Shown: positions 1 through 64,000 of the stretch, one piece after another | Numbering within the stretch: position 1 is the stretch's first letter | Layout: the number at the start of each line of letters is the position of its first letter | NCBI GenBank assembly: GCA_046563655.1 | Contig: CM102285.1 | Coordinates: 6,510,001-6,574,000, forward strand | Length of the DNA stretch: 64,000 nt | Origin: Yuukianura sp. NJ FZ-2021 | Taxonomy: Eukaryota | Direction of reading: 5' to 3' | Made by a program: the position numbers and the translations under genes | The notes under the pieces: generated by a model | What the model saw: the letters and a program-made list of their open reading frames with translations, nothing else | Told to the model about the DNA's origin: nothing | Database searches by the model: none

Positions 1-2812
1 GAATTTCTTATTAAGACGTTATACTATAATTCCCCTTGTCACAATTTCAAACTTTTCGAACAGCACATCTGGCTCCGTTGCGTTAGCAATTTGAATTCAA
101 AACTATGACTCCGCAACGTGAAAATTAAAAAATCTTAAAAGATTAATGTGAAAATCAACAAAATTGCTACAAAATTACTACGAAAGTTGTTTTTTCATGT
201 TTTTTAAAAAAATCGGAGTTATGACATAACCTCTTAGAGCATTTGTATAAATGGACGCTATAGCAACCTTGGTCCAAGCCATACTGCAACTCGAGGGGTG
301 TTTTTCATTGTTAAAAGTAGTTTTCTAAAGCTTCCGCTGTTCTTTTTTAGTGTAAGCCTAATTTATCAAGAAAACTTACTACTCTATCTTTTAATCTGAT
401 AAAGCTGATTTTGCGAAAAAGTGCAGAATCAAAAACAAATCTATCATGGTTTCGAAAATTAAAAAAAATCGTGGAAATGGCACTGATTTCACACGTGAGA
501 CTATACCCGTATCGTGCCATTTAAGTTTTGATTATCTAACTAAAATAACTTATTTCCAATGTTCTGAATTACTTAAAATTGAGGTTTTTGTTCATGTTTA
601 AACGTGTGGAATAAATTAAGTATAAGGAGGTGGTTAAACACCATTTCCAGTATCGTTTAAAAACTTGGAAATTTCGAAAACCATACCGGAGATTCGTTGT
701 TGAATTTGCAACTTTTTGCAAAACCAACACTCCGTCGGACTCCAGCAGATTAAAAACAGGGCAGTAGGCGGACGACTTTGTTGTTGATGCGACAATTAAC
801 GCTATGTATGAGAGCAACAATCAAGACGCTGAAAACGTCAAAATTTTTCGTACATAGTCAGTCTTGTGCTTTCAAAGTGAAACGTTTCACTCTGAAAAAA
901 CTTTGAACAAATTACTTCTACTTTTAGAGTCGTTTTCTTGGTTGTTTTGTTAAGATTTTTTACTTTTAAACACATTATGTCTAAAGCGAGGGCTTATAAA
1001 CACGTCAGAGAAGGAAATCGTTCAGTTCCACACGTCCGCTTGTGAGAGGCAAAAAAATCGAAGTGTCCAAAACAGGACCCGCGCCCCAGTGTTGTCTGAA
1101 GTCTGATACGTGAGTATAAGCATGCGTGAGTCTAAATGCGTTGTTTGTGAATTTGGTGTTTATCATCCCTTTTAACTTTTTAGAGGTTGTTTGTTGGTGT
1201 CTGCCTTTTCATGAACAACACTGTCATAATTTGCATGTTACGTTTTTTCAGATCTTCAAAGAAAGCCAGGATTATCAACTCCAAACTTGTTGTGCCTTAG
1301 TTACGATTACCGCTACTTAAAATGTTCGCTGTTGAAAGCATGGGAATCCCTTTCCTGCATAACTGAAGTCAAAGGGCACCTGTTGGCCTAGACTTTTGAC
1401 ATTCATGGGATGTACTCAGTACCCAGGCAAGATTCCAAAGCAGAATTTTTTTTTCACGGCAATTTATAGCTTGCCGCTTTTTAGAACGTGCTTTTAAAAT
1501 TCGATAACCATTCCAAAAGTTTTATAGACCGTTAACAAAAGACTGATCAATTTTTCAAACTTGTTGTATACAAACATACTAAAGAAAGAGGTTTTGAACT
1601 ATAGTTCTCCGATACGCGTCGCAAATTGCGCAATGAACCAATTCAATGGACTCAAGCAACAAAAACAAAAAGTGCCTTCTAGAGGAGACAATCGTATAAC
1701 TACTTTGCTTACGTGACACGGTTCAGATAGTTCTACTATTTGGAAAATTGAACGGTATAATTGGGAACCCTATCTCTAAAAAATACCTCGAAAAACATCT
1801 ACTAATTACAATAAACCGGTTGCGAACCGCACCTAATAAAAATAGATCATGCTCTGCTGATGCGGCGGGTGGAGTGGGGCGGGTAAAGTAAAAAATGACT
1901 GGACTTTTGACCCCGCAGGAGTCTACTCAACTTCATGTGGTGTTCACGAGTTGTCTCGATGAGACTAACAACTTTTGTATAGGTCATTTCTGATGTTACT
2001 GGAGATAAAACAGGTTGACCTTGACCCGGAAGGAGTTGACCTGCCGGAATAATATTCAATAGTGAAACACAGAGACAATAGGACAGTCATTTTAAAAGGC
2101 TCTGTAAATGAAATGACCGACAGAAATGCACAAACACTAAATAAGTGCATGTACCATCGACAAAAACCAGCTCACCACGACTCTCAGCTTTTCAAATCTA
2201 CTCTAGTCGTTTGTAAGGGTAAAATTCAAGGTTGGTGAAGAAGAGGTTAAGCATTAAGTCGGTTTTTATATTTTTCCAGGCAAAATTTCAAAAGTGAAAA
2301 GTCATAAATGCTGCTCTCGTTCCTTTGGAAATATTTTATCCGAACCTTTTTTATTCATTTTTTTCACCATTCTTAAGTTTGGTGCAAACTTTTTGCTAAA
2401 AAAAAAGATCAAATTCAGAGTAAAATCAGAGTAAAAAATTGTTTGCAGCGACATTTTTGGAAAACAGGACTTATTGCTTAACCTCTTAAAGCAGGACAAT
2501 CGTTGCTATAGCAACCTTGGGTAAAATGAGCACTGATCATTTCGATTAAAAGTCTTGCATTCATAATTCCGAGTAGTAAAAAAAGTAAAAGTACAAAATG
2601 TAGCTTTCAAATTTTACTAGTTTGATTCCGTGTATAAATTTTTTTCGGAACATATTAAATATGGGATGGATATACTGTATGAGAACAGTTTTACATTAAC
2701 TAAATTAACACTCGCAATTTTCTACATTGCTCTGAAGCTCAGCCGTCGTTAATAATTAGTTTCAAAAAATGGCACTCCTTAAGAATTTAGTGAGTAGGCT
2801 TTGAGTACAATA

Positions 2813-3643
2813 TTAGTTTGGAGAGAATGGTAAATACAAAAGATCTACATCTTTGGATGAAGTTGGGCTCAGAGAGGTGGTGAAATTGGGAGGAGTAATT
2901 GTCACGGAATTTGACACGGATGGTTGAGGACTGTGTCGCCTCGGTGTACTTGAAAGTCTTCGGACGGCTTCTTTGATGAGACTACCAGATTGCAGAAGAT
3001 GCTCTAAAAATTCGAATGGGGATTCACCTGTGGGAGCGCGTTTCGCTTTGCTCCTTCGTCCAACTACGTAGTTTGTATAATGGTTCTTGCTTTTCTTTTT
3101 CTGGACCGACACTAAGGGGTTTCTGTTTCTGGAGTTTGGATATGAAAGTTGTAACCTCCGCCTGTGGAGGTGGTGTGACATGGGATTATGTCCTATTGTA
3201 GATGCTGGTGATGCCGGTGGGTCAACTTCCGGTGAACATGTCCAACGACTGTTTGCTGCGAATTTGGAATCCATTTTCAATTTTTCACGTACATTTAGCA
3301 CCAACAAGTCAATCGTGTCTACAATGTCGTTTTCTTCTGTTTCAGTCTCCACACCGTCGAGATCCCAATCTGAACTGGATTGCATTGAGTCACCACCCTC
3401 GTCATCACTATTTTCGGTCATGTTGAGGCTGACATTTCGAACACGTGTTGGGCGAGCGCTGGTGTTACTACTGCAACGACTGCGCAATACGTCAGTAACT
3501 GTCTGCAGCTCGTCATCCGTGCTCATTCCATCGTCCTCTTCCGTCTCGAAAGGCTCATAACTAGTGTGACGTGAAAAATTCGAGTCAAGCTCGTAGAGGT
3601 TCACGTTGAGCGGGAAATATTCGGAATCCTTCTTCCCAGGCAT
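2813..3643 (-). CDS. FRAT/GBP-like GSK-3-binding protein (single coding exon)
   Basis: ORF contains LLQSGSLIKEAVRRL, matching the GSK-3-binding motif of FRAT/GBP (LxxSGNLIKEAVRRL), plus an upstream 'VDTIDLLVLNVREKL' helix. First ATG is at 3643 (MPGKK). A splice acceptor (tttaaacag) just upstream at ~3679 suggests a 5'UTR intron. Confidence 0.8.
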   Translation of the reverse strand: MPGKKDSEYFPLNVNLYELDSNFSRHTSYEPFETEEDDGMSTDDELQTVTDVLRSRCSSNTSARPTRVRNVSLNMTENSDDEGGDSMQSSSDWDLDGVETETEENDIVDTIDLLVLNVREKLKMDSKFAANSRWTCSPEVDPPASPASTIGHNPMSHHLHRRRLQLSYPNSRNRNPLVSVQKKKSKNHYTNYVVGRRSKAKRAPTGESPFEFLEHLLQSGSLIKEAVRRLSSTPRRHSPQPSVSNSVTITPPNFTTSLSPTSSKDVDLLYLPFSPN

Positions 3644-6184
3644 TTCACATGGGTTACACAACTGGATCGTTTTTTATCCTGTTTAAAAATGACCATAAAA
3701 TAAAAATGGTTGAAATAAATCATGGATACAATTGTACAAAATAGATGAATGTACAAAGGAGTTGAAAATTACAGGAAAAGGGAAAGGAGCCGCGGCTAAA
3801 CGTTTTATATTTTAAATTCTTACAATTTAGTCTGAATATATTCCAAATGAGGGGGGGGGGGGTAAAATAGTAGACTCAAGGTAAAACGCAATGGAATAAT
3901 ACAAGATAGTGCGTTTTTATGACGTCATGCGTGAAAGAAATACCGTGATGTTCAGATTAAAATCCCAGGCTCTTATCTAAACAACACAAACGGTATACGG
4001 CTTCTATAGAATACCATCATAACTCCTTGAATTCCGGTATTTTTTCAACGCGTGTCACACACAAAACCTGCATTGGTTGCTAAGATGGCTGATTGCAATT
4101 GCAAGGGACTCGAGGAATCCTAATTTTATTTATTCATTTGGAATTCAAGCCAGTGTTATTACTTACGATCCTTGACTTTATTGTCATATGAAAAAATCAG
4201 AGACAAACTATACAAACAACTGAAACTGTATGAATTAAGACGCAGTTCTTCCATTCATAACCTTGATCTCCGAAGTTGAATGGAATTTCACTTCAACGTG
4301 GTCAAAAATCTACTTCGCATACGTTGTGTCATTGTCTTGATAATAGATTATATGATTTTTACGCAATTCTTTTTGGAAATGAAAATATTACTAATCGTAA
4401 GTAAGTAAAATTAGGCGTGTCACTACTTTCAGCCAGAGAACTGAACCAGAACCGTCCATGATAAATAAGCTTTACTTTTAGGAATTTCTTCTTCAGCTGA
4501 CCTGCCCTCCGTTGTTTAAAAAAAAATAGAGGTCAAAACCACTATGCTGCTCTCTGTGTTCAGACAATTATTCTTTGGTGTCTGCTACAAAACATTCTGT
4601 TTGGAATGAGACATTCATTATGATGCTGACGCATCACACATCATTTTTACTCATTTAGAGCTATCTACCCCTTGACCTTTGACCTGAGACTCACAGGTTG
4701 TGCCAATCAAGTGTCATGCAGTGCAAATTAAGTCCAACCCCCACGCTTTTCTATGCATTGAAAATTTTTTAAGTACTACCTTGGTACTTTTAAAAAGGGT
4801 GACACTAGAAATCCCGATGAAAGTATTCCTTTATCACCCCTCCCTGTGGTCGCAGGTAAATTCAAAGAAGTATTCCTCCTCCCGCTGTTTAGGATGACCT
4901 GTGACCACACGGAAAATTTTTATAATATGAAATCAAGTTCAAAAACCCAATTTAGGGATGGGACTCACAGACTCAAAATGCTTCAATTTGTAAATTTTTA
5001 TCAACGGAAGTAAGTCCGGTTACCCGCTTCATTTTTCCACCAGTAGTATTGTAACATATTGTCTGTCTCTCTTTCCAAAAGTAAAGATCGAACTCTGCAT
5101 TACACAGTATAGGTACATACACTACACTTTGCTTTTACACTTTTCACTTAGGATCAATTTTTAAAGCACTTAAAAAGTGAATTGCAGTGTAGTGTCGTCT
5201 TCGAAATTAAAACTGTTATCAAATGAAAAATCAAGTTAACCTGCTCACAAAAATGAACCAAAAGGTTTAAAACCATGTTTGTTTTTCGAAAACATACCAT
5301 GAATGAATCATATGCTTTGAAGGACGGTGTTTGTTACATGAGAGAGGACGAGGTTAGGTTATAAAAATTTTGCTTTACGAATTATGGGCGAATTAGGTTA
5401 GGATGAATTCCATGTGTCCTAATAACTGTACTATTTTCTTACCTATTCGCTTCGCCACTCCAATTCCTGGATTTGTTTTGTTTTGTTGAAAATTCCTACC
5501 GGAATTCCGGGTCTCAGGGTTTACACAAATACAAACTGAGAAACTAAAAAACTCAATTCTGGGAATTGCTTCCGATTCAAAGTTTAAGTTAGATATTATA
5601 AATCACAACTTCCGAATATATCGCAGAATTTTATCAAAGTCACTCGATGAGTTCATAGAGAGGAGTGTTTCAATAATATTGAGTAGGAGTTAGTTTTGAA
5701 GAGCTGAGATAACGTGTTGCTTATTATGTTTTAATGTCAGTTGAGAGAGGGTTCTAGAATGGTAAACAAAAACATCAGTGTGTAACTGTTTTGACAAAGG
5801 CAGGGGAGAAATGTGTAGTTTGGAATAAGAGACAGAAAGATCCGAGAGTTTTCATGAATCGTATTCGACACTATGGAATCCACAGGGGGCCGAATATTTA
5901 CTGTGAAGCTATAAAAACCCACATTTTTAAGCTAGTAGAAGATACAACTGCTGGTGCTGGGCTCATTCTTTTGTAAATCCAGAGGCACTCCACGCCGAAG
6001 TATACTATTATAGTATTACATAGTATTACTACTACTACCACTATGCAGTGCCATAAAACAGAGGGACGAACATTCGAGACAAATCTAGCCTATATTACAG
6101 TAAGTCCCCCGTCGGTTTTCCTTGTCACCATGCGTTAACCAAACTCGCGTCGCGTCTTTCGCAACTACGCAGTCGCTCTCATTT

Positions 6185-6852
6185 CGGTTAGATTATCGTT
6201 CCTCGGGTAGTAAACCTTTTGTCGAAGTTTGTTGGTCAAAATTTTCGCATCCCCCCTTTTTTCCCGCATTGACGTTTCAAACGTTCTTATAACGTTTGGA
6301 GCAAAAAAAAATCTGGCACCACACCCAACATCTTCACTTCCTTTTTTTTTAGATGCGGGACTTTTTATTAGTCCAGAAACTAATGCGGGCTACCCTGACA
6401 ACCTCAAAAGGGAGCTATGTGAAAGTTGTTCTGAATCATCCAGGGAGTATTTCTTGTCCTATGGACTATGACCCTACGACCACTCTCTGAAGTCAGAGGT
6501 CAACACAAACATTTCCCCAATTTTTCTTCCTGTTGACCTCTGACCTCAGGGAGTGGTCGTAGAGTAATAGTCCATAGGACAAAAAATTCTCCATTGATGA
6601 TTCTGAACAACTTTCATAAGGGTCATTTTTGAGGTTGTCAGGGGTGCCCATTTCAGTTTTTGTACTTTGAAAATTTTTGTGGTAAGCTTCTGAAAAAAAA
6701 TGGGAAGGGGGGACCCTTGGAGTCAAAAATTTTTTTTTGCTCCAAACGTTCCAAAACCGTTTGAAACATGATAAAAAGTGAAAAAAAATTTCGAAAATTT
6801 TGACCAAAAAACAGAAAAAAGTTTCATGGCCCCAACAACGACAATCTAACCG
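6185..6852. mobile_element. Degenerate palindromic (foldback/MITE-like) element
   Basis: Ends cggttagattatcgtt / aacgacaatctaaccg are inverted. Inner arms 6388-6506 and 6531-6650 are inverted copies. No clear TSD. Confidence 0.7.
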
Positions 6853-7371
6853 CAAAGTGCACCCCTCCAATATGTGTATCTCAATATGCGCCTAAAAATG
6901 TGCGCTTCCTTCCAAAGTGCGCCTCCAGCTCCAATTAAAAACCAGGTGTATTTGGCTTCATTCGATTACAAGTTGGTGTTTTCCAACAAGGGTAGTTATC
7001 CACAACCCAGGCGTTTATAGTTTCCCGCGCCAAAGGCGCGGTGTTAGGTTTTATATTCGCAGTACTGATTACTTCTCGAGGGTTTAGGTTGGGTAGGTTA
7101 CGTTTTTTTAAAGTTCGAAATACTTATTACTTCTCGAGGGTTTTTGCTTAGGTTTGGTTAGAGTTAATGGTGGTTTTTAATTATATCTGAAGGTGCTGCT
7201 TGATTGGAGGCGCATTTTGGCTAGAGGCGCACATTGAGAGGCGTTTTTATAGGACTCTGACACGCGCCGAGTTAATTATAGATGTATGACATGAGTTTCT
7301 GCAGAACTAGTTTGCAGCGAAGGAGACAAAAGATATAACTTGAAATTTAAGTCTGGCAGATCACTTCGTGA

Positions 7372-8250
7372 GGTTGGAGATCACTTTCGCAGTCTGTTTT
7401 TCTTAGTCGTTTTTTTCACATGGACATGCTCCATGATAACCGCCAAAATGACCTATACAAAAGTTGTTCCTCTTGAAAAGATAAGCAACTTTTACTGGGA
7501 CCATTTTTCTCTGTGACCTTTCCTTGAGGTCACAGGTCAAGGTCAAAAGTGATGTTCCCTGACAACCGACAAAATGGTCTCTACGAAAGTTGTTCCTCTC
7601 GTCAAAAGCTACAACTTTCACAAAAACCATTTTTTTCTGTGACCTTTTCTTCGGGTCAAAGGTCAAGGTCAACTAAGAATGTCTGTTAATCGAAAAAATG
7701 ACTCCTACAAAAGTTGTTGCCCTCGATAAGTAGATCATTTTTTGTCCTATGACCTATGACCTTCTGACCCCTCCCTGAGGTGTTATCTCAAGTTGAAGGG
7801 GCGTCTCCCGGATTCGGGGTTTTAAAAAACCTAACTTATAGCCTCAGGGAGTCTTCACAGGGTCATAGGTCATAGGACATAAAGTGATCTACTCATAGAG
7901 GCCAACAACTTTTGTAGGTGTCATTTTTTCGATTAACAGACATTCTTAGTTGACCTTGACCTTTGACCCGAAGAAAAGGTCACAGAAAAAAATGGTTTTT
8001 GTGAAAGTTGTAGCATTTGACGAGAGGAACAACTTTCGTAGAGACCATTTTGTCGGTTGTCTGGGAACATCACTTTTGACCTTGACCTGTGACCTCAAGG
8101 AAAGGTCACATGAAAAAATGGTACAAAAAAAAGTTGCTTATTTTTTCAAGTGGAACAACTTTTGTATAGGTCATTTTGGAGGTTGTAATGGAGCATGTCC
8201 GAGTCAAAAAAACGACTAAGAAAAACAGACTGCGAAAGTGATCTCCAACC
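7372..8250. mobile_element. Foldback non-autonomous DNA transposon, ~400-bp arms, 8-bp TSD
   Basis: Termini GGTTGGAGATCAC...GTGATCTCCAACC flanked by direct repeat CTTCGTGA (7364-7371, 8251-8258). Mirror ORFs 7403-7672(-) and 7950-8219(+) reflect the arms. Confidence 0.9.
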
Positions 8251-9411
8251 CTTCGTGACACTATATTACCACTTTTAATTACCTTGTGTATACTATATTC
8301 AAATTAACACAATAATTAAAACTCCTAACTAAGATGATGGTAGTTTAATCGCTCAAAATATGGTCATACTAGAAAGATATGTATTTAGTGCGATTCGTCG
8401 CTTGCATAAGTAGAAAGTGTTTAACAATGCATCATACTCTAATTGACGAGCGTTGCTCCGTCCCAATGTTAATAGCATCACCATGCAAACTATATGTGCA
8501 AAGAACTCTCTGTGTGGAAGAGTGGAAAGATTCAGGGGTGTCCCTTTTCCATTACTCCTCCAAGCACAGACTTCCAAAAATTCCATCTCAACTCAGAAGC
8601 AGGGGGTCTGGGGGGCTTGCCCCCAGCCTCGACAATGCATTTTCTATTCAACTAGCCAGAAACCCGTGATGCATCGTTGGGTCAAACGAAAGAGCTAGGG
8701 GATTTTTGACAAAATGTTAAAAATTCTCTTGCTCCATGTCATCGTGATGTGTAAACATCACGGGTTCCGTCTAGTTTTTTTTAAATATCGGATTACAATA
8801 TCGTTATACTGTTCGCTATTGCGAAGACAATAATATGTCTTGTCTGATGATGTTCTCCCCTCATGCTCGCTACAAACACACCCAATAGAGACGTAATTTT
8901 CTTCTGCGTTTTCTTTCTGTGTATTAGTCAGGACCAGCACGATAAAAGAGTCCCGCGCGATTTTTGCAGCGGCTCCTTTGTTTTGACAATAATTTCGAAG
9001 TTGCTGGATTTAGGAAATCAGTAACGTGAAGTGAATTACTGTGTTAGCCTGTTTTTCAGTAGTGCTGTCTGTCGGTTGTTCCTTCCTGGACGATTATCTC
9101 TTCGCTTGTTACAGAGTGATTGCCAAAGGCGCAGGGAAATACTTGAATTATTTGGAACGAAAGGTAAGCCCATAGAGGTAAATGATTGAAATTGTATTGG
9201 GTTGAGTCAAACGGAATTTGGGGACTTCGTGCAGAAACCGTTGTTTCTTCAACTGGAGGACACAATTTCTGCAGAGTTTGTTCATCCACACCATCGTCAA
9301 ATTTTTTCTTTATTACTAAATCTTGGAATACCTACCACAATTTTTTTTGTCGGAGCTTTAACATGAACTGATTTTATTCTACGTTTAGGTTCGGCAGCGT
9401 AAATCCCAGTG

Positions 9412-15197
<5,786 letters not shown>

Positions 15198-15420
15198 AGA
15201 TGAAATCTGCCAGTTTTTTGTAAGTTTAAAGTTTGTTAAACTCTATGAAGTGAATTGAGGAACTTGAGGTTCAGACTTATTCTGATCAGTTTTTCTTAAA
15301 CAGCTACAATTAATTCTTCCCGTTCATAACTTTATTAATAAGTTAAAACTAATAAACTTATGAGTTTGTCTGTATGCGATTTATTATACTTAACTCAAAT
15401 TTCCACCCTCCTCTGCGCAA

Positions 15421-18400
15421 TCATTGGGACTGCAACGGCCCACGGCACTGTGATTTTACAGTCGAATACTGTTGCTGGTAAATTTCGCCTGCTCTCGCTT
15501 GATTTCCTAGGGAAAGAACAAACTTGAGTTAAAACTTGCAGTTGTTTTTATTTGTTCGGTAGTTACATAAGACGGAGCATTGTGTTGTGCTGAAACGGAC
15601 AATTGTTAACATGAGATGCCTAGTCAGTACACCAGTCTAAAAGTCTATACTGCGTTTGAGGTGTCTTACTTTTAGTAACGGGGCATTAAAAAAGTAATAC
15701 AATAGGCATCTCAAACTGAACACCCGAAATTCGTTCTTTGTTATTATCAATGCACAAACCACGGGGGCAAATATGTAAGGAAGGTGAATCAACGGAACTC
15801 CTAAAACTCTGAACGAACGAGAGTTCCCCAGAAAGTTTTAACAAGAATTCTCCATCTCCATCATAGAATGTGGGAACTCTTCAAAGGTGCCGAGAACGGC
15901 GAAACGCTGTTCAGTTTGAGATACATTAAACGTATACAGTTGAATTTCACAGACAGTTCGCTTCATGTAATACATTGCAGGTTTTTTTTAGACTTACCAT
16001 TTTTGAGATTCAAATGGATAGCAAGCAGGATGAAATCGGGTGGTATTGGCCCGTCGAAGTCGATCCTTCCGATAAATTCCTTGGAAAAAAAAATTCTATC
16101 AGACATCATCAGAGATTGGCGTAAAACTGTCTAACTATGACGGAGGCTATGTCTAAAATCACACTCTTCCAAAAGTAACCCGTTACAGAATACAGCTGTA
16201 GAACGTTTCCAGTTTTTCAAAAAAATTCCTCCTCTAAGTTACGGATGGTGTATTGTATATTTATATTACACAATACGCCATCAGATTCTGACTCGATGGT
16301 ATGGTGCGCTAAAATCTCGCAAATAATAATAAAACAAAATAGATAGAGATGAAAGAATTGAAAGAATGAAATCAATGATAAATCTTACGTCAATTATTCC
16401 CAATGCTAGCTCGAATTGCCCAATTCGACTTAGTGCAATGGCTCTGTTGTATGTCATGATAGCCTTAGCATTTGCTTCTTCCTGTGGACCCCATTCTGAA
16501 CACGAAGAAGACTTTGTAAAAATTCAACCTTCGCCTTCGCAAACATTCGACAAATCAGTCCAGCAACACGGCCTGTCCATAAATAGTTTTACGGATTTGT
16601 GTACATACCTGGTGGAGGTACCATACTCGGCGATGGTGAAGGCAATGTTTTGTCTTTTGAATTTGAATTTACATTTGAGCTATCAGTAAACAGATTCGAA
16701 GCATTATTCAACGTCATGCAACGTTCAGGAAATGTAACTTCTTCGCCAGTCCCATCTGTAAACTTCCCAGCTCGAAACATGGCCTCGTACAAGTACAGGT
16801 TCCCAAGATACCTTAAGGAAACAAAAATTATGGGCCTCGAATAAACGAAGTCTCAATCAACTACTAGTTTTATCCATTGACTGTTAGTTTAGTCTTGACC
16901 TTACTGAAAAACAGTTGGAGAATTGGGAACAGCAAGGAGTTGTTCACAGAATTGTATGGCATCAGCATAAAGCCCGAGATGGAGATATATGTAAGCACCA
17001 GCACATAAAACGCTCAAACGTATAGCTTCAATATCTGATAAGTTTATGACAGGATTACTCGGTCCAACGTCCACAGTGTCAGCATTCAGAAGAGGAACTG
17101 CAACTTCGATACAATGACGAGCGTAGTTTAGCGTAGGAGTTGGGTTTGAAACATCGGCTATGCTTGCTCTGTACGGATCAGTTAGAATTAATAGTTTATT
17201 TTTAACTTAGGATTGGGATTTACGAAAACGCTGGTAAAAATACTCTGGGATTTGTTGACTCTTACGTTGAAATCGGTTCTTGCTTATTCCATGGAGTATA
17301 ACCAAAAAATAAATTCCTCTTCTCTTCATTCCAAGCCAACTCGTCAGCGTTTTCCTGTGATCCCAGTAAAAGCTGATCATGAGGTACTACATAGGTAAGA
17401 GAAAAACTTTGAATTCCGACTTACTGATTTATGGATCTGAATGCAGCATTCGGCAATCCGTAACCAGAGCCTCGGGTTCAGTGGGAAAGCTGTTTGGCAA
17501 CGTACGAGGACATTAAAGGCCTGTGTGCATTTTCTGGCGTGTAAAAGCGACACACCGAAATTGTACATAAGTACACATTTTCTGTCGAATCCAGCGCAAT
17601 GAATTGGGAGTGAACCTATAACAATTGGTTAAACCTCATGTATTTCACAAAGCGTGGTCTTTTCTTATCTAATAACTATGTCAACTAACCCCTGTCTTTG
17701 AAGTCTTCTCTGTTAGAATCCTGGGATGCCTTCTGGAAATACCACGCGGCTACTGTTGGCTTGCCCATCGAATAATGACAACATCCTATGTTGTTGTTTA
17801 CCATCATTGTCAGATTGTCCCCAGTCTTTCTATGAATTAGAAATATTGAGATAAATTCGCAGAAATCATTTTAAGTTTACGAAAACTCACAGGAAATGCT
17901 GGTCGCTTTGAGTGAAAGGTATCGCACTAACGACTGTCAAGGCTTTACGAATATTTCCACTCATGTAGTTGTGGTAGGCTTTGAGAAAAGATACTGCAAC
18001 ACGTCCGGGCTGTAAAAGTAAATAAAATAGTAGGCCGGATTTTACATTAAGAGTAAGTCCATCTCAAACCGGCAAATTACGTTTCCTCCATGGTAACGGA
18101 TTTTCATGAAACTTGGTACGAATGTAGTATTCGATGTCCTAAGCCAGACCCTCTTTGGAAATTTGAAAAAAGTGACGCATGCCTCCGCTGTCGCCACTTG
18201 AAGGCGCCATTTTGGAAAACTTGGTCCCCATTTTATTCAGCGACCTTCCAACCGATTCACTTGCGGTTTTTTGCATTCACTTCAGTTTTCAATTGCCCAG
18301 AGGTGTTTTTCATCGTTTGACCCAAAAACCGAGGTCAAAGGTCACTTAAGGGTCAAAAACTCAAAAATGGGGTCAATCTTCAAAAAAACCAAATCAAAAA

Positions 18401-19967
18401 CTGAGGGCTACAATTTATACGTAAAACAGTGTACAGTGAGGTCACCGAAGACAAAAATTCCCATATTTTGAAAATTGACCCCATTTTTGAGTTTTTGACC
18501 CTTAAGTGACCTTTGACCTCGGTTTTTGGGTCAAACGATGAAAAACACCTCTGGGCAATTGAAAACTGAAGTGAATGCAAAAAACCGCAAGTGAATCGGT
18601 TGGAAGGTCGCTGAATAAAATGGGGACCAAGTTTTAAAAAATGGCGCCTTCAAGCGGCGACAGCGGAGGCATGCGTCACTTTTTTCAAATTTCCAAAGAG
18701 GGTCTGGCTTAGGACATCGAATACTACATTCGTACCAAGTTTCATGAAAATCCGTTACCATGGAGGAAACGTAATTTGCCGGTTTGAGATGGACTTACTC
18801 TTAATGAAACAGAAAGACTATAAGTTACAGAATTTACGAATTGTCTCAGTTTTAAGTTTAGCTTACTTCATCGGATAAACTCCGAACTAGAGTCCGGTAT
18901 TCTCGGTACTCATCTCTGCCTGGTGTCGCCGATCTCAACGAGAACAATAACAGCGCTCTGTGCTCCTTTAGTTTCAACTTAAGCTGCGTCATCTTCACCT
19001 GTTTAATTACAATCAGGGTCATCAATTTACAGTACTTCGTAGGCATACCATTCAGTCTTGTTAACCTACAGTTAAACAAATAGTACCATCGGTACTGTAC
19101 CGACGGGTTTAGCACAAACGGTATAATTGAGAATCGGATCTGAATTCTAAATTCGTATTTCGTAGTTAATAAATAAATATGTAAAAAAGCATCATTACCT
19201 CTACATCGGTTAATTTCATCGGTGAGAGATCCTTACTACCGACAAGACCCAGAGCGGCGTTTTCATCGAAATCATGTTTGCACAATTCATCACTTTCAAC
19301 ATTCAGTGCCATGTCAAACTTTTGTAGAGCGATGTAAAGTTCCCCGATGAGAAGTCTCGTCCGTAATATTAAAGCACCGGAATCCGAAAACCTCAATTTC
19401 CATGGACTCGAAGTAATATCAGCGGTTCGTTGATAGGCGCAGGTACCGCTTGAGTCAATTGAGCATAGGGTTTGAAGAAGGGTGATAGCAAATTCCAAAG
19501 ATTTCCACGGTTGATGGTCCTGGAAGTATATCACAGCTAGGTTGTAAAGGAAGACAGGATACTTCTCAATCTCCATTGTAAATTGATGGATGTCATTGCT
19601 GATTTTGGCCTACAAATAGAAAACCGTAAGGATCAAAAAGGCCCTGAAATAGAAATATGTTAATGAATTCAAGCTTAGCATCATCATAACAGTAACCATT
19701 ATCAGCGAGTACGTTTACGATGCTAACCTGAGAAAGAACGTATAAATAGTGTTGTTGGAATTTATCAGCCTGCAATTGCTGATTTTGATAGAACTGGGAA
19801 ACGGCGAGATTGTGTATAACTCTGACATCGTTTGGTCTCCAGGATAGCGCTTCAAAGTACAAACTCGACGCTTCTGCGTAGTCCTTCTGCATGAAATAAT
19901 GAGCTGCTTTCTGTAGAAGACGTTTCTCGGTAACTACAAGCGGCGGAGTGTGATGGTCATTAGCCAT
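15421..19967 (-). CDS. CNOT10: CCR4-NOT complex subunit 10 (multi-exon, TPR-like)
   Basis: Exons encode NDVRVIHNLAVSQFY, FLYNLAVIYF, NNIGCCHYSMGK..AAWYFQKA and MYNFGVSLLH..AF..L....PLNPRLWLRIAECCI, all characteristic of CNOT10. ATG at 19967 (MANDHH). Last exon (acceptor ~15507) ends ...GPLQSQ* at 15421. Internal exon borders were not all resolved. Confidence 0.88.
18051..18800. mobile_element. Foldback element with TTAA TSD in a CNOT10 intron (Kolobok-like termini)
   Basis: TTAA|GAGTAAGTCCATCTCAAACCGG...CCGGTTTGAGATGGACTTACTC|TTAA with ~330-bp near-identical arms. A TTAA target plus purine-purine termini fits Kolobok better than piggyBac (inference). Confidence 0.85.
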
Positions 19968-20983
19968 TGGTACTACGGATTGTGCTGATAGAGGAATATT
20001 CACAGTTTGAGAGAAACCGAACATAATTCGAATCAAACAATCAAAATGCAGCGCAGATCTAGGCTCCTCTGCTTCTCCGACCGATCATTACCTTTAGCTT
20101 AAGCACTAACTAGTACCTTCCCATTTCCCGAAAAGGTTAAGTCAAAGGTTAAATCTCCTGTAAACTGTTCACTCAATGAATGAATAAAAAACACTAATAA
20201 AAAAAATTCTTTCCCTTCCAGTTCCAGTTCCAAAACAGAACAGACAGTGAATTTGAAGAGAGTAGAGATTTGCGGTTCACTATTCCTGAGAATCCTAGCT
20301 TAGGTTTTAGATGAAATGCTATTCTAAGGATTAGACTCTATTTTCGATTCTTCCTACTCTAAAACCACTTTCTCAATTGATGAAGGTCTTAAATTTTTTG
20401 GGTGATGCGAATCCAGTGATTCTACTGAATCCACTTCTAACTGTACTGTAACTGGTCATTTTTAGCCTCGGGGGATTTCAAACGAAGCTCCTACTCCCCA
20501 CGTCGCGAGTCTTCGTTTTTAATGTGCGTTCCTTCTTTTTTTTGCTATACATAATGTAAAGTTGCAATAATGGCTGACATGCTTCGATTTTGTTTAAAAA
20601 AGCAACCCTAAAAATGCTGGGAACTTAAGATGGTTCATAAAAATCCGAAAGTGTTGCTGAGGTTAACTGAAACTAGAAAATTTTTAAAATGGATAATATC
20701 CCATATGCATCGCACGCTAATTTTTTTGCCCGTTTTTGTCCAGTTACCATGAAGTTAGTTCTCTTAGGTTTAATTTTACAAGGTATAAAAGCATTGAAAA
20801 AAACTAGCGAGAGCCTCGGGAGGACGGTCGCTGTTATTATTCTGGAGAAAGCGAAAAGCCAAAGCGCTCCGAAACCGAACTGTAGAGCCGAAACAACCCG
20901 GGTTCGCACACAGGCGTGAATCCCCATCCCAATTCCCCTCAACTTCATAAGCAAGCTACAGCACCACAAAGTAGTTAGTAAAT

Positions 20984-21937
20984 TATGGAGGGAGTTCGGT
21001 GTCAAAATTATTTTAAAGTTTCGCGCGTTAAAACATGTTCCGCCAATTAAAAACTAACGTTTTCGCGTATTACTTTAATGCGCGAAAACTTTTTTTAATT
21101 GCAGTAATTTTAAATTGCAGAAAAATTTTAAACGGGAAAAAGTCTAAGCGTACGTTAACGGAACGTACGCTTAGGAAACGTACGCTTAGGGAACGTACGC
21201 TTAGAAAACTTACGCTTAGAATGCATGTCCAATAGAAATCACATTACCAGAACTGATCAGAATTAGTATTCTGTAAATTATTATTTATTGTCTACTATTA
21301 TTTATTACCTATTGTAAACTATAAAACACTTCATTTCTCATATGCTTTGTAAGGTTTTCAAAAATGTGTAGCCCCATACAGTGTTGCTGGATATCCAGTT
21401 TTTTGACATTGCGTCCACGGCTGGATATCCACATGAAGAAATGGACGAATCCAGAGGGGTGGAGCTTTGCCCGCGGGGTTTGAAATACTTAAATCCAAAA
21501 AACTTAAGGAATTCAAAATACCGTACAAAAACCAAGGAAATGTCGTTTTTGTAAGAGTTTTAAATAAATGCTTAATTTTAGCAATAAAAGAAACCCTTTT
21601 AAAATAAAATAAAAGAAAAAGATCCAATAACAATAAATAATAATTTACAGAATACTAATTCTGATCAGTTCTGGTAATGTGATTTCTATTGGACATGCAT
21701 TCTAAGCGTAAGTTTTCTAAGCGTACGTTCCCTAAGCGTACGTTTCCTAAGCGTACGTTCCGTTAACGTACGCTTAGACTTTTTCCCGTTTAAAATTTTT
21801 CTGCAATTTAAAATTACTGCAATTAAAAAAAGTTTTCGCGCATTAAAGTAATACGCGAAAACGTTAGTTTTTAATTGGCGGAACATGTTTTAACGCGCGA
21901 AACTTTAAAATAATTTTGACACCGAACTCCCTCCATA
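20984..21937. mobile_element. Foldback element (~300-bp apparently identical arms) between the CNOT10 and ICA69 5' ends
   Basis: TATGGAGGGAGTTCGGTGTC...GACACCGAACTCCCTCCATA with flanking direct repeat (ta)GTAAAT. Identical mirror ORFs at 21035-21235 and 21686-21886. Arms contain 15-bp aacgtacgcttag(g/a) repeats. Confidence 0.9.
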
Positions 21938-22929
21938 GTAAATAGGTATGTTGACTCGATTGGCTTCGTAAATATTTGCTGAAGTCCATATACTTTTTAC
22001 CAAACAGAAAGACTCAACGCCGTCGCAGTAACCTTCTGAGATTTCCTGTCCTTAACACTACGTACTATGACTAACCTTATATGAGAAGAACACCATGATC
22101 ATGAAGTGAATTATGGAAACAAGAAGAAAGGTTGCGGTTTGGATCCAAACCACTTGCGACTTGTTACTAGAAGAAAGTAAAGGCAGAACGGACTGGAGCA
22201 CAGTGGTCGGATTCTGAAAAAAAAAGTTCGGTCGTTTTTTGAAACAAACAAAAACCACAATGTTACCGTTGACAACCGAGTCGGTTGAAAGAATGAAACA
22301 GCGAACAATGTACCACATGGTTTCTTTTAAACATTTAGCACGTGATTAACTAAAATTAACCAAAACGAAATTAACTAAGGTTTCTTCTCTTTGGTGGCAG
22401 AGTCTAGAATTGCTAATTTCTTAATGTGGTGAAGCCAAATCGCATTATATATCATCAAGTTATGAATGCGAAATCACAAACTCGCAACTTATGATTACTG
22501 CAACCAAGAAAATAAACAGGAATTTAGCAATACTTTGGATAAGCCGTGTGCCACAATTAAGCATTTTCCGGTGATTTCCGCAAGAAAATGTTGAAGACTA
22601 AGCCCTCCAGAACGCTAATCACTATTGGGTTTGTCATTAGAGGGTGAGGCATTTTGAGGCAAAAATTAATTCTACACCTCAATTTTTGGGTCAAAATGAC
22701 ACTGATAAATTAGTTTGTTTACAAAATTTGTTCGATTCCCTGAGAACCGAAAAATAAAATAAACAACCACTGTGTGGAGCAGCAGTTGAGTTGAGCTGCT
22801 TCCATTCTGGATTGGCAGACACAGCTGTTCACAATTCACAAATCTTCATCACTCTTAACAATGGCGTGGTTATAAAAACAATTCATCAATTCCACTCACT
22901 TATTCTGCGAATTTCCAAAGAAGAAAGCC

Positions 22930-27252
<4,323 letters not shown>

Positions 27253-28268
27253 TCTTCAATGCCAAAATGCCTTTCCTTGTGTATCAATATTCGTAATTTT
27301 AAAATGTCACACCAATATTCTTTGTAACCTAATAAAAGAATCCACAAAACGAACTTGAACCAAAACTTAGTCGTCGTTGTAATCTCGGTCAATGGATTAT
27401 TAAAGCGAAGTTTTTATGATAGGAGCGGTTTGTATTTCTGTATTTCCGTCTGTCTGTTCGAAATTATTAGATAGTTCGGGAAACGCTAACGGTAGTACTT
27501 TTGTACGGTAGAATAACCACAGCCTTCGGCTTCTGCGATTTTATGGGCTGTAAACATTTGATTTCTGTACGCGCTTGAAAATTTCAGTCACGACTATCGG
27601 GGTGGGACATATTTTCTGGTCTAGACACGCCAATCAGAAATCCTTCACTAAAAGTGGAATACAACGTGCCGCTCATCAACTCCTAAGCTGTAGCTAATTC
27701 AAAAGAGTCGACATAATTACTGACATTTTTTGTAGCGGGCCCCGATCAACACACTTAACGGCGATGTGAATGAAATAAATGCACATGCGCCGGGATTGTG
27801 CAGTAAAACAGGGCAGTGATAATCGGATAACATTAAACGCATCGGAAGTGTACAGTAATTTTAATCAGTTAGCGTATAATATCGAAAATGCAGCAAAGGC
27901 GTACCGGACTTTTAGTGGCTGGAATTATTCCAACTCTACCGAACATAAAATGTACACAAAAAATAGCTCTCAGCCTTTACTAATTTTTATGTGCATCGCC
28001 GGCACGGTCTTGGAATAGTAGTTTCATTATCTGAATATTGCGTCATCTAGTGTGTGTTGCCGGTGCTGAGAATAGATGTACATTCTGTTCCGTTATAGTT
28101 TCTACTGTCTTGTTACCGATGTTGTTTCGGATTTCACGTCCCGCCTTTTTCAGCACAAAAACATTGTGTTAACAGTTGCTCCAGTTCCTCTTTAGTTTCG
28201 GTTTTGTTGAAGACATTTTGGTTTTCCGTTCAGTATCCATCATGCAGGGAAGATATAACGGCTTAAAA

Positions 28269-29006
28269 ATGAAAAAGTTCGCAGTAGTCTATTTTGCAAA
28301 GGAGAAACAGTACACCCCGTGATACCATCCACTTGGTTAGTGGAAGGTGGAGGACAGTGTCGCTGGCCATGAAAGAAAACTAAACATAAGTCTAAACTCC
28401 AAAGTGATCATAATTCCGTCCCTGATGACACCTTCACCGTTGTTGACTGCAAACTGATTAAATCGTATGGTAAGCTCTCTTTTCAATCACAAGCTCTTTT
28501 GTGTTCCACGTTACTTGTGTTTAAGGAGGTCTATTGCTATTTTTGCGCTAAATTGTTTTAAATCACTTTTAGAACATTACGAAAATGCCTTCAATCGTTC
28601 TGAGGAGTTGAGATCCAGCGGTACACTCCAATTGGAAAGTAGTGACCCAGAACAAGGGCATCGATCGTCGACGTCAACTGCAGAGGAAGTGGAGTTGACT
28701 GTACCAGAATCGTTTGCGGCTCTCATTCCAACTGTATCCCAAAATCCTTCAAATGTAGAAGTCACTCGAGAGGAATTTGAGGAAGTTAGATGTAAATATT
28801 GTAGCTATTATTCCTTCCTGAAGTTATACACGTTGTTTAAGTTACTAAATGTTTTATCCTTAGCTACTGACCAGAACAACTTCATATTAGCATCCACTGG
28901 CGCACTACAGATTGTCAAATCCGAGATTCAATCATCGTTGCTCAATTACTGTTCTGTAACCGAGGGTCAAATTTTGGATTTACGAAACGAGCTCCAGAGT
29001 AAGTGA
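28269..29006 (+). pseudogene. Degenerate transposon accessory gene (N-terminus of the type found in DUF4806-associated proteins)
   Basis: MKKFAVVYFAKEK..(frameshift)IPSTWLVEGGGQCRWP*..., GT-AG intron ~28470-28572, then EHYENAFNRSEEL. The V.F...P..W.....C.WP pattern is typical of such accessory ORFs. Confidence 0.55.
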
Positions 29007-29417
29007 AGTAATTTAATCGCTGTACTTAGAACTTTATCATACAGGGCGATCAAAAAATTTAGCGGGTCCCCGCCCCTATTCCCCCCCTCTCTTTTTGAAA
29101 TTTCCGCGAAAATCTGGGAGTTGTGCCGAGTTATGCGCAACGAAGTCCAAAACTCCAATGTAATTCCCGAATTATCTGAAAAAATACAACAAACTGATTA
29201 ATGCCTACCCCTGATGGGGGATCAGGCTAGGGCGGAAGGCGTTTAAAATAGTGCCTGATCCCCTGCGACTGATCGCGTAGTATCTGTTCATTTAAAATTA
29301 GAAACAGCTGGAAAATAATTGTAAGACATATTAAACAAAAGTAGGCATAGCGAAGTACCGACCCCGTAAAAAATGAGTTACCTTTAGAAAATTTCAGGAA
29401 ATAAGAAACAGTTTTAT

Positions 29418-31575
29418 TTACATAAGATGTTCGAAAATATTTCCGTTCTCCTGGAGGCAAAGTTGAATACGTTTAAGGAAGTTGGCCCTCACATTTTGCA
29501 ACATCTCAGCAGTGACAGTATTAGTATAAAAATTTTCTACCCTGGTCTTTAAGGCTAAGGGTGTGGCTGCAACTGGAGGCAGAAAAACGATGTGTCTCAT
29601 GAAGCCCCAAGAAAAGTAGTCCATTGGATTGTAATCAGGACTTCGTGGTGGCCAGTGGATTGGACCTCCCCGGCCGATCCAACGCCCGGGAAAGTTGAGG
29701 TTTAGCCAGTCCTATTGGATAAATTAAAATGGTTATGAGTTTAGTGTTAAAATAGTGTCAACGTCCAACTAACCCGAGCAATTTTAGTCTTCTGAACGTG
29801 CTGAAGAAGACTATTGATACGACTTTGTCTGTCTGTCTGTCCGTCCGTCTGTCTGTCACGTTTTTTAGAATCCTTTCCACTGAAACATTAGCCCCATCGC
29901 AGTCGGGGGGTTATCTATAGCTCAAGTTTTTTCATTACCTCTACATTGCACTCAAACTCGTACATTAACAACGTAGAAGCAGGCGGCTACTTTACGTACC
30001 CGCAGTATCGTGGCTCCGCAAAACTGTTTTGGTTTCGATTGCACTCAAAATATTTATAAACAACGGAGTTTTGATCTGGTCATTTTCTGGCAGTATGTTT
30101 AATTACGTTGTTAAATTAACACTGATCAGAGGGTAGAAAATCCGGCTTAAATGTTTAGCATGTGAATAGTGAATAACAGGGGTCAAAGTTGCACTACTAG
30201 AAATTTTTATAATTTCGAATTTCACAAGCGATATCCGACACCTCGAGCCAGCGTTCATTTTTGTGCATGATGCACACTCATGACCAACATGAATACATAA
30301 ACGTTGACTTGTGCATTTACGTGAACCAATTTTGATTTAGAAGAAAGTATATCCGACATCCTCCTTAGCGTTCAATTTTGTGCATGATGCACAAAGCTAA
30401 ATTTCGATATCATTATTTTGACGCTGTTAGGTTCACGCTCTTTTCGCTATTCGCTAATACTACATTTCCATGGCAACACAGAAAATACATTCTTGTGCAT
30501 CTTGCTCAACGAATTAATGACATCAATTTAGTGCAAATATTTTGGGGCTCAAAACTCGAACATGATTTTAGTGCATTTAAATGGTAGCATTGCCAAACCA
30601 GTTTTGGTGCAACGCATGCAAAAAGTAAAACCTCACATTCGCGCTGAAAACGAGCCGCGGTTTGGTACATTCGCTACATGAAAACGGTTTCTCAGTTTTT
30701 CTACAGTGTTGACGCAGGTCGGTTTAAGTCGCATCAATTGCCAACTCCCTCCAGAAGACCAATGCTCAACCCTTGAGCATCGCCCTACCTTGTTTGAAAA
30801 ATGAGCCGGGGCCCCGTCGTGCTGGTACCATAAGTCATGCAGTTGGAGTCCTTGCTGAGCAGCAGCTACACGGATTTCAGGAATGGCATTGTTCAGAATA
30901 TCCACATAATCTTGACCAGTCAAATTTCCGTCAAAGAAGTAGGGTCCGATCACAACGTCGCCAAGCAGTCCACACCAAATGTTCACTTTTGGGGCCCCTT
31001 GCATGCGAGTTCCAACGACCCAATTTGGATTTTCTTTGGAGAGATAACGAAAATTCTGCTTATTGAAAGTGTCGTTCAGGAAAATTGTTGCTTCGTCAGT
31101 CCAAAGAATCTTCCTCAGAAAGTTCGGGTCGTTGTTAATCTGGGCAAGCATAGCATTCGCAAAAACGACACGAGTGGCATGGTCTTGTGGCAATAGTTTC
31201 TGCCCAACTTGAAGTTTGTATGATCTGTAGTTGTGAGCCTTTAGGACTTTGCGGACGCTGCTATACGCAAACCCAGAATCCCGGCCAAGTTGTTTGTATG
31301 AAATGTGGGGGTTAGCAGCGACAGCAGCCAGGAGCCCTGGGACAGAATTCTCGTCTGAAACAGTCTTCCGCCTGCCAGTCCTTTTCCTATCCTTAACGTC
31401 CCCGGTTTGTCTGAACTTTGCAACGATCTTTGGAATGTCGTCAGGCCGTGTCATGGGGTGTGTTAATGCAACAGGATCCGCATTATAGCGCTCCATGACG
31501 TAAACCAGGCTCCGGTCCTTGTGCTCTAGCCTAAGTTCAACAATTCGGGTCCGCTGCTCGGGTGTGTATGGAACT
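29418..31575 (-). pseudogene. DD41D transposase, intron-containing, disrupted by a HINE insertion
   Basis: HTH N-terminus (YTPEQRTRIVEL), WTDEA, QHDGAPAHFS | IAR | DWLNLNFPGRWIGRGGPIHWPPRSPDYNPMD. Removing the HINE and a 62-bp intron (29712-29773) gives 41 residues between the 2nd and 3rd Asp. No ATG at the expected start. Confidence 0.85.
29784..30793 (+). mobile_element. HINE / DINE-1-like non-autonomous Helentron, copy 1
   Basis: Inserted in a T-run with no TSD. 5' subTIR tagtcttctg, GTCY microsatellite, 3' ctccagaagac and hairpin GCTCAAcccTTGAGC. Homologous to copies at 60.7 and 62.3 kb. Confidence 0.85.
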
Positions 31576-31612
31576 CGTTGTTTATTTATTCTGGGCCAAA
31601 GAAGTTTAAAAA

Positions 31613-31955
31613 AATTCAAATTCAGGTACTTTAAATCAGAAATCTCATTACACCCCATATTAAGTCAAATTCAGGTACTTTACATCAGAAATCTCATTAT
31701 ACCCCAGGTTAAGTCAAATTCAGGTACGTTACATCAGAAATCTCACTATACCCCATGTTAAGTCAAATTCAGGTACTTTACTTCAGAAATCTCATTATAC
31801 CCCATGTTAAGTCAAATTCAGGTACTTTACTTCAGAAATCTCATTATACCCCATGTTAAGTCAAATTCAGGTACTTTAAATCAGAAATCAGACAGACGGA
31901 CAGACAGACGGACAGACAGACGGACAGACAGACGGACAAACAGACGGACAGACCG
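31613..31955. repeat. 49-bp minisatellite (~5.6 copies) followed by a (GACG GACA)n microsatellite
   Basis: Unit ttaagtcaaattcaggtactttac(a/t)tcagaaatctcattataccccatg starts at 31660, 31709, 31758, etc. The adjacent GTCY-type microsatellite suggests a second HINE-like family (inference). Confidence 0.9.
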
Positions 31956-33099
31956 ACAAAACCAATACAAGCATGATCAGTTTACCTAACCTAACGATTC
32001 TTTTTTGTCATTCATGAAACCGAAATCCGGAAATCGCCGAAAAACATCATCATATCACCATTAACTTTTTTTTCAATAACGAAACGATCTTAAAATAATT
32101 CTGGCCTTTTAAGTTGACCTTTCCTTTCAGTTTCTCCGTTCAGGTTACCCTGTTCTTCTCCTTGACGGGAATTCAGTTGATTCTTCACGTAGTGTCAGGT
32201 GAGATGCAACTAATTAACTTCATTAAAACTGAAAACTATTCGTTATAATCAAAAATTAACTTGACTCGTTACAACAGATCCAAAAGAGTAAACAGTTTTA
32301 GGCGGGATATAAAAACAACGCGCAATTTCGAGCAGGGTTCGTCACTTTAGGACCCCAGTGGCAAAAGCTTACCACCCAAATCCCGCTAAATTTTTCGATC
32401 GCCCTGTAGTGTCACAAGAAGATTTGCAAGAATTTTGATTGTTTGATCAATTTTGTGAATATTATATCAGTTAAACTTATTCTGTTAATAAAATTATCGT
32501 ATTATTGAAAATGAATGTGCATTATGGTTTTGTTTATTGTGCATTTTCTGTACTGGAGTCATACGTAGATTACACTTATAGGCAATGCATTTATTGTACA
32601 TATATCATAACGTAAAAATAGTTGCTGTGGTTCACGAAAAACCTGCACAGTTTCAACGCTCAAAATAGGTGCACGATTTGTGCACCGTAGAATGGGGCGT
32701 TTATGAACCGAGCCGTGACTACTTTTCAGTTAGCGTTTATTCACATTGCCGTTACGCTCCTGTTGACCGGGGGATAGCCGCATTTAGAATAAACTCAGCC
32801 TCCGGCTTCTGCGATTTTTGTGCTTTAAACATTTGATTTCTGCACGCGCTTGAAAATTTAAGTCACGACTAGCGGAGTGGGACATATTCCCTGGTCTATA
32901 GGCCTATCAGAAATTCTTCACTAAAAGTGGAATACAACGTGCCACTCACCAACGCCTAGGCTCCAGTTAATTAAAAAAGTCGACATAGTTACTGAAATTT
33001 TTCGAACATTGTGTAGCAGGAAAGCCGCATTTAGCATAACCTCAGCCTTCAGCTTCTGCGATTTAGTAGGGAGTAATTACGAGTGTTAATTATTTTTTG

Positions 33100-33785
33100 G
33101 GGAATTTCGAACAAAAGGATATGGTCCAAACTCCATAAGAAAGTTGTCCCGGTGGTATTCAAATGACATTTTTACCAGTTGTTACGGTCAATACAATGAA
33201 GTCCAGTCTACACAATCAAGCACAACAACTAGAAAGAAAACTCACGTCGCAAACCTAAACCGAAAAATTCATCCTCAATCCTTCAAAGCAAGTGGTTTCC
33301 GTAAGTGGATGGAGACGAAAGAAGATGTCCGACGTCTTACCAATCCGACGGCACTAAAAATGAAACTTAAGGACCATTTTCTGGAAGCCCAACATAAAGA
33401 ACTCGAACGCCGAATTGAGGTAGACGAAGAAGAGTAGCAATTGAACATACTTATTGCAATATAGCTATTTTATAAATGAAAGATTTAAAAATAATAATAA
33501 TAATAATTATAATTACAATTAAGCCACCCTAAATCATAAATCTTAAATTTTTAATTTTAAAGTAACGATTAGAGCATTTTTTAAAAAAAAAATTAATTCT
33601 TAGAAAAGTCACTTCTCAACAATAATCCTAGTAACTATTAACATACATAACGTTCTTTAAATTACAACTGCTACATTTACACTAAACATATTTGCTAATA
33701 TTAATTACACACCATTAAAACTATCTTTAGTACTTATTCTGAAAAGCCTGCCAGAAACAGGAGAATAAATGAAATGAAATGAAAT
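33100..33785 (+). mobile_element. 3' fragment of a CR1/L2-like LINE
   Basis: ORF 33144-33437 (TRKK..SFKASGFRKW..LKMKLKDHFL) resembles a LINE ORF2 C-terminus. Ends in aataaa(tgaaa)3 tail. Confidence 0.6.
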
Positions 33786-36700
33786 ATCCTTTTCATGGTT
33801 AACATCAAAACATGGTTAGAATTAGAAACTCCAACACAAACATTTGCGCTGAAAGTGACGTTTCTTTAAGAGGTTTTTTTTTGATTGATTCGTTTGAATT
33901 TAAATTTGAATTTTATTTGACCAAATGGTGCCCTGTTGACAGGTGATTATACCATGGCGTCTTATGTGATAGTGCCTATTTGATATGAAAAGTTATATGA
34001 GTTTTAAGTGTAGACAATGAATTAAAAATCACGAAGTTAGGTGAATTAAAAGTATGTTAAAGTATTTAATTAGAATTAAAGGTTTTAAGATTGAAATCGA
34101 AGTAAGTTGGAGTTTAAAATATTTAAAGTCGTAACTTAAAGTTAAAGTTTAAAACAATCATGAAGAGTCACAGTCACTGGAATATTGATCCGAATCGTCA
34201 TGAGGTTTTGAAGAACTCGATTGTAGTTGCAGATTTGAAAAGAAAGTTGTCAGAGTACCCCTAATTGTGGGTTTAGGGTGTGTTACTAGTAGTTTATGTT
34301 CTTCGGATAGTGAGTTTAAGATTTTTGACACCGCTGCGATGAACGACTTAGGATGATATTTACGGTTATGGACAATATACGTTCCACTTCTTGTTGAGGT
34401 AGTGTTTTCTGAATAAGACCCGATTTCATTTGGCATGGAACTGAAATACGGGATATTGTGTTCAATAATTGAGGAATAGATGAGTAGGTGATCCATGGGC
34501 TTAAATATTGAGGTAAAAGCCAATTTAACTCTTGCACCGACGAATTGACACTTTCACGTTTTTTTAATCCGAATATGTAACGGATACATCCTCGAAATGC
34601 TTTGTTGACATAGTTGAATTTGTAGTGCTTCGTTTTTGACAAAAATTACTATTAAGTGGCGTATTACTGGATAGATGTAGGCGCTGATCATTAGTTTTCT
34701 GTTCTTGAGCGATAATAGGTGTTGAATTGGATGAAGAGACTACAGTATTTTGTTACATTTTTTAACAACACTGGTTATGTTCTCAGTCCATGAAAGAGTG
34801 TTGTCCAGTATCAAGCCGAGTGTTTTAAAAGAATCGTTTATTTATATTTTTCGATTAATCTTTCTATTACATATTATTAAGACCCCCACTAATGGTTTTA
34901 CATCTTAATAACTAATAACCTATTAGTTGCAATTAAGGTTAAAATTCCACGTAAAATTAATTTTTGTATTGGTAACTTACATTATGCTCCTCTAATAAGT
35001 ATTTTGTAAATAATGCTACACACAGCAAAACTATGTTAAACTTACTTTATCCGATTTCAATTCAACTTATGCTTGGTTTCACCAAATTGAGCATTGGGAG
35101 TGTATCCTTTCTTTTGTGACCCCTTCGCAGCCAAAGTGCTGGGAGTCTCGCTCAGCAGTCACAAAAGAAAGGTGGCAAAAAATATACACAGGTGGCATAT
35201 ATTTTTGAAACGGAGCATAATTCAAGTGACTGCTTATCTAAAAGTGCTTTCTTCAATTTTAATTAAAAACTTAAGTGCTAGCCTCCCTAATTTTAGCATC
35301 TAGATTATTCAATAGCATAAGAGATCTTGAGTGGAATGTTGAAATACCATATTTTCCTTGACAAGTAACCACAAATTGACTTTTTGCTAATGAGGTAGGG
35401 TATTTATGTATATCATTCCTTTGCTTATAATAGCTCTCCAATGGTTGAATGTGTTTCCCTGTTACTATTTTATGTGAGACACAGGACTTTGAACTCATAC
35501 ACAGCACATACCAAAAAACTGCTCGTGAAGTTGACTTGAAGATTCACACATAAAAACTCTATTGTACATGAAATTATTTTTGCTTAGTTCAAAGTCCCAT
35601 GTTTTAAAATTGTTTTTAAAAAGGATCCCTACTACTCCTCCAGTCCCATCCCTATCTTTCCTTGCAAGTAAGTAACCCCTAGGAACTAGACTTTCCGATT
35701 TCTTTCTTAACCATGTTTCTGTTGCGACTAGTATACATAGCTCCTCAGCTTGGAAAATAACCTCTACATGTTTCATTTTGTTATAAATAGCTCTTACGTT
35801 GTGGTTTCCTATGTTAATATTCTTGATTCCGCAGTTTTTGATATCATGTAATCAGATTTCCATGACCTCCGATGACCTCCCATCCCATGCTTCTGTTCTT
35901 CCTTGAAGATTTGATGCTGTTGCTGCTGCATAGCTTCTCCTTTCAGTGGTAGACTCCGTGATTTCCCGTTCCAATTGAATCAATGCTCCAACAGTTGACA
36001 TAGTAAAAGGAACTCCGTTGATGATGACCTTGTCTCCTGCTAACCTTGCATTTTTCCCGGTTACTCTAGCCTTTGCTGCCTCGACACATAGAAATTTTCG
36101 TCTAGCCAAAGTGTTTGGTGGTAAGTCTTCATTCAAGTAGATACTGCATTTCTTTTGCGGTTGAATTGATCTCTTTTGAAGTATTTTGACCCGATCAGTT
36201 TCGGTAAAGAGTTTGAACTTAATAGTGCGATTTTTGTCTTTCAATTTTTTTCCCAAACAAAAACACTGATCAATGTTTATCTCTTCCTGTTCGCTGACCT
36301 CCGTGACCTCAGATGAGAATTGTGGGAGAGCAAGTGAATTGTGGTGAAGCCACAGAAAAGTCAGGACATCGAGTTTTGCGTTATTTTGTTTATTGAATGT
36401 TTAGTAAGAATAGGAAAGAAGACGGCCACAAGAATGAATGAAGACTGAGAATTGAATGAGCTTACTGAACTGAGCTTATGTGACTGTATGTCACTAGTAT
36501 TTATAACCTACGAAGACTTGTAAAAAGAAATGAGTATTCCTAGCCTTATAGAAAGGTAAAAAGAGCAGAATGAGAACACCAAATGTAAATTAGTGTGAGT
36601 AACTTAGAAGTTGAGAAAAGGAAGAAACGAGTGTTTCTAATCCCTGTGACTAAACTAAAAATAGCCTTATTCTAAGAAATGAAATGCATGTAAAGTGAAA

Positions 36701-38054
36701 CTAAAATTAGCCTAAAATCATGAACTGTCGGTTTACCCGCCAACATGCCGCCACCCCTGACACGATCGTGTCGGAAAAATACGTAATACGTTGGTAAGGA
36801 CTACCAAGTTCTCGGCCAAAGTCACTCTTACTGCAGATCGGATGGGTCATACGGGCAGTGCGAAACGTCACCCTCGTCCTCCGTCACAACTAAAAGGAGA
36901 CCCAATTTGCGTGACCTCCTACAGCTCAAGCGACTCTAACCAAAGGGCCTCGGCAAACCGCTTACAAATGTGTGGGAAACTCTTTGACATCCTGGTTGAT
37001 AAATCGATCAGTCAAGTTAAAATTATAAATTAAATGTATCAAAAATTAAAGTAAATCTTAACTAAAATGAAAAGATGACTTAACTTAAATTAGCCTTAAA
37101 TTAAGATAAATTAAAAATTAAAATGAATTAAAATTAAAGTAAAATACACACTTAAGTTGAAGATAACTCGTCGTTGGATAAACGTGGGACAACTTTGACA
37201 ATTGGGCGTTGGAGTTCTCCGAGGGCCGTACGAAGAGTGACGACTCAGACTAGTCCGTCTGGACCAGGGTGAATGTTGATGACGCGAGCCAGTTTCCACT
37301 TTAGAGGGGGTGAATTGTCACCTTTGATGGCCACGAGGTCTCCGATTGTCAAGTTGTTGTACTTCTTGGTCCACTTGACTCGTTGTTGGAGTTATGTTAG
37401 GTATTCGAGTGACCAGACCTTCCAGAACGTTTGGAATAATTTCTCCTGCAACTGCCAACGTGAGAGGCGGTTGACTTTGACATCAGCATGATCTGGTTGA
37501 GGAGCGGCGAGGAGAGTTCTGCCGATGAGGAAGTGGCCAGGTGTGATCACACCTAAATCGGATGTGTCACTGGACATCGGTAGAAGAGGTCAGGAATTCA
37601 GCGCTGCTTTCGCTTCGCAAAGAATTGTAGCAAATTCCTCAAGCGTTAAAGTGGTGGTCCCAATGATCCTCTTCAAATGAAATTTGACAGAACGTACTAC
37701 TGCCTCCCAAATTCCACCACGATGAGGAGCAGACGAAGGATTGAAATGCCAGTGGGTTTGTGACTCTGCAAAGTAAGAAGAAACTTCTGAGTTGAACTGG
37801 TGAGAGTTCACGAAATCCATCAACTCGTTGTTAGCACCTACAAAATTTGTACCACAATCAGAATATAAATGCAGTGGGTTACCACGACGTGATACAAACC
37901 GTTTGAAAGTCCCGAGGAAGGATTCGGTAGATAGTTCGGTTCCGAACTCCACATGAACGGCTTTCGTAGAGAGGCAGACAAAGATGCAGAAGTAGCCTTT
38001 GAATTGTTTCTGACCTTGTCCTTTGACAGATTGGAGTGTAAATGGACCAGCGTA

Positions 38055-39811
38055 TGTAGCGGCCTTGTCCCTTTCCCCCAGTTTCCCCCAAGTTCGTCAT
38101 TGGTTAGTTAGTTAGTAGTTAGGAGGAGTTTAGCTTTTCGTTTCTCTGCTGCACGGACTGCGATCCGTGTCCAGCAGTTCAGTCTTCATTTAGTTTAGTT
38201 AGGTTAGGTTAGTCTGTTTCTGCTATCGATTGGGTTAGCATTGTTGGCCAAGAGCCAGGTTGTTTTGTGGAGCCAATAAACTCCACAACCATCACTACGT
38301 TCGTTTGTTGTTTCGTTTATTGTCTTTTCGTTTTCCTGGAGCTCGGGCCTTCAGCCCCGGAGAGTAGAGGAGACTGGGGGCAGTTGTAACAGATTTCGTA
38401 TTTACGAATTTTAAAATTACTTCCGCATTATAATTAAACCTTTAGTTTTCAGTAATAATAAGTTCACGGTGTTTTCTGGTAGATCCAAAAGTATGGAAAT
38501 TTTTTAATCACAATTTCATATTTTTTAACCGATTTTTCAAAAACACTACCCTTGTTACAATTGACCCCAGGCCCGGGGTCATTTGTAACACGACTGGGGT
38601 CAAATGTAACAGCCCCTAAACCCACAGCAATTCGTCATAATAACTATAAGATGACCATTATAAATACATCTAAGTATGTTTATGGTAAGCACATTACAAA
38701 AACTTAAGTTAATCGTTAAATAGTTAAGTTTTTCTCGCATTCTTGAACCTGCAGACGGGTGTGGAGTTCACCTGGCCAGTTTTAGTTTTAGTTTTTAACC
38801 TCCTGCAAGTTTCACTCCTTTTCTCGTAACGATCTTGACTGTCGTGCGCGATAGTGACTCCTGTTTCGTCCATATTGTAAATTGCGTGTGGTTCGAACTT
38901 GAATTTGTTCATAAGTTCTTCTAATTGAGCAAAAAAGTTGTTCACATTTGGCTTATTGAAGCTGACAGCTCTAGCAATGCTCGTTGTAACCTTCCAGTTG
39001 ATAGGCCAGCATCCTAACTTCAGCTTGTGTCAACCCAATGAACATGTCAGCAGCCGTCTTCAGGTAAGTTTCCAAATGATCCTCTTGACTTCCCGTGAAA
39101 ACACGATTTGAGTGGCCGTAGCCATTTCCCGTTTGAGATTTAGCATTTGAATCCTTCAGTTTTTTCATAAATCGGGCAAACGTAACATGGCAAATTGAAT
39201 ATTCACAGGATACACTTCGGATACTTCTGCCTTCCGATACTTTCTGACTCGCCTCCATTAATGTAGACACCTCAACTTGTCCTCTGTTCGTTTTCCGAAT
39301 ACGTTTTCTGGGCATGTCTAAGAACCAAATCATGATCAAAGTTGTTACATATGACCCCATGAAATATGTTACAATTGACCCCAGTATGGAATTTTTCGAA
39401 AAAAAATCTGCCAAAAAAATACAATGGCCTAAAGTTTAAAAGTAAATTGCTTACCTTACTTCTCGATGTGTTCACGAAATTGTCAACTGTTGAAATCTTC
39501 ACGAAAAGCGGAAGTTGGCAAAATATTTGACTTTACATGGAAACAAAATAATTTTACTTTCCACCTTTTTTCGGTTGTGTTTTGGGAAAAAATTTTAGTA
39601 CGAAGAAGTTAGTTAAATTCTAAATTATTTGAATTGCCGCGAGAGCTGATCAGCTGTGACTAACTAATTATTGGTACAATAGATTTTTCATTCAATTAGA
39701 AGTAAGTAAGAATGGCACTGTTACAATTGACCCCGTGTTACAACTGCCCCCAACCTCCTCTAGTCTGGTTTTTTGGAGCGTTTTCTGGTGTATTGTAGCC
39801 GTAGTGCTACA
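38055..39811. mobile_element. Solo LTR (~360 bp, gypsy-like) inserted in the BEL integrase and split by a pogo-like element
   Basis: TGTAGC...GCTACA termini with 4-bp TSD CGTA (38051-38054, 39812-39815). Removing it restores integrase GLDY-AGPF. Confidence 0.85.
38367..39760 (-). mobile_element. Internally deleted pogo/Tigger-like (DDE_1) DNA transposon
   Basis: TA|GAGGAGACTGGGGGCAGTTGTAACA...TGTTACAACTGCCCCCAACCTCCTC|TA. Transposase remnant from 39315 (MPRKRIRKT, psq/CENP-B HTH) to IYNMDETG (~38850). Confidence 0.88.
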
Positions 39812-42800
39812 CGTAGTCCAAACCAGTGTGATGGAACGTAGGTGACATCGTGACTCTTGGTTGAGGCAGTGTACCCATTAGTTGTGTTGCCGTCTTTTGT
39901 CTCAACAACTTACATCTGAGGCAGCGAGAAATGACAGATTTGATCAAATCTTTTGCACGGACAATCCAGTAGTCCTGACGTAGAAGTGAGAGTAGAAGAC
40001 GATTGCCAGCATGATGATGCTTGTGGTGGTAATGCTGGACGAGTAGTTTAGTCACTGAGGACTCCCCGTGAATGATCAGAGGGTGTTTAGCAGCTTCTGG
40101 GAGCGATGCCAGGTGGAGCCGGCCACAGACCACAAACTGGATCTCCTGTTGGAAGTCTTCCTGTTGCGACAGTTGAATGACCCTCCGAGTAGCCATTCGG
40201 TAAAAATCGACTGATCGTAGCATCGGTGCCCACTTCTGCTTGGCATGAACCTAAGCATGAACACGAGAAGTGATCCGATGACACGAAGGAGTTGCAAAAA
40301 CGACGAGTACCTGTTCAAAATAGGAAAAGACACTTGAACAGTTAGGACCTTGACCTTACGTTCCTCATTGAGATGCTCAGATGAGAGTGTTTGTGAATTG
40401 AAGAACGAAGGTAATTGTGGTTCTGACAGAAAGTCGGGTCCGTTCCACCAATGTTGATTATCGACGAGCTCATTAAGAGGGATCCCTCTTGTTCCGCAGT
40501 CGGCAGGGTTGAGTGTCCCCGGGATAAAATACCAAAATTCGACTGGTGTGAGCTCTTGGATTTGCGAAACCCGATTATCCACGAATGGGACCCAGCGACG
40601 AGAAGAAGACGAGATCCACCGCAAAGTAATTTCACTGTCAGCCCAGCAGTAGACATGACAGTTTGGATCCTAACTAGAAAAAAGAAAAGAAATTAGTTTC
40701 GATAATAATAAAGCACCACAAAGTTCGAGCCTCGGTATGCTCTGTGCCTTGACAGGCGCTACTTTCGTCTTGGAAGTAAGAATTCTTGATATTGGTAGAT
40801 CGTTGTTAAATGTCCTGAGATAGACCACCGCACAGTAGACTCTTTCGGAGGCATCCGAAAATCCATGTAATTCCATTCGTTGGTAATTTGGTATAATCAC
40901 ACAACGTGGAATGGCAATGTCACTAAGACATGACAATGATGAGCCCAGGAGCGTCCACCTTTCTACCAAGTCCTCGGGAAGGTTATCGTCCAAACCAATT
41001 CCCAAGGTCCATAGACTCTGGAAGAAAACTTTTACCGACACGACGAATGGAGCGAGTAGCCCCAGTGGATGAAATAACTTTGCGATGTCACTTAAAATGG
41101 TACGTTCTGTTTTGACCAAGGTTTGGTTAAACCTAAATCCAGTGAAATGGAGGAGATCAGAATTTGGTGTCCATTGAACGCCCAATGCTTTGGTGCTTGA
41201 TCACTCCGCCAGTGATTGAGTGGAGATCTGCACTAGGTGTGAAGGAATCTCCTGTAGTATTTCCGGGGAGTTTGAAGTCCACTTTGTGATGGACAGTTGT
41301 CCACGAGCGAGTAGTTTGGTCAATTGGTGGTAAGTTTCCACCACTTTTGGAACTGATGAGTCACCACCTAAAAAGTCATCCACATAGAAACGCTCAATTA
41401 TTGCTTGCCTGGCCAAGGGAAAGTGATCTCCTTTGTCCATGGCAAGTTGGTTTAGGGCCCGAATGGCACCGAATGGAGCCGACGAGGTTCCATAAGTGAT
41501 TGTTTTGAGCCTGTACTCCCGAATAGGCTGATCAGGAGTTGGCCGCCATAGGATCCGCTGGAAGTTGGAATCTGTTTCTAAAACTGAGAACTGGAGATAC
41601 ATTTTTGTTATGTCAGCCTTTAGAACGATTGGATCCAATCTGAATTTGTTTAGATGAGTGAACAAGTCAGGTTGAATAGTTGGCCCTACCATTAGGCACT
41701 TATTCAGTGACAAACCTGAATTTGATTCACCCGAACCATCAAAAACCACACGAAGTTTGGTTGTGGTACTATCCTCCTTCAATACGAAGTGATGTGGGAG
41801 GTAGTAAGTTTGGATGGATCCATCCTTGAATTGTTCTCCTTCTTCCCATGGTGGGAATTGTTCCATATGACCTAAATTGAGATAATCTTTCCTGAATTTT
41901 ACGTACTCACTTTTGTGTTGCGGAAGTCGATCCAGCCGAGCCGACGTTCAGTGTGGTGGAGCCTCCGTAATGAGATTGATCGTGAGTTCTAAATCTGAGT
42001 TCCGAAATGTTGGGTTTGAAAGGAAGTGGAACAATGTATCTTCCGTCCTGTGTACGAGAGTGGTGAGTTGCAAAATGATTCTCTGCGTCACTTTCTTCCT
42101 GTGTCAACTGCATCCGAGTTGGGACGTGATCGAGTTCCCACAAGCGTTGGATGGCTCCCTGCAGAGAGACAGTGTGGCAGTGGGCCGTGTAGGACTGCAC
42201 TGGTGGAGTATGGAGTGGTCCTATGACCACCCAACCGAAGTAGCTCGAGCAAGCAGCAGGTTGATCAACCCAGAAGAAAGTGTCTGACCAGCGAAGATTC
42301 GGTGTGTGACCTCAGCCCCAAGTAGAATGTCAACTTCACTCGGGTCAATGTATCTGGGATCAGCCAAGGTCAGATTTTGGAGGTGGGTCCATTCTTTCTA
42401 GGTGTCACCGCACCTAAAGGAGGGCAGTTGACCTGTGACCTGGGAGAGAACAAGAGCTTCCACGGACAAGGTCAAATCATTACACTTAGATTTGAATTGC
42501 AACATGGTTTTTCCCTTCGCTTTACCAACTGTTGTGGCACCAACTCCGTTGATGGTGACGTTGGACTTCGTCTGTGAGAGACCAAGTCGCTGACAGCACC
42601 GATCGGTGCTAAAGGAAATCTCGGCTCCTGGATTCAGAAGGAAACGGCAGGTTTGGTAGGCTCCAGTAGCATCCAGTACATAGACTTCTGCCGTTCCAAG
42701 TAGGACGCCGTGGCCGGAGATCTGATTACAACTGGCTGTGGGAACAGAAGTAGACGGATTAGTCAAATGAGCATTAGGATTATTTACCTGGTTAGCGAAG

Positions 42801-44509
42801 AGAACGAAGTCATTGTTAATATGCAAAAGAGTGTGATGTGACTTTTGACACACACGACAACGAGACTTGGAATGACAGTTCTTGGGAGCATGAGCAAGAC
42901 CAAGACAGTTGAAACATCGATGCTGAGCCTTTGCTGTGTCCATCCGTTGAGCAATGGTCATGGCATTGAACTTTCCACATTTGAATAATGGATGAGGCTC
43001 TGAGCAAAGAACGCATTTTGCAGTGTTCACTGCATGAACCTTCTTACGGTCAACAGACTTCAGAGATTGTTTCGTTGACGCAGTTGAGATGCTCTGGAGG
43101 CCACGGATATGTTGCTCAAGACCTCCTTGTAGGTAGGAACGTTCGTTCCTGAAAGTTGGATGGCGAATTCCCGTTTTGTGTCAGGATCCAACTTTTCCAT
43201 TATGGTAAAGACCAGAACATCATCCCATTGGTCAACGTTACGGTTAAGGTTCCGTAACTGTCTCACGCACTTCTCGAAAGTATCAACCAGGTTCCTCAGT
43301 GAAGTCGCATTTTCCTGAAACAGTTTAGAAAGATTAAATAATTTTCGCAACAATGAAAATGCGATCTCGCGCGTGTTGTTGTATCGCTCGATACATAAGC
43401 CCCAAGCATCCTGGAAATTAGCGTTAGTGATTAGGAATGGCGAGACTATCTTTAGCGCATCGTCCTTGAGAGATGACTTTAGATACCGCACCTTTTCGCA
43501 ACCAGAGAAGCCGCCATTGTTGACGATGGAAGCCTCGAATTGATCACGGAAGGATGGTCAGTCTTCGTAACTGCCAGAGAATGTAGGAAGGTCAAGCTTT
43601 GGTAATTTGACTTTTGACGATGGATGAACGACTGACGGAGCGGAGGTTAGGGTGGATCCACTCTGGGTGTTGGAGTCCAGCTTCGCTAAGTATTTATAAC
43701 CTACGAAAACTTGTAAAACGGAATGAGTATTCCTAGCCTTATAGAAAGGTAAAAAGAGCAGAATGAGAACACTAAATGTAAATTAGTGTGAGTAACTTAG
43801 AAGTTGAGAAAAGGAAGAAACGAGTGTTTCTAATCCCTGTGACTAAAGTAAAAATAGCCTTGTTCTAAGAAATGAAATGCATGTAAAGTGAAACTAAAAT
43901 TAGGCTAAAATCATGAACTGTCGGTTTACCCGCCAACACTTCCTCAATTTCAATGACTTCCCAAAAGAACTTTTGTAGAACAAGGTTCAATTCCAGTTCT
44001 GTTTCTTCATTTTCTTCTTTTAACCCAATCACAATCACAATCAAATTTAGCTTTCTGGCTTGAATGTCAATCAGTTCCACACTTCGTTGTAATGCTGACA
44101 CATTTTTCTCAGTAACTGATTCTTTAAGTTCAATTGCTTTAAGACGATCCTTAGTTTCACCTAGGTCACTGCTAAGTTTGTCCACAGTTTGTTGTAACGT
44201 GGTGACCTGCTGCGTAATTCTATCAACTCCATCTTGAACTATTTGTGCAATACTGCTAAGTGTGAGATTTTGCACTGGGTTAAACTCCGGTACTTCTTGA
44301 GTATTTGCTCTTTTCGATTGAGCGGTTTGATCTTCGTCTTCGTCTTTAGTGTCTCTTCCTCTCTTTCCTTTCGAACCTTTCTTATAATTCGGCATTTCAG
44401 TCTATATGAATGACTGTAGGACGTGTGCGCGATTAGTGAGAGATTGGAGGCTATTGAGAGACTGAAGGCTAGTGAGGGACTGAAGGCTAGTGAGCGATTG
44501 AGTGAGGGT

Positions 44510-45137
44510 TTAAGAGGGTGTGTGCATTGCAATGAAGCGTGATCCACAAAAACTTCAAAATTAGTGAGAAATTGGGAGTTCTAGGTGGTTTAATGAAATT
44601 ACCAGCAAAATTTTCATAAAAACAGGGTTAGAATTAGTGAATCCAACACAAACATTAGCCCTGAAAACGATGTGTTCTTGAGAGGTTCTAAGAGGGGGTT
44701 GTGCATTGCAATGAAGCGTGATCCACAGAAATTTGTAAATTAGTCGGATATTGCGAGTTTTAGCTGGTTTAATGAAATTACCAACAAAATTTTGATGAAA
44801 ACAGGGTTAGAGCTAGAAAATCGAACACAAACATTAGCCATGAAAACGATGTGTTCTTGAGAGGTTCTAAGAGGGGGTTGTGCATTGCAATGAAGCGTGA
44901 TCCACAGAAATTTGTAGATTAGTCGGATATTGCGAGTTTTACCTGGTGTAATGAAATTACCAGCAAAATGTATCATAAAAAAGTATTAGAGCTAGAAAAT
45001 CCAACACAAACATTAGCCCTGAAAACGATGTGTTCTTGAGAGGTTCTAAGAGAAGGTTGTGCATTGCAATGAAGCGTGATCCACAGAAATTTGTAAATTA
45101 GTGAGAAATTGCGAGTTTTAGGTGGTTTAATGAAATT
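44510..45137. repeat. 179-bp tandem repeat (~3.5 copies)
   Basis: gtgcattgcaatgaagcgtgatccaca recurs at 44522, 44701, 44880 and 45059. Confidence 0.9.
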
Positions 45138-46057
45138 TGTTTGGGTGAAATGACAGTTTCATTCTGAAATGGGTGTGTCGGGTTGAGATGATGCCAGTGA
45201 GGAAGCGGTTTTCTTTCTTATTTAAAATAGCATCATCGAATGCTTCCGAACTGGCTTCGGACTCAAGCCCGAACCACAACGATACACTTTTGCACTAGTT
45301 CTTATGGGAAAGATAAATTGTGTGTACTTTTTGTCTTTTAGTAGTATTTCATTCATTCAGAAGTCTTCTGCTGCGTCTCTTTGGTTTAAGACCATAATCT
45401 TAAGACCAGTTTCTCTTTCCATTCAAGTATAACTGTAATTCGATTCATTAGGCAAATAAACTAGTAAAACTTAAATCATCTTCGGATCCAATCAGAACCA
45501 CCCCTCATTCATTTCATGGTCCTTCGAAATCGTGCAATTCGAGTCATCAGTTTCCGTTCTAGCGGACTTAATGAAGACGGTGTCTTTGCGGACTGCTCTC
45601 AAGCCCAAACTTCAACGGGTTGAAGGTGATTTAAAGTCTAAATCGATTGATTACTCTTTAGTAGAATTGCAGGTTTTACTTGATGGAGTGGACAAATACC
45701 AGACTAAGCTGGACAGTATTCAGGAGTCGATGTTCTCCGTCGTCACAGAGCCAGACGAAGTCAATGTCCAAATAGAGGCAGGGTTAGGTTAGGTGGACAT
45801 GCTAGGTAGACATGCTAATTCAGAGCTGCCAGTTTCTCATACGTCAGGGAATCACTGACAAGACGGTGACTACGCCGGTCGTAAGTGAGGTAGCTGGGAC
45901 GAGTTCTGCTAGTAGTGTCAATGGTAACCCAAAAATGAATGCTAAATTGCCTAAACTTGAGTTACCCAGCTTCAGTGGTTCATTTGAGGAATGGATCATC
46001 TTTCGTGACCAGTTCCAGTCACGGATCGTCTCCAATACGTCACTTTCTGGAAGTGTA
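45138..46057 (+). mobile_element. 5' part of a second BEL/Pao element (LTR, PBS, gag start)
   Basis: TG...CA LTR 45138-45516 followed by BEL-type PBS TGGTCCTTCGA. gag remnant includes AKLPKLELPSFSGSFEEWIIFRDQF. Truncated by the LTR insertion at 46058. Confidence 0.85.
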
Positions 46058-46349
46058 TGAGGTCATGGACCTCATCGGAGAGTTAAGTGTTTAGTTAATT
46101 AGAAATTAAGTAGGGCGAATGCCCATAAGTGGTTGTCCCCGGTCTCCCTCCATTTTTTGAGTCGGCAGAGCCGACAGAAGAACACAACCAGATTCTCCTC
46201 GCCTCGCTCCAGCAGATTCTGCTGCCACGCCGTCAAGAGCTCCCTTGGACAGCTCCAGTAGGTAGATAGAGGGGACTTTCACGCCAAATCAACCTTTGGA
46301 CCCATAAGGCTTAAAACCCACTGGCGTGAGATCCTTATGACTTATCAAA

Positions 46350-46600
46350 GTCAGACTAATTGTCTGTGACGACTAATTAACACTTCCGTTGAAGACCAAT
46401 TAAGACTTCCAAGACTAATTAAGACTTCCTGTGACGACTAATTAACACTTCCGTTGAAGACTAATTAAGACCAATTAAGACTTCTAAGACGAATTAAGAC
46501 TTCCTGTGACCCAGCTTAACATTAATTAAGACCAATTAAGACTTCCTAAACTAATTAAGACTTCCTGTGAGCTTAATTAGTACCTTTGTCCGTTAACACC
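46350..46600. repeat. Subterminal TAATTAAGACTTCC(TGTG) motif array of the Polinton
   Basis: More than 10 degenerate copies. Repeated at ~47175-47320 and inverted at ~59475-59610. Confidence 0.85.
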
Positions 46601-47465
46601 TTGGACAAATAGGAATCCATGGGGAGGAGTTTTGGTTATCCAATGAGAGTCCTGAATACCGCGACCAAGACGGTTAAAAGGAGACGATGAAGTCTAAATA
46701 GTCAGTTACTTTGTCAGCTTCACAGCGTCATGGCCATATTTTTCGATTTAAGGGCGAGCCGGTTTCGTGTTTTCGTTGTTTTTGGGAAGCCATCCCGTCC
46801 ATCCCCTAGTCCCTTAGCGAAGGGCTTTTCGATTCCTTATTCTACAGGACTAGAAGTGTCCTTCCCGCTGCCACCAGCTGCCCCCGCGGTATAGGTCATC
46901 GGATACATGGAGTCAAAGGTCAGCATGTGATCACATAATGACCCCATGCAAGTAATATGTCGTTGGAACGGGCTTGACCTCCTGATTCAGAAAATGTATA
47001 CAGGTTGATAGTTCTGACCAACCGTTTGACCTACAGGGGTCATAACATGGATGACCTCTATACTTGCTGGGGTCTAGAAGTAGTAGAAGGGTAGGTAGGA
47101 CTTTCGACTCAAATCAACCTTTGGACCCATAAGCTTTTTTACAGCATGAGTTCTATCCCCAGTCAGCTGGCTAATTCACATTAATTGAGACTAATTAATA
47201 CTTCCTGTAAACATTAATTAATGCTTCCTTCTACAATTAATTAACACTTCCTGTTGCTTCCTGTGACCAATTAAGACTTCCTTTTCTTAATTAAGATTTC
47301 CTGTGACCGAGCTTAATTAGTAACCTTTGTCCGTTAACACGTTGGACAAATAGGAATCCACGGGGAGGAGTTTTGGTTTTCCAGTAACCAATGAGTGTCC
47401 TGAATACGCTTAAATGGAGACGATGAAGTCTAAATGGTCAGTTACTCGGTAAGCTTCACAGCGTC

Positions 47466-47834
47466 ATGGCCATTTTTATCGATTTAAGGGCGAGCCGGCT
47501 GCCTGTTTACCATTTCTTGTCACCAATCTTAAAGCACAAATTCCACCAGGCATTGGACAACTTTGTGGACTATACACAACAAATCAGAACCAAGGAAGGC
47601 TGCAACAGGATTTTTACCGAATACCCGCTACTCCAAGGATTTGAAGACGATCAACATGCTGAATCCATGTGGACGTACATACTTGGAAAATATTCAAATT
47701 CTTTATTAGACTCTTACGTGGCTAATATTGTTGAAAACTTTTCTGCCAATTCAAAGTCAAATCTACTAATTTTTGAAGAAATTTTTGCCATGCAACTTAT
47801 TGTTGCTGCTGTTACTTTTAAGCCGAATGAATAA
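47466..47834 (+). CDS. Hypothetical Polinton protein
   Basis: 122-codon ORF converging on the protease gene, with back-to-back AATAAA/TTTATT at 47830-47843. No recognised motif. Confidence 0.4.
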   Translation: MAIFIDLRASRLPVYHFLSPILKHKFHQALDNFVDYTQQIRTKEGCNRIFTEYPLLQGFEDDQHAESMWTYILGKYSNSLLDSYVANIVENFSANSKSNLLIFEEIFAMQLIVAAVTFKPNE

Positions 47835-47838
47835 AAGT

Positions 47839-48363
47839 TTATTGTTCGCAAAATTTTTTGCAGCACTGAACAGTGCGTGGAAATACAGAGCCAAGTCTAC
47901 AAATTCTTTTCTTTACAAAGTTTACAACAATTTTATCATTTGCTACAGTATCGTTTGTAAAGTTTCTATACATATTTCCAATACATCCATTTTCTTTAAA
48001 TAGCTTATGAAGAAAGTAAATTGTATAGTGACCACAAATATCGCTGGTGATGCTCTGTAGAATTCTATCCGAATCAATAAGTTTTGAAGAATTAATATTC
48101 ACAAAGTTTCTAAATATTTCATTGTAGTTTTCGATTCCTCTTCTATAGGAATCTATGAAAATGATAGGACATGATTTTTCCGCCTGGTAAAGTGTAAGCC
48201 AGTGCTGCCCTGGTTCAGAACTAACATCAGAATTACAAACTAAATACAATGGGTATATTTGAATTTTTAAATTTACAAGCAAGTCACAGGGTATTACATT
48301 AAATGTACAACTATTATCTGACAAGAAGCAGTTCAGGTATATATAAATTTCTTCGGTGTTCAT
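47839..48363 (-). CDS. Adenain-like (C5/Ulp1-fold) cysteine maturation protease
   Basis: N.D....PGQHW, FIDSY and LQS..SDICG carry the His-Asp-Gln-Cys catalytic residues. Confidence 0.9.
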   Translation of the reverse strand: MNTEEIYIYLNCFLSDNSCTFNVIPCDLLVNLKIQIYPLYLVCNSDVSSEPGQHWLTLYQAEKSCPIIFIDSYRRGIENYNEIFRNFVNINSSKLIDSDRILQSITSDICGHYTIYFLHKLFKENGCIGNMYRNFTNDTVANDKIVVNFVKKRICRLGSVFPRTVQCCKKFCEQ

Positions 48364-49694
48364 ACTTCGATTGCTGGAGAGTTTGGAAAATCTTCGAAGT
48401 AGGCGTTCTTGCTTTTATCAATATACAACACTGATTGATACTCAGCATAGACGATAACCGTGACAGACTCGGTTAGAGCTTCTTTAAATGCCAGATCAAT
48501 CTTCACATTTCCGTACTTGGGGAGCGCAAATCCATCTCGAATGTGTCGAAGATTGTAAACTAGCAGAGGATGTCTCTTAAATGTTTCCCGTGTGATATCC
48601 AAGCCAACGCCTTCATTCGAAACTCCGAGTCCTTCAAACAGGTTGTTGTAGAGTTGAATGTATTGATTTTGACTGAAATCCAATTGAAGAGGTAGATACG
48701 TGTTGTCTCCATTTATAGCAACTTCCACACGATTGAGGTTGAAATCTTGAAATCGAAATGGGTTCCTCCTTATATCTCCACTGTAGGCTTTTGAGGAAAC
48801 TAATCCCACAACAATTCGATCTGGTAGTAATCCGCTTAGCACAGTGTCATTCACATCGTTGGTAGCTCAAGTAGCAATAGCATAGGCTTTGAGTTCCACA
48901 CGTTTCATTGGATATGTCGCAGGATTTCCAGCATGGAGCGCTGAAATTGTTGCATTCAATAGTGTAGGCAGAAGAACATGCTTTTTGATCAAAAGCTTGG
49001 CTTCAACAATCCGAACCGTTGCACTTGTCGTTTGTCCAGTAAACAGGCAAAAGGCAGTTGGCGATCTTGCGAATGATACCCGCATATCAATACCAGGGAT
49101 CAAGTATTTGTTTTGAAGAAACAAGTCGCAAAACGGGCGACCAATCATTTCAAACACTTGACTTCCCTTTGTCACTTTGTAGCGTTCACTGAAGCCATCT
49201 TCGTCGGTGGTAAGAACAGATGCTGGATCGTTTTCACGATAGTACAAGTCACATTGAGCTTGTGACTTTTTATACTCTCTGTTGTAAGAAAGTAGAGTGT
49301 CCAAATAGATTCTGTATCCATAATGGTTTGTTGATGGTGTAACCAAGACTTCGTTCAGATAGATGGCTGCTTGTTGAAACATTGAATGCAAAAAGTTGTT
49401 AACTGTTCCCACAACTGTTGCTTCTTCGAGTTGACTTCCATCTGGTTTGACCACTCTGGCTTTAACGCAAAGCTTTGTTTCGCTCAAATCGATAAACTGA
49501 ACATCGTTTGATTGAATGAAGAATTCCAAGGGTGATGTTTGATCACTAATTGACGTGATTGGATAATGCTCTGACGAGTGTGTTGAAACCAGGCTGACAT
49601 CGTAGTGTGGCTCTTGAAACAGTTGTGTCTCTGAACGGATGAATGTAAACGGTAGTGTGGATGGTGCACTTGCTAGTTTTACTCAGAGTGGCAT
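48360..49694 (-). pseudogene. Major capsid protein (double jelly-roll, Polinton PY type), two in-frame stops
   Basis: One frame of 444 codons: MPL*...RSETQLF..HYPI..PLEF..IDLSET..VNNFLHSMFQQ..YGYRIYLDTLL..GRPFCDLFLQNKYL..AIAT*..G.LPDRIVVGLV..NPFRFQ. TGA at codon 4 and at 48867-48869. Confidence 0.9.
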
Positions 49695-49695
49695 T

Positions 49696-50043
49696 TTAGA
49701 ACAGAAACTTTCCGTCAGTTTTCCGCTTCCTTTTCTGATTGCGCTTCCTTCGCTTCCCAGAACCAGACTGATCCATAATCTGTGATCCAACTCTTTTTAA
49801 AGCTTCCCGTCCATGTTCCTTTATCGCAGAGGAAAGTGGTTGCTTCTTTGCAACCATGTCGGTGGCAATACTTGTAATTGCAGATGTTGCATGTGGTAGA
49901 ATAAATTTTTTCAAGAATGGTACAAGATAGCGAGCTACGCTACCAAAGACACCACTAAGACCTCCACCTCGTTGTGTTCGGATGCCGGCAAAATACAGAC
50001 GTCCGTCGTCAAATGCTCCTCCGTTTTGCAAGTGATAATTCAT
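49696..50043 (-). CDS. Small basic virion core/membrane-active protein with QxGG motifs
   Basis: LQNGG, FAG...QRGGGLSGVFGSVARYLVPFLKK (amphipathic) and QSGSGKRRKR. This small-ORF type typically lies between the Polinton capsid genes. Confidence 0.75.
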   Translation of the reverse strand: MNYHLQNGGAFDDGRLYFAGIRTQRGGGLSGVFGSVARYLVPFLKKFILPHATSAITSIATDMVAKKQPLSSAIKEHGREALKRVGSQIMDQSGSGKRRKRNQKRKRKTDGKFLF

Positions 50044-51779
50044 TCCTTTTCTCGAAATTGTAGTGTCACCGTCACACTTCCAAATTGTAATGGCATTCTT
50101 TCACCACTTTCGTTTAATATATACACGTGCACTGTGTCGAATTCTGATAAGGCAAGCTCCATAAAATGAGGATGTATAAATTCATGATGTTGTTGTTCAC
50201 GATTGTTTCCACTGTAGGTTACCACACGAAGACAAGGGGCTAATCTATCTCCAATATACTGAGGTCTGACCAAATTACAATAAACAAATAATTTGGTATT
50301 TCCCGCTGTAAGGAATATAGGGTAAGCCCCTACACCTTCGCACTTATGAAGACCAGAGACCTTGACCGGAGATTCCGCTTCATCCTCACTGGGGGAGGAC
50401 TCTGCTTCAGTTGTCTTGTCAATTGAAGATTCCTCTGTAATTTCTTTGGAGGTTTTTCTTACTTCATGCAGTGGATTTTCCCCAGGTTTTACCAGTGGTT
50501 GATTTTCTTCGTGTATGGACACAGGTTTTGAGACTGGTTCAGTTTCCTCAAGATTAGATTGAACTGGCTTGTCGGGTTTAACTGGTCTAATTTCAGGAAT
50601 TTTCTCAGATGGAACTGGTTGAACTTCCTCAGCAGTTGGTCGAATTGCATTGCTAGTTTGCGAAAGGGCAATTGGTTCTCTCATTGACTTGTATATAGTT
50701 CCTTCCGGTAAATTGTAGTTGTATTCTTTAGCTTCTCGGAAAACCGTAGTTTGTGGAATTCCAAATAGTCGGTTAATTTCTGGTGTGAAGAAGGCTTGCA
50801 TTTTAGAAGTTCCTTTCCAAAGAATTCTCACGGTGTTTTGATTCATGAATATGTAGATGGGAATATCGCTACTTCTGCATATCTTGTTTATAGTGTTCAC
50901 CAGGTCTTCAATGTTGGCCACTGCGGAACTATGGACCTCGTATTTTTTTGATTTCCTCGGGCTTGAAAACAAGAAGGCGACAGATCCTTCATAATTATTG
51001 AGGTCTGTAACGTTGAATTCCCGTTCGGCTGTATAATCTTGAGTCAGCAGAAACTCATTTTCTGAGAAACCCAAGAGGTTGGCAAAATCCTTTGGATATA
51101 TTTCCACCTTTCTGTACTGTTGATTGTACATGCGCATGATGATTGTACCAGTCTTGCTCTCCAGTTGAATGCCATTGTGTAGTAACAATACATTCATCGG
51201 GGTGAAAAACCTAGAGAGCGAATTAGCTCGCACTTTATTGAATCCAGTTTTTGTACGTTTCGCTGCCTCAAAGAAATGAATTCCATTTCCATCTCGAATT
51301 TGGAGTTGTTGTGGTGCTTGATCATGTTGTATATATTGGCGATGTGATCGGCTACTTGTCAACTTCTCACTAGGCAAGCCCAACAAGTCCTTGATTTTTT
51401 CGGTCACTGTGATGACTTCTTTTGGGTTACTCAACTCGATGCTATATTCCAATACGTTGTTGTTGATTGAAAATGTCGAATTTGGAAGAGCAGTCCTGAG
51501 AACATCGAGCATTTCGTCCTGGGTTGTAACATCTGTTTTGCTTCGCAGATCAGTTTCAGTAACAGAGTTCAGCTCCCATCTTCTCGTAAACAGCAATTCG
51601 TCTTTACTTATAATGGCCAATCCAGCGGTGTAGCTAATGTCTGTCATAGCGACCTCCCATCGTCCAGGTGGGAGGGATATAAAAGTCCCAAGCCTATTTT
51701 TAAACTCTGGAATTGTATTGTCTTCATAAATCTTTGTTGACGCGTTTGACTGAAGAGTAACATAAAAGGATTGAACCAT
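50040..51779 (-). CDS. Minor capsid protein (penton, PX), extended 579 aa
   Basis: N-terminus SFYVTLQSNAS..NT..F..L....WEVAM and C-terminus LFVYCNLV..Q.IGD..APCLRVV...FDTVHVYI.NE.GE...F.SVTVTLQFR are the PX jelly-roll ends. Confidence 0.88.
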   Translation of the reverse strand: MVQSFYVTLQSNASTKIYEDNTIPEFKNRLGTFISLPPGRWEVAMTDISYTAGLAIISKDELLFTRRWELNSVTETDLRSKTDVTTQDEMLDVLRTALPNSTFSINNNVLEYSIELSNPKEVITVTEKIKDLLGLPSEKLTSSRSHRQYIQHDQAPQQLQIRDGNGIHFFEAAKRTKTGFNKVRANSLSRFFTPMNVLLLHNGIQLESKTGTIIMRMYNQQYRKVEIYPKDFANLLGFSENEFLLTQDYTAEREFNVTDLNNYEGSVAFLFSSPRKSKKYEVHSSAVANIEDLVNTINKICRSSDIPIYIFMNQNTVRILWKGTSKMQAFFTPEINRLFGIPQTTVFREAKEYNYNLPEGTIYKSMREPIALSQTSNAIRPTAEEVQPVPSEKIPEIRPVKPDKPVQSNLEETEPVSKPVSIHEENQPLVKPGENPLHEVRKTSKEITEESSIDKTTEAESSPSEDEAESPVKVSGLHKCEGVGAYPIFLTAGNTKLFVYCNLVRPQYIGDRLAPCLRVVTYSGNNREQQHHEFIHPHFMELALSEFDTVHVYILNESGERMPLQFGSVTVTLQFREKE

Positions 51780-51825
51780 GTTGACAACTTGAACACGACT
51801 GATGATTTATTACAGTGTTTCGTAA

Positions 51826-52563
51826 TTATATAGACAACCACCGTCCACCGTTTTGCCGTACTCGTTTCATTGCTGGTGTGTCATCTAGTACAGCGGCATT
51901 CATGTTGAGACTTCGACGTAGTCTTCGCTTCATGTTAACTTATTGAGAGCGATGAAGTGGTTCTGTAGGTACAGGAGAGAACGAATGTGCCGGTGTAGTG
52001 TACTCCTCTGTAGTCGGTGTAGTTTCTCCTTTTTCAAGTTCCAGATACGCACGCATTTCTCTTGGAATATTCTCCACGGTGGACAGAATAACATCTACAG
52101 CATCCTCCATTCCAAAGGGTGTAATGTATTGTGAACTGTCTTCAATTTTGATAATGTGTTGTAAGATTTGGATTATGCTCGATCCTGGATATCTCACTCC
52201 ATCAATGATAATTTCAAACTTCTCGTTGTATTTAATACGGGCTAACTTCATAAGATTTAAAATTTTCTCTGTGATATTTCTGTATGATTCTCCAACTTCT
52301 TTGAGGATATACGGTTTTGATAGTTCCAGAAAAATGTCATCTTCGCTCGAACTAGCGCTTGACACCTTTGTTACATCCTTAACAAGAAGAGGCTTCTGAC
52401 TGTCAGCTTTAGCTGTTTGGAGTTGTCGCCGCAATTGATCCAGATAAAAAAGATTTTTGATCTCCGTAGGAACATCAGTCGCTAGTATTTCTCCCAGTTT
52501 TGTCTTAGGACTTCCTTTCCACTGCAGATATTCAGCCTCAGGTATTAACCGCATACGACGCAT
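51826..52563 (-). CDS. Conserved Polinton protein (MRRMRLIP...IDG..YPGSSI), probable premature stop at 51940
   Basis: Motifs match a common Polinton accessory ORF. The frame continues past TAA to ...RQNGGRWLSI*. Confidence 0.65.
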
Positions 52564-52564
52564 A

Positions 52565-52900
52565 TTACTGGTTCAGGAGTTTCTTCTTCACGAGCGAGAA
52601 AGCTGCCGGCATTAGCGAACCAAGTATGAGAGGTAAAATAGCTTCTCCTCTCTGGCTCAAGAGCTTTCGTTTAAGATCCACTGATAAGCTCGGCTTTTTG
52701 CCTATCGTCCGTATCGGTCTTTCAAACTTCATTAACTTTTCCAGGACGGATGGCGTGACCGGAACGTTCTTTCGATACACGTTGTAGATGAGTTCACAAA
52801 TGCTGACAAGTTCCTCTGGGCTAGCGGTTTGTAAAAGAGCCTTTCTCTGCTTTGGTCCACACTTTGCTAAATATTTTAGAAAGTGTTTATTCGAGAGCAT
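52565..52900 (-). CDS. Conserved small basic Polinton protein (putative core protein)
   Basis: L..L....PKQRKALL..A....L..ICE..YN....VP and KRKLLSQRG..LP.IL pattern. Confidence 0.75.
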   Translation of the reverse strand: MLSNKHFLKYLAKCGPKQRKALLQTASPEELVSICELIYNVYRKNVPVTPSVLEKLMKFERPIRTIGKKPSLSVDLKRKLLSQRGEAILPLILGSLMPAAFSLVKKKLLNQ

Positions 52901-52938
52901 CCGGCTAGGCGTGGTGACGCATTACCGACTAGATTACG

Positions 52939-53000
52939 ACTGACTGTACAATTTAATAGCTCGGGTATATAAAGAAATTTCTCAGTCTCACTTGGTCAGT
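52939..53000. promoter_or_regulatory. Bidirectional TATA + TCAGT initiator promoter
   Basis: TATATAAA at 52966, with TCAGT 30 bp downstream on + (52996) and 28 bp downstream on - (52943), between divergent ORFs. Confidence 0.65.
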
Positions 53001-53003
53001 CGA

Positions 53004-53441
53004 ATGGGTTGCATTGCTAGCTTTGGATCCTATTTGTGTTCTCTGCTGAAAAACAACAGTGAGTTTTCGGTTTGTCAAAACTGCTCCTTCAATGTCGAAA
53101 TAAACAAAATGGAAGACGAAAATGGTCAAGACGCAATTGGGGAGGACGTGTATCAGGACGTGTTGGATATCATGCAAAAAAAGAAGAAGAAGAACGATAT
53201 TGTGAGCACGCCAACCGTGCTTCACGTTCAACGTTCAGCTCGAGGGTCGCCCCCGAAGCCCCAAATCCTGATGGATGGAGGATGGTCAATTTCCTTTGGT
53301 GATGAAGTGGGAATTGTCTCGTCCAGCCCTACCCACATTCACATTAGGAATATTGAAGACTCAAGTATTGGAATCGCAATGAAGATTGATTTATTCGGCT
53401 GCTTGTTGCATAGTATGTTAGAACTTAAAACGTACTACTAA
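53004..53441 (+). CDS. Hypothetical Polinton protein
   Basis: ORF directly downstream of TATATAAA + TCAGT. Stop overlaps the ATPase stop. No recognised motif. Confidence 0.5.
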   Translation: MGCIASFGSYLCSLLKNNSEFSVCQNCSFNVEINKMEDENGQDAIGEDVYQDVLDIMQKKKKKNDIVSTPTVLHVQRSARGSPPKPQILMDGGWSISFGDEVGIVSSSPTHIHIRNIEDSSIGIAMKIDLFGCLLHSMLELKTYY

Positions 53442-54082
53442 TACAATTTCGAAGTTGAATAAACACTACACAATTCTGGAAATATATTTGAACGGATTCG
53501 ATGATCGTCATTCTGTTGTTGAGACATGTCCAAATGTATGTAGCTGTTCGGTTTATTCCTTGTGAGTTCTTCATAGACCGTTCGCAAAATTCCCTCCTTT
53601 CCTCCATTCATCTGACGACTTGGGTTGATTATGCTCGTGTCTCTTGGATTCCGGAATAGCGTTATGTACTTGCTGTAGAGAGTGAGCGTTCGACAATTCT
53701 TGTAGAAAAAGTTTTGGAGTGTAATTATAATGGACATCGATCTATGGCTGGATCCTCTGGTGCACATTGAGCAAACGTCTTTGGATTGTGAGGCCTCCTC
53801 CATAAAGTCGTCCAAAATCACTAATGTTGGAATGGTGTTTCCTTCAGGTACATCAACGAGTAGACCTTTTTGAAAGTGTATTGCATCTCTCAATGCAGCC
53901 TTTAACTCTTCTGCAAAAGGAGGCTCATCTTCATTGTAGCAATACAACACTCGTTCAATGTGAGGATAAATTATTTCATCCTTTCGTAGTATCAAGTCCT
54001 TTATCAGGGTGCTCTTTCCGCACTGTGTAGGACCAGCGCAAGTCATTACAAATGGGTGGTGTAGACGATAGTCATATTCCAT
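53438..54082 (-). CDS. A32/FtsK-like genome packaging ATPase
   Basis: Walker A GPTQCGKS, Walker B LVILDD, R..SHRSMSIIITLQNFF and FRNPRD. Confidence 0.93.
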   Translation of the reverse strand: MEYDYRLHHPFVMTCAGPTQCGKSTLIKDLILRKDEIIYPHIERVLYCYNEDEPPFAEELKAALRDAIHFQKGLLVDVPEGNTIPTLVILDDFMEEASQSKDVCSMCTRGSSHRSMSIIITLQNFFYKNCRTLTLYSKYITLFRNPRDTSIINPSRQMNGGKEGILRTVYEELTRNKPNSYIHLDMSQQQNDDHRIRSNIFPELCSVYSTSKLY

Positions 54083-54145
54083 CTCGAAGGCTGGATGACA
54101 ACTGAATATAATAGTCGGAAGAGTCAGAATTTATTCAGTTTGAAA

Positions 54146-55061
54146 ATGGCAAGCAACATAGCAACACGTTGGACGAGCTTGAAAAATCCTGGGAGCTTTA
54201 GCGGCGTGTCAAATTTTAATCCAAAAGGTTTCAAGGACAAAGTGAGACATGAGCTGAAGAAGATTCCTGCGTATACTCTACATCACCCAGTCATACGGCG
54301 GTTTCCACGGAGGAAGGTGATGGTTAGCGGGATAACACGAACAATACTCTATGGATTTAAAGGACATCCGGAAACATTCAACAGCCAACTTTAAGAAAAA
54401 ATATCTTCTGGTTGTTATAGACGTATTTTCAAAGAAAGGCTGGATTGAAGCCATACCACGGAAAACTGGCGTTATTGTCACCAATGCCTTGAAGGAGATA
54501 TTTCAACGAAGCGGCTCTCTTCCGAAGAGAATCAGTGTCGATGAAGGAACAGAATTTCTGAACCAGACTATGAAAAATTATTTGAAGAAGAAAGGAATCG
54601 ACTTGTTTTGGACACATTCCCCTCTCAAAAGTGTTGTGATAGAACGATTTATTCGAACCCTGTTTTCAAAGATTCAGCGTTACATGACACATAACAACAC
54701 AAAGAGATGTGTCAACAGGCTTCATGATTTTGAAAAGCTATACAATAACACTTATTATAGAAGTAGAAAGATGGCACCGAACAATGTCACTAAAGATAAT
54801 GAACAACTAGTACATAGTTATCTGTATCCTGAAAAGCCAGTGGATCACACGCCGCCTAAATTTTCCGTTGGAGATAGGGTTTTAGCGGCTAGGAAAAAGA
54901 AGACATTTGAGAAGGGTTATTCACCCAACTATTATGATGAAGTTTATACAATTGTAAAAATTCGAGAAACAATTCCTAGAGTTTACATGTTAGAAGATCC
55001 TGAAGGCGTGCCAATCTTAGGAGGATGGTATGAAAATCAACTTGTCAAAATAAATTATTAA
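54146..55061 (+). pseudogene. Retroviral-like (rve) integrase of the Polinton, one frameshift near 54335
   Basis: PGSFSG, YTLHHP..RRFPRR, then MDL..YLLVVIDVFSK, SVDEGTEF, VIERFIRTL, FSVGDRV and FEKGY..GWYENQL. Confidence 0.92.
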
Positions 55062-58000
55062 ATGTCTCTATGTCCAAATGCTAATGTGTTAATTCTATCA
55101 ATACCATATCGTTTAGTATCTAAACCGTTTAGCGCCCTTTTTAACGTTACTTCTGTGAAAATTCTATGTTCTACACTTCGAAACCCTCTCATCCATACAC
55201 GAGTTTGAACATCTTTCTTGAGGACTTTCTCAAAATCTTCATAAGCTATTTGGTTGTTGACAGCTGTTTTAGTTATCCCTTTGACCTTCTTCGTGTATTC
55301 GTCTTTGATGAACCAGCTACCATCAGTCTTCTCTTGGTAAATATTTTTTCCATCAAATCCTTTGTAAACTTGTAGCTTTAAGGATCTAATTGTGTACATT
55401 TTTGGACGTGGACAAACGACATGAGTGACTACCGAACCGGCAGCCTCATCTTTGAATTTTCCCAAAACTTTTTTGTTTGTGGGATCGTGAAACTCTCCGA
55501 AAATGGGGTGATCGGATTCATATTCGCTCATGTCATACAAGTCCTTGTCTTGGCGCATGTCTTGATAAACGTCATCAGTTTGGATGTGATAGATGAAGGA
55601 ATCTGAAATAAAAACTTAGCTTTAGTTTAAAGTTAAATTGTTGAACAGTATAACATTTACCTGTGTCAGTATAAATAAGGCGACACTTGTCGACGCCGTA
55701 TTTCGCCTGTATAGTGTAGTGATGTCGATACATCATGCTCTTTGCCAGTTCAAGCACTGTTACCCCCGTAAATATCGGTTTGTTCAAAGTAACTTGAAGC
55801 CTCTTCATCATAAAGATGCATGTTGACTCGTTAATTGGGATGACATTCTGAACGGTGGGTTTCTTGTTGTAACGTAGAGCTTCTTCCATTGATGTAACGA
55901 TACGGACATTCTGACGCTTGCGTACTTGGTCGATTGTTTTACCAAATGCAGAATTGTTGAGGAGTTTCCAATAATCCTTTTCAAAGTCTGACTTTGCCTT
56001 TTTTCTCATTTTGGTGTTAAAGTCGATAAAGTCCTTCATCCATGGTCTCTGCTTGAAGGAAATTCCGCGGTGAAGTTTTGTAACTTTAACTCCAAGCATC
56101 AGGTACTCCATCAAAATGGCGTGATGTAGAATATAGTTTTTCTTATTGTTTAGATCTGCCACAAGTTTCTTAACTTTGAAAATTCCAGGACCTATGTCGA
56201 GTTTTTCCGTCAATTGTAATTGGTGACTGGACAGCTCGCTCTGTGCAACCGTACGGTTAACTGGAGCTGGAGGAAAATCATTCAGCTTGTCATGCAATAA
56301 AGGGTCAATTTCCAAATCCACTTCAAGCATGTATCCTTTTTCATCGTCCATGATGAAGTGGTTTTCTTGAAGTCTCCTCAGCTCTTTCTCTGTTAGCCAT
56401 TGGAACTGACCAGTTGGAAGCGGAAGACTCATGCTTTTGCCCTAGTGAATAATTAAATTTTAGATAATAATCTTTCATAGACGTTGTTGAATACTTACAT
56501 ATAAGTTGTTGGCATCGATGTAGATGAGGTAACTGGATTCCTTTTCTGGATCGTATTCATCTCCCATGTACTTGTTGTTCGCTCTAGCCTCTCGCATGGA
56601 TCCAACGCTAACGTATCCACCTATAAATAAAATGAATTAGAAAGTCTCTACCATTTGTCTGCTAGGTTTTACCTCTAATAGCATGCTCCAGCCAGCAATG
56701 CATGGTTGGATCCGTGATTAGCTCCAATTCCACTCCTGATTTCTTGAGAACGCAATCCATTGCCATCTTTGGCAAAGAGAAGTAATGGGCCAGGTCCAAT
56801 TCGTAAGCATCAAACATTATTTTTCGGATTCCTTCCATCACATCAGCCAGAAGCGATACCTCTAGTCTGACGTATAAGTCATGCCAATCTCCCATGTCTT
56901 GAATGTTGAAGTTCTTCCAGACTTTTTGAGCGTGCTCGTACAATTTATCATCAATGTGTGACTCTGTCAAGTCATTGTAGAAATCTTCTTTTGGTGGTAG
57001 ATTTTTGATTTTGAAATCTTTACAAGACTTCATGAGAGAATAAGGGTAAACACCCTTATTGAAGAGAAGCTCAATGTCATCGTATTGTGCAAACTCCTGT
57101 CTTGTGATTGGAAATTTGGCATTGGGATCAGCTCGCATCACTTTCACTAATTTGTCCAAGGATTTCAGTGTAAATCCAAGACTGTCTGTAAACCTCAGCT
57201 TGAAGGGCTTTTTCTGCCAGCGAGGTGGTTCTTCGTCCTCATCGACATCATCGTGGTTTGCGGGAACGATACTCATGGACATATATTTTTCACTGCTCTT
57301 AGGGATAAAAGTGATGTCCTTGATGATACCGTCCTGCTTTAGCTTTCCAGCAGATTGCACAATGAAGTGAACGTCATAGGATGAAAAGTTGTGCATGAAG
57401 ACGGGAGACTCCTTTTGATTTGTGCTTGGAGGTTGCAGTCTTGATGAGCCATTCCGATATAGTTGAACGGTGGAAGATGTGAATGGTGTCGCACTTTAGT
57501 CCCATCCAATGTCTTCCTGCAGAAACAACAATTTTTTTCCATTGCAGCAGCACTTCTTTGTGCTGGAGTCAGATTAAGCATATCTGGTGCAATTTTTTCA
57601 TAGTAACGCACTTCCTCTTCCAGTGTTTTGGAGTACTCAGTAATGTTTTGAATAAATTTGGCGGCAACGTCTTCGTCATCGTTAGTGATATGATAATATT
57701 CACCATGTCGTCGTTTTCCATTGAAGTCTACGCAAACCCATGCATATCCACATGGCTTGTGTCGGTGAGTGCAACACTTATTTACAGGTTGAACTGGTCT
57801 TCCACGTATTTGTTCTTTGAGTTGTCGGCGCTCCTCCTCTTCTATAGTTGATGGATTAAATTTTGGCAGAAAAGCTTCGAAGTCTGCGTAGAATCGAAAT
57901 GGTGCTGGCTGAGTTCTATCCCACTTGTTGAACGCCAATTTGTTGTCTGTAGGATATACAACTTTTTGAAGATCCAAGGAAGCGCAATACTGGAGGTGTT

Positions 58001-59274
58001 GTTGTAGAGTCTGAGATGATTGGAAATTGGAGAGACAGTTGCGGCAAATATGCTTGACTTTGTGATCATTTGGGGCTCTCATTAATGCCTCGAAGTTCCT
58101 AATAAGAATGAAGTGGGCATTGTTTTCTTGCATTAGACACATCAAGTCCACATGTATTTCCTTTGACTGTTGTGAGTTGTACAGTATTGAGATCTTGCTC
58201 TGTATAAAATTGAATGATTCAATTTTGCTCAGCTTCTGAAAACCCATGTCATCACCATCCATGTCATAACAGAGAACAGTTATAGAAATGTTCGGGTTGA
58301 GTTCTTCAAAGCGAGGGATCTGCTCCAAAGTCATCGGAAAATGGAGTCCTTTAGTGTTCAACTTGCATTCCTTTGGGTGGTATGTTTTCACAAGCTTGTC
58401 AATACGGCACCTATGGTTATTTTTTCCAACCGGAATACCACCGATTTTGTCATGCGCGAGTATTGACCAGACGAAGCATTTGTTGTGGGAATTGTCCATT
58501 GACACTTTGCTGTTGTTGATGTTAAGCAGAACTTTTTGAGTCGATAGTGGGTACGGGGTCTCCATGTATGTACCAATCTTGGTGAATCGATACTTTGATG
58601 TGACAAATCCAAATTTCTGAATGGAGTCCAGAGTCCAGCCGCTGCCCTCATTTGTGAAATCTTCAATTTGATCTGACATTTGACTGCACATGACTGACCA
58701 AACTTTAGGTAGCATGGTTGCATTGAAGACAAGGTGTCGAAATGAGGTGAATCCGACATCCTTTGATTCAACCGTTCCATCTGCGTGCGTTTTGGTGAAG
58801 TGACACCCCAAGGTAAAAAATATCCTTAAGTTCTTCATAGGATGATTGCTTAACATTTGCGAAAAAGTCTCTCTCGTCGACACCTTCACCACATGGAAAT
58901 GTATCAAAGTCTGCCATGTACTTGCGACTCATTTTTAGAGATTCCAGCACTAAAGTCACAGATATGGGATCGGTTGAAATTCCTCCGCCAACTTGAATGT
59001 TAAAGTCTGGATGAGTTGTGTAGAAATGTTCTTGAAGCTTATTCCGACAATTAAAGGAAATTCCGCATTGCCAGCAGAACAAATGGCGATATTCTTGTAG
59101 CGTACTCTCAGCTGTGGCATCACAACCTGGTGGTGCTGGTTCAAAACAGTTCTTATGGACAGTGTCAACATGTAGTTTTAATAATGGTCGAGAGGTAAAT
59201 CCATGACCGCACAGAATGCAGTTAAAGAGTTTACTAGGTCGACCAACAATTGATGTTCCTTGGCGCTTCGACAT
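55058..59274 (-). pseudogene. Protein-primed family B DNA polymerase with three spliceosomal introns and two frameshifts
   Basis: Exons 59274-56673, 56620-56499, 56441-55661, 55602-55058. N-terminal C2H2 fingers, EGSGW, exonuclease YADFE / HNFSSYD / KGVYPY, endonuclease-VII-like CxxC..RHH..AHxxCN insert, IRGG, DANNLYG, KLLNNSAFGK, YTDTDS. Frameshifts near 58850 and 57405. Confidence 0.95.
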
Positions 59275-60725
59275 TATGACAATAGCAAGTGTTTAGGACA
59301 ATAAGGATCTTAGGAGTGTTGAGGAGTTGTGTAAAGACTGAAAGTCTCCGTAAAAGTTGGTGGTATTATATCTCTAGTCGGAGCCGACCCCCAAAGCTGA
59401 CCCCCTAAAAGACTGGGTGAAGGTATAGCCGTTTTCCTTCCTTTGTGTTCCTCCTCCCCAACGGACAAAGGTGCTAATTAGTGTTAATTAATGTTCACAG
59501 GAAGAGTTAATTAGTTTTGGAAGTCTTAATTGGTCTTGAACGGAAGTGTTAATTAGTCTTAATTAATGTTCATGCTGGTCCCAGGAAGCATTAATTAGTC
59601 TTAATTAATCTGAAAGAACCCGCCCACGTCCACCCGGTACATCAACCTCTGGTTCCTGGAGGAACAGCTCATCCACAACTTAATCCCCCGTCCTCCAAAA
59701 CACTATTCCGGCATCTAATTCACACGAAACTCATCAACTCTTAATTCTCCGGTATTCCAATTCCACCGCTAAAATAACTAGTGCTACCTCCCGTATTTCT
59801 CCTCCGTGATCAACTGGTGAAACCAAACTAAAATACACTCGATTAAAATACCTATTTTAACCTTTCATTCACCCTCATACACAAGTACAACCCAGTTTTT
59901 CTACGCTAAGTTTTAAGTTCCAACTAGTATTACCTTACCAATTACCGATTACTATAAGTTCAGCTCGAAACAAAGTGTAACTTGATAGGGCAATTGCCAA
60001 TGTCAAATAAACTAATTGATTGATTGATTAATTAATTTGACTTGTAGGATCTCACGCCAGTGGGTTTTAAACCTTATGGGTCCAAAGGTTGATTTGGCGT
60101 GAAAGTCCCCTCTATCTACCTACTGCTCCTCCGTCACTGTCAAATGGTCAACTGCAGAGAGGTCAACCAGGTCAGATCGGCAGACCAGCGATTGGTGCTA
60201 GGCCAGTGATTGGCCCTGCCAGTGATTGGCATTGTTGTAGCCAGTGATTGGCTTTGGTTTGGCCAGTGATTGGCCGGGAGCCTGCGATAGGCTTTTCCCT
60301 TCCCCCGGATCGGCGTTGGGTTAGTGTATGGCCCTTCAGGCCCTTTCGTTTAGCCCAAAGGGCTTAGTTAGTGGTTAGTATGTGAGAGAGCTACGATTCA
60401 ATAAATCGTAGCCCAAGAGATCATCGGTTTTTGCTCGTTTTTGTTTCATTTATTCATTGTGGGATTGAGCAGTGCGGAGAGGCACTGCTCAAGCCTCATA
60501 TCTGGTGCCCCGAGCCTTAACTGCCCCTTCAGATTCATGAGCATTTTAGTAAAATGGATGATTGATCACAGATCAATCATCGATTTTTGTAAAAATACCG
60601 CAAAAATCGGTTCGGATGCCGATCACTGGGTAGCGGAAGGCATGGTTTTCCCATTTTGTTCATAAGCAAGTGCAAAGTTCGGTTTTGCGCATTTGTGGTA
60701 AACACGTATTTTTGATTTCTCCTTT

Positions 60726-61743
60726 TTAGTGTTCTGGAGACGCACGTCTACGACGTGCTGAAGAAGACTATTGATACGACTTTGTCTGTCCGTCCGTCCG
60801 TCTGTCCGTAACGTTTTTTAGCACCCTTTTCACTGAAACATAAGCCCCATCGCAGTCGGGGGGTTATCTCTGGCTTAAGTGTTCTCGTTAGGTCTGCATT
60901 GCACTCAAAGTCGTACATTAACAACGCCAAAGTATGCGGCTGCTTTACGTACCCGCAGTATCGTGGCTCCGCAATACTGTTTTGGTTTCGATTACACTCA
61001 AAGTATTTATAAACAACGGAGTTTTGATCTGGTCATTTTCTGGCAGCATGTTTAATTGCGTTGTTAAATTAAGACTGATCAGAGGGTAGAAAATCCGGCT
61101 TAAATGTTTAATATGTGAATAGTGCATAAAAGGGGTCAAATTTGCATTTACTAGACATTTTATAATTCCGATTTTAACAAGCGATATTCGAGCCGTCACG
61201 CAAGCGTTCGTTTTTGTGCAGGATGCACACTTATGACCAACAGGGATACAAAAACGTTGAATTGTGCATTTACATAAACCAATTTTGATTTTTAGGAAAC
61301 GGCATTCGATCCCCCACTCCCCCAACGTTCAATTTTGTGCATGCTTGAGAACAAGTGCATCAAAATAATTTTGAACAGACTCAAATCTGAGCCAAATTAT
61401 AATGTATTGCCATAGCAACATCGATAATACATTGTGTGTATCTTGCTCAACAAATTAACAACATCAATTCAGTGCAGATATTGTGGACCTCAAAACTGAA
61501 ACATGACTTTGGTGCAATTAAACTGTAAAATTGCCAAGACAATTTTAGTGCAACTCATGCACACAATAAGATCTCACATTCACACTGAAAATTTTTATAT
61601 AGCTACGTTTTAGAGCATCAATTCCATGAAAACGGTTTCTCAGTTCGTCCACCGTTTTGCGGTAGGCCGGTCTCAATGTCGTGTCAATTGCGAACTCCCT
61701 CCAGAAGACCAATGCTCAACCCTTGAGCATCGCCCTACCTTGT
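60726..61743 (+). mobile_element. HINE / DINE-1-like element, copy 2
   Basis: Same subTIRs, GTCY repeat and GCTCAAcccTTGAGC hairpin as copy 1. T-run flanks. Confidence 0.85.
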
Positions 61744-62330
61744 TTTTTCGTCGAGCGCGGTCCGAACCCCGATCCAACTTTCCGCTTTCAATTTTTATTT
61801 TCAGTAAACTCAATTACTAATTAAATGTGGAAAGTTTAAATGCATAATTAACCATTGTTAATTAATTCCTGAATTCTAAATTCGCGTTTTTGTTTCTTTT
61901 TTGGGTTATCTCATGGTTTTTACTCGCAGTCCGAGTAAGCATTAGCAAATATAGTAACGGAGATACCCTCTCACACCGCGCTCAGATCGGTCAAACTTGT
62001 GCGCCGCGCTAGCGCTCTCTCATTTGATTTAACGGTTTTTTCTGCTACTCCAAAAACAGAAACAGATTTTTTTGGATTCTTTTGTAACGATGGCAGTTAG
62101 TGGTAACTGTTTACTAAAAGAAAATAGGTCAAGCCCCCCCTCCCCACACCCCCAGCCCTTGTCCGTTCACCCCGCTCAAATCCAGTTTACCCAATAGGGC
62201 ATGTGGTGGTGTGAAAGAAAGAAGAAAAAATTAAAAAAAATTATTAATTATACTAATAAAGTAAATTTAAATTGTTAATTAAGTTATTGTTAAATCTAAT
62301 TTATAAACTTAAAGAAAAACAAATAAAAAA

Positions 62331-63373
62331 ACAAGGTAGGGCAATGCTCAAGGGTTGAGCATAGGTCTTCTGGAGGGAGTTGACAATTGATACAACATTT
62401 AGACCGGCCTACCTCAAAACTGTAGAAGAAATGAGAAACCGTTTTCATGGAGTTGTTGCACCAAAACGTCGCTAAAAAGTTTCAGTGTGGATGCGAGGTC
62501 CTATTTTGTGCATGAGTTGCACCAAAATTGCGTTGGCTGTTCTACCATTTAATTGCACCAAAATCATGTTGCAGTTTTGAGACCCAAAATATTTGCACTG
62601 AATTGATGTTCTTAATTTGTTGAGCAAGATGCACGTAATGTATTGTCGGGGTTGCCATGGCAATAGACCATTAGCGAAAAGAGCGTAAACCAAACACCCT
62701 CAAAATAATGATATTGAAATTGAGATTTGTGCATGATGCACAAATTTGAACCCTGAGAAGGATGGATCGAATATACCTTCTTTTAAATCGAAATCGGTTC
62801 ATGAAGATGCGCATAATGTATTGTCGATGTTGTCAAGGTATGCTCAAAGTAGTTCTCAAACCTGCACAAACCTTCAATTGTGTGCATCATGCACAAAATT
62901 GTACGTTGTGGGGTGGGGTTCGAATATCGCTTGTTTATAATCAAAATTATAAAAATTTCTTGCAAAGGCAAATTTTAACCCTGCCAAGCACTGTTTCCAT
63001 ATTATGAGTTTCAGCCACATTTTCTACCCAGTTAAGTTTTAATTTAACAACGTGATTAAACTAGCTGTCAGAAAATGACAGGATCAAAACTTCGTTGTTT
63101 AAATATATTTTGAGTGTAATCGAAACCAAAATGTTTCCGAGAAACGACTGCACTTAGGGTGCATAAAGTGGCCGCCCATTTGCACGTTGTTAATATAACA
63201 CTTTGAGTGCAATGTAGACTTAATGAAAACACTTGAGGCATACGTAACCCCCCGCCAAAAATGGAGCTTATGTTTCAGCGCAAAAGATCCTAAAAAAGCG
63301 AACGGACGGACAGACAAAGTCGTATCAATAGTCTTCTTCAGCATGTCGTAGACATGCGTCTCCAGAAGACTAA
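62331..63373 (-). mobile_element. HINE / DINE-1-like element, copy 3
   Basis: Reverse-oriented copy: caaggtagggcaatgctcaagggttgagc...ggacggacagacaaagtcgtatcaatagtcttcttcagc...ctccagaagacta. Confidence 0.85.
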
Positions 63374-64000
63374 AATGAAAAAAATTTTTTTTGAAAAAAT
63401 CTGGTTTCGAACTCGCGTCTTTTTTTCTCTCTATTTTCTGAACTGTATCTCTGCACAACTTCATCATTAAGGCAGTGTTGTAAATCTTCAAAAAAAAAAG
63501 AACTCATGAACTTCACACTGTAAGTTAAGTTTACATTTTTGCTTGTTGTAAGATTTCAACAAAAAGAATGGGATGGCGCTTGAGTTGGATTTTACATAGA
63601 ACGGGTGACTTCTTCATCTCTGTTTCTTTTCGTCTTTTGTTTCTCAACAATTCAAAAACATTACCACAGCTGTTGCGAACAAAACAAAAACAAATCAGTG
63701 TTAAAAACATTAAGTTGTTTTTCAAAAAAATCAAGACTTCGTCGTCCAAAAAAAAAAAATACAACGCATCAAAATGCTGGTAAGTCCTGTTCGCTTATAA
63801 TTTCATTCGTTCACTCGTACTGAAAGCATTACAAATAACTGTCGGACTTTCAGAATGTTTTCGATGACCCTATTCGTGACCCGGATTTTGACCTAGAAGG
63901 AGTCGCGGTCGAATCGGTAAGTTTTTTTGTCTCATTTTTTTTTCAATTTTAAATTAAACAGAAAATTTTGAAAATTTAGCCAAGTGATTATACTTTGCGC

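Follow-up and report, generated by a model that had tools for sequence, protein, structure and literature searches.

An endogenous Polinton in the Yuukianura genome combining an endonuclease VII-type polymerase with a PLA2-less capsid block

The available text of the adintovirus study Starrett 2021 (PMC8502044) presents PLA2X as the hallmark of the capsid module usually paired with the Alpha class of PolB, and interprets elements in which an Alpha PolB is joined to Beta-class virion modules as products of horizontal transfer. The marks of Alpha PolB in that study are a pfam03175 match, an OTU-like domain at the N-terminus and strong BLASTP matches to bidnavirus PolB; those of the Beta (Terrapene-type) virion module are a hexon and penton that cluster with their Terrapene cognates, GasderminX and Cupiennin-like genes, and a lack of PLA2X. 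The accessible sections of Jeong 2023 (PMC10748475) describe replacement of the protein-primed polymerase (pPolB) in otherwise similar Polintons and, in C. briggsae, near-identical capsid modules together with different polymerase classes in one genome; according to the accessible part of a preprint (10.64898/2026.10.13.758929), replication and morphogenetic modules often re-associate. Nothing on polymerase-capsid incongruence was found in the accessible part of the coral polintovirus paper (PMC11131425). The motifs NNLYG, SLYP and NALYL were not found in the supplements of Starrett 2021 and Jeong 2023, and a full-text literature search for 'F54H12.2' returned no paper.

Here, we explored a 64,000-nucleotide stretch of contig CM102285.1 of Yuukianura sp. 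NJ FZ-2021 (the window), in which the first-pass annotation had seen a polymerase-swap recombinant lineage. The region is an adintovirus-like provirus integrated in an animal chromosome. We consider it probable that this endogenous Polinton holds an old, shared and already described pairing of modules and is no new chimera, the re-assortment within its family not being placed on the window lineage.

A single Polinton/Maverick of 13,868 bp (13.9 kb) occupies positions 46257-60124, its limits being set by terminal inverted repeats (TIRs) and a target-site duplication, and extends past the earlier limits of 47839..59274 out to the TIRs at 46257-46335 (forward strand, starting with AGTAGG) and 60046-60124 (reverse strand). 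The TIRs are 79 nt long; in the repeat search they form an 80-nt pair, 99% complementary with 60046-60125, in which 79 of 80 positions match (one mismatch). GCTCC stands at 46252-46256 and again, directly after the right TIR, at 60125-60129, which makes a 5-bp target-site duplication; in Polintons/Mavericks this duplication is usually 5-6 bp long. Inside the left TIR, Tandem Repeats Finder detected a forward-strand subterminal array of 19-23-bp repeats with the core TAATTAAGACTTCC (46364..46570), and repeat pairs connect it to inverted matches at 59475..59623, a reverse-strand array with the same core. The whole left terminal unit is present in a diverged second copy at ~47070-47510 (three-way alignment A5). 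A 122-aa ORF of no assigned function (47466..47834, forward strand), with no Pfam match at E≤10, faces inward from the left end, and the outer terminal unit contains a second copy of its start, at ~46731. Besides these ends, the features found for membership in the Polintons/Mavericks are the PF03175 polymerase, the rve integrase, the adenain-like protease and the double jelly-roll capsid protein, the last recognised through a relative (P0005) that is 57% identical to the window protein.

The copy is decayed and, as it stands, non-functional, because three core genes are broken: the capsid gene by two in-frame TGA codons, the polymerase and integrase genes by frame changes. The frame changes sit in short homopolymer runs and could be assembly errors. 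Reading TGA as a sense codon was considered and rejected: none of the other genes of the element contains this codon in frame, and adjacent ORFs of the host and of retroelements can be read normally in the standard code.

The pPolB gene (55058..59274, reverse strand) was delineated from its PF03175 match, a tblastn search with four full-length relatives and the reading of splice sites. It comprises C2H2 fingers, an N-terminal (putatively TP/vOTU-like) region, an endonuclease VII-like segment, Exo and Palm; the Exo piece matches PF03175 with 27.1 bits (cut-off 25.8), and the Exo and Pol motifs align with those of 43 full-length relatives. Three GT-AG introns (56672-56621, 56498-56442 and 55660-55603) interrupt the gene, all three with a GTAA donor and a T-rich acceptor, so that the locus yields, as a by-product, clean spliceosomal introns within a Polinton polymerase gene. 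Two frame changes are located near 57417-57420 and within 58.8-58.93 kb; none of 17 GT-AG candidates that might explain the first as an intron has this donor and acceptor pattern. Introns at or beside motif A occur in two polymerase classes, that of the window and that of a related locus, L006, and might be a sign that such elements have long been inherited vertically in host genomes and expressed through host splicing. The best polymerase match is 51% identical (palm exon), and the named relatives are three beetle proteins, two from Sitophilus oryzae and one from Harmonia axyridis, which carry PF02945 or PF03175.

The polymerase features listed in the first-pass annotation are all present, with qualifications. 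The residues of its DANNLYG motif are present but not contiguous, since the 57-nt GT-AG intron at 56498-56442 separates DANNLY from GKSMS; NNLYG is the norm of the family, found in 32 of the 43 database polymerase matches. Two patterns within 58771-59292, the first ORF piece of the polymerase, bear out the C2H2 fingers, although the matches to Pfam zf-C2H2 are weak (E 5e-4 and 9e-4) and do not reach the curated cut-offs. As for the proposed endonuclease VII-like insert, it lies just before Exo I (~57420-57530) and keeps the CxxC...HxH...CN columns, which do not vary across the 13 rows of alignment A3, window copy and PF02945-positive relatives included, but the window pPolB has no match to PF02945 (Recombination endonuclease VII) even at E≤10. 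In the window, RHHSH stands in place of the family consensus DHDH, both acidic residues being changed. Among relatives, P0128, P0129 and P0134 pass PF02945 with 24.9-27.1 bits against a cut-off of 23.6, the polymerase of locus L002 reaches 16.8 bits, under the cut-off, and precomputed PF02945 annotation is attached to 16 of 39 polymerase matches in one search and 1 of 4 in another. A profile of the polymerase family compared with solved structures recovered C2H2 zinc fingers only, and neither a phi29-type polymerase nor endonuclease VII. The N-terminal region contains a Cys motif, NKCFVWS, common to relatives; a Pfam match to an OTU domain was not found, the N-terminal polymerase piece giving nothing significant at E≤10.

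Adjacent to the polymerase, an rve-family integrase (54095..55061; PF00665, 46.9 bits against a cut-off of 32.6) is encoded on the forward strand, opposite to the other genes, and is inverted beside the polymerase, unlike in loci L001, L003 and L006, to whose integrases it is 34-36% identical. Its frame shifts near 54332-54336, and both pieces match one unbroken ORF in L001. Next to it, on the reverse strand, lies the gene of a putative FtsK/A32-type genome-packaging ATPase (53438..54082; 214 aa) with the Walker A motif GPTQCGKS. Its Pfam scores fall under the cut-offs (Pox_A32, 20.8 bits against 22.8; AAA_14, 22.9 against 27; Adeno_IVa2, 16.4 against 21), and L001, L003 and L006 have ATPase ORFs with 30-32% identity at the same position.

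The structural genes, all on the reverse strand, follow the first-pass description closely. The major capsid protein (double jelly-roll; 48360..49694, ~444 codons) shows the announced 'SExxLF' signature as SETQLF (family consensus RSETDLF) and has 240 homologues, the best matches being 52-57% identical. Its in-frame TGA codons are at 49685-49683 and 48869-48867; at the column of the second, a sense residue stands in 24 of 24 homologues (alignment A1). With stop codons in the window protein, the fold test was run on P0005, whose model (pLDDT 84) matches the capsid proteins of SGIV, PBCV-1, Sputnik and mavirus with E values of 1e-12 to 1e-16, those for the first three being about 1e-15; against the viral library, the best match is a Cotesia bracovirus protein (BFVD R9XLG5; 27% identity, E 1.5e-25, TM-score 0.38). 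Atlas clusters related to the capsid family, retrieved with a 271-aa capsid ORF and P0038 as queries, are commonest in Arthropoda. The product of 50040..51779 (579 aa) is predicted, from its position and the literature, to be the penton (minor capsid) protein, and the expected 'FYVTLxSNAS' reads FYVTLQSNAS at its N-terminus. This segment and the C-terminal ~95 aa match ORFs of 260-300 aa in L001, L003, L005, L006, L010 and L014, and the ~420 middle residues of the window protein are missing from these relatives. The adenain-like (clan CE) cysteine protease (47839..48363; 174 aa) was likewise confirmed: a profile of this ORF and five locus homologues matches ASFV pS273R (E 4.3e-8) and adenovirus protease/adenain (E 2e-4), with invariant His (GxHW) and Cys (CG) columns.

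Three smaller proteins complete the block. Between the penton and capsid genes, 49696..50043 encodes a 115-aa protein that bears two xGG motifs along with an amphipathic stretch and has a basic tail; homologous ORFs occupy the same place in L001, L005, L014, L015 and L017. Caerin_1 is its sole Pfam match and falls short of significance (E 0.28). The protein is probably a precursor, either of the core or membrane-active, that the protease processes. At 52565..52900 lies a 111-aa protein with a hydrophobic C-terminal tail and homologous ORFs in L001, L003 and L006 (E 6e-10 to 4e-12). Of the QxGG proteins claimed earlier, the 115-aa protein thus has xGG motifs, and for 52565-52900 it is the relatives that have QxGG, ahead of the tail. 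Finally, a conserved 207-aa protein of no assigned function (51940..52563; alignment A4) is weakly homologous to the ORFs that L006 (E 4e-5) and L004 (E 1e-3) carry at this position. A gasdermin-like domain in this family found no backing in a poor model (pLDDT 61) with 0 PDB matches at E≤0.001, and no GasderminX was recognised in the window element. The reported lack of a PLA2 gene holds: of the 89 stop-to-stop ORFs in 46257-60124 with ≥50 aa, none matches a PLA2 family, and the element has no HDxxY motif; the YxGxG...HDxxY pattern was not found in 7 related loci either.

How such a capsid block is paired with polymerases can be judged from those related loci, 7 of 19, in which a polymerase lies beside the capsid gene, a small sample made up entirely of animal-derived contaminant contigs in bacterial MAGs. 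One of the seven polymerases belongs to the window family, four are of the DxNALYL type with a VSR-like insert and two are of the DFTSLYP (DxxSLYP) type, so that one capsid family adjoins three deeply different polymerase classes, and this linked-locus set is itself a by-product of the analysis. The first-pass view that this capsid set goes with DxxSLYP polymerases therefore applies to only two of the seven loci, DxNALYL polymerases with the VSR-like insert being found in four. PF03175 cannot separate the three classes, because it is also matched by L001 (36.8 bits) and L012 (73 and 68 bits). In L005 and L014, the polymerase piece is on the opposite strand, after the protease, and could belong to a neighbouring element.

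The pairing of the window recurs in L002, where a window-family polymerase (35-42% identity, three ORF pieces) stands directly upstream of window-family penton, capsid and protease genes. Within a class, polymerase and capsid diverge about equally (37% and 34% identity, respectively, between the window and L002; 42% and 46% between L001 and L003), whereas between classes polymerase identity is 23-24% and capsid identity 43-45% (24% and 45% between L001 and L002). Because capsid and polymerase similarity are decoupled in this way, modules have very probably been exchanged somewhere in this capsid family. The case for exchange draws on the decoupled distances and the different domain inserts, and tree support for it is weak. 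In the polymerase tree (quick method), the NNLYG family includes both the window and L002, and L001+L003 and L012 are on very long branches. In the capsid tree, the clade holding the loci has short inner branches, the two DFTSLYP-type loci do not group together, and an AU test on the capsid alignment did not reject the grouping of the window and L002 against the four loci with other polymerases (p 0.283). The window's own clade comprises 19 rows with support of 100/100; for the 18 closest capsid relatives in it, the polymerase type is putative, taken from similar identity ranks only. The near-equal distance of the nearest relatives (capsid 57%, polymerase 51%) fits a long-stable pairing. Thus, the polymerase-swap proposal is partly supported: exchange is indicated at the level of the capsid family, but the evidence does not point to the window lineage as the recombinant, given the same pairing in L002 and the outcome of the AU test.

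Alternatively, the window could represent a distinct recombinant lineage, in which an insect-type (Alpha, DANNLYG) polymerase replaced the native one of a capsid module normally paired otherwise. Such a history, which we consider unlikely, would agree with the beetle relatives of the polymerase that carry PF02945 or PF03175, with the occurrence of other polymerase classes in six of the seven linked loci, and with the inverted integrase next to the polymerase, a rearrangement at the module border unlike the arrangement in L001, L003 and L006. It would also agree with the lack of PLA2: the statement in the first-pass annotation that DANNLYG polymerases normally go with a PLA2-bearing capsid set is matched, at the level of the Alpha class, by the available text of Starrett 2021 (PMC8502044), where Alpha PolB usually accompanies the PLA2X module and exceptions are explained by transfer. 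However, the pairing is shared with L002, which the AU test does not separate from the window, and the nearest relatives are similarly identical for both modules. Similarity to L001, L003 and L006 is the same for the integrase as for the capsid, so that the integrase shows no separate history. Furthermore, given the prevalence of Arthropoda among the related Atlas clusters and the Cotesia bracovirus protein as best viral-library match of the capsid (27%), the capsid family may be ordinary in the hosts of the polymerase family. In any exchange, either the polymerase or the capsid module may have been the incoming one.

At the other extreme, exchange might never have occurred, the three polymerase classes having co-diverged with the capsid family from an ancient ancestor; polymerases would have evolved faster and acquired their different nuclease inserts, and capsid genes would have remained conserved. 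The AU test allows a capsid tree that follows polymerase type as regards the window and L002, and the short inner branches of the capsid clade fit as well; C2H2 fingers at the N-terminus and an OTU-like Cys motif are found in the L001 polymerase as in the window family, and the VSR-like insert is common to L012 and L001/L003. Against this, the drop in identity between classes affects the polymerase and spares the capsid, the two DFTSLYP-type loci stand apart on the capsid tree, and replacement has been described for closely similar elements in the accessible text of Jeong 2023 (PMC10748475), which together make strict co-divergence quite improbable. An assembly artefact joining two different elements is hardly credible: one matching TIR pair and one target duplication enclose all the genes, GC content hardly varies along the element (0.39-0.41), and L001, L003 and L006 have their genes in the same order, even though such joins do occur in assemblies, as in L002, which looks chimeric, its Polinton part abutting bacterial-looking ORFs from ~8.6 kb on, and the frame changes of the window lie in homopolymer runs.

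We thus favour an old and shared pairing. From the gene content, TIRs and target duplication, which are all that is observed, we infer every functional step by analogy: in an intact relative, the integrase would cut and join the TIR ends into host DNA, pPolB would replicate the linear genome, using its own N-terminal domain as primer, and the vOTU-like domain would free the terminal protein; the capsid protein, penton and packaging ATPase would then build and fill an icosahedral capsid, after which the adenain-like protease would process the small xGG-bearing precursors. As found, the locus is mainly one more degraded member of a reported combination; a fresh recombinant would instead have provided a dated example of re-assortment of replication and capsid modules in animal Polintons. 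It is also doubtful, in our estimate, that the union of the window capsid clade with an endonuclease VII-type, intron-bearing polymerase represents an independent replacement, apart from the published nematode/oomycete and marine cases; if true, one capsid family would have hosted at least three polymerase classes.

Among the Polintons with exchanged pPolB1 and pPolB2 of nematodes, molluscs and oomycetes, as described in the accessible text of Jeong 2023 (PMC10748475), capsid and other genes are similar and polymerases only 16-24% identical, much as in the present loci, and nuclease inserts in the polymerase are common to both sets; L001, L003 and L012 have the VSR-like insert, as does marine pPolB2. 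The window pPolB likewise has a nuclease-like segment, of the His-Me/EndoVII kind, and stands apart in the arthropod origin of its named relatives. Since the relatives are from arthropods, for which Table S2 of the same study, as available, counts 14,772 pPolB1 and 0 pPolB2, the window polymerase is more likely pPolB1 than the HNH-bearing pPolB2, an assignment based on published descriptions and counts. Comparison with the Cotesia bracovirus Maverick (R9XLG5) concerns the capsid only, through P0005, 57% identical to the window protein; panel A of Fig. S2 in the accessible material of Starrett 2021 (PMC8502044) lists 'Cotesia wasp bracovirus circle 31' among Alpha-PolB elements, which may be the same element as R9XLG5.

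The closest counterparts, as far as the accessible text of PMC8502044 describes them, are adintoviruses that join an Alpha PolB to a Beta virion module, exemplified by a Parasteatoda house spider contig: like the window element, they combine a PF03175-type polymerase with an rve integrase, hexon, penton and adenain, without PLA2X; their OTU-like N-terminal polymerase region and FtsK-type ATPase have putative equivalents in the window element, and the small gene between penton and hexon in the window sits where the Beta map (Fig. S2) has 'Cupiennin'. The window differs in its inverted integrase beside the polymerase, its polymerase introns, its degraded state and the lack of a recognised GasderminX. 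The likeness to the Beta (Terrapene-type) virion is one of gene content, and a place of the window capsid in the Terrapene class, as against that of Mayetiola, is putative. A PLA2-less, 'F54H12.2-like' capsid block together with a polymerase of EndoVII type and PF03175 class is a mix of an already described kind.

A six-frame reading with the standard code reveals a compact virus-like gene block at 47839–59274. The minus strand carries genes for a protease (47839–48363), the major capsid protein (48360–49694), a 115-aa xGG protein (49696–50043), a 579-aa penton (50040–51779), a conserved medium ORF (51940–52563), a conserved small ORF (52565–52900), a packaging ATPase (53438–54082) and a large protein-primed DNA polymerase (55058–59274). 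An rve integrase gene (54095–55061) runs on the plus strand, inverted relative to its two neighbours, the ATPase and polymerase genes; in L001, L003 and L006, three capsid-related loci on other contigs, the integrase is co-oriented and stands between the relative of the medium ORF (a 207-aa family) and the penton. The capsid protein, recognized by homologue search and the fold of a relative, has 240 detectable homologues (best, 57% identity), including one from Folsomia candida named 'F54H12.2-like', and the model of the 57%-identical relative (pLDDT 84) matches the double jelly-roll capsids of iridovirus, PBCV-1, Sputnik and mavirus. As the first-pass annotation had claimed, the protease is adenain-like, its profile finding ASFV S273R and adenain, and PLA2 is missing, with neither the family nor its catalytic motif present among the 89 ORFs of at least 50 aa. 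The penton is 579 aa long in the window versus 260–300 aa in related loci and aligns with them only over ~60 residues at the start and ~95 at the end; the extra ~420 residues (about 75–490) include a long acidic, proline-rich stretch.

A repeat search showed that the gene block is flanked by inverted repeats of 80 nt (46256–46335 and 60046–60125) that are 99% complementary. Read directly, the sequence of each terminal repeat starts with AGTAGG, and GCTCC stands directly outside both termini (46252–46256 and 60125–60129); the element therefore spans 46257–60124 (13,868 bp) and is bordered by a 5-bp target duplication. Inside both ends, the core TAATTAAGACTTCC recurs in inverted orientation in arrays of 19–23-bp repeats (46364–46570, 47192–47308 and 59475–59623). 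These may serve as binding sites for a protein of the element, be it the integrase or the polymerase through its zinc-finger/terminal-protein part, and TAATTA doubles as a core of the homeodomain type. The left terminal unit is duplicated in tandem (46257–46790 and 47070–47510); it comprises the TIR core, the subterminal repeats, ~200 bp of conserved sequence and the beginning of a 122-aa ORF. The right TIR matches the outer copy at 99% and the inner one at about 77%.

The surroundings are those of an animal chromosome. Exons for an MCM AAA lid (E 9e-30) and an arfaptin domain (E 2e-18) lie at 14567–15040 and 23991–24839, the remnant of a Tc1/mariner-like transposase lies at 30636–31664, and a BEL/Pao LTR retrotransposon with Peptidase_A17, DUF1759 and integrase zinc-finger domains occupies 39807–44401 on the minus strand. 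A second gag-like fragment in the opposite orientation (45475–46060, plus strand) lies immediately left of the Polinton, and just to its right is a foldback of about 2.7 kb (60716–61748 and 62326–63383) built of nested inverted repeats with arms of 85–281 nt and 74–92% complementarity.

The capsid gene is interrupted twice by an in-frame TGA, at codon 4 (49685–49683) and at 48869–48867, the latter in a column with a sense residue in all 24 aligned homologues. The integrase frame changes near 54332–54336, its two pieces matching one continuous ORF of L001, and the polymerase frame changes near 57417–57420, where an intron is ruled out because homologues align without gaps across the change, leaving no room for one. 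A second polymerase frame change lies somewhere within 58.8–58.93 kb, an interval with no convincing intron candidate. The element is thus a decayed copy, unless the frame changes, which sit in short homopolymer runs, are assembly errors.

The DANNLYG motif of the polymerase, previously reported as such, is nowhere contiguous in the window. Instead, the DNA encodes IDANNLY, followed by 57 nt running from GTAAGT to CACTAG (56498–56442, minus strand) and then by GKSMS, so that motif A is predicted to be completed by splicing directly after DANNLY. Two further minus-strand introns, 56672–56621 (52 nt) and 55660–55603 (58 nt), restore the conserved motifs AIRG|GYVS and YTDT|DSF, all three introns being canonical GT-AG. 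In L006 (about 1–200), motif A of a different polymerase class (DFT...SLYP) is likewise interrupted. NNLYG is typical of the window's polymerase family, being found in 32 of the 43 database matches, with variants in 5 and the pattern not found in 6. The reported C2H2 fingers are borne out by two patterns in the first polymerase ORF piece, with weak Pfam support. The endonuclease-VII-like insert, directly before Exo I, stands with qualifications: the invariant CxxC, HxH and CN columns are kept in the alignment with relatives, the consensus DHDH has lost its acidic residues, and Pfam gives no PF02945 match at all in the window copy, although relatives pass the cut-off.

For genomic context, a single scan of prokaryotic genome contigs with the capsid alignment yielded 19 loci, which are animal-derived contaminant contigs in MAGs. 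A polymerase adjoins the capsid gene in 7 of them; the remaining 12 are short or show no polymerase, including L004 (21 kb), in which none is detectable. L002 encodes the window's polymerase family (YIDMNSLYS; 35–42% identical across three pieces, with a weak PF02945 match), L001, L003, L005 and L014 a very different polymerase with DxNALYL and a VSR-like insert, and L006 and L012 a DFTSLYP-type polymerase with a strong PF03175 match. Outside the polymerase, the genes that L001, L003 and L006 share with the window are 27–42% identical to its own; the polymerases of these loci can hardly be aligned with that of the window. Capsid and polymerase similarity is decoupled across loci: pairwise identities are 46% (capsid) and 42% (polymerase) for L001–L003 and 34% and 37% for window–L002, with 45% and 24% for L001–L002, 43% and 23% for L002–L003, and 37% and 24% for window–L001. 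In L002 (8600–17827), the Polinton part, which has polymerase, penton, capsid and protease but lacks ATPase and integrase, borders on long ORFs of bacterial-looking residue composition, e.g., an aldo/keto-reductase-like start. This points to either a chimeric assembly or an element cut short. The VSR-like insert (DG[WF]C...Y.[FY]HGC) before motif A is common to two otherwise different polymerase classes (L001, 3–4229; L003, 2–3058; L012, 6895–8001), and N-terminal C2H2 fingers occur in the L001 polymerase as in that of the window, hinting at domain-level shuffling among polymerase classes.

In a careful capsid tree of 42 rows, the window falls inside a 19-row clade (100/100) whose other members are database matches, and the loci form its sister group. 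The free tree implies 3 changes of polymerase type versus a minimum of 2, and the AU test does not reject a capsid tree that groups the window with L002, apart from L001, L003, L006 and L012 (difference in log-likelihood 5.55, p 0.283). The polymerase tree, built with a quick method, carries a warning of long branches meeting. Identity to the closest database relatives is similar for the capsid (52–57%) and the polymerase palm exon (51%), which fits a stable capsid–polymerase pairing in the window since its split from them. The decoupled distances and the domain architecture make a polymerase exchange within the capsid family likely, but topology does not prove it, nor can it be assigned to the branch that leads to the window. 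The features first read in the element (genes, motifs, no PLA2) are confirmed, whereas their interpretation as a polymerase-swap lineage, pairing a DANNLYG polymerase with the PLA2-less virion module of the other Polinton group, is partly supported, as an account of the family's past and not of the window's own lineage.

The window's kind of polymerase–capsid mosaic is already published. In the adintovirus scheme of Starrett 2021 (PMC8502044), Alpha PolB is defined as the pfam03175 type and the usual Alpha virion module is marked by PLA2X; in some Alpha-PolB contigs described there, Parasteatoda being one, the virion module is of the Beta class and includes Cupiennin and GasderminX, a mix read as horizontal transfer. 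The window resembles these contigs in three respects: its polymerase class, the missing PLA2 and the presence of a small gene that separates penton from hexon. A fold search with the 207-aa family found no GasderminX. Jeong 2023 (PMC10748475) describes pPolB1/pPolB2 replacement and HNH and VSR inserts. Given that Table S2 of that study lists 14,772 pPolB1 and no pPolB2 for arthropods, the window's beetle-related polymerase is probably pPolB1. The VSR-bearing polymerases of L001 and L003 resemble the marine pPolB2 described there. Among Atlas clusters near the capsid family, Mollusca and Arthropoda are the most frequent sources, and the best viral-library match for the capsid is a Cotesia bracovirus protein. 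Both are hints that this capsid family is ordinary in arthropods and widespread in the hosts of the polymerase family. For mechanism, we adopt the TP-vOTU-EXO-PALM layout as given by Krupovic et al. 2024 (PMC11161782). Frequent re-association of replication and morphogenetic modules is argued in a 2026 preprint (10.64898/2026.10.13.758929), and the capsid–polymerase decoupling across our loci is the same kind of evidence as that presented for polymerase replacement in Jeong 2023.

Follow-up and report, generated by a model that had tools for sequence, protein, structure and literature searches.

The Integrated Element

An integrated Maverick/Polinton (adintovirus-like) element lies in the window, which is the whole 64-kb stretch of DNA that was analysed. 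The features of the element are:

46257..60124, no strand assigned, Maverick/Polinton (adintovirus-like) element of ~13.87 kb
46252..46256 (left) and 60125-60129 (right), no strand assigned, 5-bp target-site duplication GCTCC, read directly
46256..46335, plus strand, left terminal inverted repeat of 80 nt, 99% complementary to 60046-60125 (pair I13)
60046..60125, minus strand, right terminal inverted repeat (pair I13)
47839..48414, minus strand, adenovirus-type cysteine protease-like gene
48360..49682, minus strand, double-jelly-roll capsid-like gene
53438..54130, minus strand, packaging-ATPase-like gene with the Walker A motif GPTQCGKST
54065..55061, plus strand, retroviral-type integrase (rve) gene
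55058..59274, minus strand, gene of a protein-primed family-B DNA polymerase (pPolB)
57405..57417, minus strand, pPolB frame change 1, between the CNLQ... motif and PVFMHNF (Exo I region)
58830..58900, minus strand, pPolB frame change 2, in the N-terminal part and located to this range only

The element begins with 5'-AG, and its terminal inverted repeats and short target-site duplication are those of a Polinton/Maverick. Additional partial inverted pairs (I15, I21, and I22) were found. DNA contigs of runs X1, X3, and X4 carried the empty-site form, in which 46251 is joined to 60125, with 13873 nt skipped and 5 shared letters.

The integrase, also characteristic of Polintons/Mavericks, matched Pfam rve with 46.9 bits against a cut-off of 32.6. 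In this copy the gene is frame-shifted near 54334-54394, where two frames overlap, and most contigs of other copies differed by one base at 54334. The ATPase-like gene gave weak Pfam matches under the curated cut-offs (Pox_A32, 20.8 versus 22.8; Adeno_IVa2, 16.4 versus 21). The capsid-like gene, which contains an in-frame TGA at 48867-48869, and the protease-like gene were identified as leads by Atlas feature scores of 0.98 to double-jelly-roll-like clusters and 0.97 to Peptidase_C5 clusters, respectively. Searches of these two genes with Pfam and PHROGs returned no match.

The pPolB gene, delimited by tblastn of P0186 and 10 other homologues, runs from an ATG at 59274 to a stop codon at 55060-55058. 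An N-terminal region resembling C2H2 and endonuclease-VII/HNH domains is followed by the exonuclease and polymerase domains. Pfam DNA_pol_B_2 matched 56662-57495 with 27.1 bits against a cut-off of 25.8, and 9514 relatives were found at E<=0.001. Pfam and homologues thus agree with the earlier note that this is a protein-primed polymerase of the Polinton/Maverick type. A profile search of PDB sequences gave no match. Pfam found none in the full-length relatives P0186, P0042, and P0325, and in the relative P0005 Endonuclease_7 alone scored above its cut-off. As the pPolB gene sits inside a multi-copy element that is bounded by inverted repeats and has an empty site, a domesticated host gene was ruled out.

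The two pPolB frame changes in this copy had been overlooked by the earlier note. At the first, a form with a one-base indel was present among the contigs of all four DNA runs. At the second, the ATG-initiated ORF (58768-59292) and the frame of 57339-58928, which flank the change, each align to P0186. Introns were rejected as the cause of either change, since there is no room for one, no AT-rich GT-AG stretch and no candidate of the intron-like filter described below. With the lesions in the pPolB (two), integrase and capsid-like genes, the copy in the window is damaged and probably inactive.

Three Intron-Like Inserts in the Polymerase Gene

The pPolB gene is interrupted by three short inserts:

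56672-56621, minus strand, intron 1, 52 nt, phase 1, GTAAAA...TTATAG, between AIR and GGYVS
56498-56442, minus strand, intron 2, 57 nt, phase 0, GTAAGT...CACTAG, between DANNLY and GKSMS (motif A)
55660-55603, minus strand, intron 3, 58 nt, phase 1, GTAAAT...TTTCAG, splitting the Asp codon of YTDT/DS (motif C)

The earlier note had proposed three short, AT-rich GT-AG introns on this strand; their coordinates and lengths of 52, 57, and 58 nt were confirmed, as were the positions of intron 2 in motif A and of intron 3 in the catalytic YxDTDS motif. The G+C content was 0.22-0.29 in the three introns versus 0.41 in the flanking exons. Each contains a pyrimidine tract and a branch motif resembling CTAAT/CTAAA, so that all three combine GT...AG ends, a branch-point-like motif and a 3' pyrimidine tract, as U2-type introns do. 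All 726 exon codons at 57405-55061 are open, and every insert contains stop codons or shifts the frame: reading through intron 1 yields GKT and then a stop codon, and intron 2 contains three in-frame stop codons. As expected of U2-type introns, removal of the inserts restores an open frame together with the conserved residues of AIR/GGYVS, DANNLY/GKSMS, and YTDT/DSFIY. Protosplice-like sequences are found at site 1 (AG/GT) and site 3 (CAG/).

A simple intron-like filter, applied to both strands of the whole 64-kb window, returned 14 candidates (0.11 per kb). Exactly three of them were on the minus (coding) strand of the element, and these were the three inserts, which lie within 1.07 kb, a length for which the window-wide rate predicts ~0.12 candidates. 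The scan detected no other intron-like insert on the coding strand of the element, consistent with the claim of the earlier note that the other viral genes here are without introns.

Exact Boundaries Relative to Homologues

The exon pieces were aligned one by one to homologues, and no joined exon sequence was used in the searches. When homologues were compared with the window by tblastn, the frame changed at the insert sites in 10 of 10. At site 3, the same query residue was found on both flanks in 6 of the 10 homologues. At site 1, the query residues across the insert were identical or adjacent in 4 of 10; the matches of the remaining homologues overlap because they extend into the insert. 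At site 2, the homologue showed a 19-column gap facing the insert in all three printed alignments. All three inserts are exact insertions relative to the homologues, whose coordinates are contiguous across each of them. The homologue alignments also confirmed that removal of the inserts rebuilds the three junctions named by the earlier note.

The structure of P0002, an uninterrupted relative, was modelled with a pLDDT of 93.8. The best structural match of the model was phi29 DNA polymerase (PDB 2EX3, 1XHX, and 2PYJ; E 7.6e-14, TM 0.54). In this model site 3 falls in the turn between strands 344-350 and 353-359, at the invariant D350-T-D352-S.

Breaks and Read-Through in Relatives

Breaks in the relatives are known from the ends and starts of their ORFs. 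At site 3, 8 of the 200 relatives aligned to the end of exon 3 (P0001, P0187, P0322, P0323, P0334, P0083, P0101, and P0111) stop right after YxDT, with Gly and 5'-splice-site-like codons. Their continuation is G followed by K-S, K-T, K-L, N-I, M or a stop codon, as would be encoded by 5' splice sites of the G/GTAAGT type. At site 1, P0322, P0324, P0038, and P0187 begin with L/F-rich residues directly before GGYVSVG, which resembles the reading expected from a pyrimidine tract. At site 2, 32 public ORFs from 20 separate clusters, counted as starting within 8 residues of the site, start at a conserved Met 3 residues past it. They include 13 members of one cluster, mostly of ~472 amino acid residues, on contigs of up to 6.7 kb. 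These starts are the weakest line of evidence among the relatives, and in P0083 the residues before the Met are unlike G-x-x. The exons of the interrupted relatives are open, at 38-57% identity to exon 3 of the window, which is difficult to account for if the inserts are not removed.

YTDTDS is uninterrupted in the closest relatives found. The identities of uninterrupted relatives were 73% for P0325 (second half of exon 3), 65% for P0329, 62% for P0040, and 54% for P0002. P0186 has no break at site 3, whereas P0001, with which it shares a 90% cluster, does. Moreover, breaks at the three sites occur in different combinations among the relatives. The window was placed with a quick tree, in which its placement is weakly supported and no clade is starred.

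Among the matches listed, none of 136 related DNA loci had an intron-sized insert at any of the sites. Scans of viral contigs returned one distant locus for P0039 and none for P0001. A pattern of YTDT followed by GGTAAG occurred in 101 stretches of viral contigs, 80 of which were listed. When the 102 loci from L081 upwards were compared by tblastn, no pattern match proved to be a pPolB relative, and the sole match was L081, which came from an earlier scan of viral contigs. The metagenome scan gave relatives at 33-45% identity among the matches listed, and the scan of genome contigs gave 56 mis-binned MAG contigs, none with inserts. The unmatched upstream part of L067 is a poly-G artefact. The earlier note had counted absence of the inserts from other family members against its proposal. 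Most relatives do lack them, but the introns survive this objection, as some relatives, a minority, are broken at the same sites.

Host Introns and Coverage by DNA Contigs

The host looks arthropod-like by its MCM4 gene, which lies in the same window and contains several introns of ~50-70 nt with GT...AG ends and similar splice sites. The inserts are similar in size and signals to introns of the host, for which one gene (MCM4) was compared. The likeness in size that the earlier note saw holds for these short introns; however, MCM4 also has introns of 150-230 nt and ~2 kb.

Four DNA runs, from two studies and organisms A and B, yielded contigs that cover intron 1, with substitutions at 56644 and 56646 in X2-X4 only. 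Intron 3 was covered by contigs of all four runs, with a substitution at 55615. Contig joints at an intron were found in none of the 15 listed of 49, a result that is uninformative on intron-free DNA copies.

Nature of the Inserts

The inserts are, with a probability of about 0.8, genuine U2-type (GT-AG) spliceosomal introns that are passed down in a Maverick sublineage, present in some members and absent from others in a mosaic pattern. Since the three sites are broken in varied combinations among relatives, the introns appear to be a lineage trait with gain or loss rather than damage of this copy. The element would be transcribed in the nucleus, where removal of the introns by the host spliceosome would restore motif A, the catalytic YxDTDS and the GG motif. 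Translation of unspliced RNA would terminate three codons into intron 1, so that no polymerase would be made. As the element would be copied as DNA, the introns would be passed to every daughter copy. We infer that splicing of the three introns does take place and that intact copies with introns are functional; given its other damage, this copy could nevertheless belong to a decaying lineage.

The introns may in addition have been kept long-term in the replicase core of an animal Maverick clade, with gain or loss at the three fixed sites among near relatives and even inside one 90%-identity cluster, because they help the element, an extension that we hold to be possible but doubtful. The benefit could be that spliced transcripts are better exported and expressed, or that they escape host surveillance of intronless foreign transcripts.

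It is unlikely that regulated splicing, such as intron retention, switches production of the replicase on and off. Two introns are located in catalytic motifs, and the palm motifs cannot be translated from unspliced RNA, so that polymerase production would follow any control exerted on splicing. However, the introns resemble common short introns of the constitutive kind, their positions at conserved motifs may merely reflect the protosplice-like sequences at sites 1 and 3, and mosaic presence and absence among close relatives argues that no intron is needed for regulation. The on/off switch for replication suggested by the earlier note was pure inference, for which no support was found.

Very unlikely is an origin of the inserts as unspliced junk in a dead polymerase gene, with GT and AG ends by chance. 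The other damage of this copy would fit such a gene, and in vertebrate Maverick fossils, according to the available text of one paper, short insertions were called "introns" by gene finders (PMC8097293). The GT-AG ends, low G+C and exact, motif-restoring boundaries of all three inserts argue against junk, as do the coverage of introns 1 and 3 by contigs of two organisms and the breaks at the same sites in relatives that, at 38-57% identity, have kept their exons open.

An origin from an intron-generating transposon (introner or MITE-like) is more improbable still. Introners do populate Maverick-Polinton-like proviruses of dinoflagellates, as described in the accessible part of that report (PMC11957031). 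The inserts in the window, however, are unlike each other and the rest of the 64 kb, with best non-self matches of <=19 nt, which is the chance level; they also fall below the usual length of transposons, and neither a target duplication nor inverted ends were observed. Finally, self-splicing group I/II introns, which need a catalytic RNA of hundreds of nucleotides, were rejected for inserts of 52-58 nt with no Rfam match at the gathering score in 46000-60300, and ciliate-type eliminated sequences were rejected since TA boundaries are missing and the element sits in an animal genome.

Significance and Comparison with Known Systems

If the introns are spliced, production of the replicase requires the nucleus and spliceosome of the host, which bears on where and how Mavericks and adintoviruses express their genes. 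Prokaryotic gene finders have been used on Mavericks on the ground that these have "no introns", as stated in the available portion of one study (PMC10120064). Such gene calling would fragment the polymerases and score intact elements as degraded, and several public ORFs look, by their ends and starts, like polymerase pieces of this kind. The mosaic at three fixed sites would provide a small, tractable case of intron gain and loss in a mobile element copied as DNA. If the introns are kept as beneficial, it would also be a natural system for the study of intron turnover and of splicing as "self-marking" in a DNA virus-like parasite.

Similar to animal Polintons/Mavericks and adintoviruses, the element carries pPolB and rve integrase genes and candidate ATPase-like, protease-like and double-jelly-roll capsid-like genes, has terminal inverted repeats starting with 5'-AG and a short target duplication, and is present in multiple copies. 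Different from Polintons, whose target duplication is 6 bp, the duplication here is 5 bp. Different from animal Polintons/Mavericks, its core polymerase gene contains three spliceosomal-type introns. The relative P0002, as modelled, shares with phi29 DNA polymerase the protein-primed family-B fold, but the identity is 14-15%, the phage gene is without introns and proteins of the animal elements carry a long additional stretch at the N-terminus.

In nuclear DNA viruses such as adenoviruses, host Pol II transcribes the viral genes, which rely on splicing by the host, and this splicing concerns mostly leaders and alternative transcripts. The splicing predicted here would rely on the host spliceosome in the same way. 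Adenoviruses are, however, a different virus family, and the introns of the element are short and lie inside catalytic motifs of the polymerase.

The available text of three papers calls core Maverick genes intronless (PMC8097293, 10.1101/2022.07.12.499685, PMC10120064), which agrees with the statement of the earlier note that such genes are usually annotated as uninterrupted; some invertebrate Polintons may already have been described with introns, and interrupted genes might be present in the extensive pPolB tables that accompany the papers on nematode Polintons and vertebrate Mavericks. The nematode Mavericks of Widen et al. (10.1101/2022.07.12.499685) are, as far as the accessible part of that paper describes them, also integrated, bounded by terminal inverted repeats and equipped with the same core gene set. 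Their core genes are reported there as intronless, with introns only in host-derived cargo genes, whereas the introns here are in the core replicase. Similar to the introner-bearing proviruses of dinoflagellates, in the portion of the report available (PMC11957031), the element combines spliceosomal-type intervening sequences with an integrated Maverick-like element. The dinoflagellate introners, however, are copies of repeated families in protists, whereas the inserts described here are three unique sequences of 52-58 nt in an element of an animal host.

Three inserts in the polymerase gene

A protein-primed family-B DNA polymerase (pPolB) gene was found on the minus strand at 59274–55058. 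Its translated part at 56662–57495 matched Pfam DNA_pol_B_2 with 27.1 bits (cut-off 25.8), and a HMMER search of the whole library, with the largest exon as query, returned 9514 relatives at E<=0.001. The model of an uninterrupted relative, P0002 (pLDDT 93.8), had phi29 DNA polymerase as its best match (E 7.6e-14). Direct sequence reading located all three of the inserts that an earlier note had claimed for this gene.

Inserts in the pPolB gene (minus strand)
56672–56621: intron 1, 52 nt, phase 1, GTAAAA...TTATAG; read-through gives G-K-T, then a stop
56498–56442: intron 2, 57 nt, phase 0, GTAAGT...CACTAG; read-through gives three in-frame stops
55660–55603: intron 3, 58 nt, phase 1, GTAAAT...TTTCAG; read-through gives a frame shift

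The G+C content of the inserts was 0.22–0.29, compared with 0.41 for the flanking exons; in all three, a pyrimidine tract preceded the AG and a CTAAT/CTAAA-like motif was present. The 726 exon codons from 57405 to 55061 were open. Removal of the inserts yielded AIR/GGYVS, DANNLY/GKSMS and YTDT/DSFIY, as had been proposed, and the tblastn homologs agreed with these joints. The second joint lies in motif A and the third in motif C. In the P0002 model, site 3 was in the turn between strands 344–350 and 353–359, at the invariant D350-T-D352-S.

Ten homologous polymerases were compared with the window by tblastn, with the exons kept unjoined, and the frame changed at the same places in all ten. At site 3, the last query residue of one match was the first of the next in 6 of the 10 homologs. 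Identical or adjacent query residues flanked site 1 in four, while in the remaining ones the matches overlapped because they extended into the insert itself. At site 2, a 19-column homolog gap exactly faced the 57-nt insert in all three alignments printed. Given these contiguous coordinates and gaps, the inserts are exact insertions. Moreover, a crude filter for intron-like sequences (GT[AG]A[AG]...[CT]AG, 45–70 nt, G+C <=0.30, pyrimidine-rich 3' end) selected 14 candidates across the whole window (64 kb, both strands). Those on the element's coding strand were exactly three and identical to introns 1–3, which fall within 1.07 kb, where ~0.12 would be expected.

The element and its damage

The polymerase gene is part of a complete Maverick/Polinton-type element, flanked on either side by the 5-bp direct repeat GCTCC.

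Features of the element and its surroundings
46256–46335 and 60046–60125: terminal inverted repeat, 80 nt, 99%, starting with 5'-AG
57420–59274, minus: long N-terminal extension of the polymerase that contains a C2H2-like zinc-finger stretch as well as a CCFC...HHSH...CN motif; over this region many homologs carry Pfam Endonuclease_7
36000–44600, minus: long LTR-retrotransposon-type ORF run (gag-like zinc knuckle, protease/RT/RNase H-like, integrase-like), just left of the Maverick
30633–31664, minus: transposase-like ORF, 343 aa
29843–30795 (around the 343-aa ORF) with 62329–63315: inverted repeats, 75–93%
60796–61076 with 63035–63315: pair at 77%

The last three entries appear to reflect a single DNA transposon family present several times in the window. 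Inside the element, an rve integrase was identified (Pfam, 46.9 bits), together with an ATPase-like gene whose Pfam matches were all sub-threshold. Protein-language-model features alone point, as leads, to two further genes, one adenovirus-type protease-like and one double-jelly-roll capsid-like.

This copy of the element is probably dead, and its damage was absent from the earlier note's account. The polymerase frame changed between the CNLQ... motif and PVFMHNF (57405–57417) and again in the N-terminal part (about 58830–58900); neither place has the room for an intron or the look of one. The integrase frame changed near 54334, and the capsid-like gene had an in-frame TGA at 48867–48869. Assembly errors at short homopolymers could account for part of this damage. 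Among the contigs of all four public DNA runs examined (two studies, two labelled organisms), one-base-indel forms occurred at 57412 and 54334, so copies in another frame exist at both places.

These runs contained 52–64% of the words sampled from the polymerase region. Contigs were placed on the window at 80% likeness, and hundreds of them, 80–100% identical, covered the element. In three runs, contig depth over the polymerase (55063–58878) was ~2–4 times that over the structural genes. Partial copies are probably present, or else related families whose polymerases are similar. Introns 1 and 3 were covered by contigs of all four runs, with a substitution in intron 3 (55615) in all and substitutions in intron 1 (56644 and 56646) in X2–X4 only. 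Hence, both introns are covered by contigs that are not necessarily from the window copy. DNA contigs of three runs also joined 46251 to 60125, skipping 13873 nt, which represents either an empty site or a copy of a repetitive flank that lacks the element. At 46940–47430, toward the left end of the element, contig depth rose five- to eight-fold, with contig ends crowded at 46941–47007 and an opposite-strand joint at 47032/47077; these signs point to a high-copy repeat or hairpin that is either nested within the element or shared with it.

Presence and absence of the inserts among relatives

The inserts were absent from most relatives. Their absence from other family members was what the earlier note had named as a refuting result: most were indeed uninterrupted, but a minority of public ORFs, predicted by prokaryotic gene finders, ended or began exactly at the three sites. 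Among the 80 metagenome loci listed (33–45% identity), those whose match ran uninterrupted across the site numbered 69 (site 1), 72 (site 2) and 79 (site 3); in the others, the site was uncovered or coincided with a contig end, frame shift or deletion. The corresponding numbers for 56 contigs from mis-binned MAGs were 44, 47 and 50. None of these 136 loci had an intron-sized insert at the three sites. The 56 contigs with Maverick-type polymerases (L183–L238) are filed under bacterial or archaeal MAGs, several being 30–100 kb with multiple copies, and resemble eukaryotic or viral DNA that was binned wrongly.

Of 200 proteins reaching the end of exon 3, 190 continued with D or N and two were alignment offsets. 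The other eight (P0001, P0187, P0322, P0323, P0334, P0083, P0101, and P0111) continued with G and then K-S, K-T, K-L, N-I, M or a stop, just as a split Asp codon running into GTAAGT, GTAAAT or GTATGT would be translated; the window's own read-through (G-K-...) matched these tails. At site 1, P0322, P0324, P0038, and P0187 started with a few Leu/Phe-rich residues straight before GGYVSVG, the reading of a pyrimidine tract, and the window frame was likewise FILFI-GGYVS. At site 2, 32 ORFs in 20 clusters started at a conserved Met three residues past the site, 13 of them in one cluster (most ~472 aa, contigs up to 6.7 kb); the evidence here is weaker because only ORF starts were seen. The combinations of breaks varied by lineage.

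Breaks at the three sites
Window element: sites 1, 2 and 3 broken
P0322 group (~53% identity): sites 1 and 3 broken, site 2 read through
P0001: sites 1 and 2 read through, site 3 broken
P0186 (same 90% cluster as P0001): sites 1, 2 and 3 read through
P0039 group: ORF without the e1/e2 exon part, break near site 2, site 3 read through

P0001 stopped past YTDT with G-K-S..., while its cluster-mate P0186 continued YTDTDS; the difference reflects either a polymorphic intron in near-identical elements or one sequence from DNA and the other derived from RNA. Some uninterrupted forms might have been assembled from RNA. The closest fragments found, P0325 (73%) and P0329 (65%), were both uninterrupted at site 3. 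In a quick tree, the interrupted groups and the window fell in one weakly supported clade of 25 rows.

Comparison with host introns

The host is an animal. The last large exon of the window's MCM4 was closest to decapod, collembolan and insect MCM4 (62–64% identity). The inserts had been likened in size to the MCM4 introns. From tblastn gaps, this holds for several introns of ~50–70 nt, whose splice signals are similar to those of the pPolB inserts, but others were 150–230 nt and one was ~2 kb. Four MITE-like foldback pairs (300–400 nt, 93–100% complementarity, short spacers) were found, one of them inside the ~2-kb intron.

MITE-like foldback pairs
7372–8250
10626–11786
18042–18809
20984–21937

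Interpretation

At 52–58 nt, the inserts are far too short for self-splicing introns, and they had no Rfam match; within the 64-kb window they did not belong to any repeated introner-like family. On the comparative evidence, the inserts are most simply explained as ordinary spliceosomal introns of an animal Maverick sublineage, a reading to which we give a probability of about 0.8. Because the element is copied as DNA, its introns would be inherited. The exons of the interrupted relatives are open and conserved (38–57% identity to exon 3 of the window), which argues for insert removal from mRNA and is otherwise hard to explain. A functional polymerase would then require transcription in the nucleus and splicing by the host spliceosome. 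The suggestion that splicing serves as an on/off switch for replication found no support, and the mosaic distribution of the inserts speaks against a need for any one intron. Such introns would be a lesson for pipelines that treat these elements as intron-free.

Full-text literature searches turned up no animal Polinton polymerase described as carrying spliceosomal introns; an earlier description may exist. A term search of the adintovirus paper gave no mention of spliceosomal introns (PMC8502044). In the papers searched, the core genes of Mavericks/Polintons are described as intronless: nematode Mavericks are said there to have "intronless genes", with introns in cargo only (10.1101/2022.07.12.499685), and of protist endogenous viruses it is stated that "they do not contain introns" (PMC10120064). 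Dinoflagellate Maverick-like proviruses are reported to carry introners (PMC11957031).
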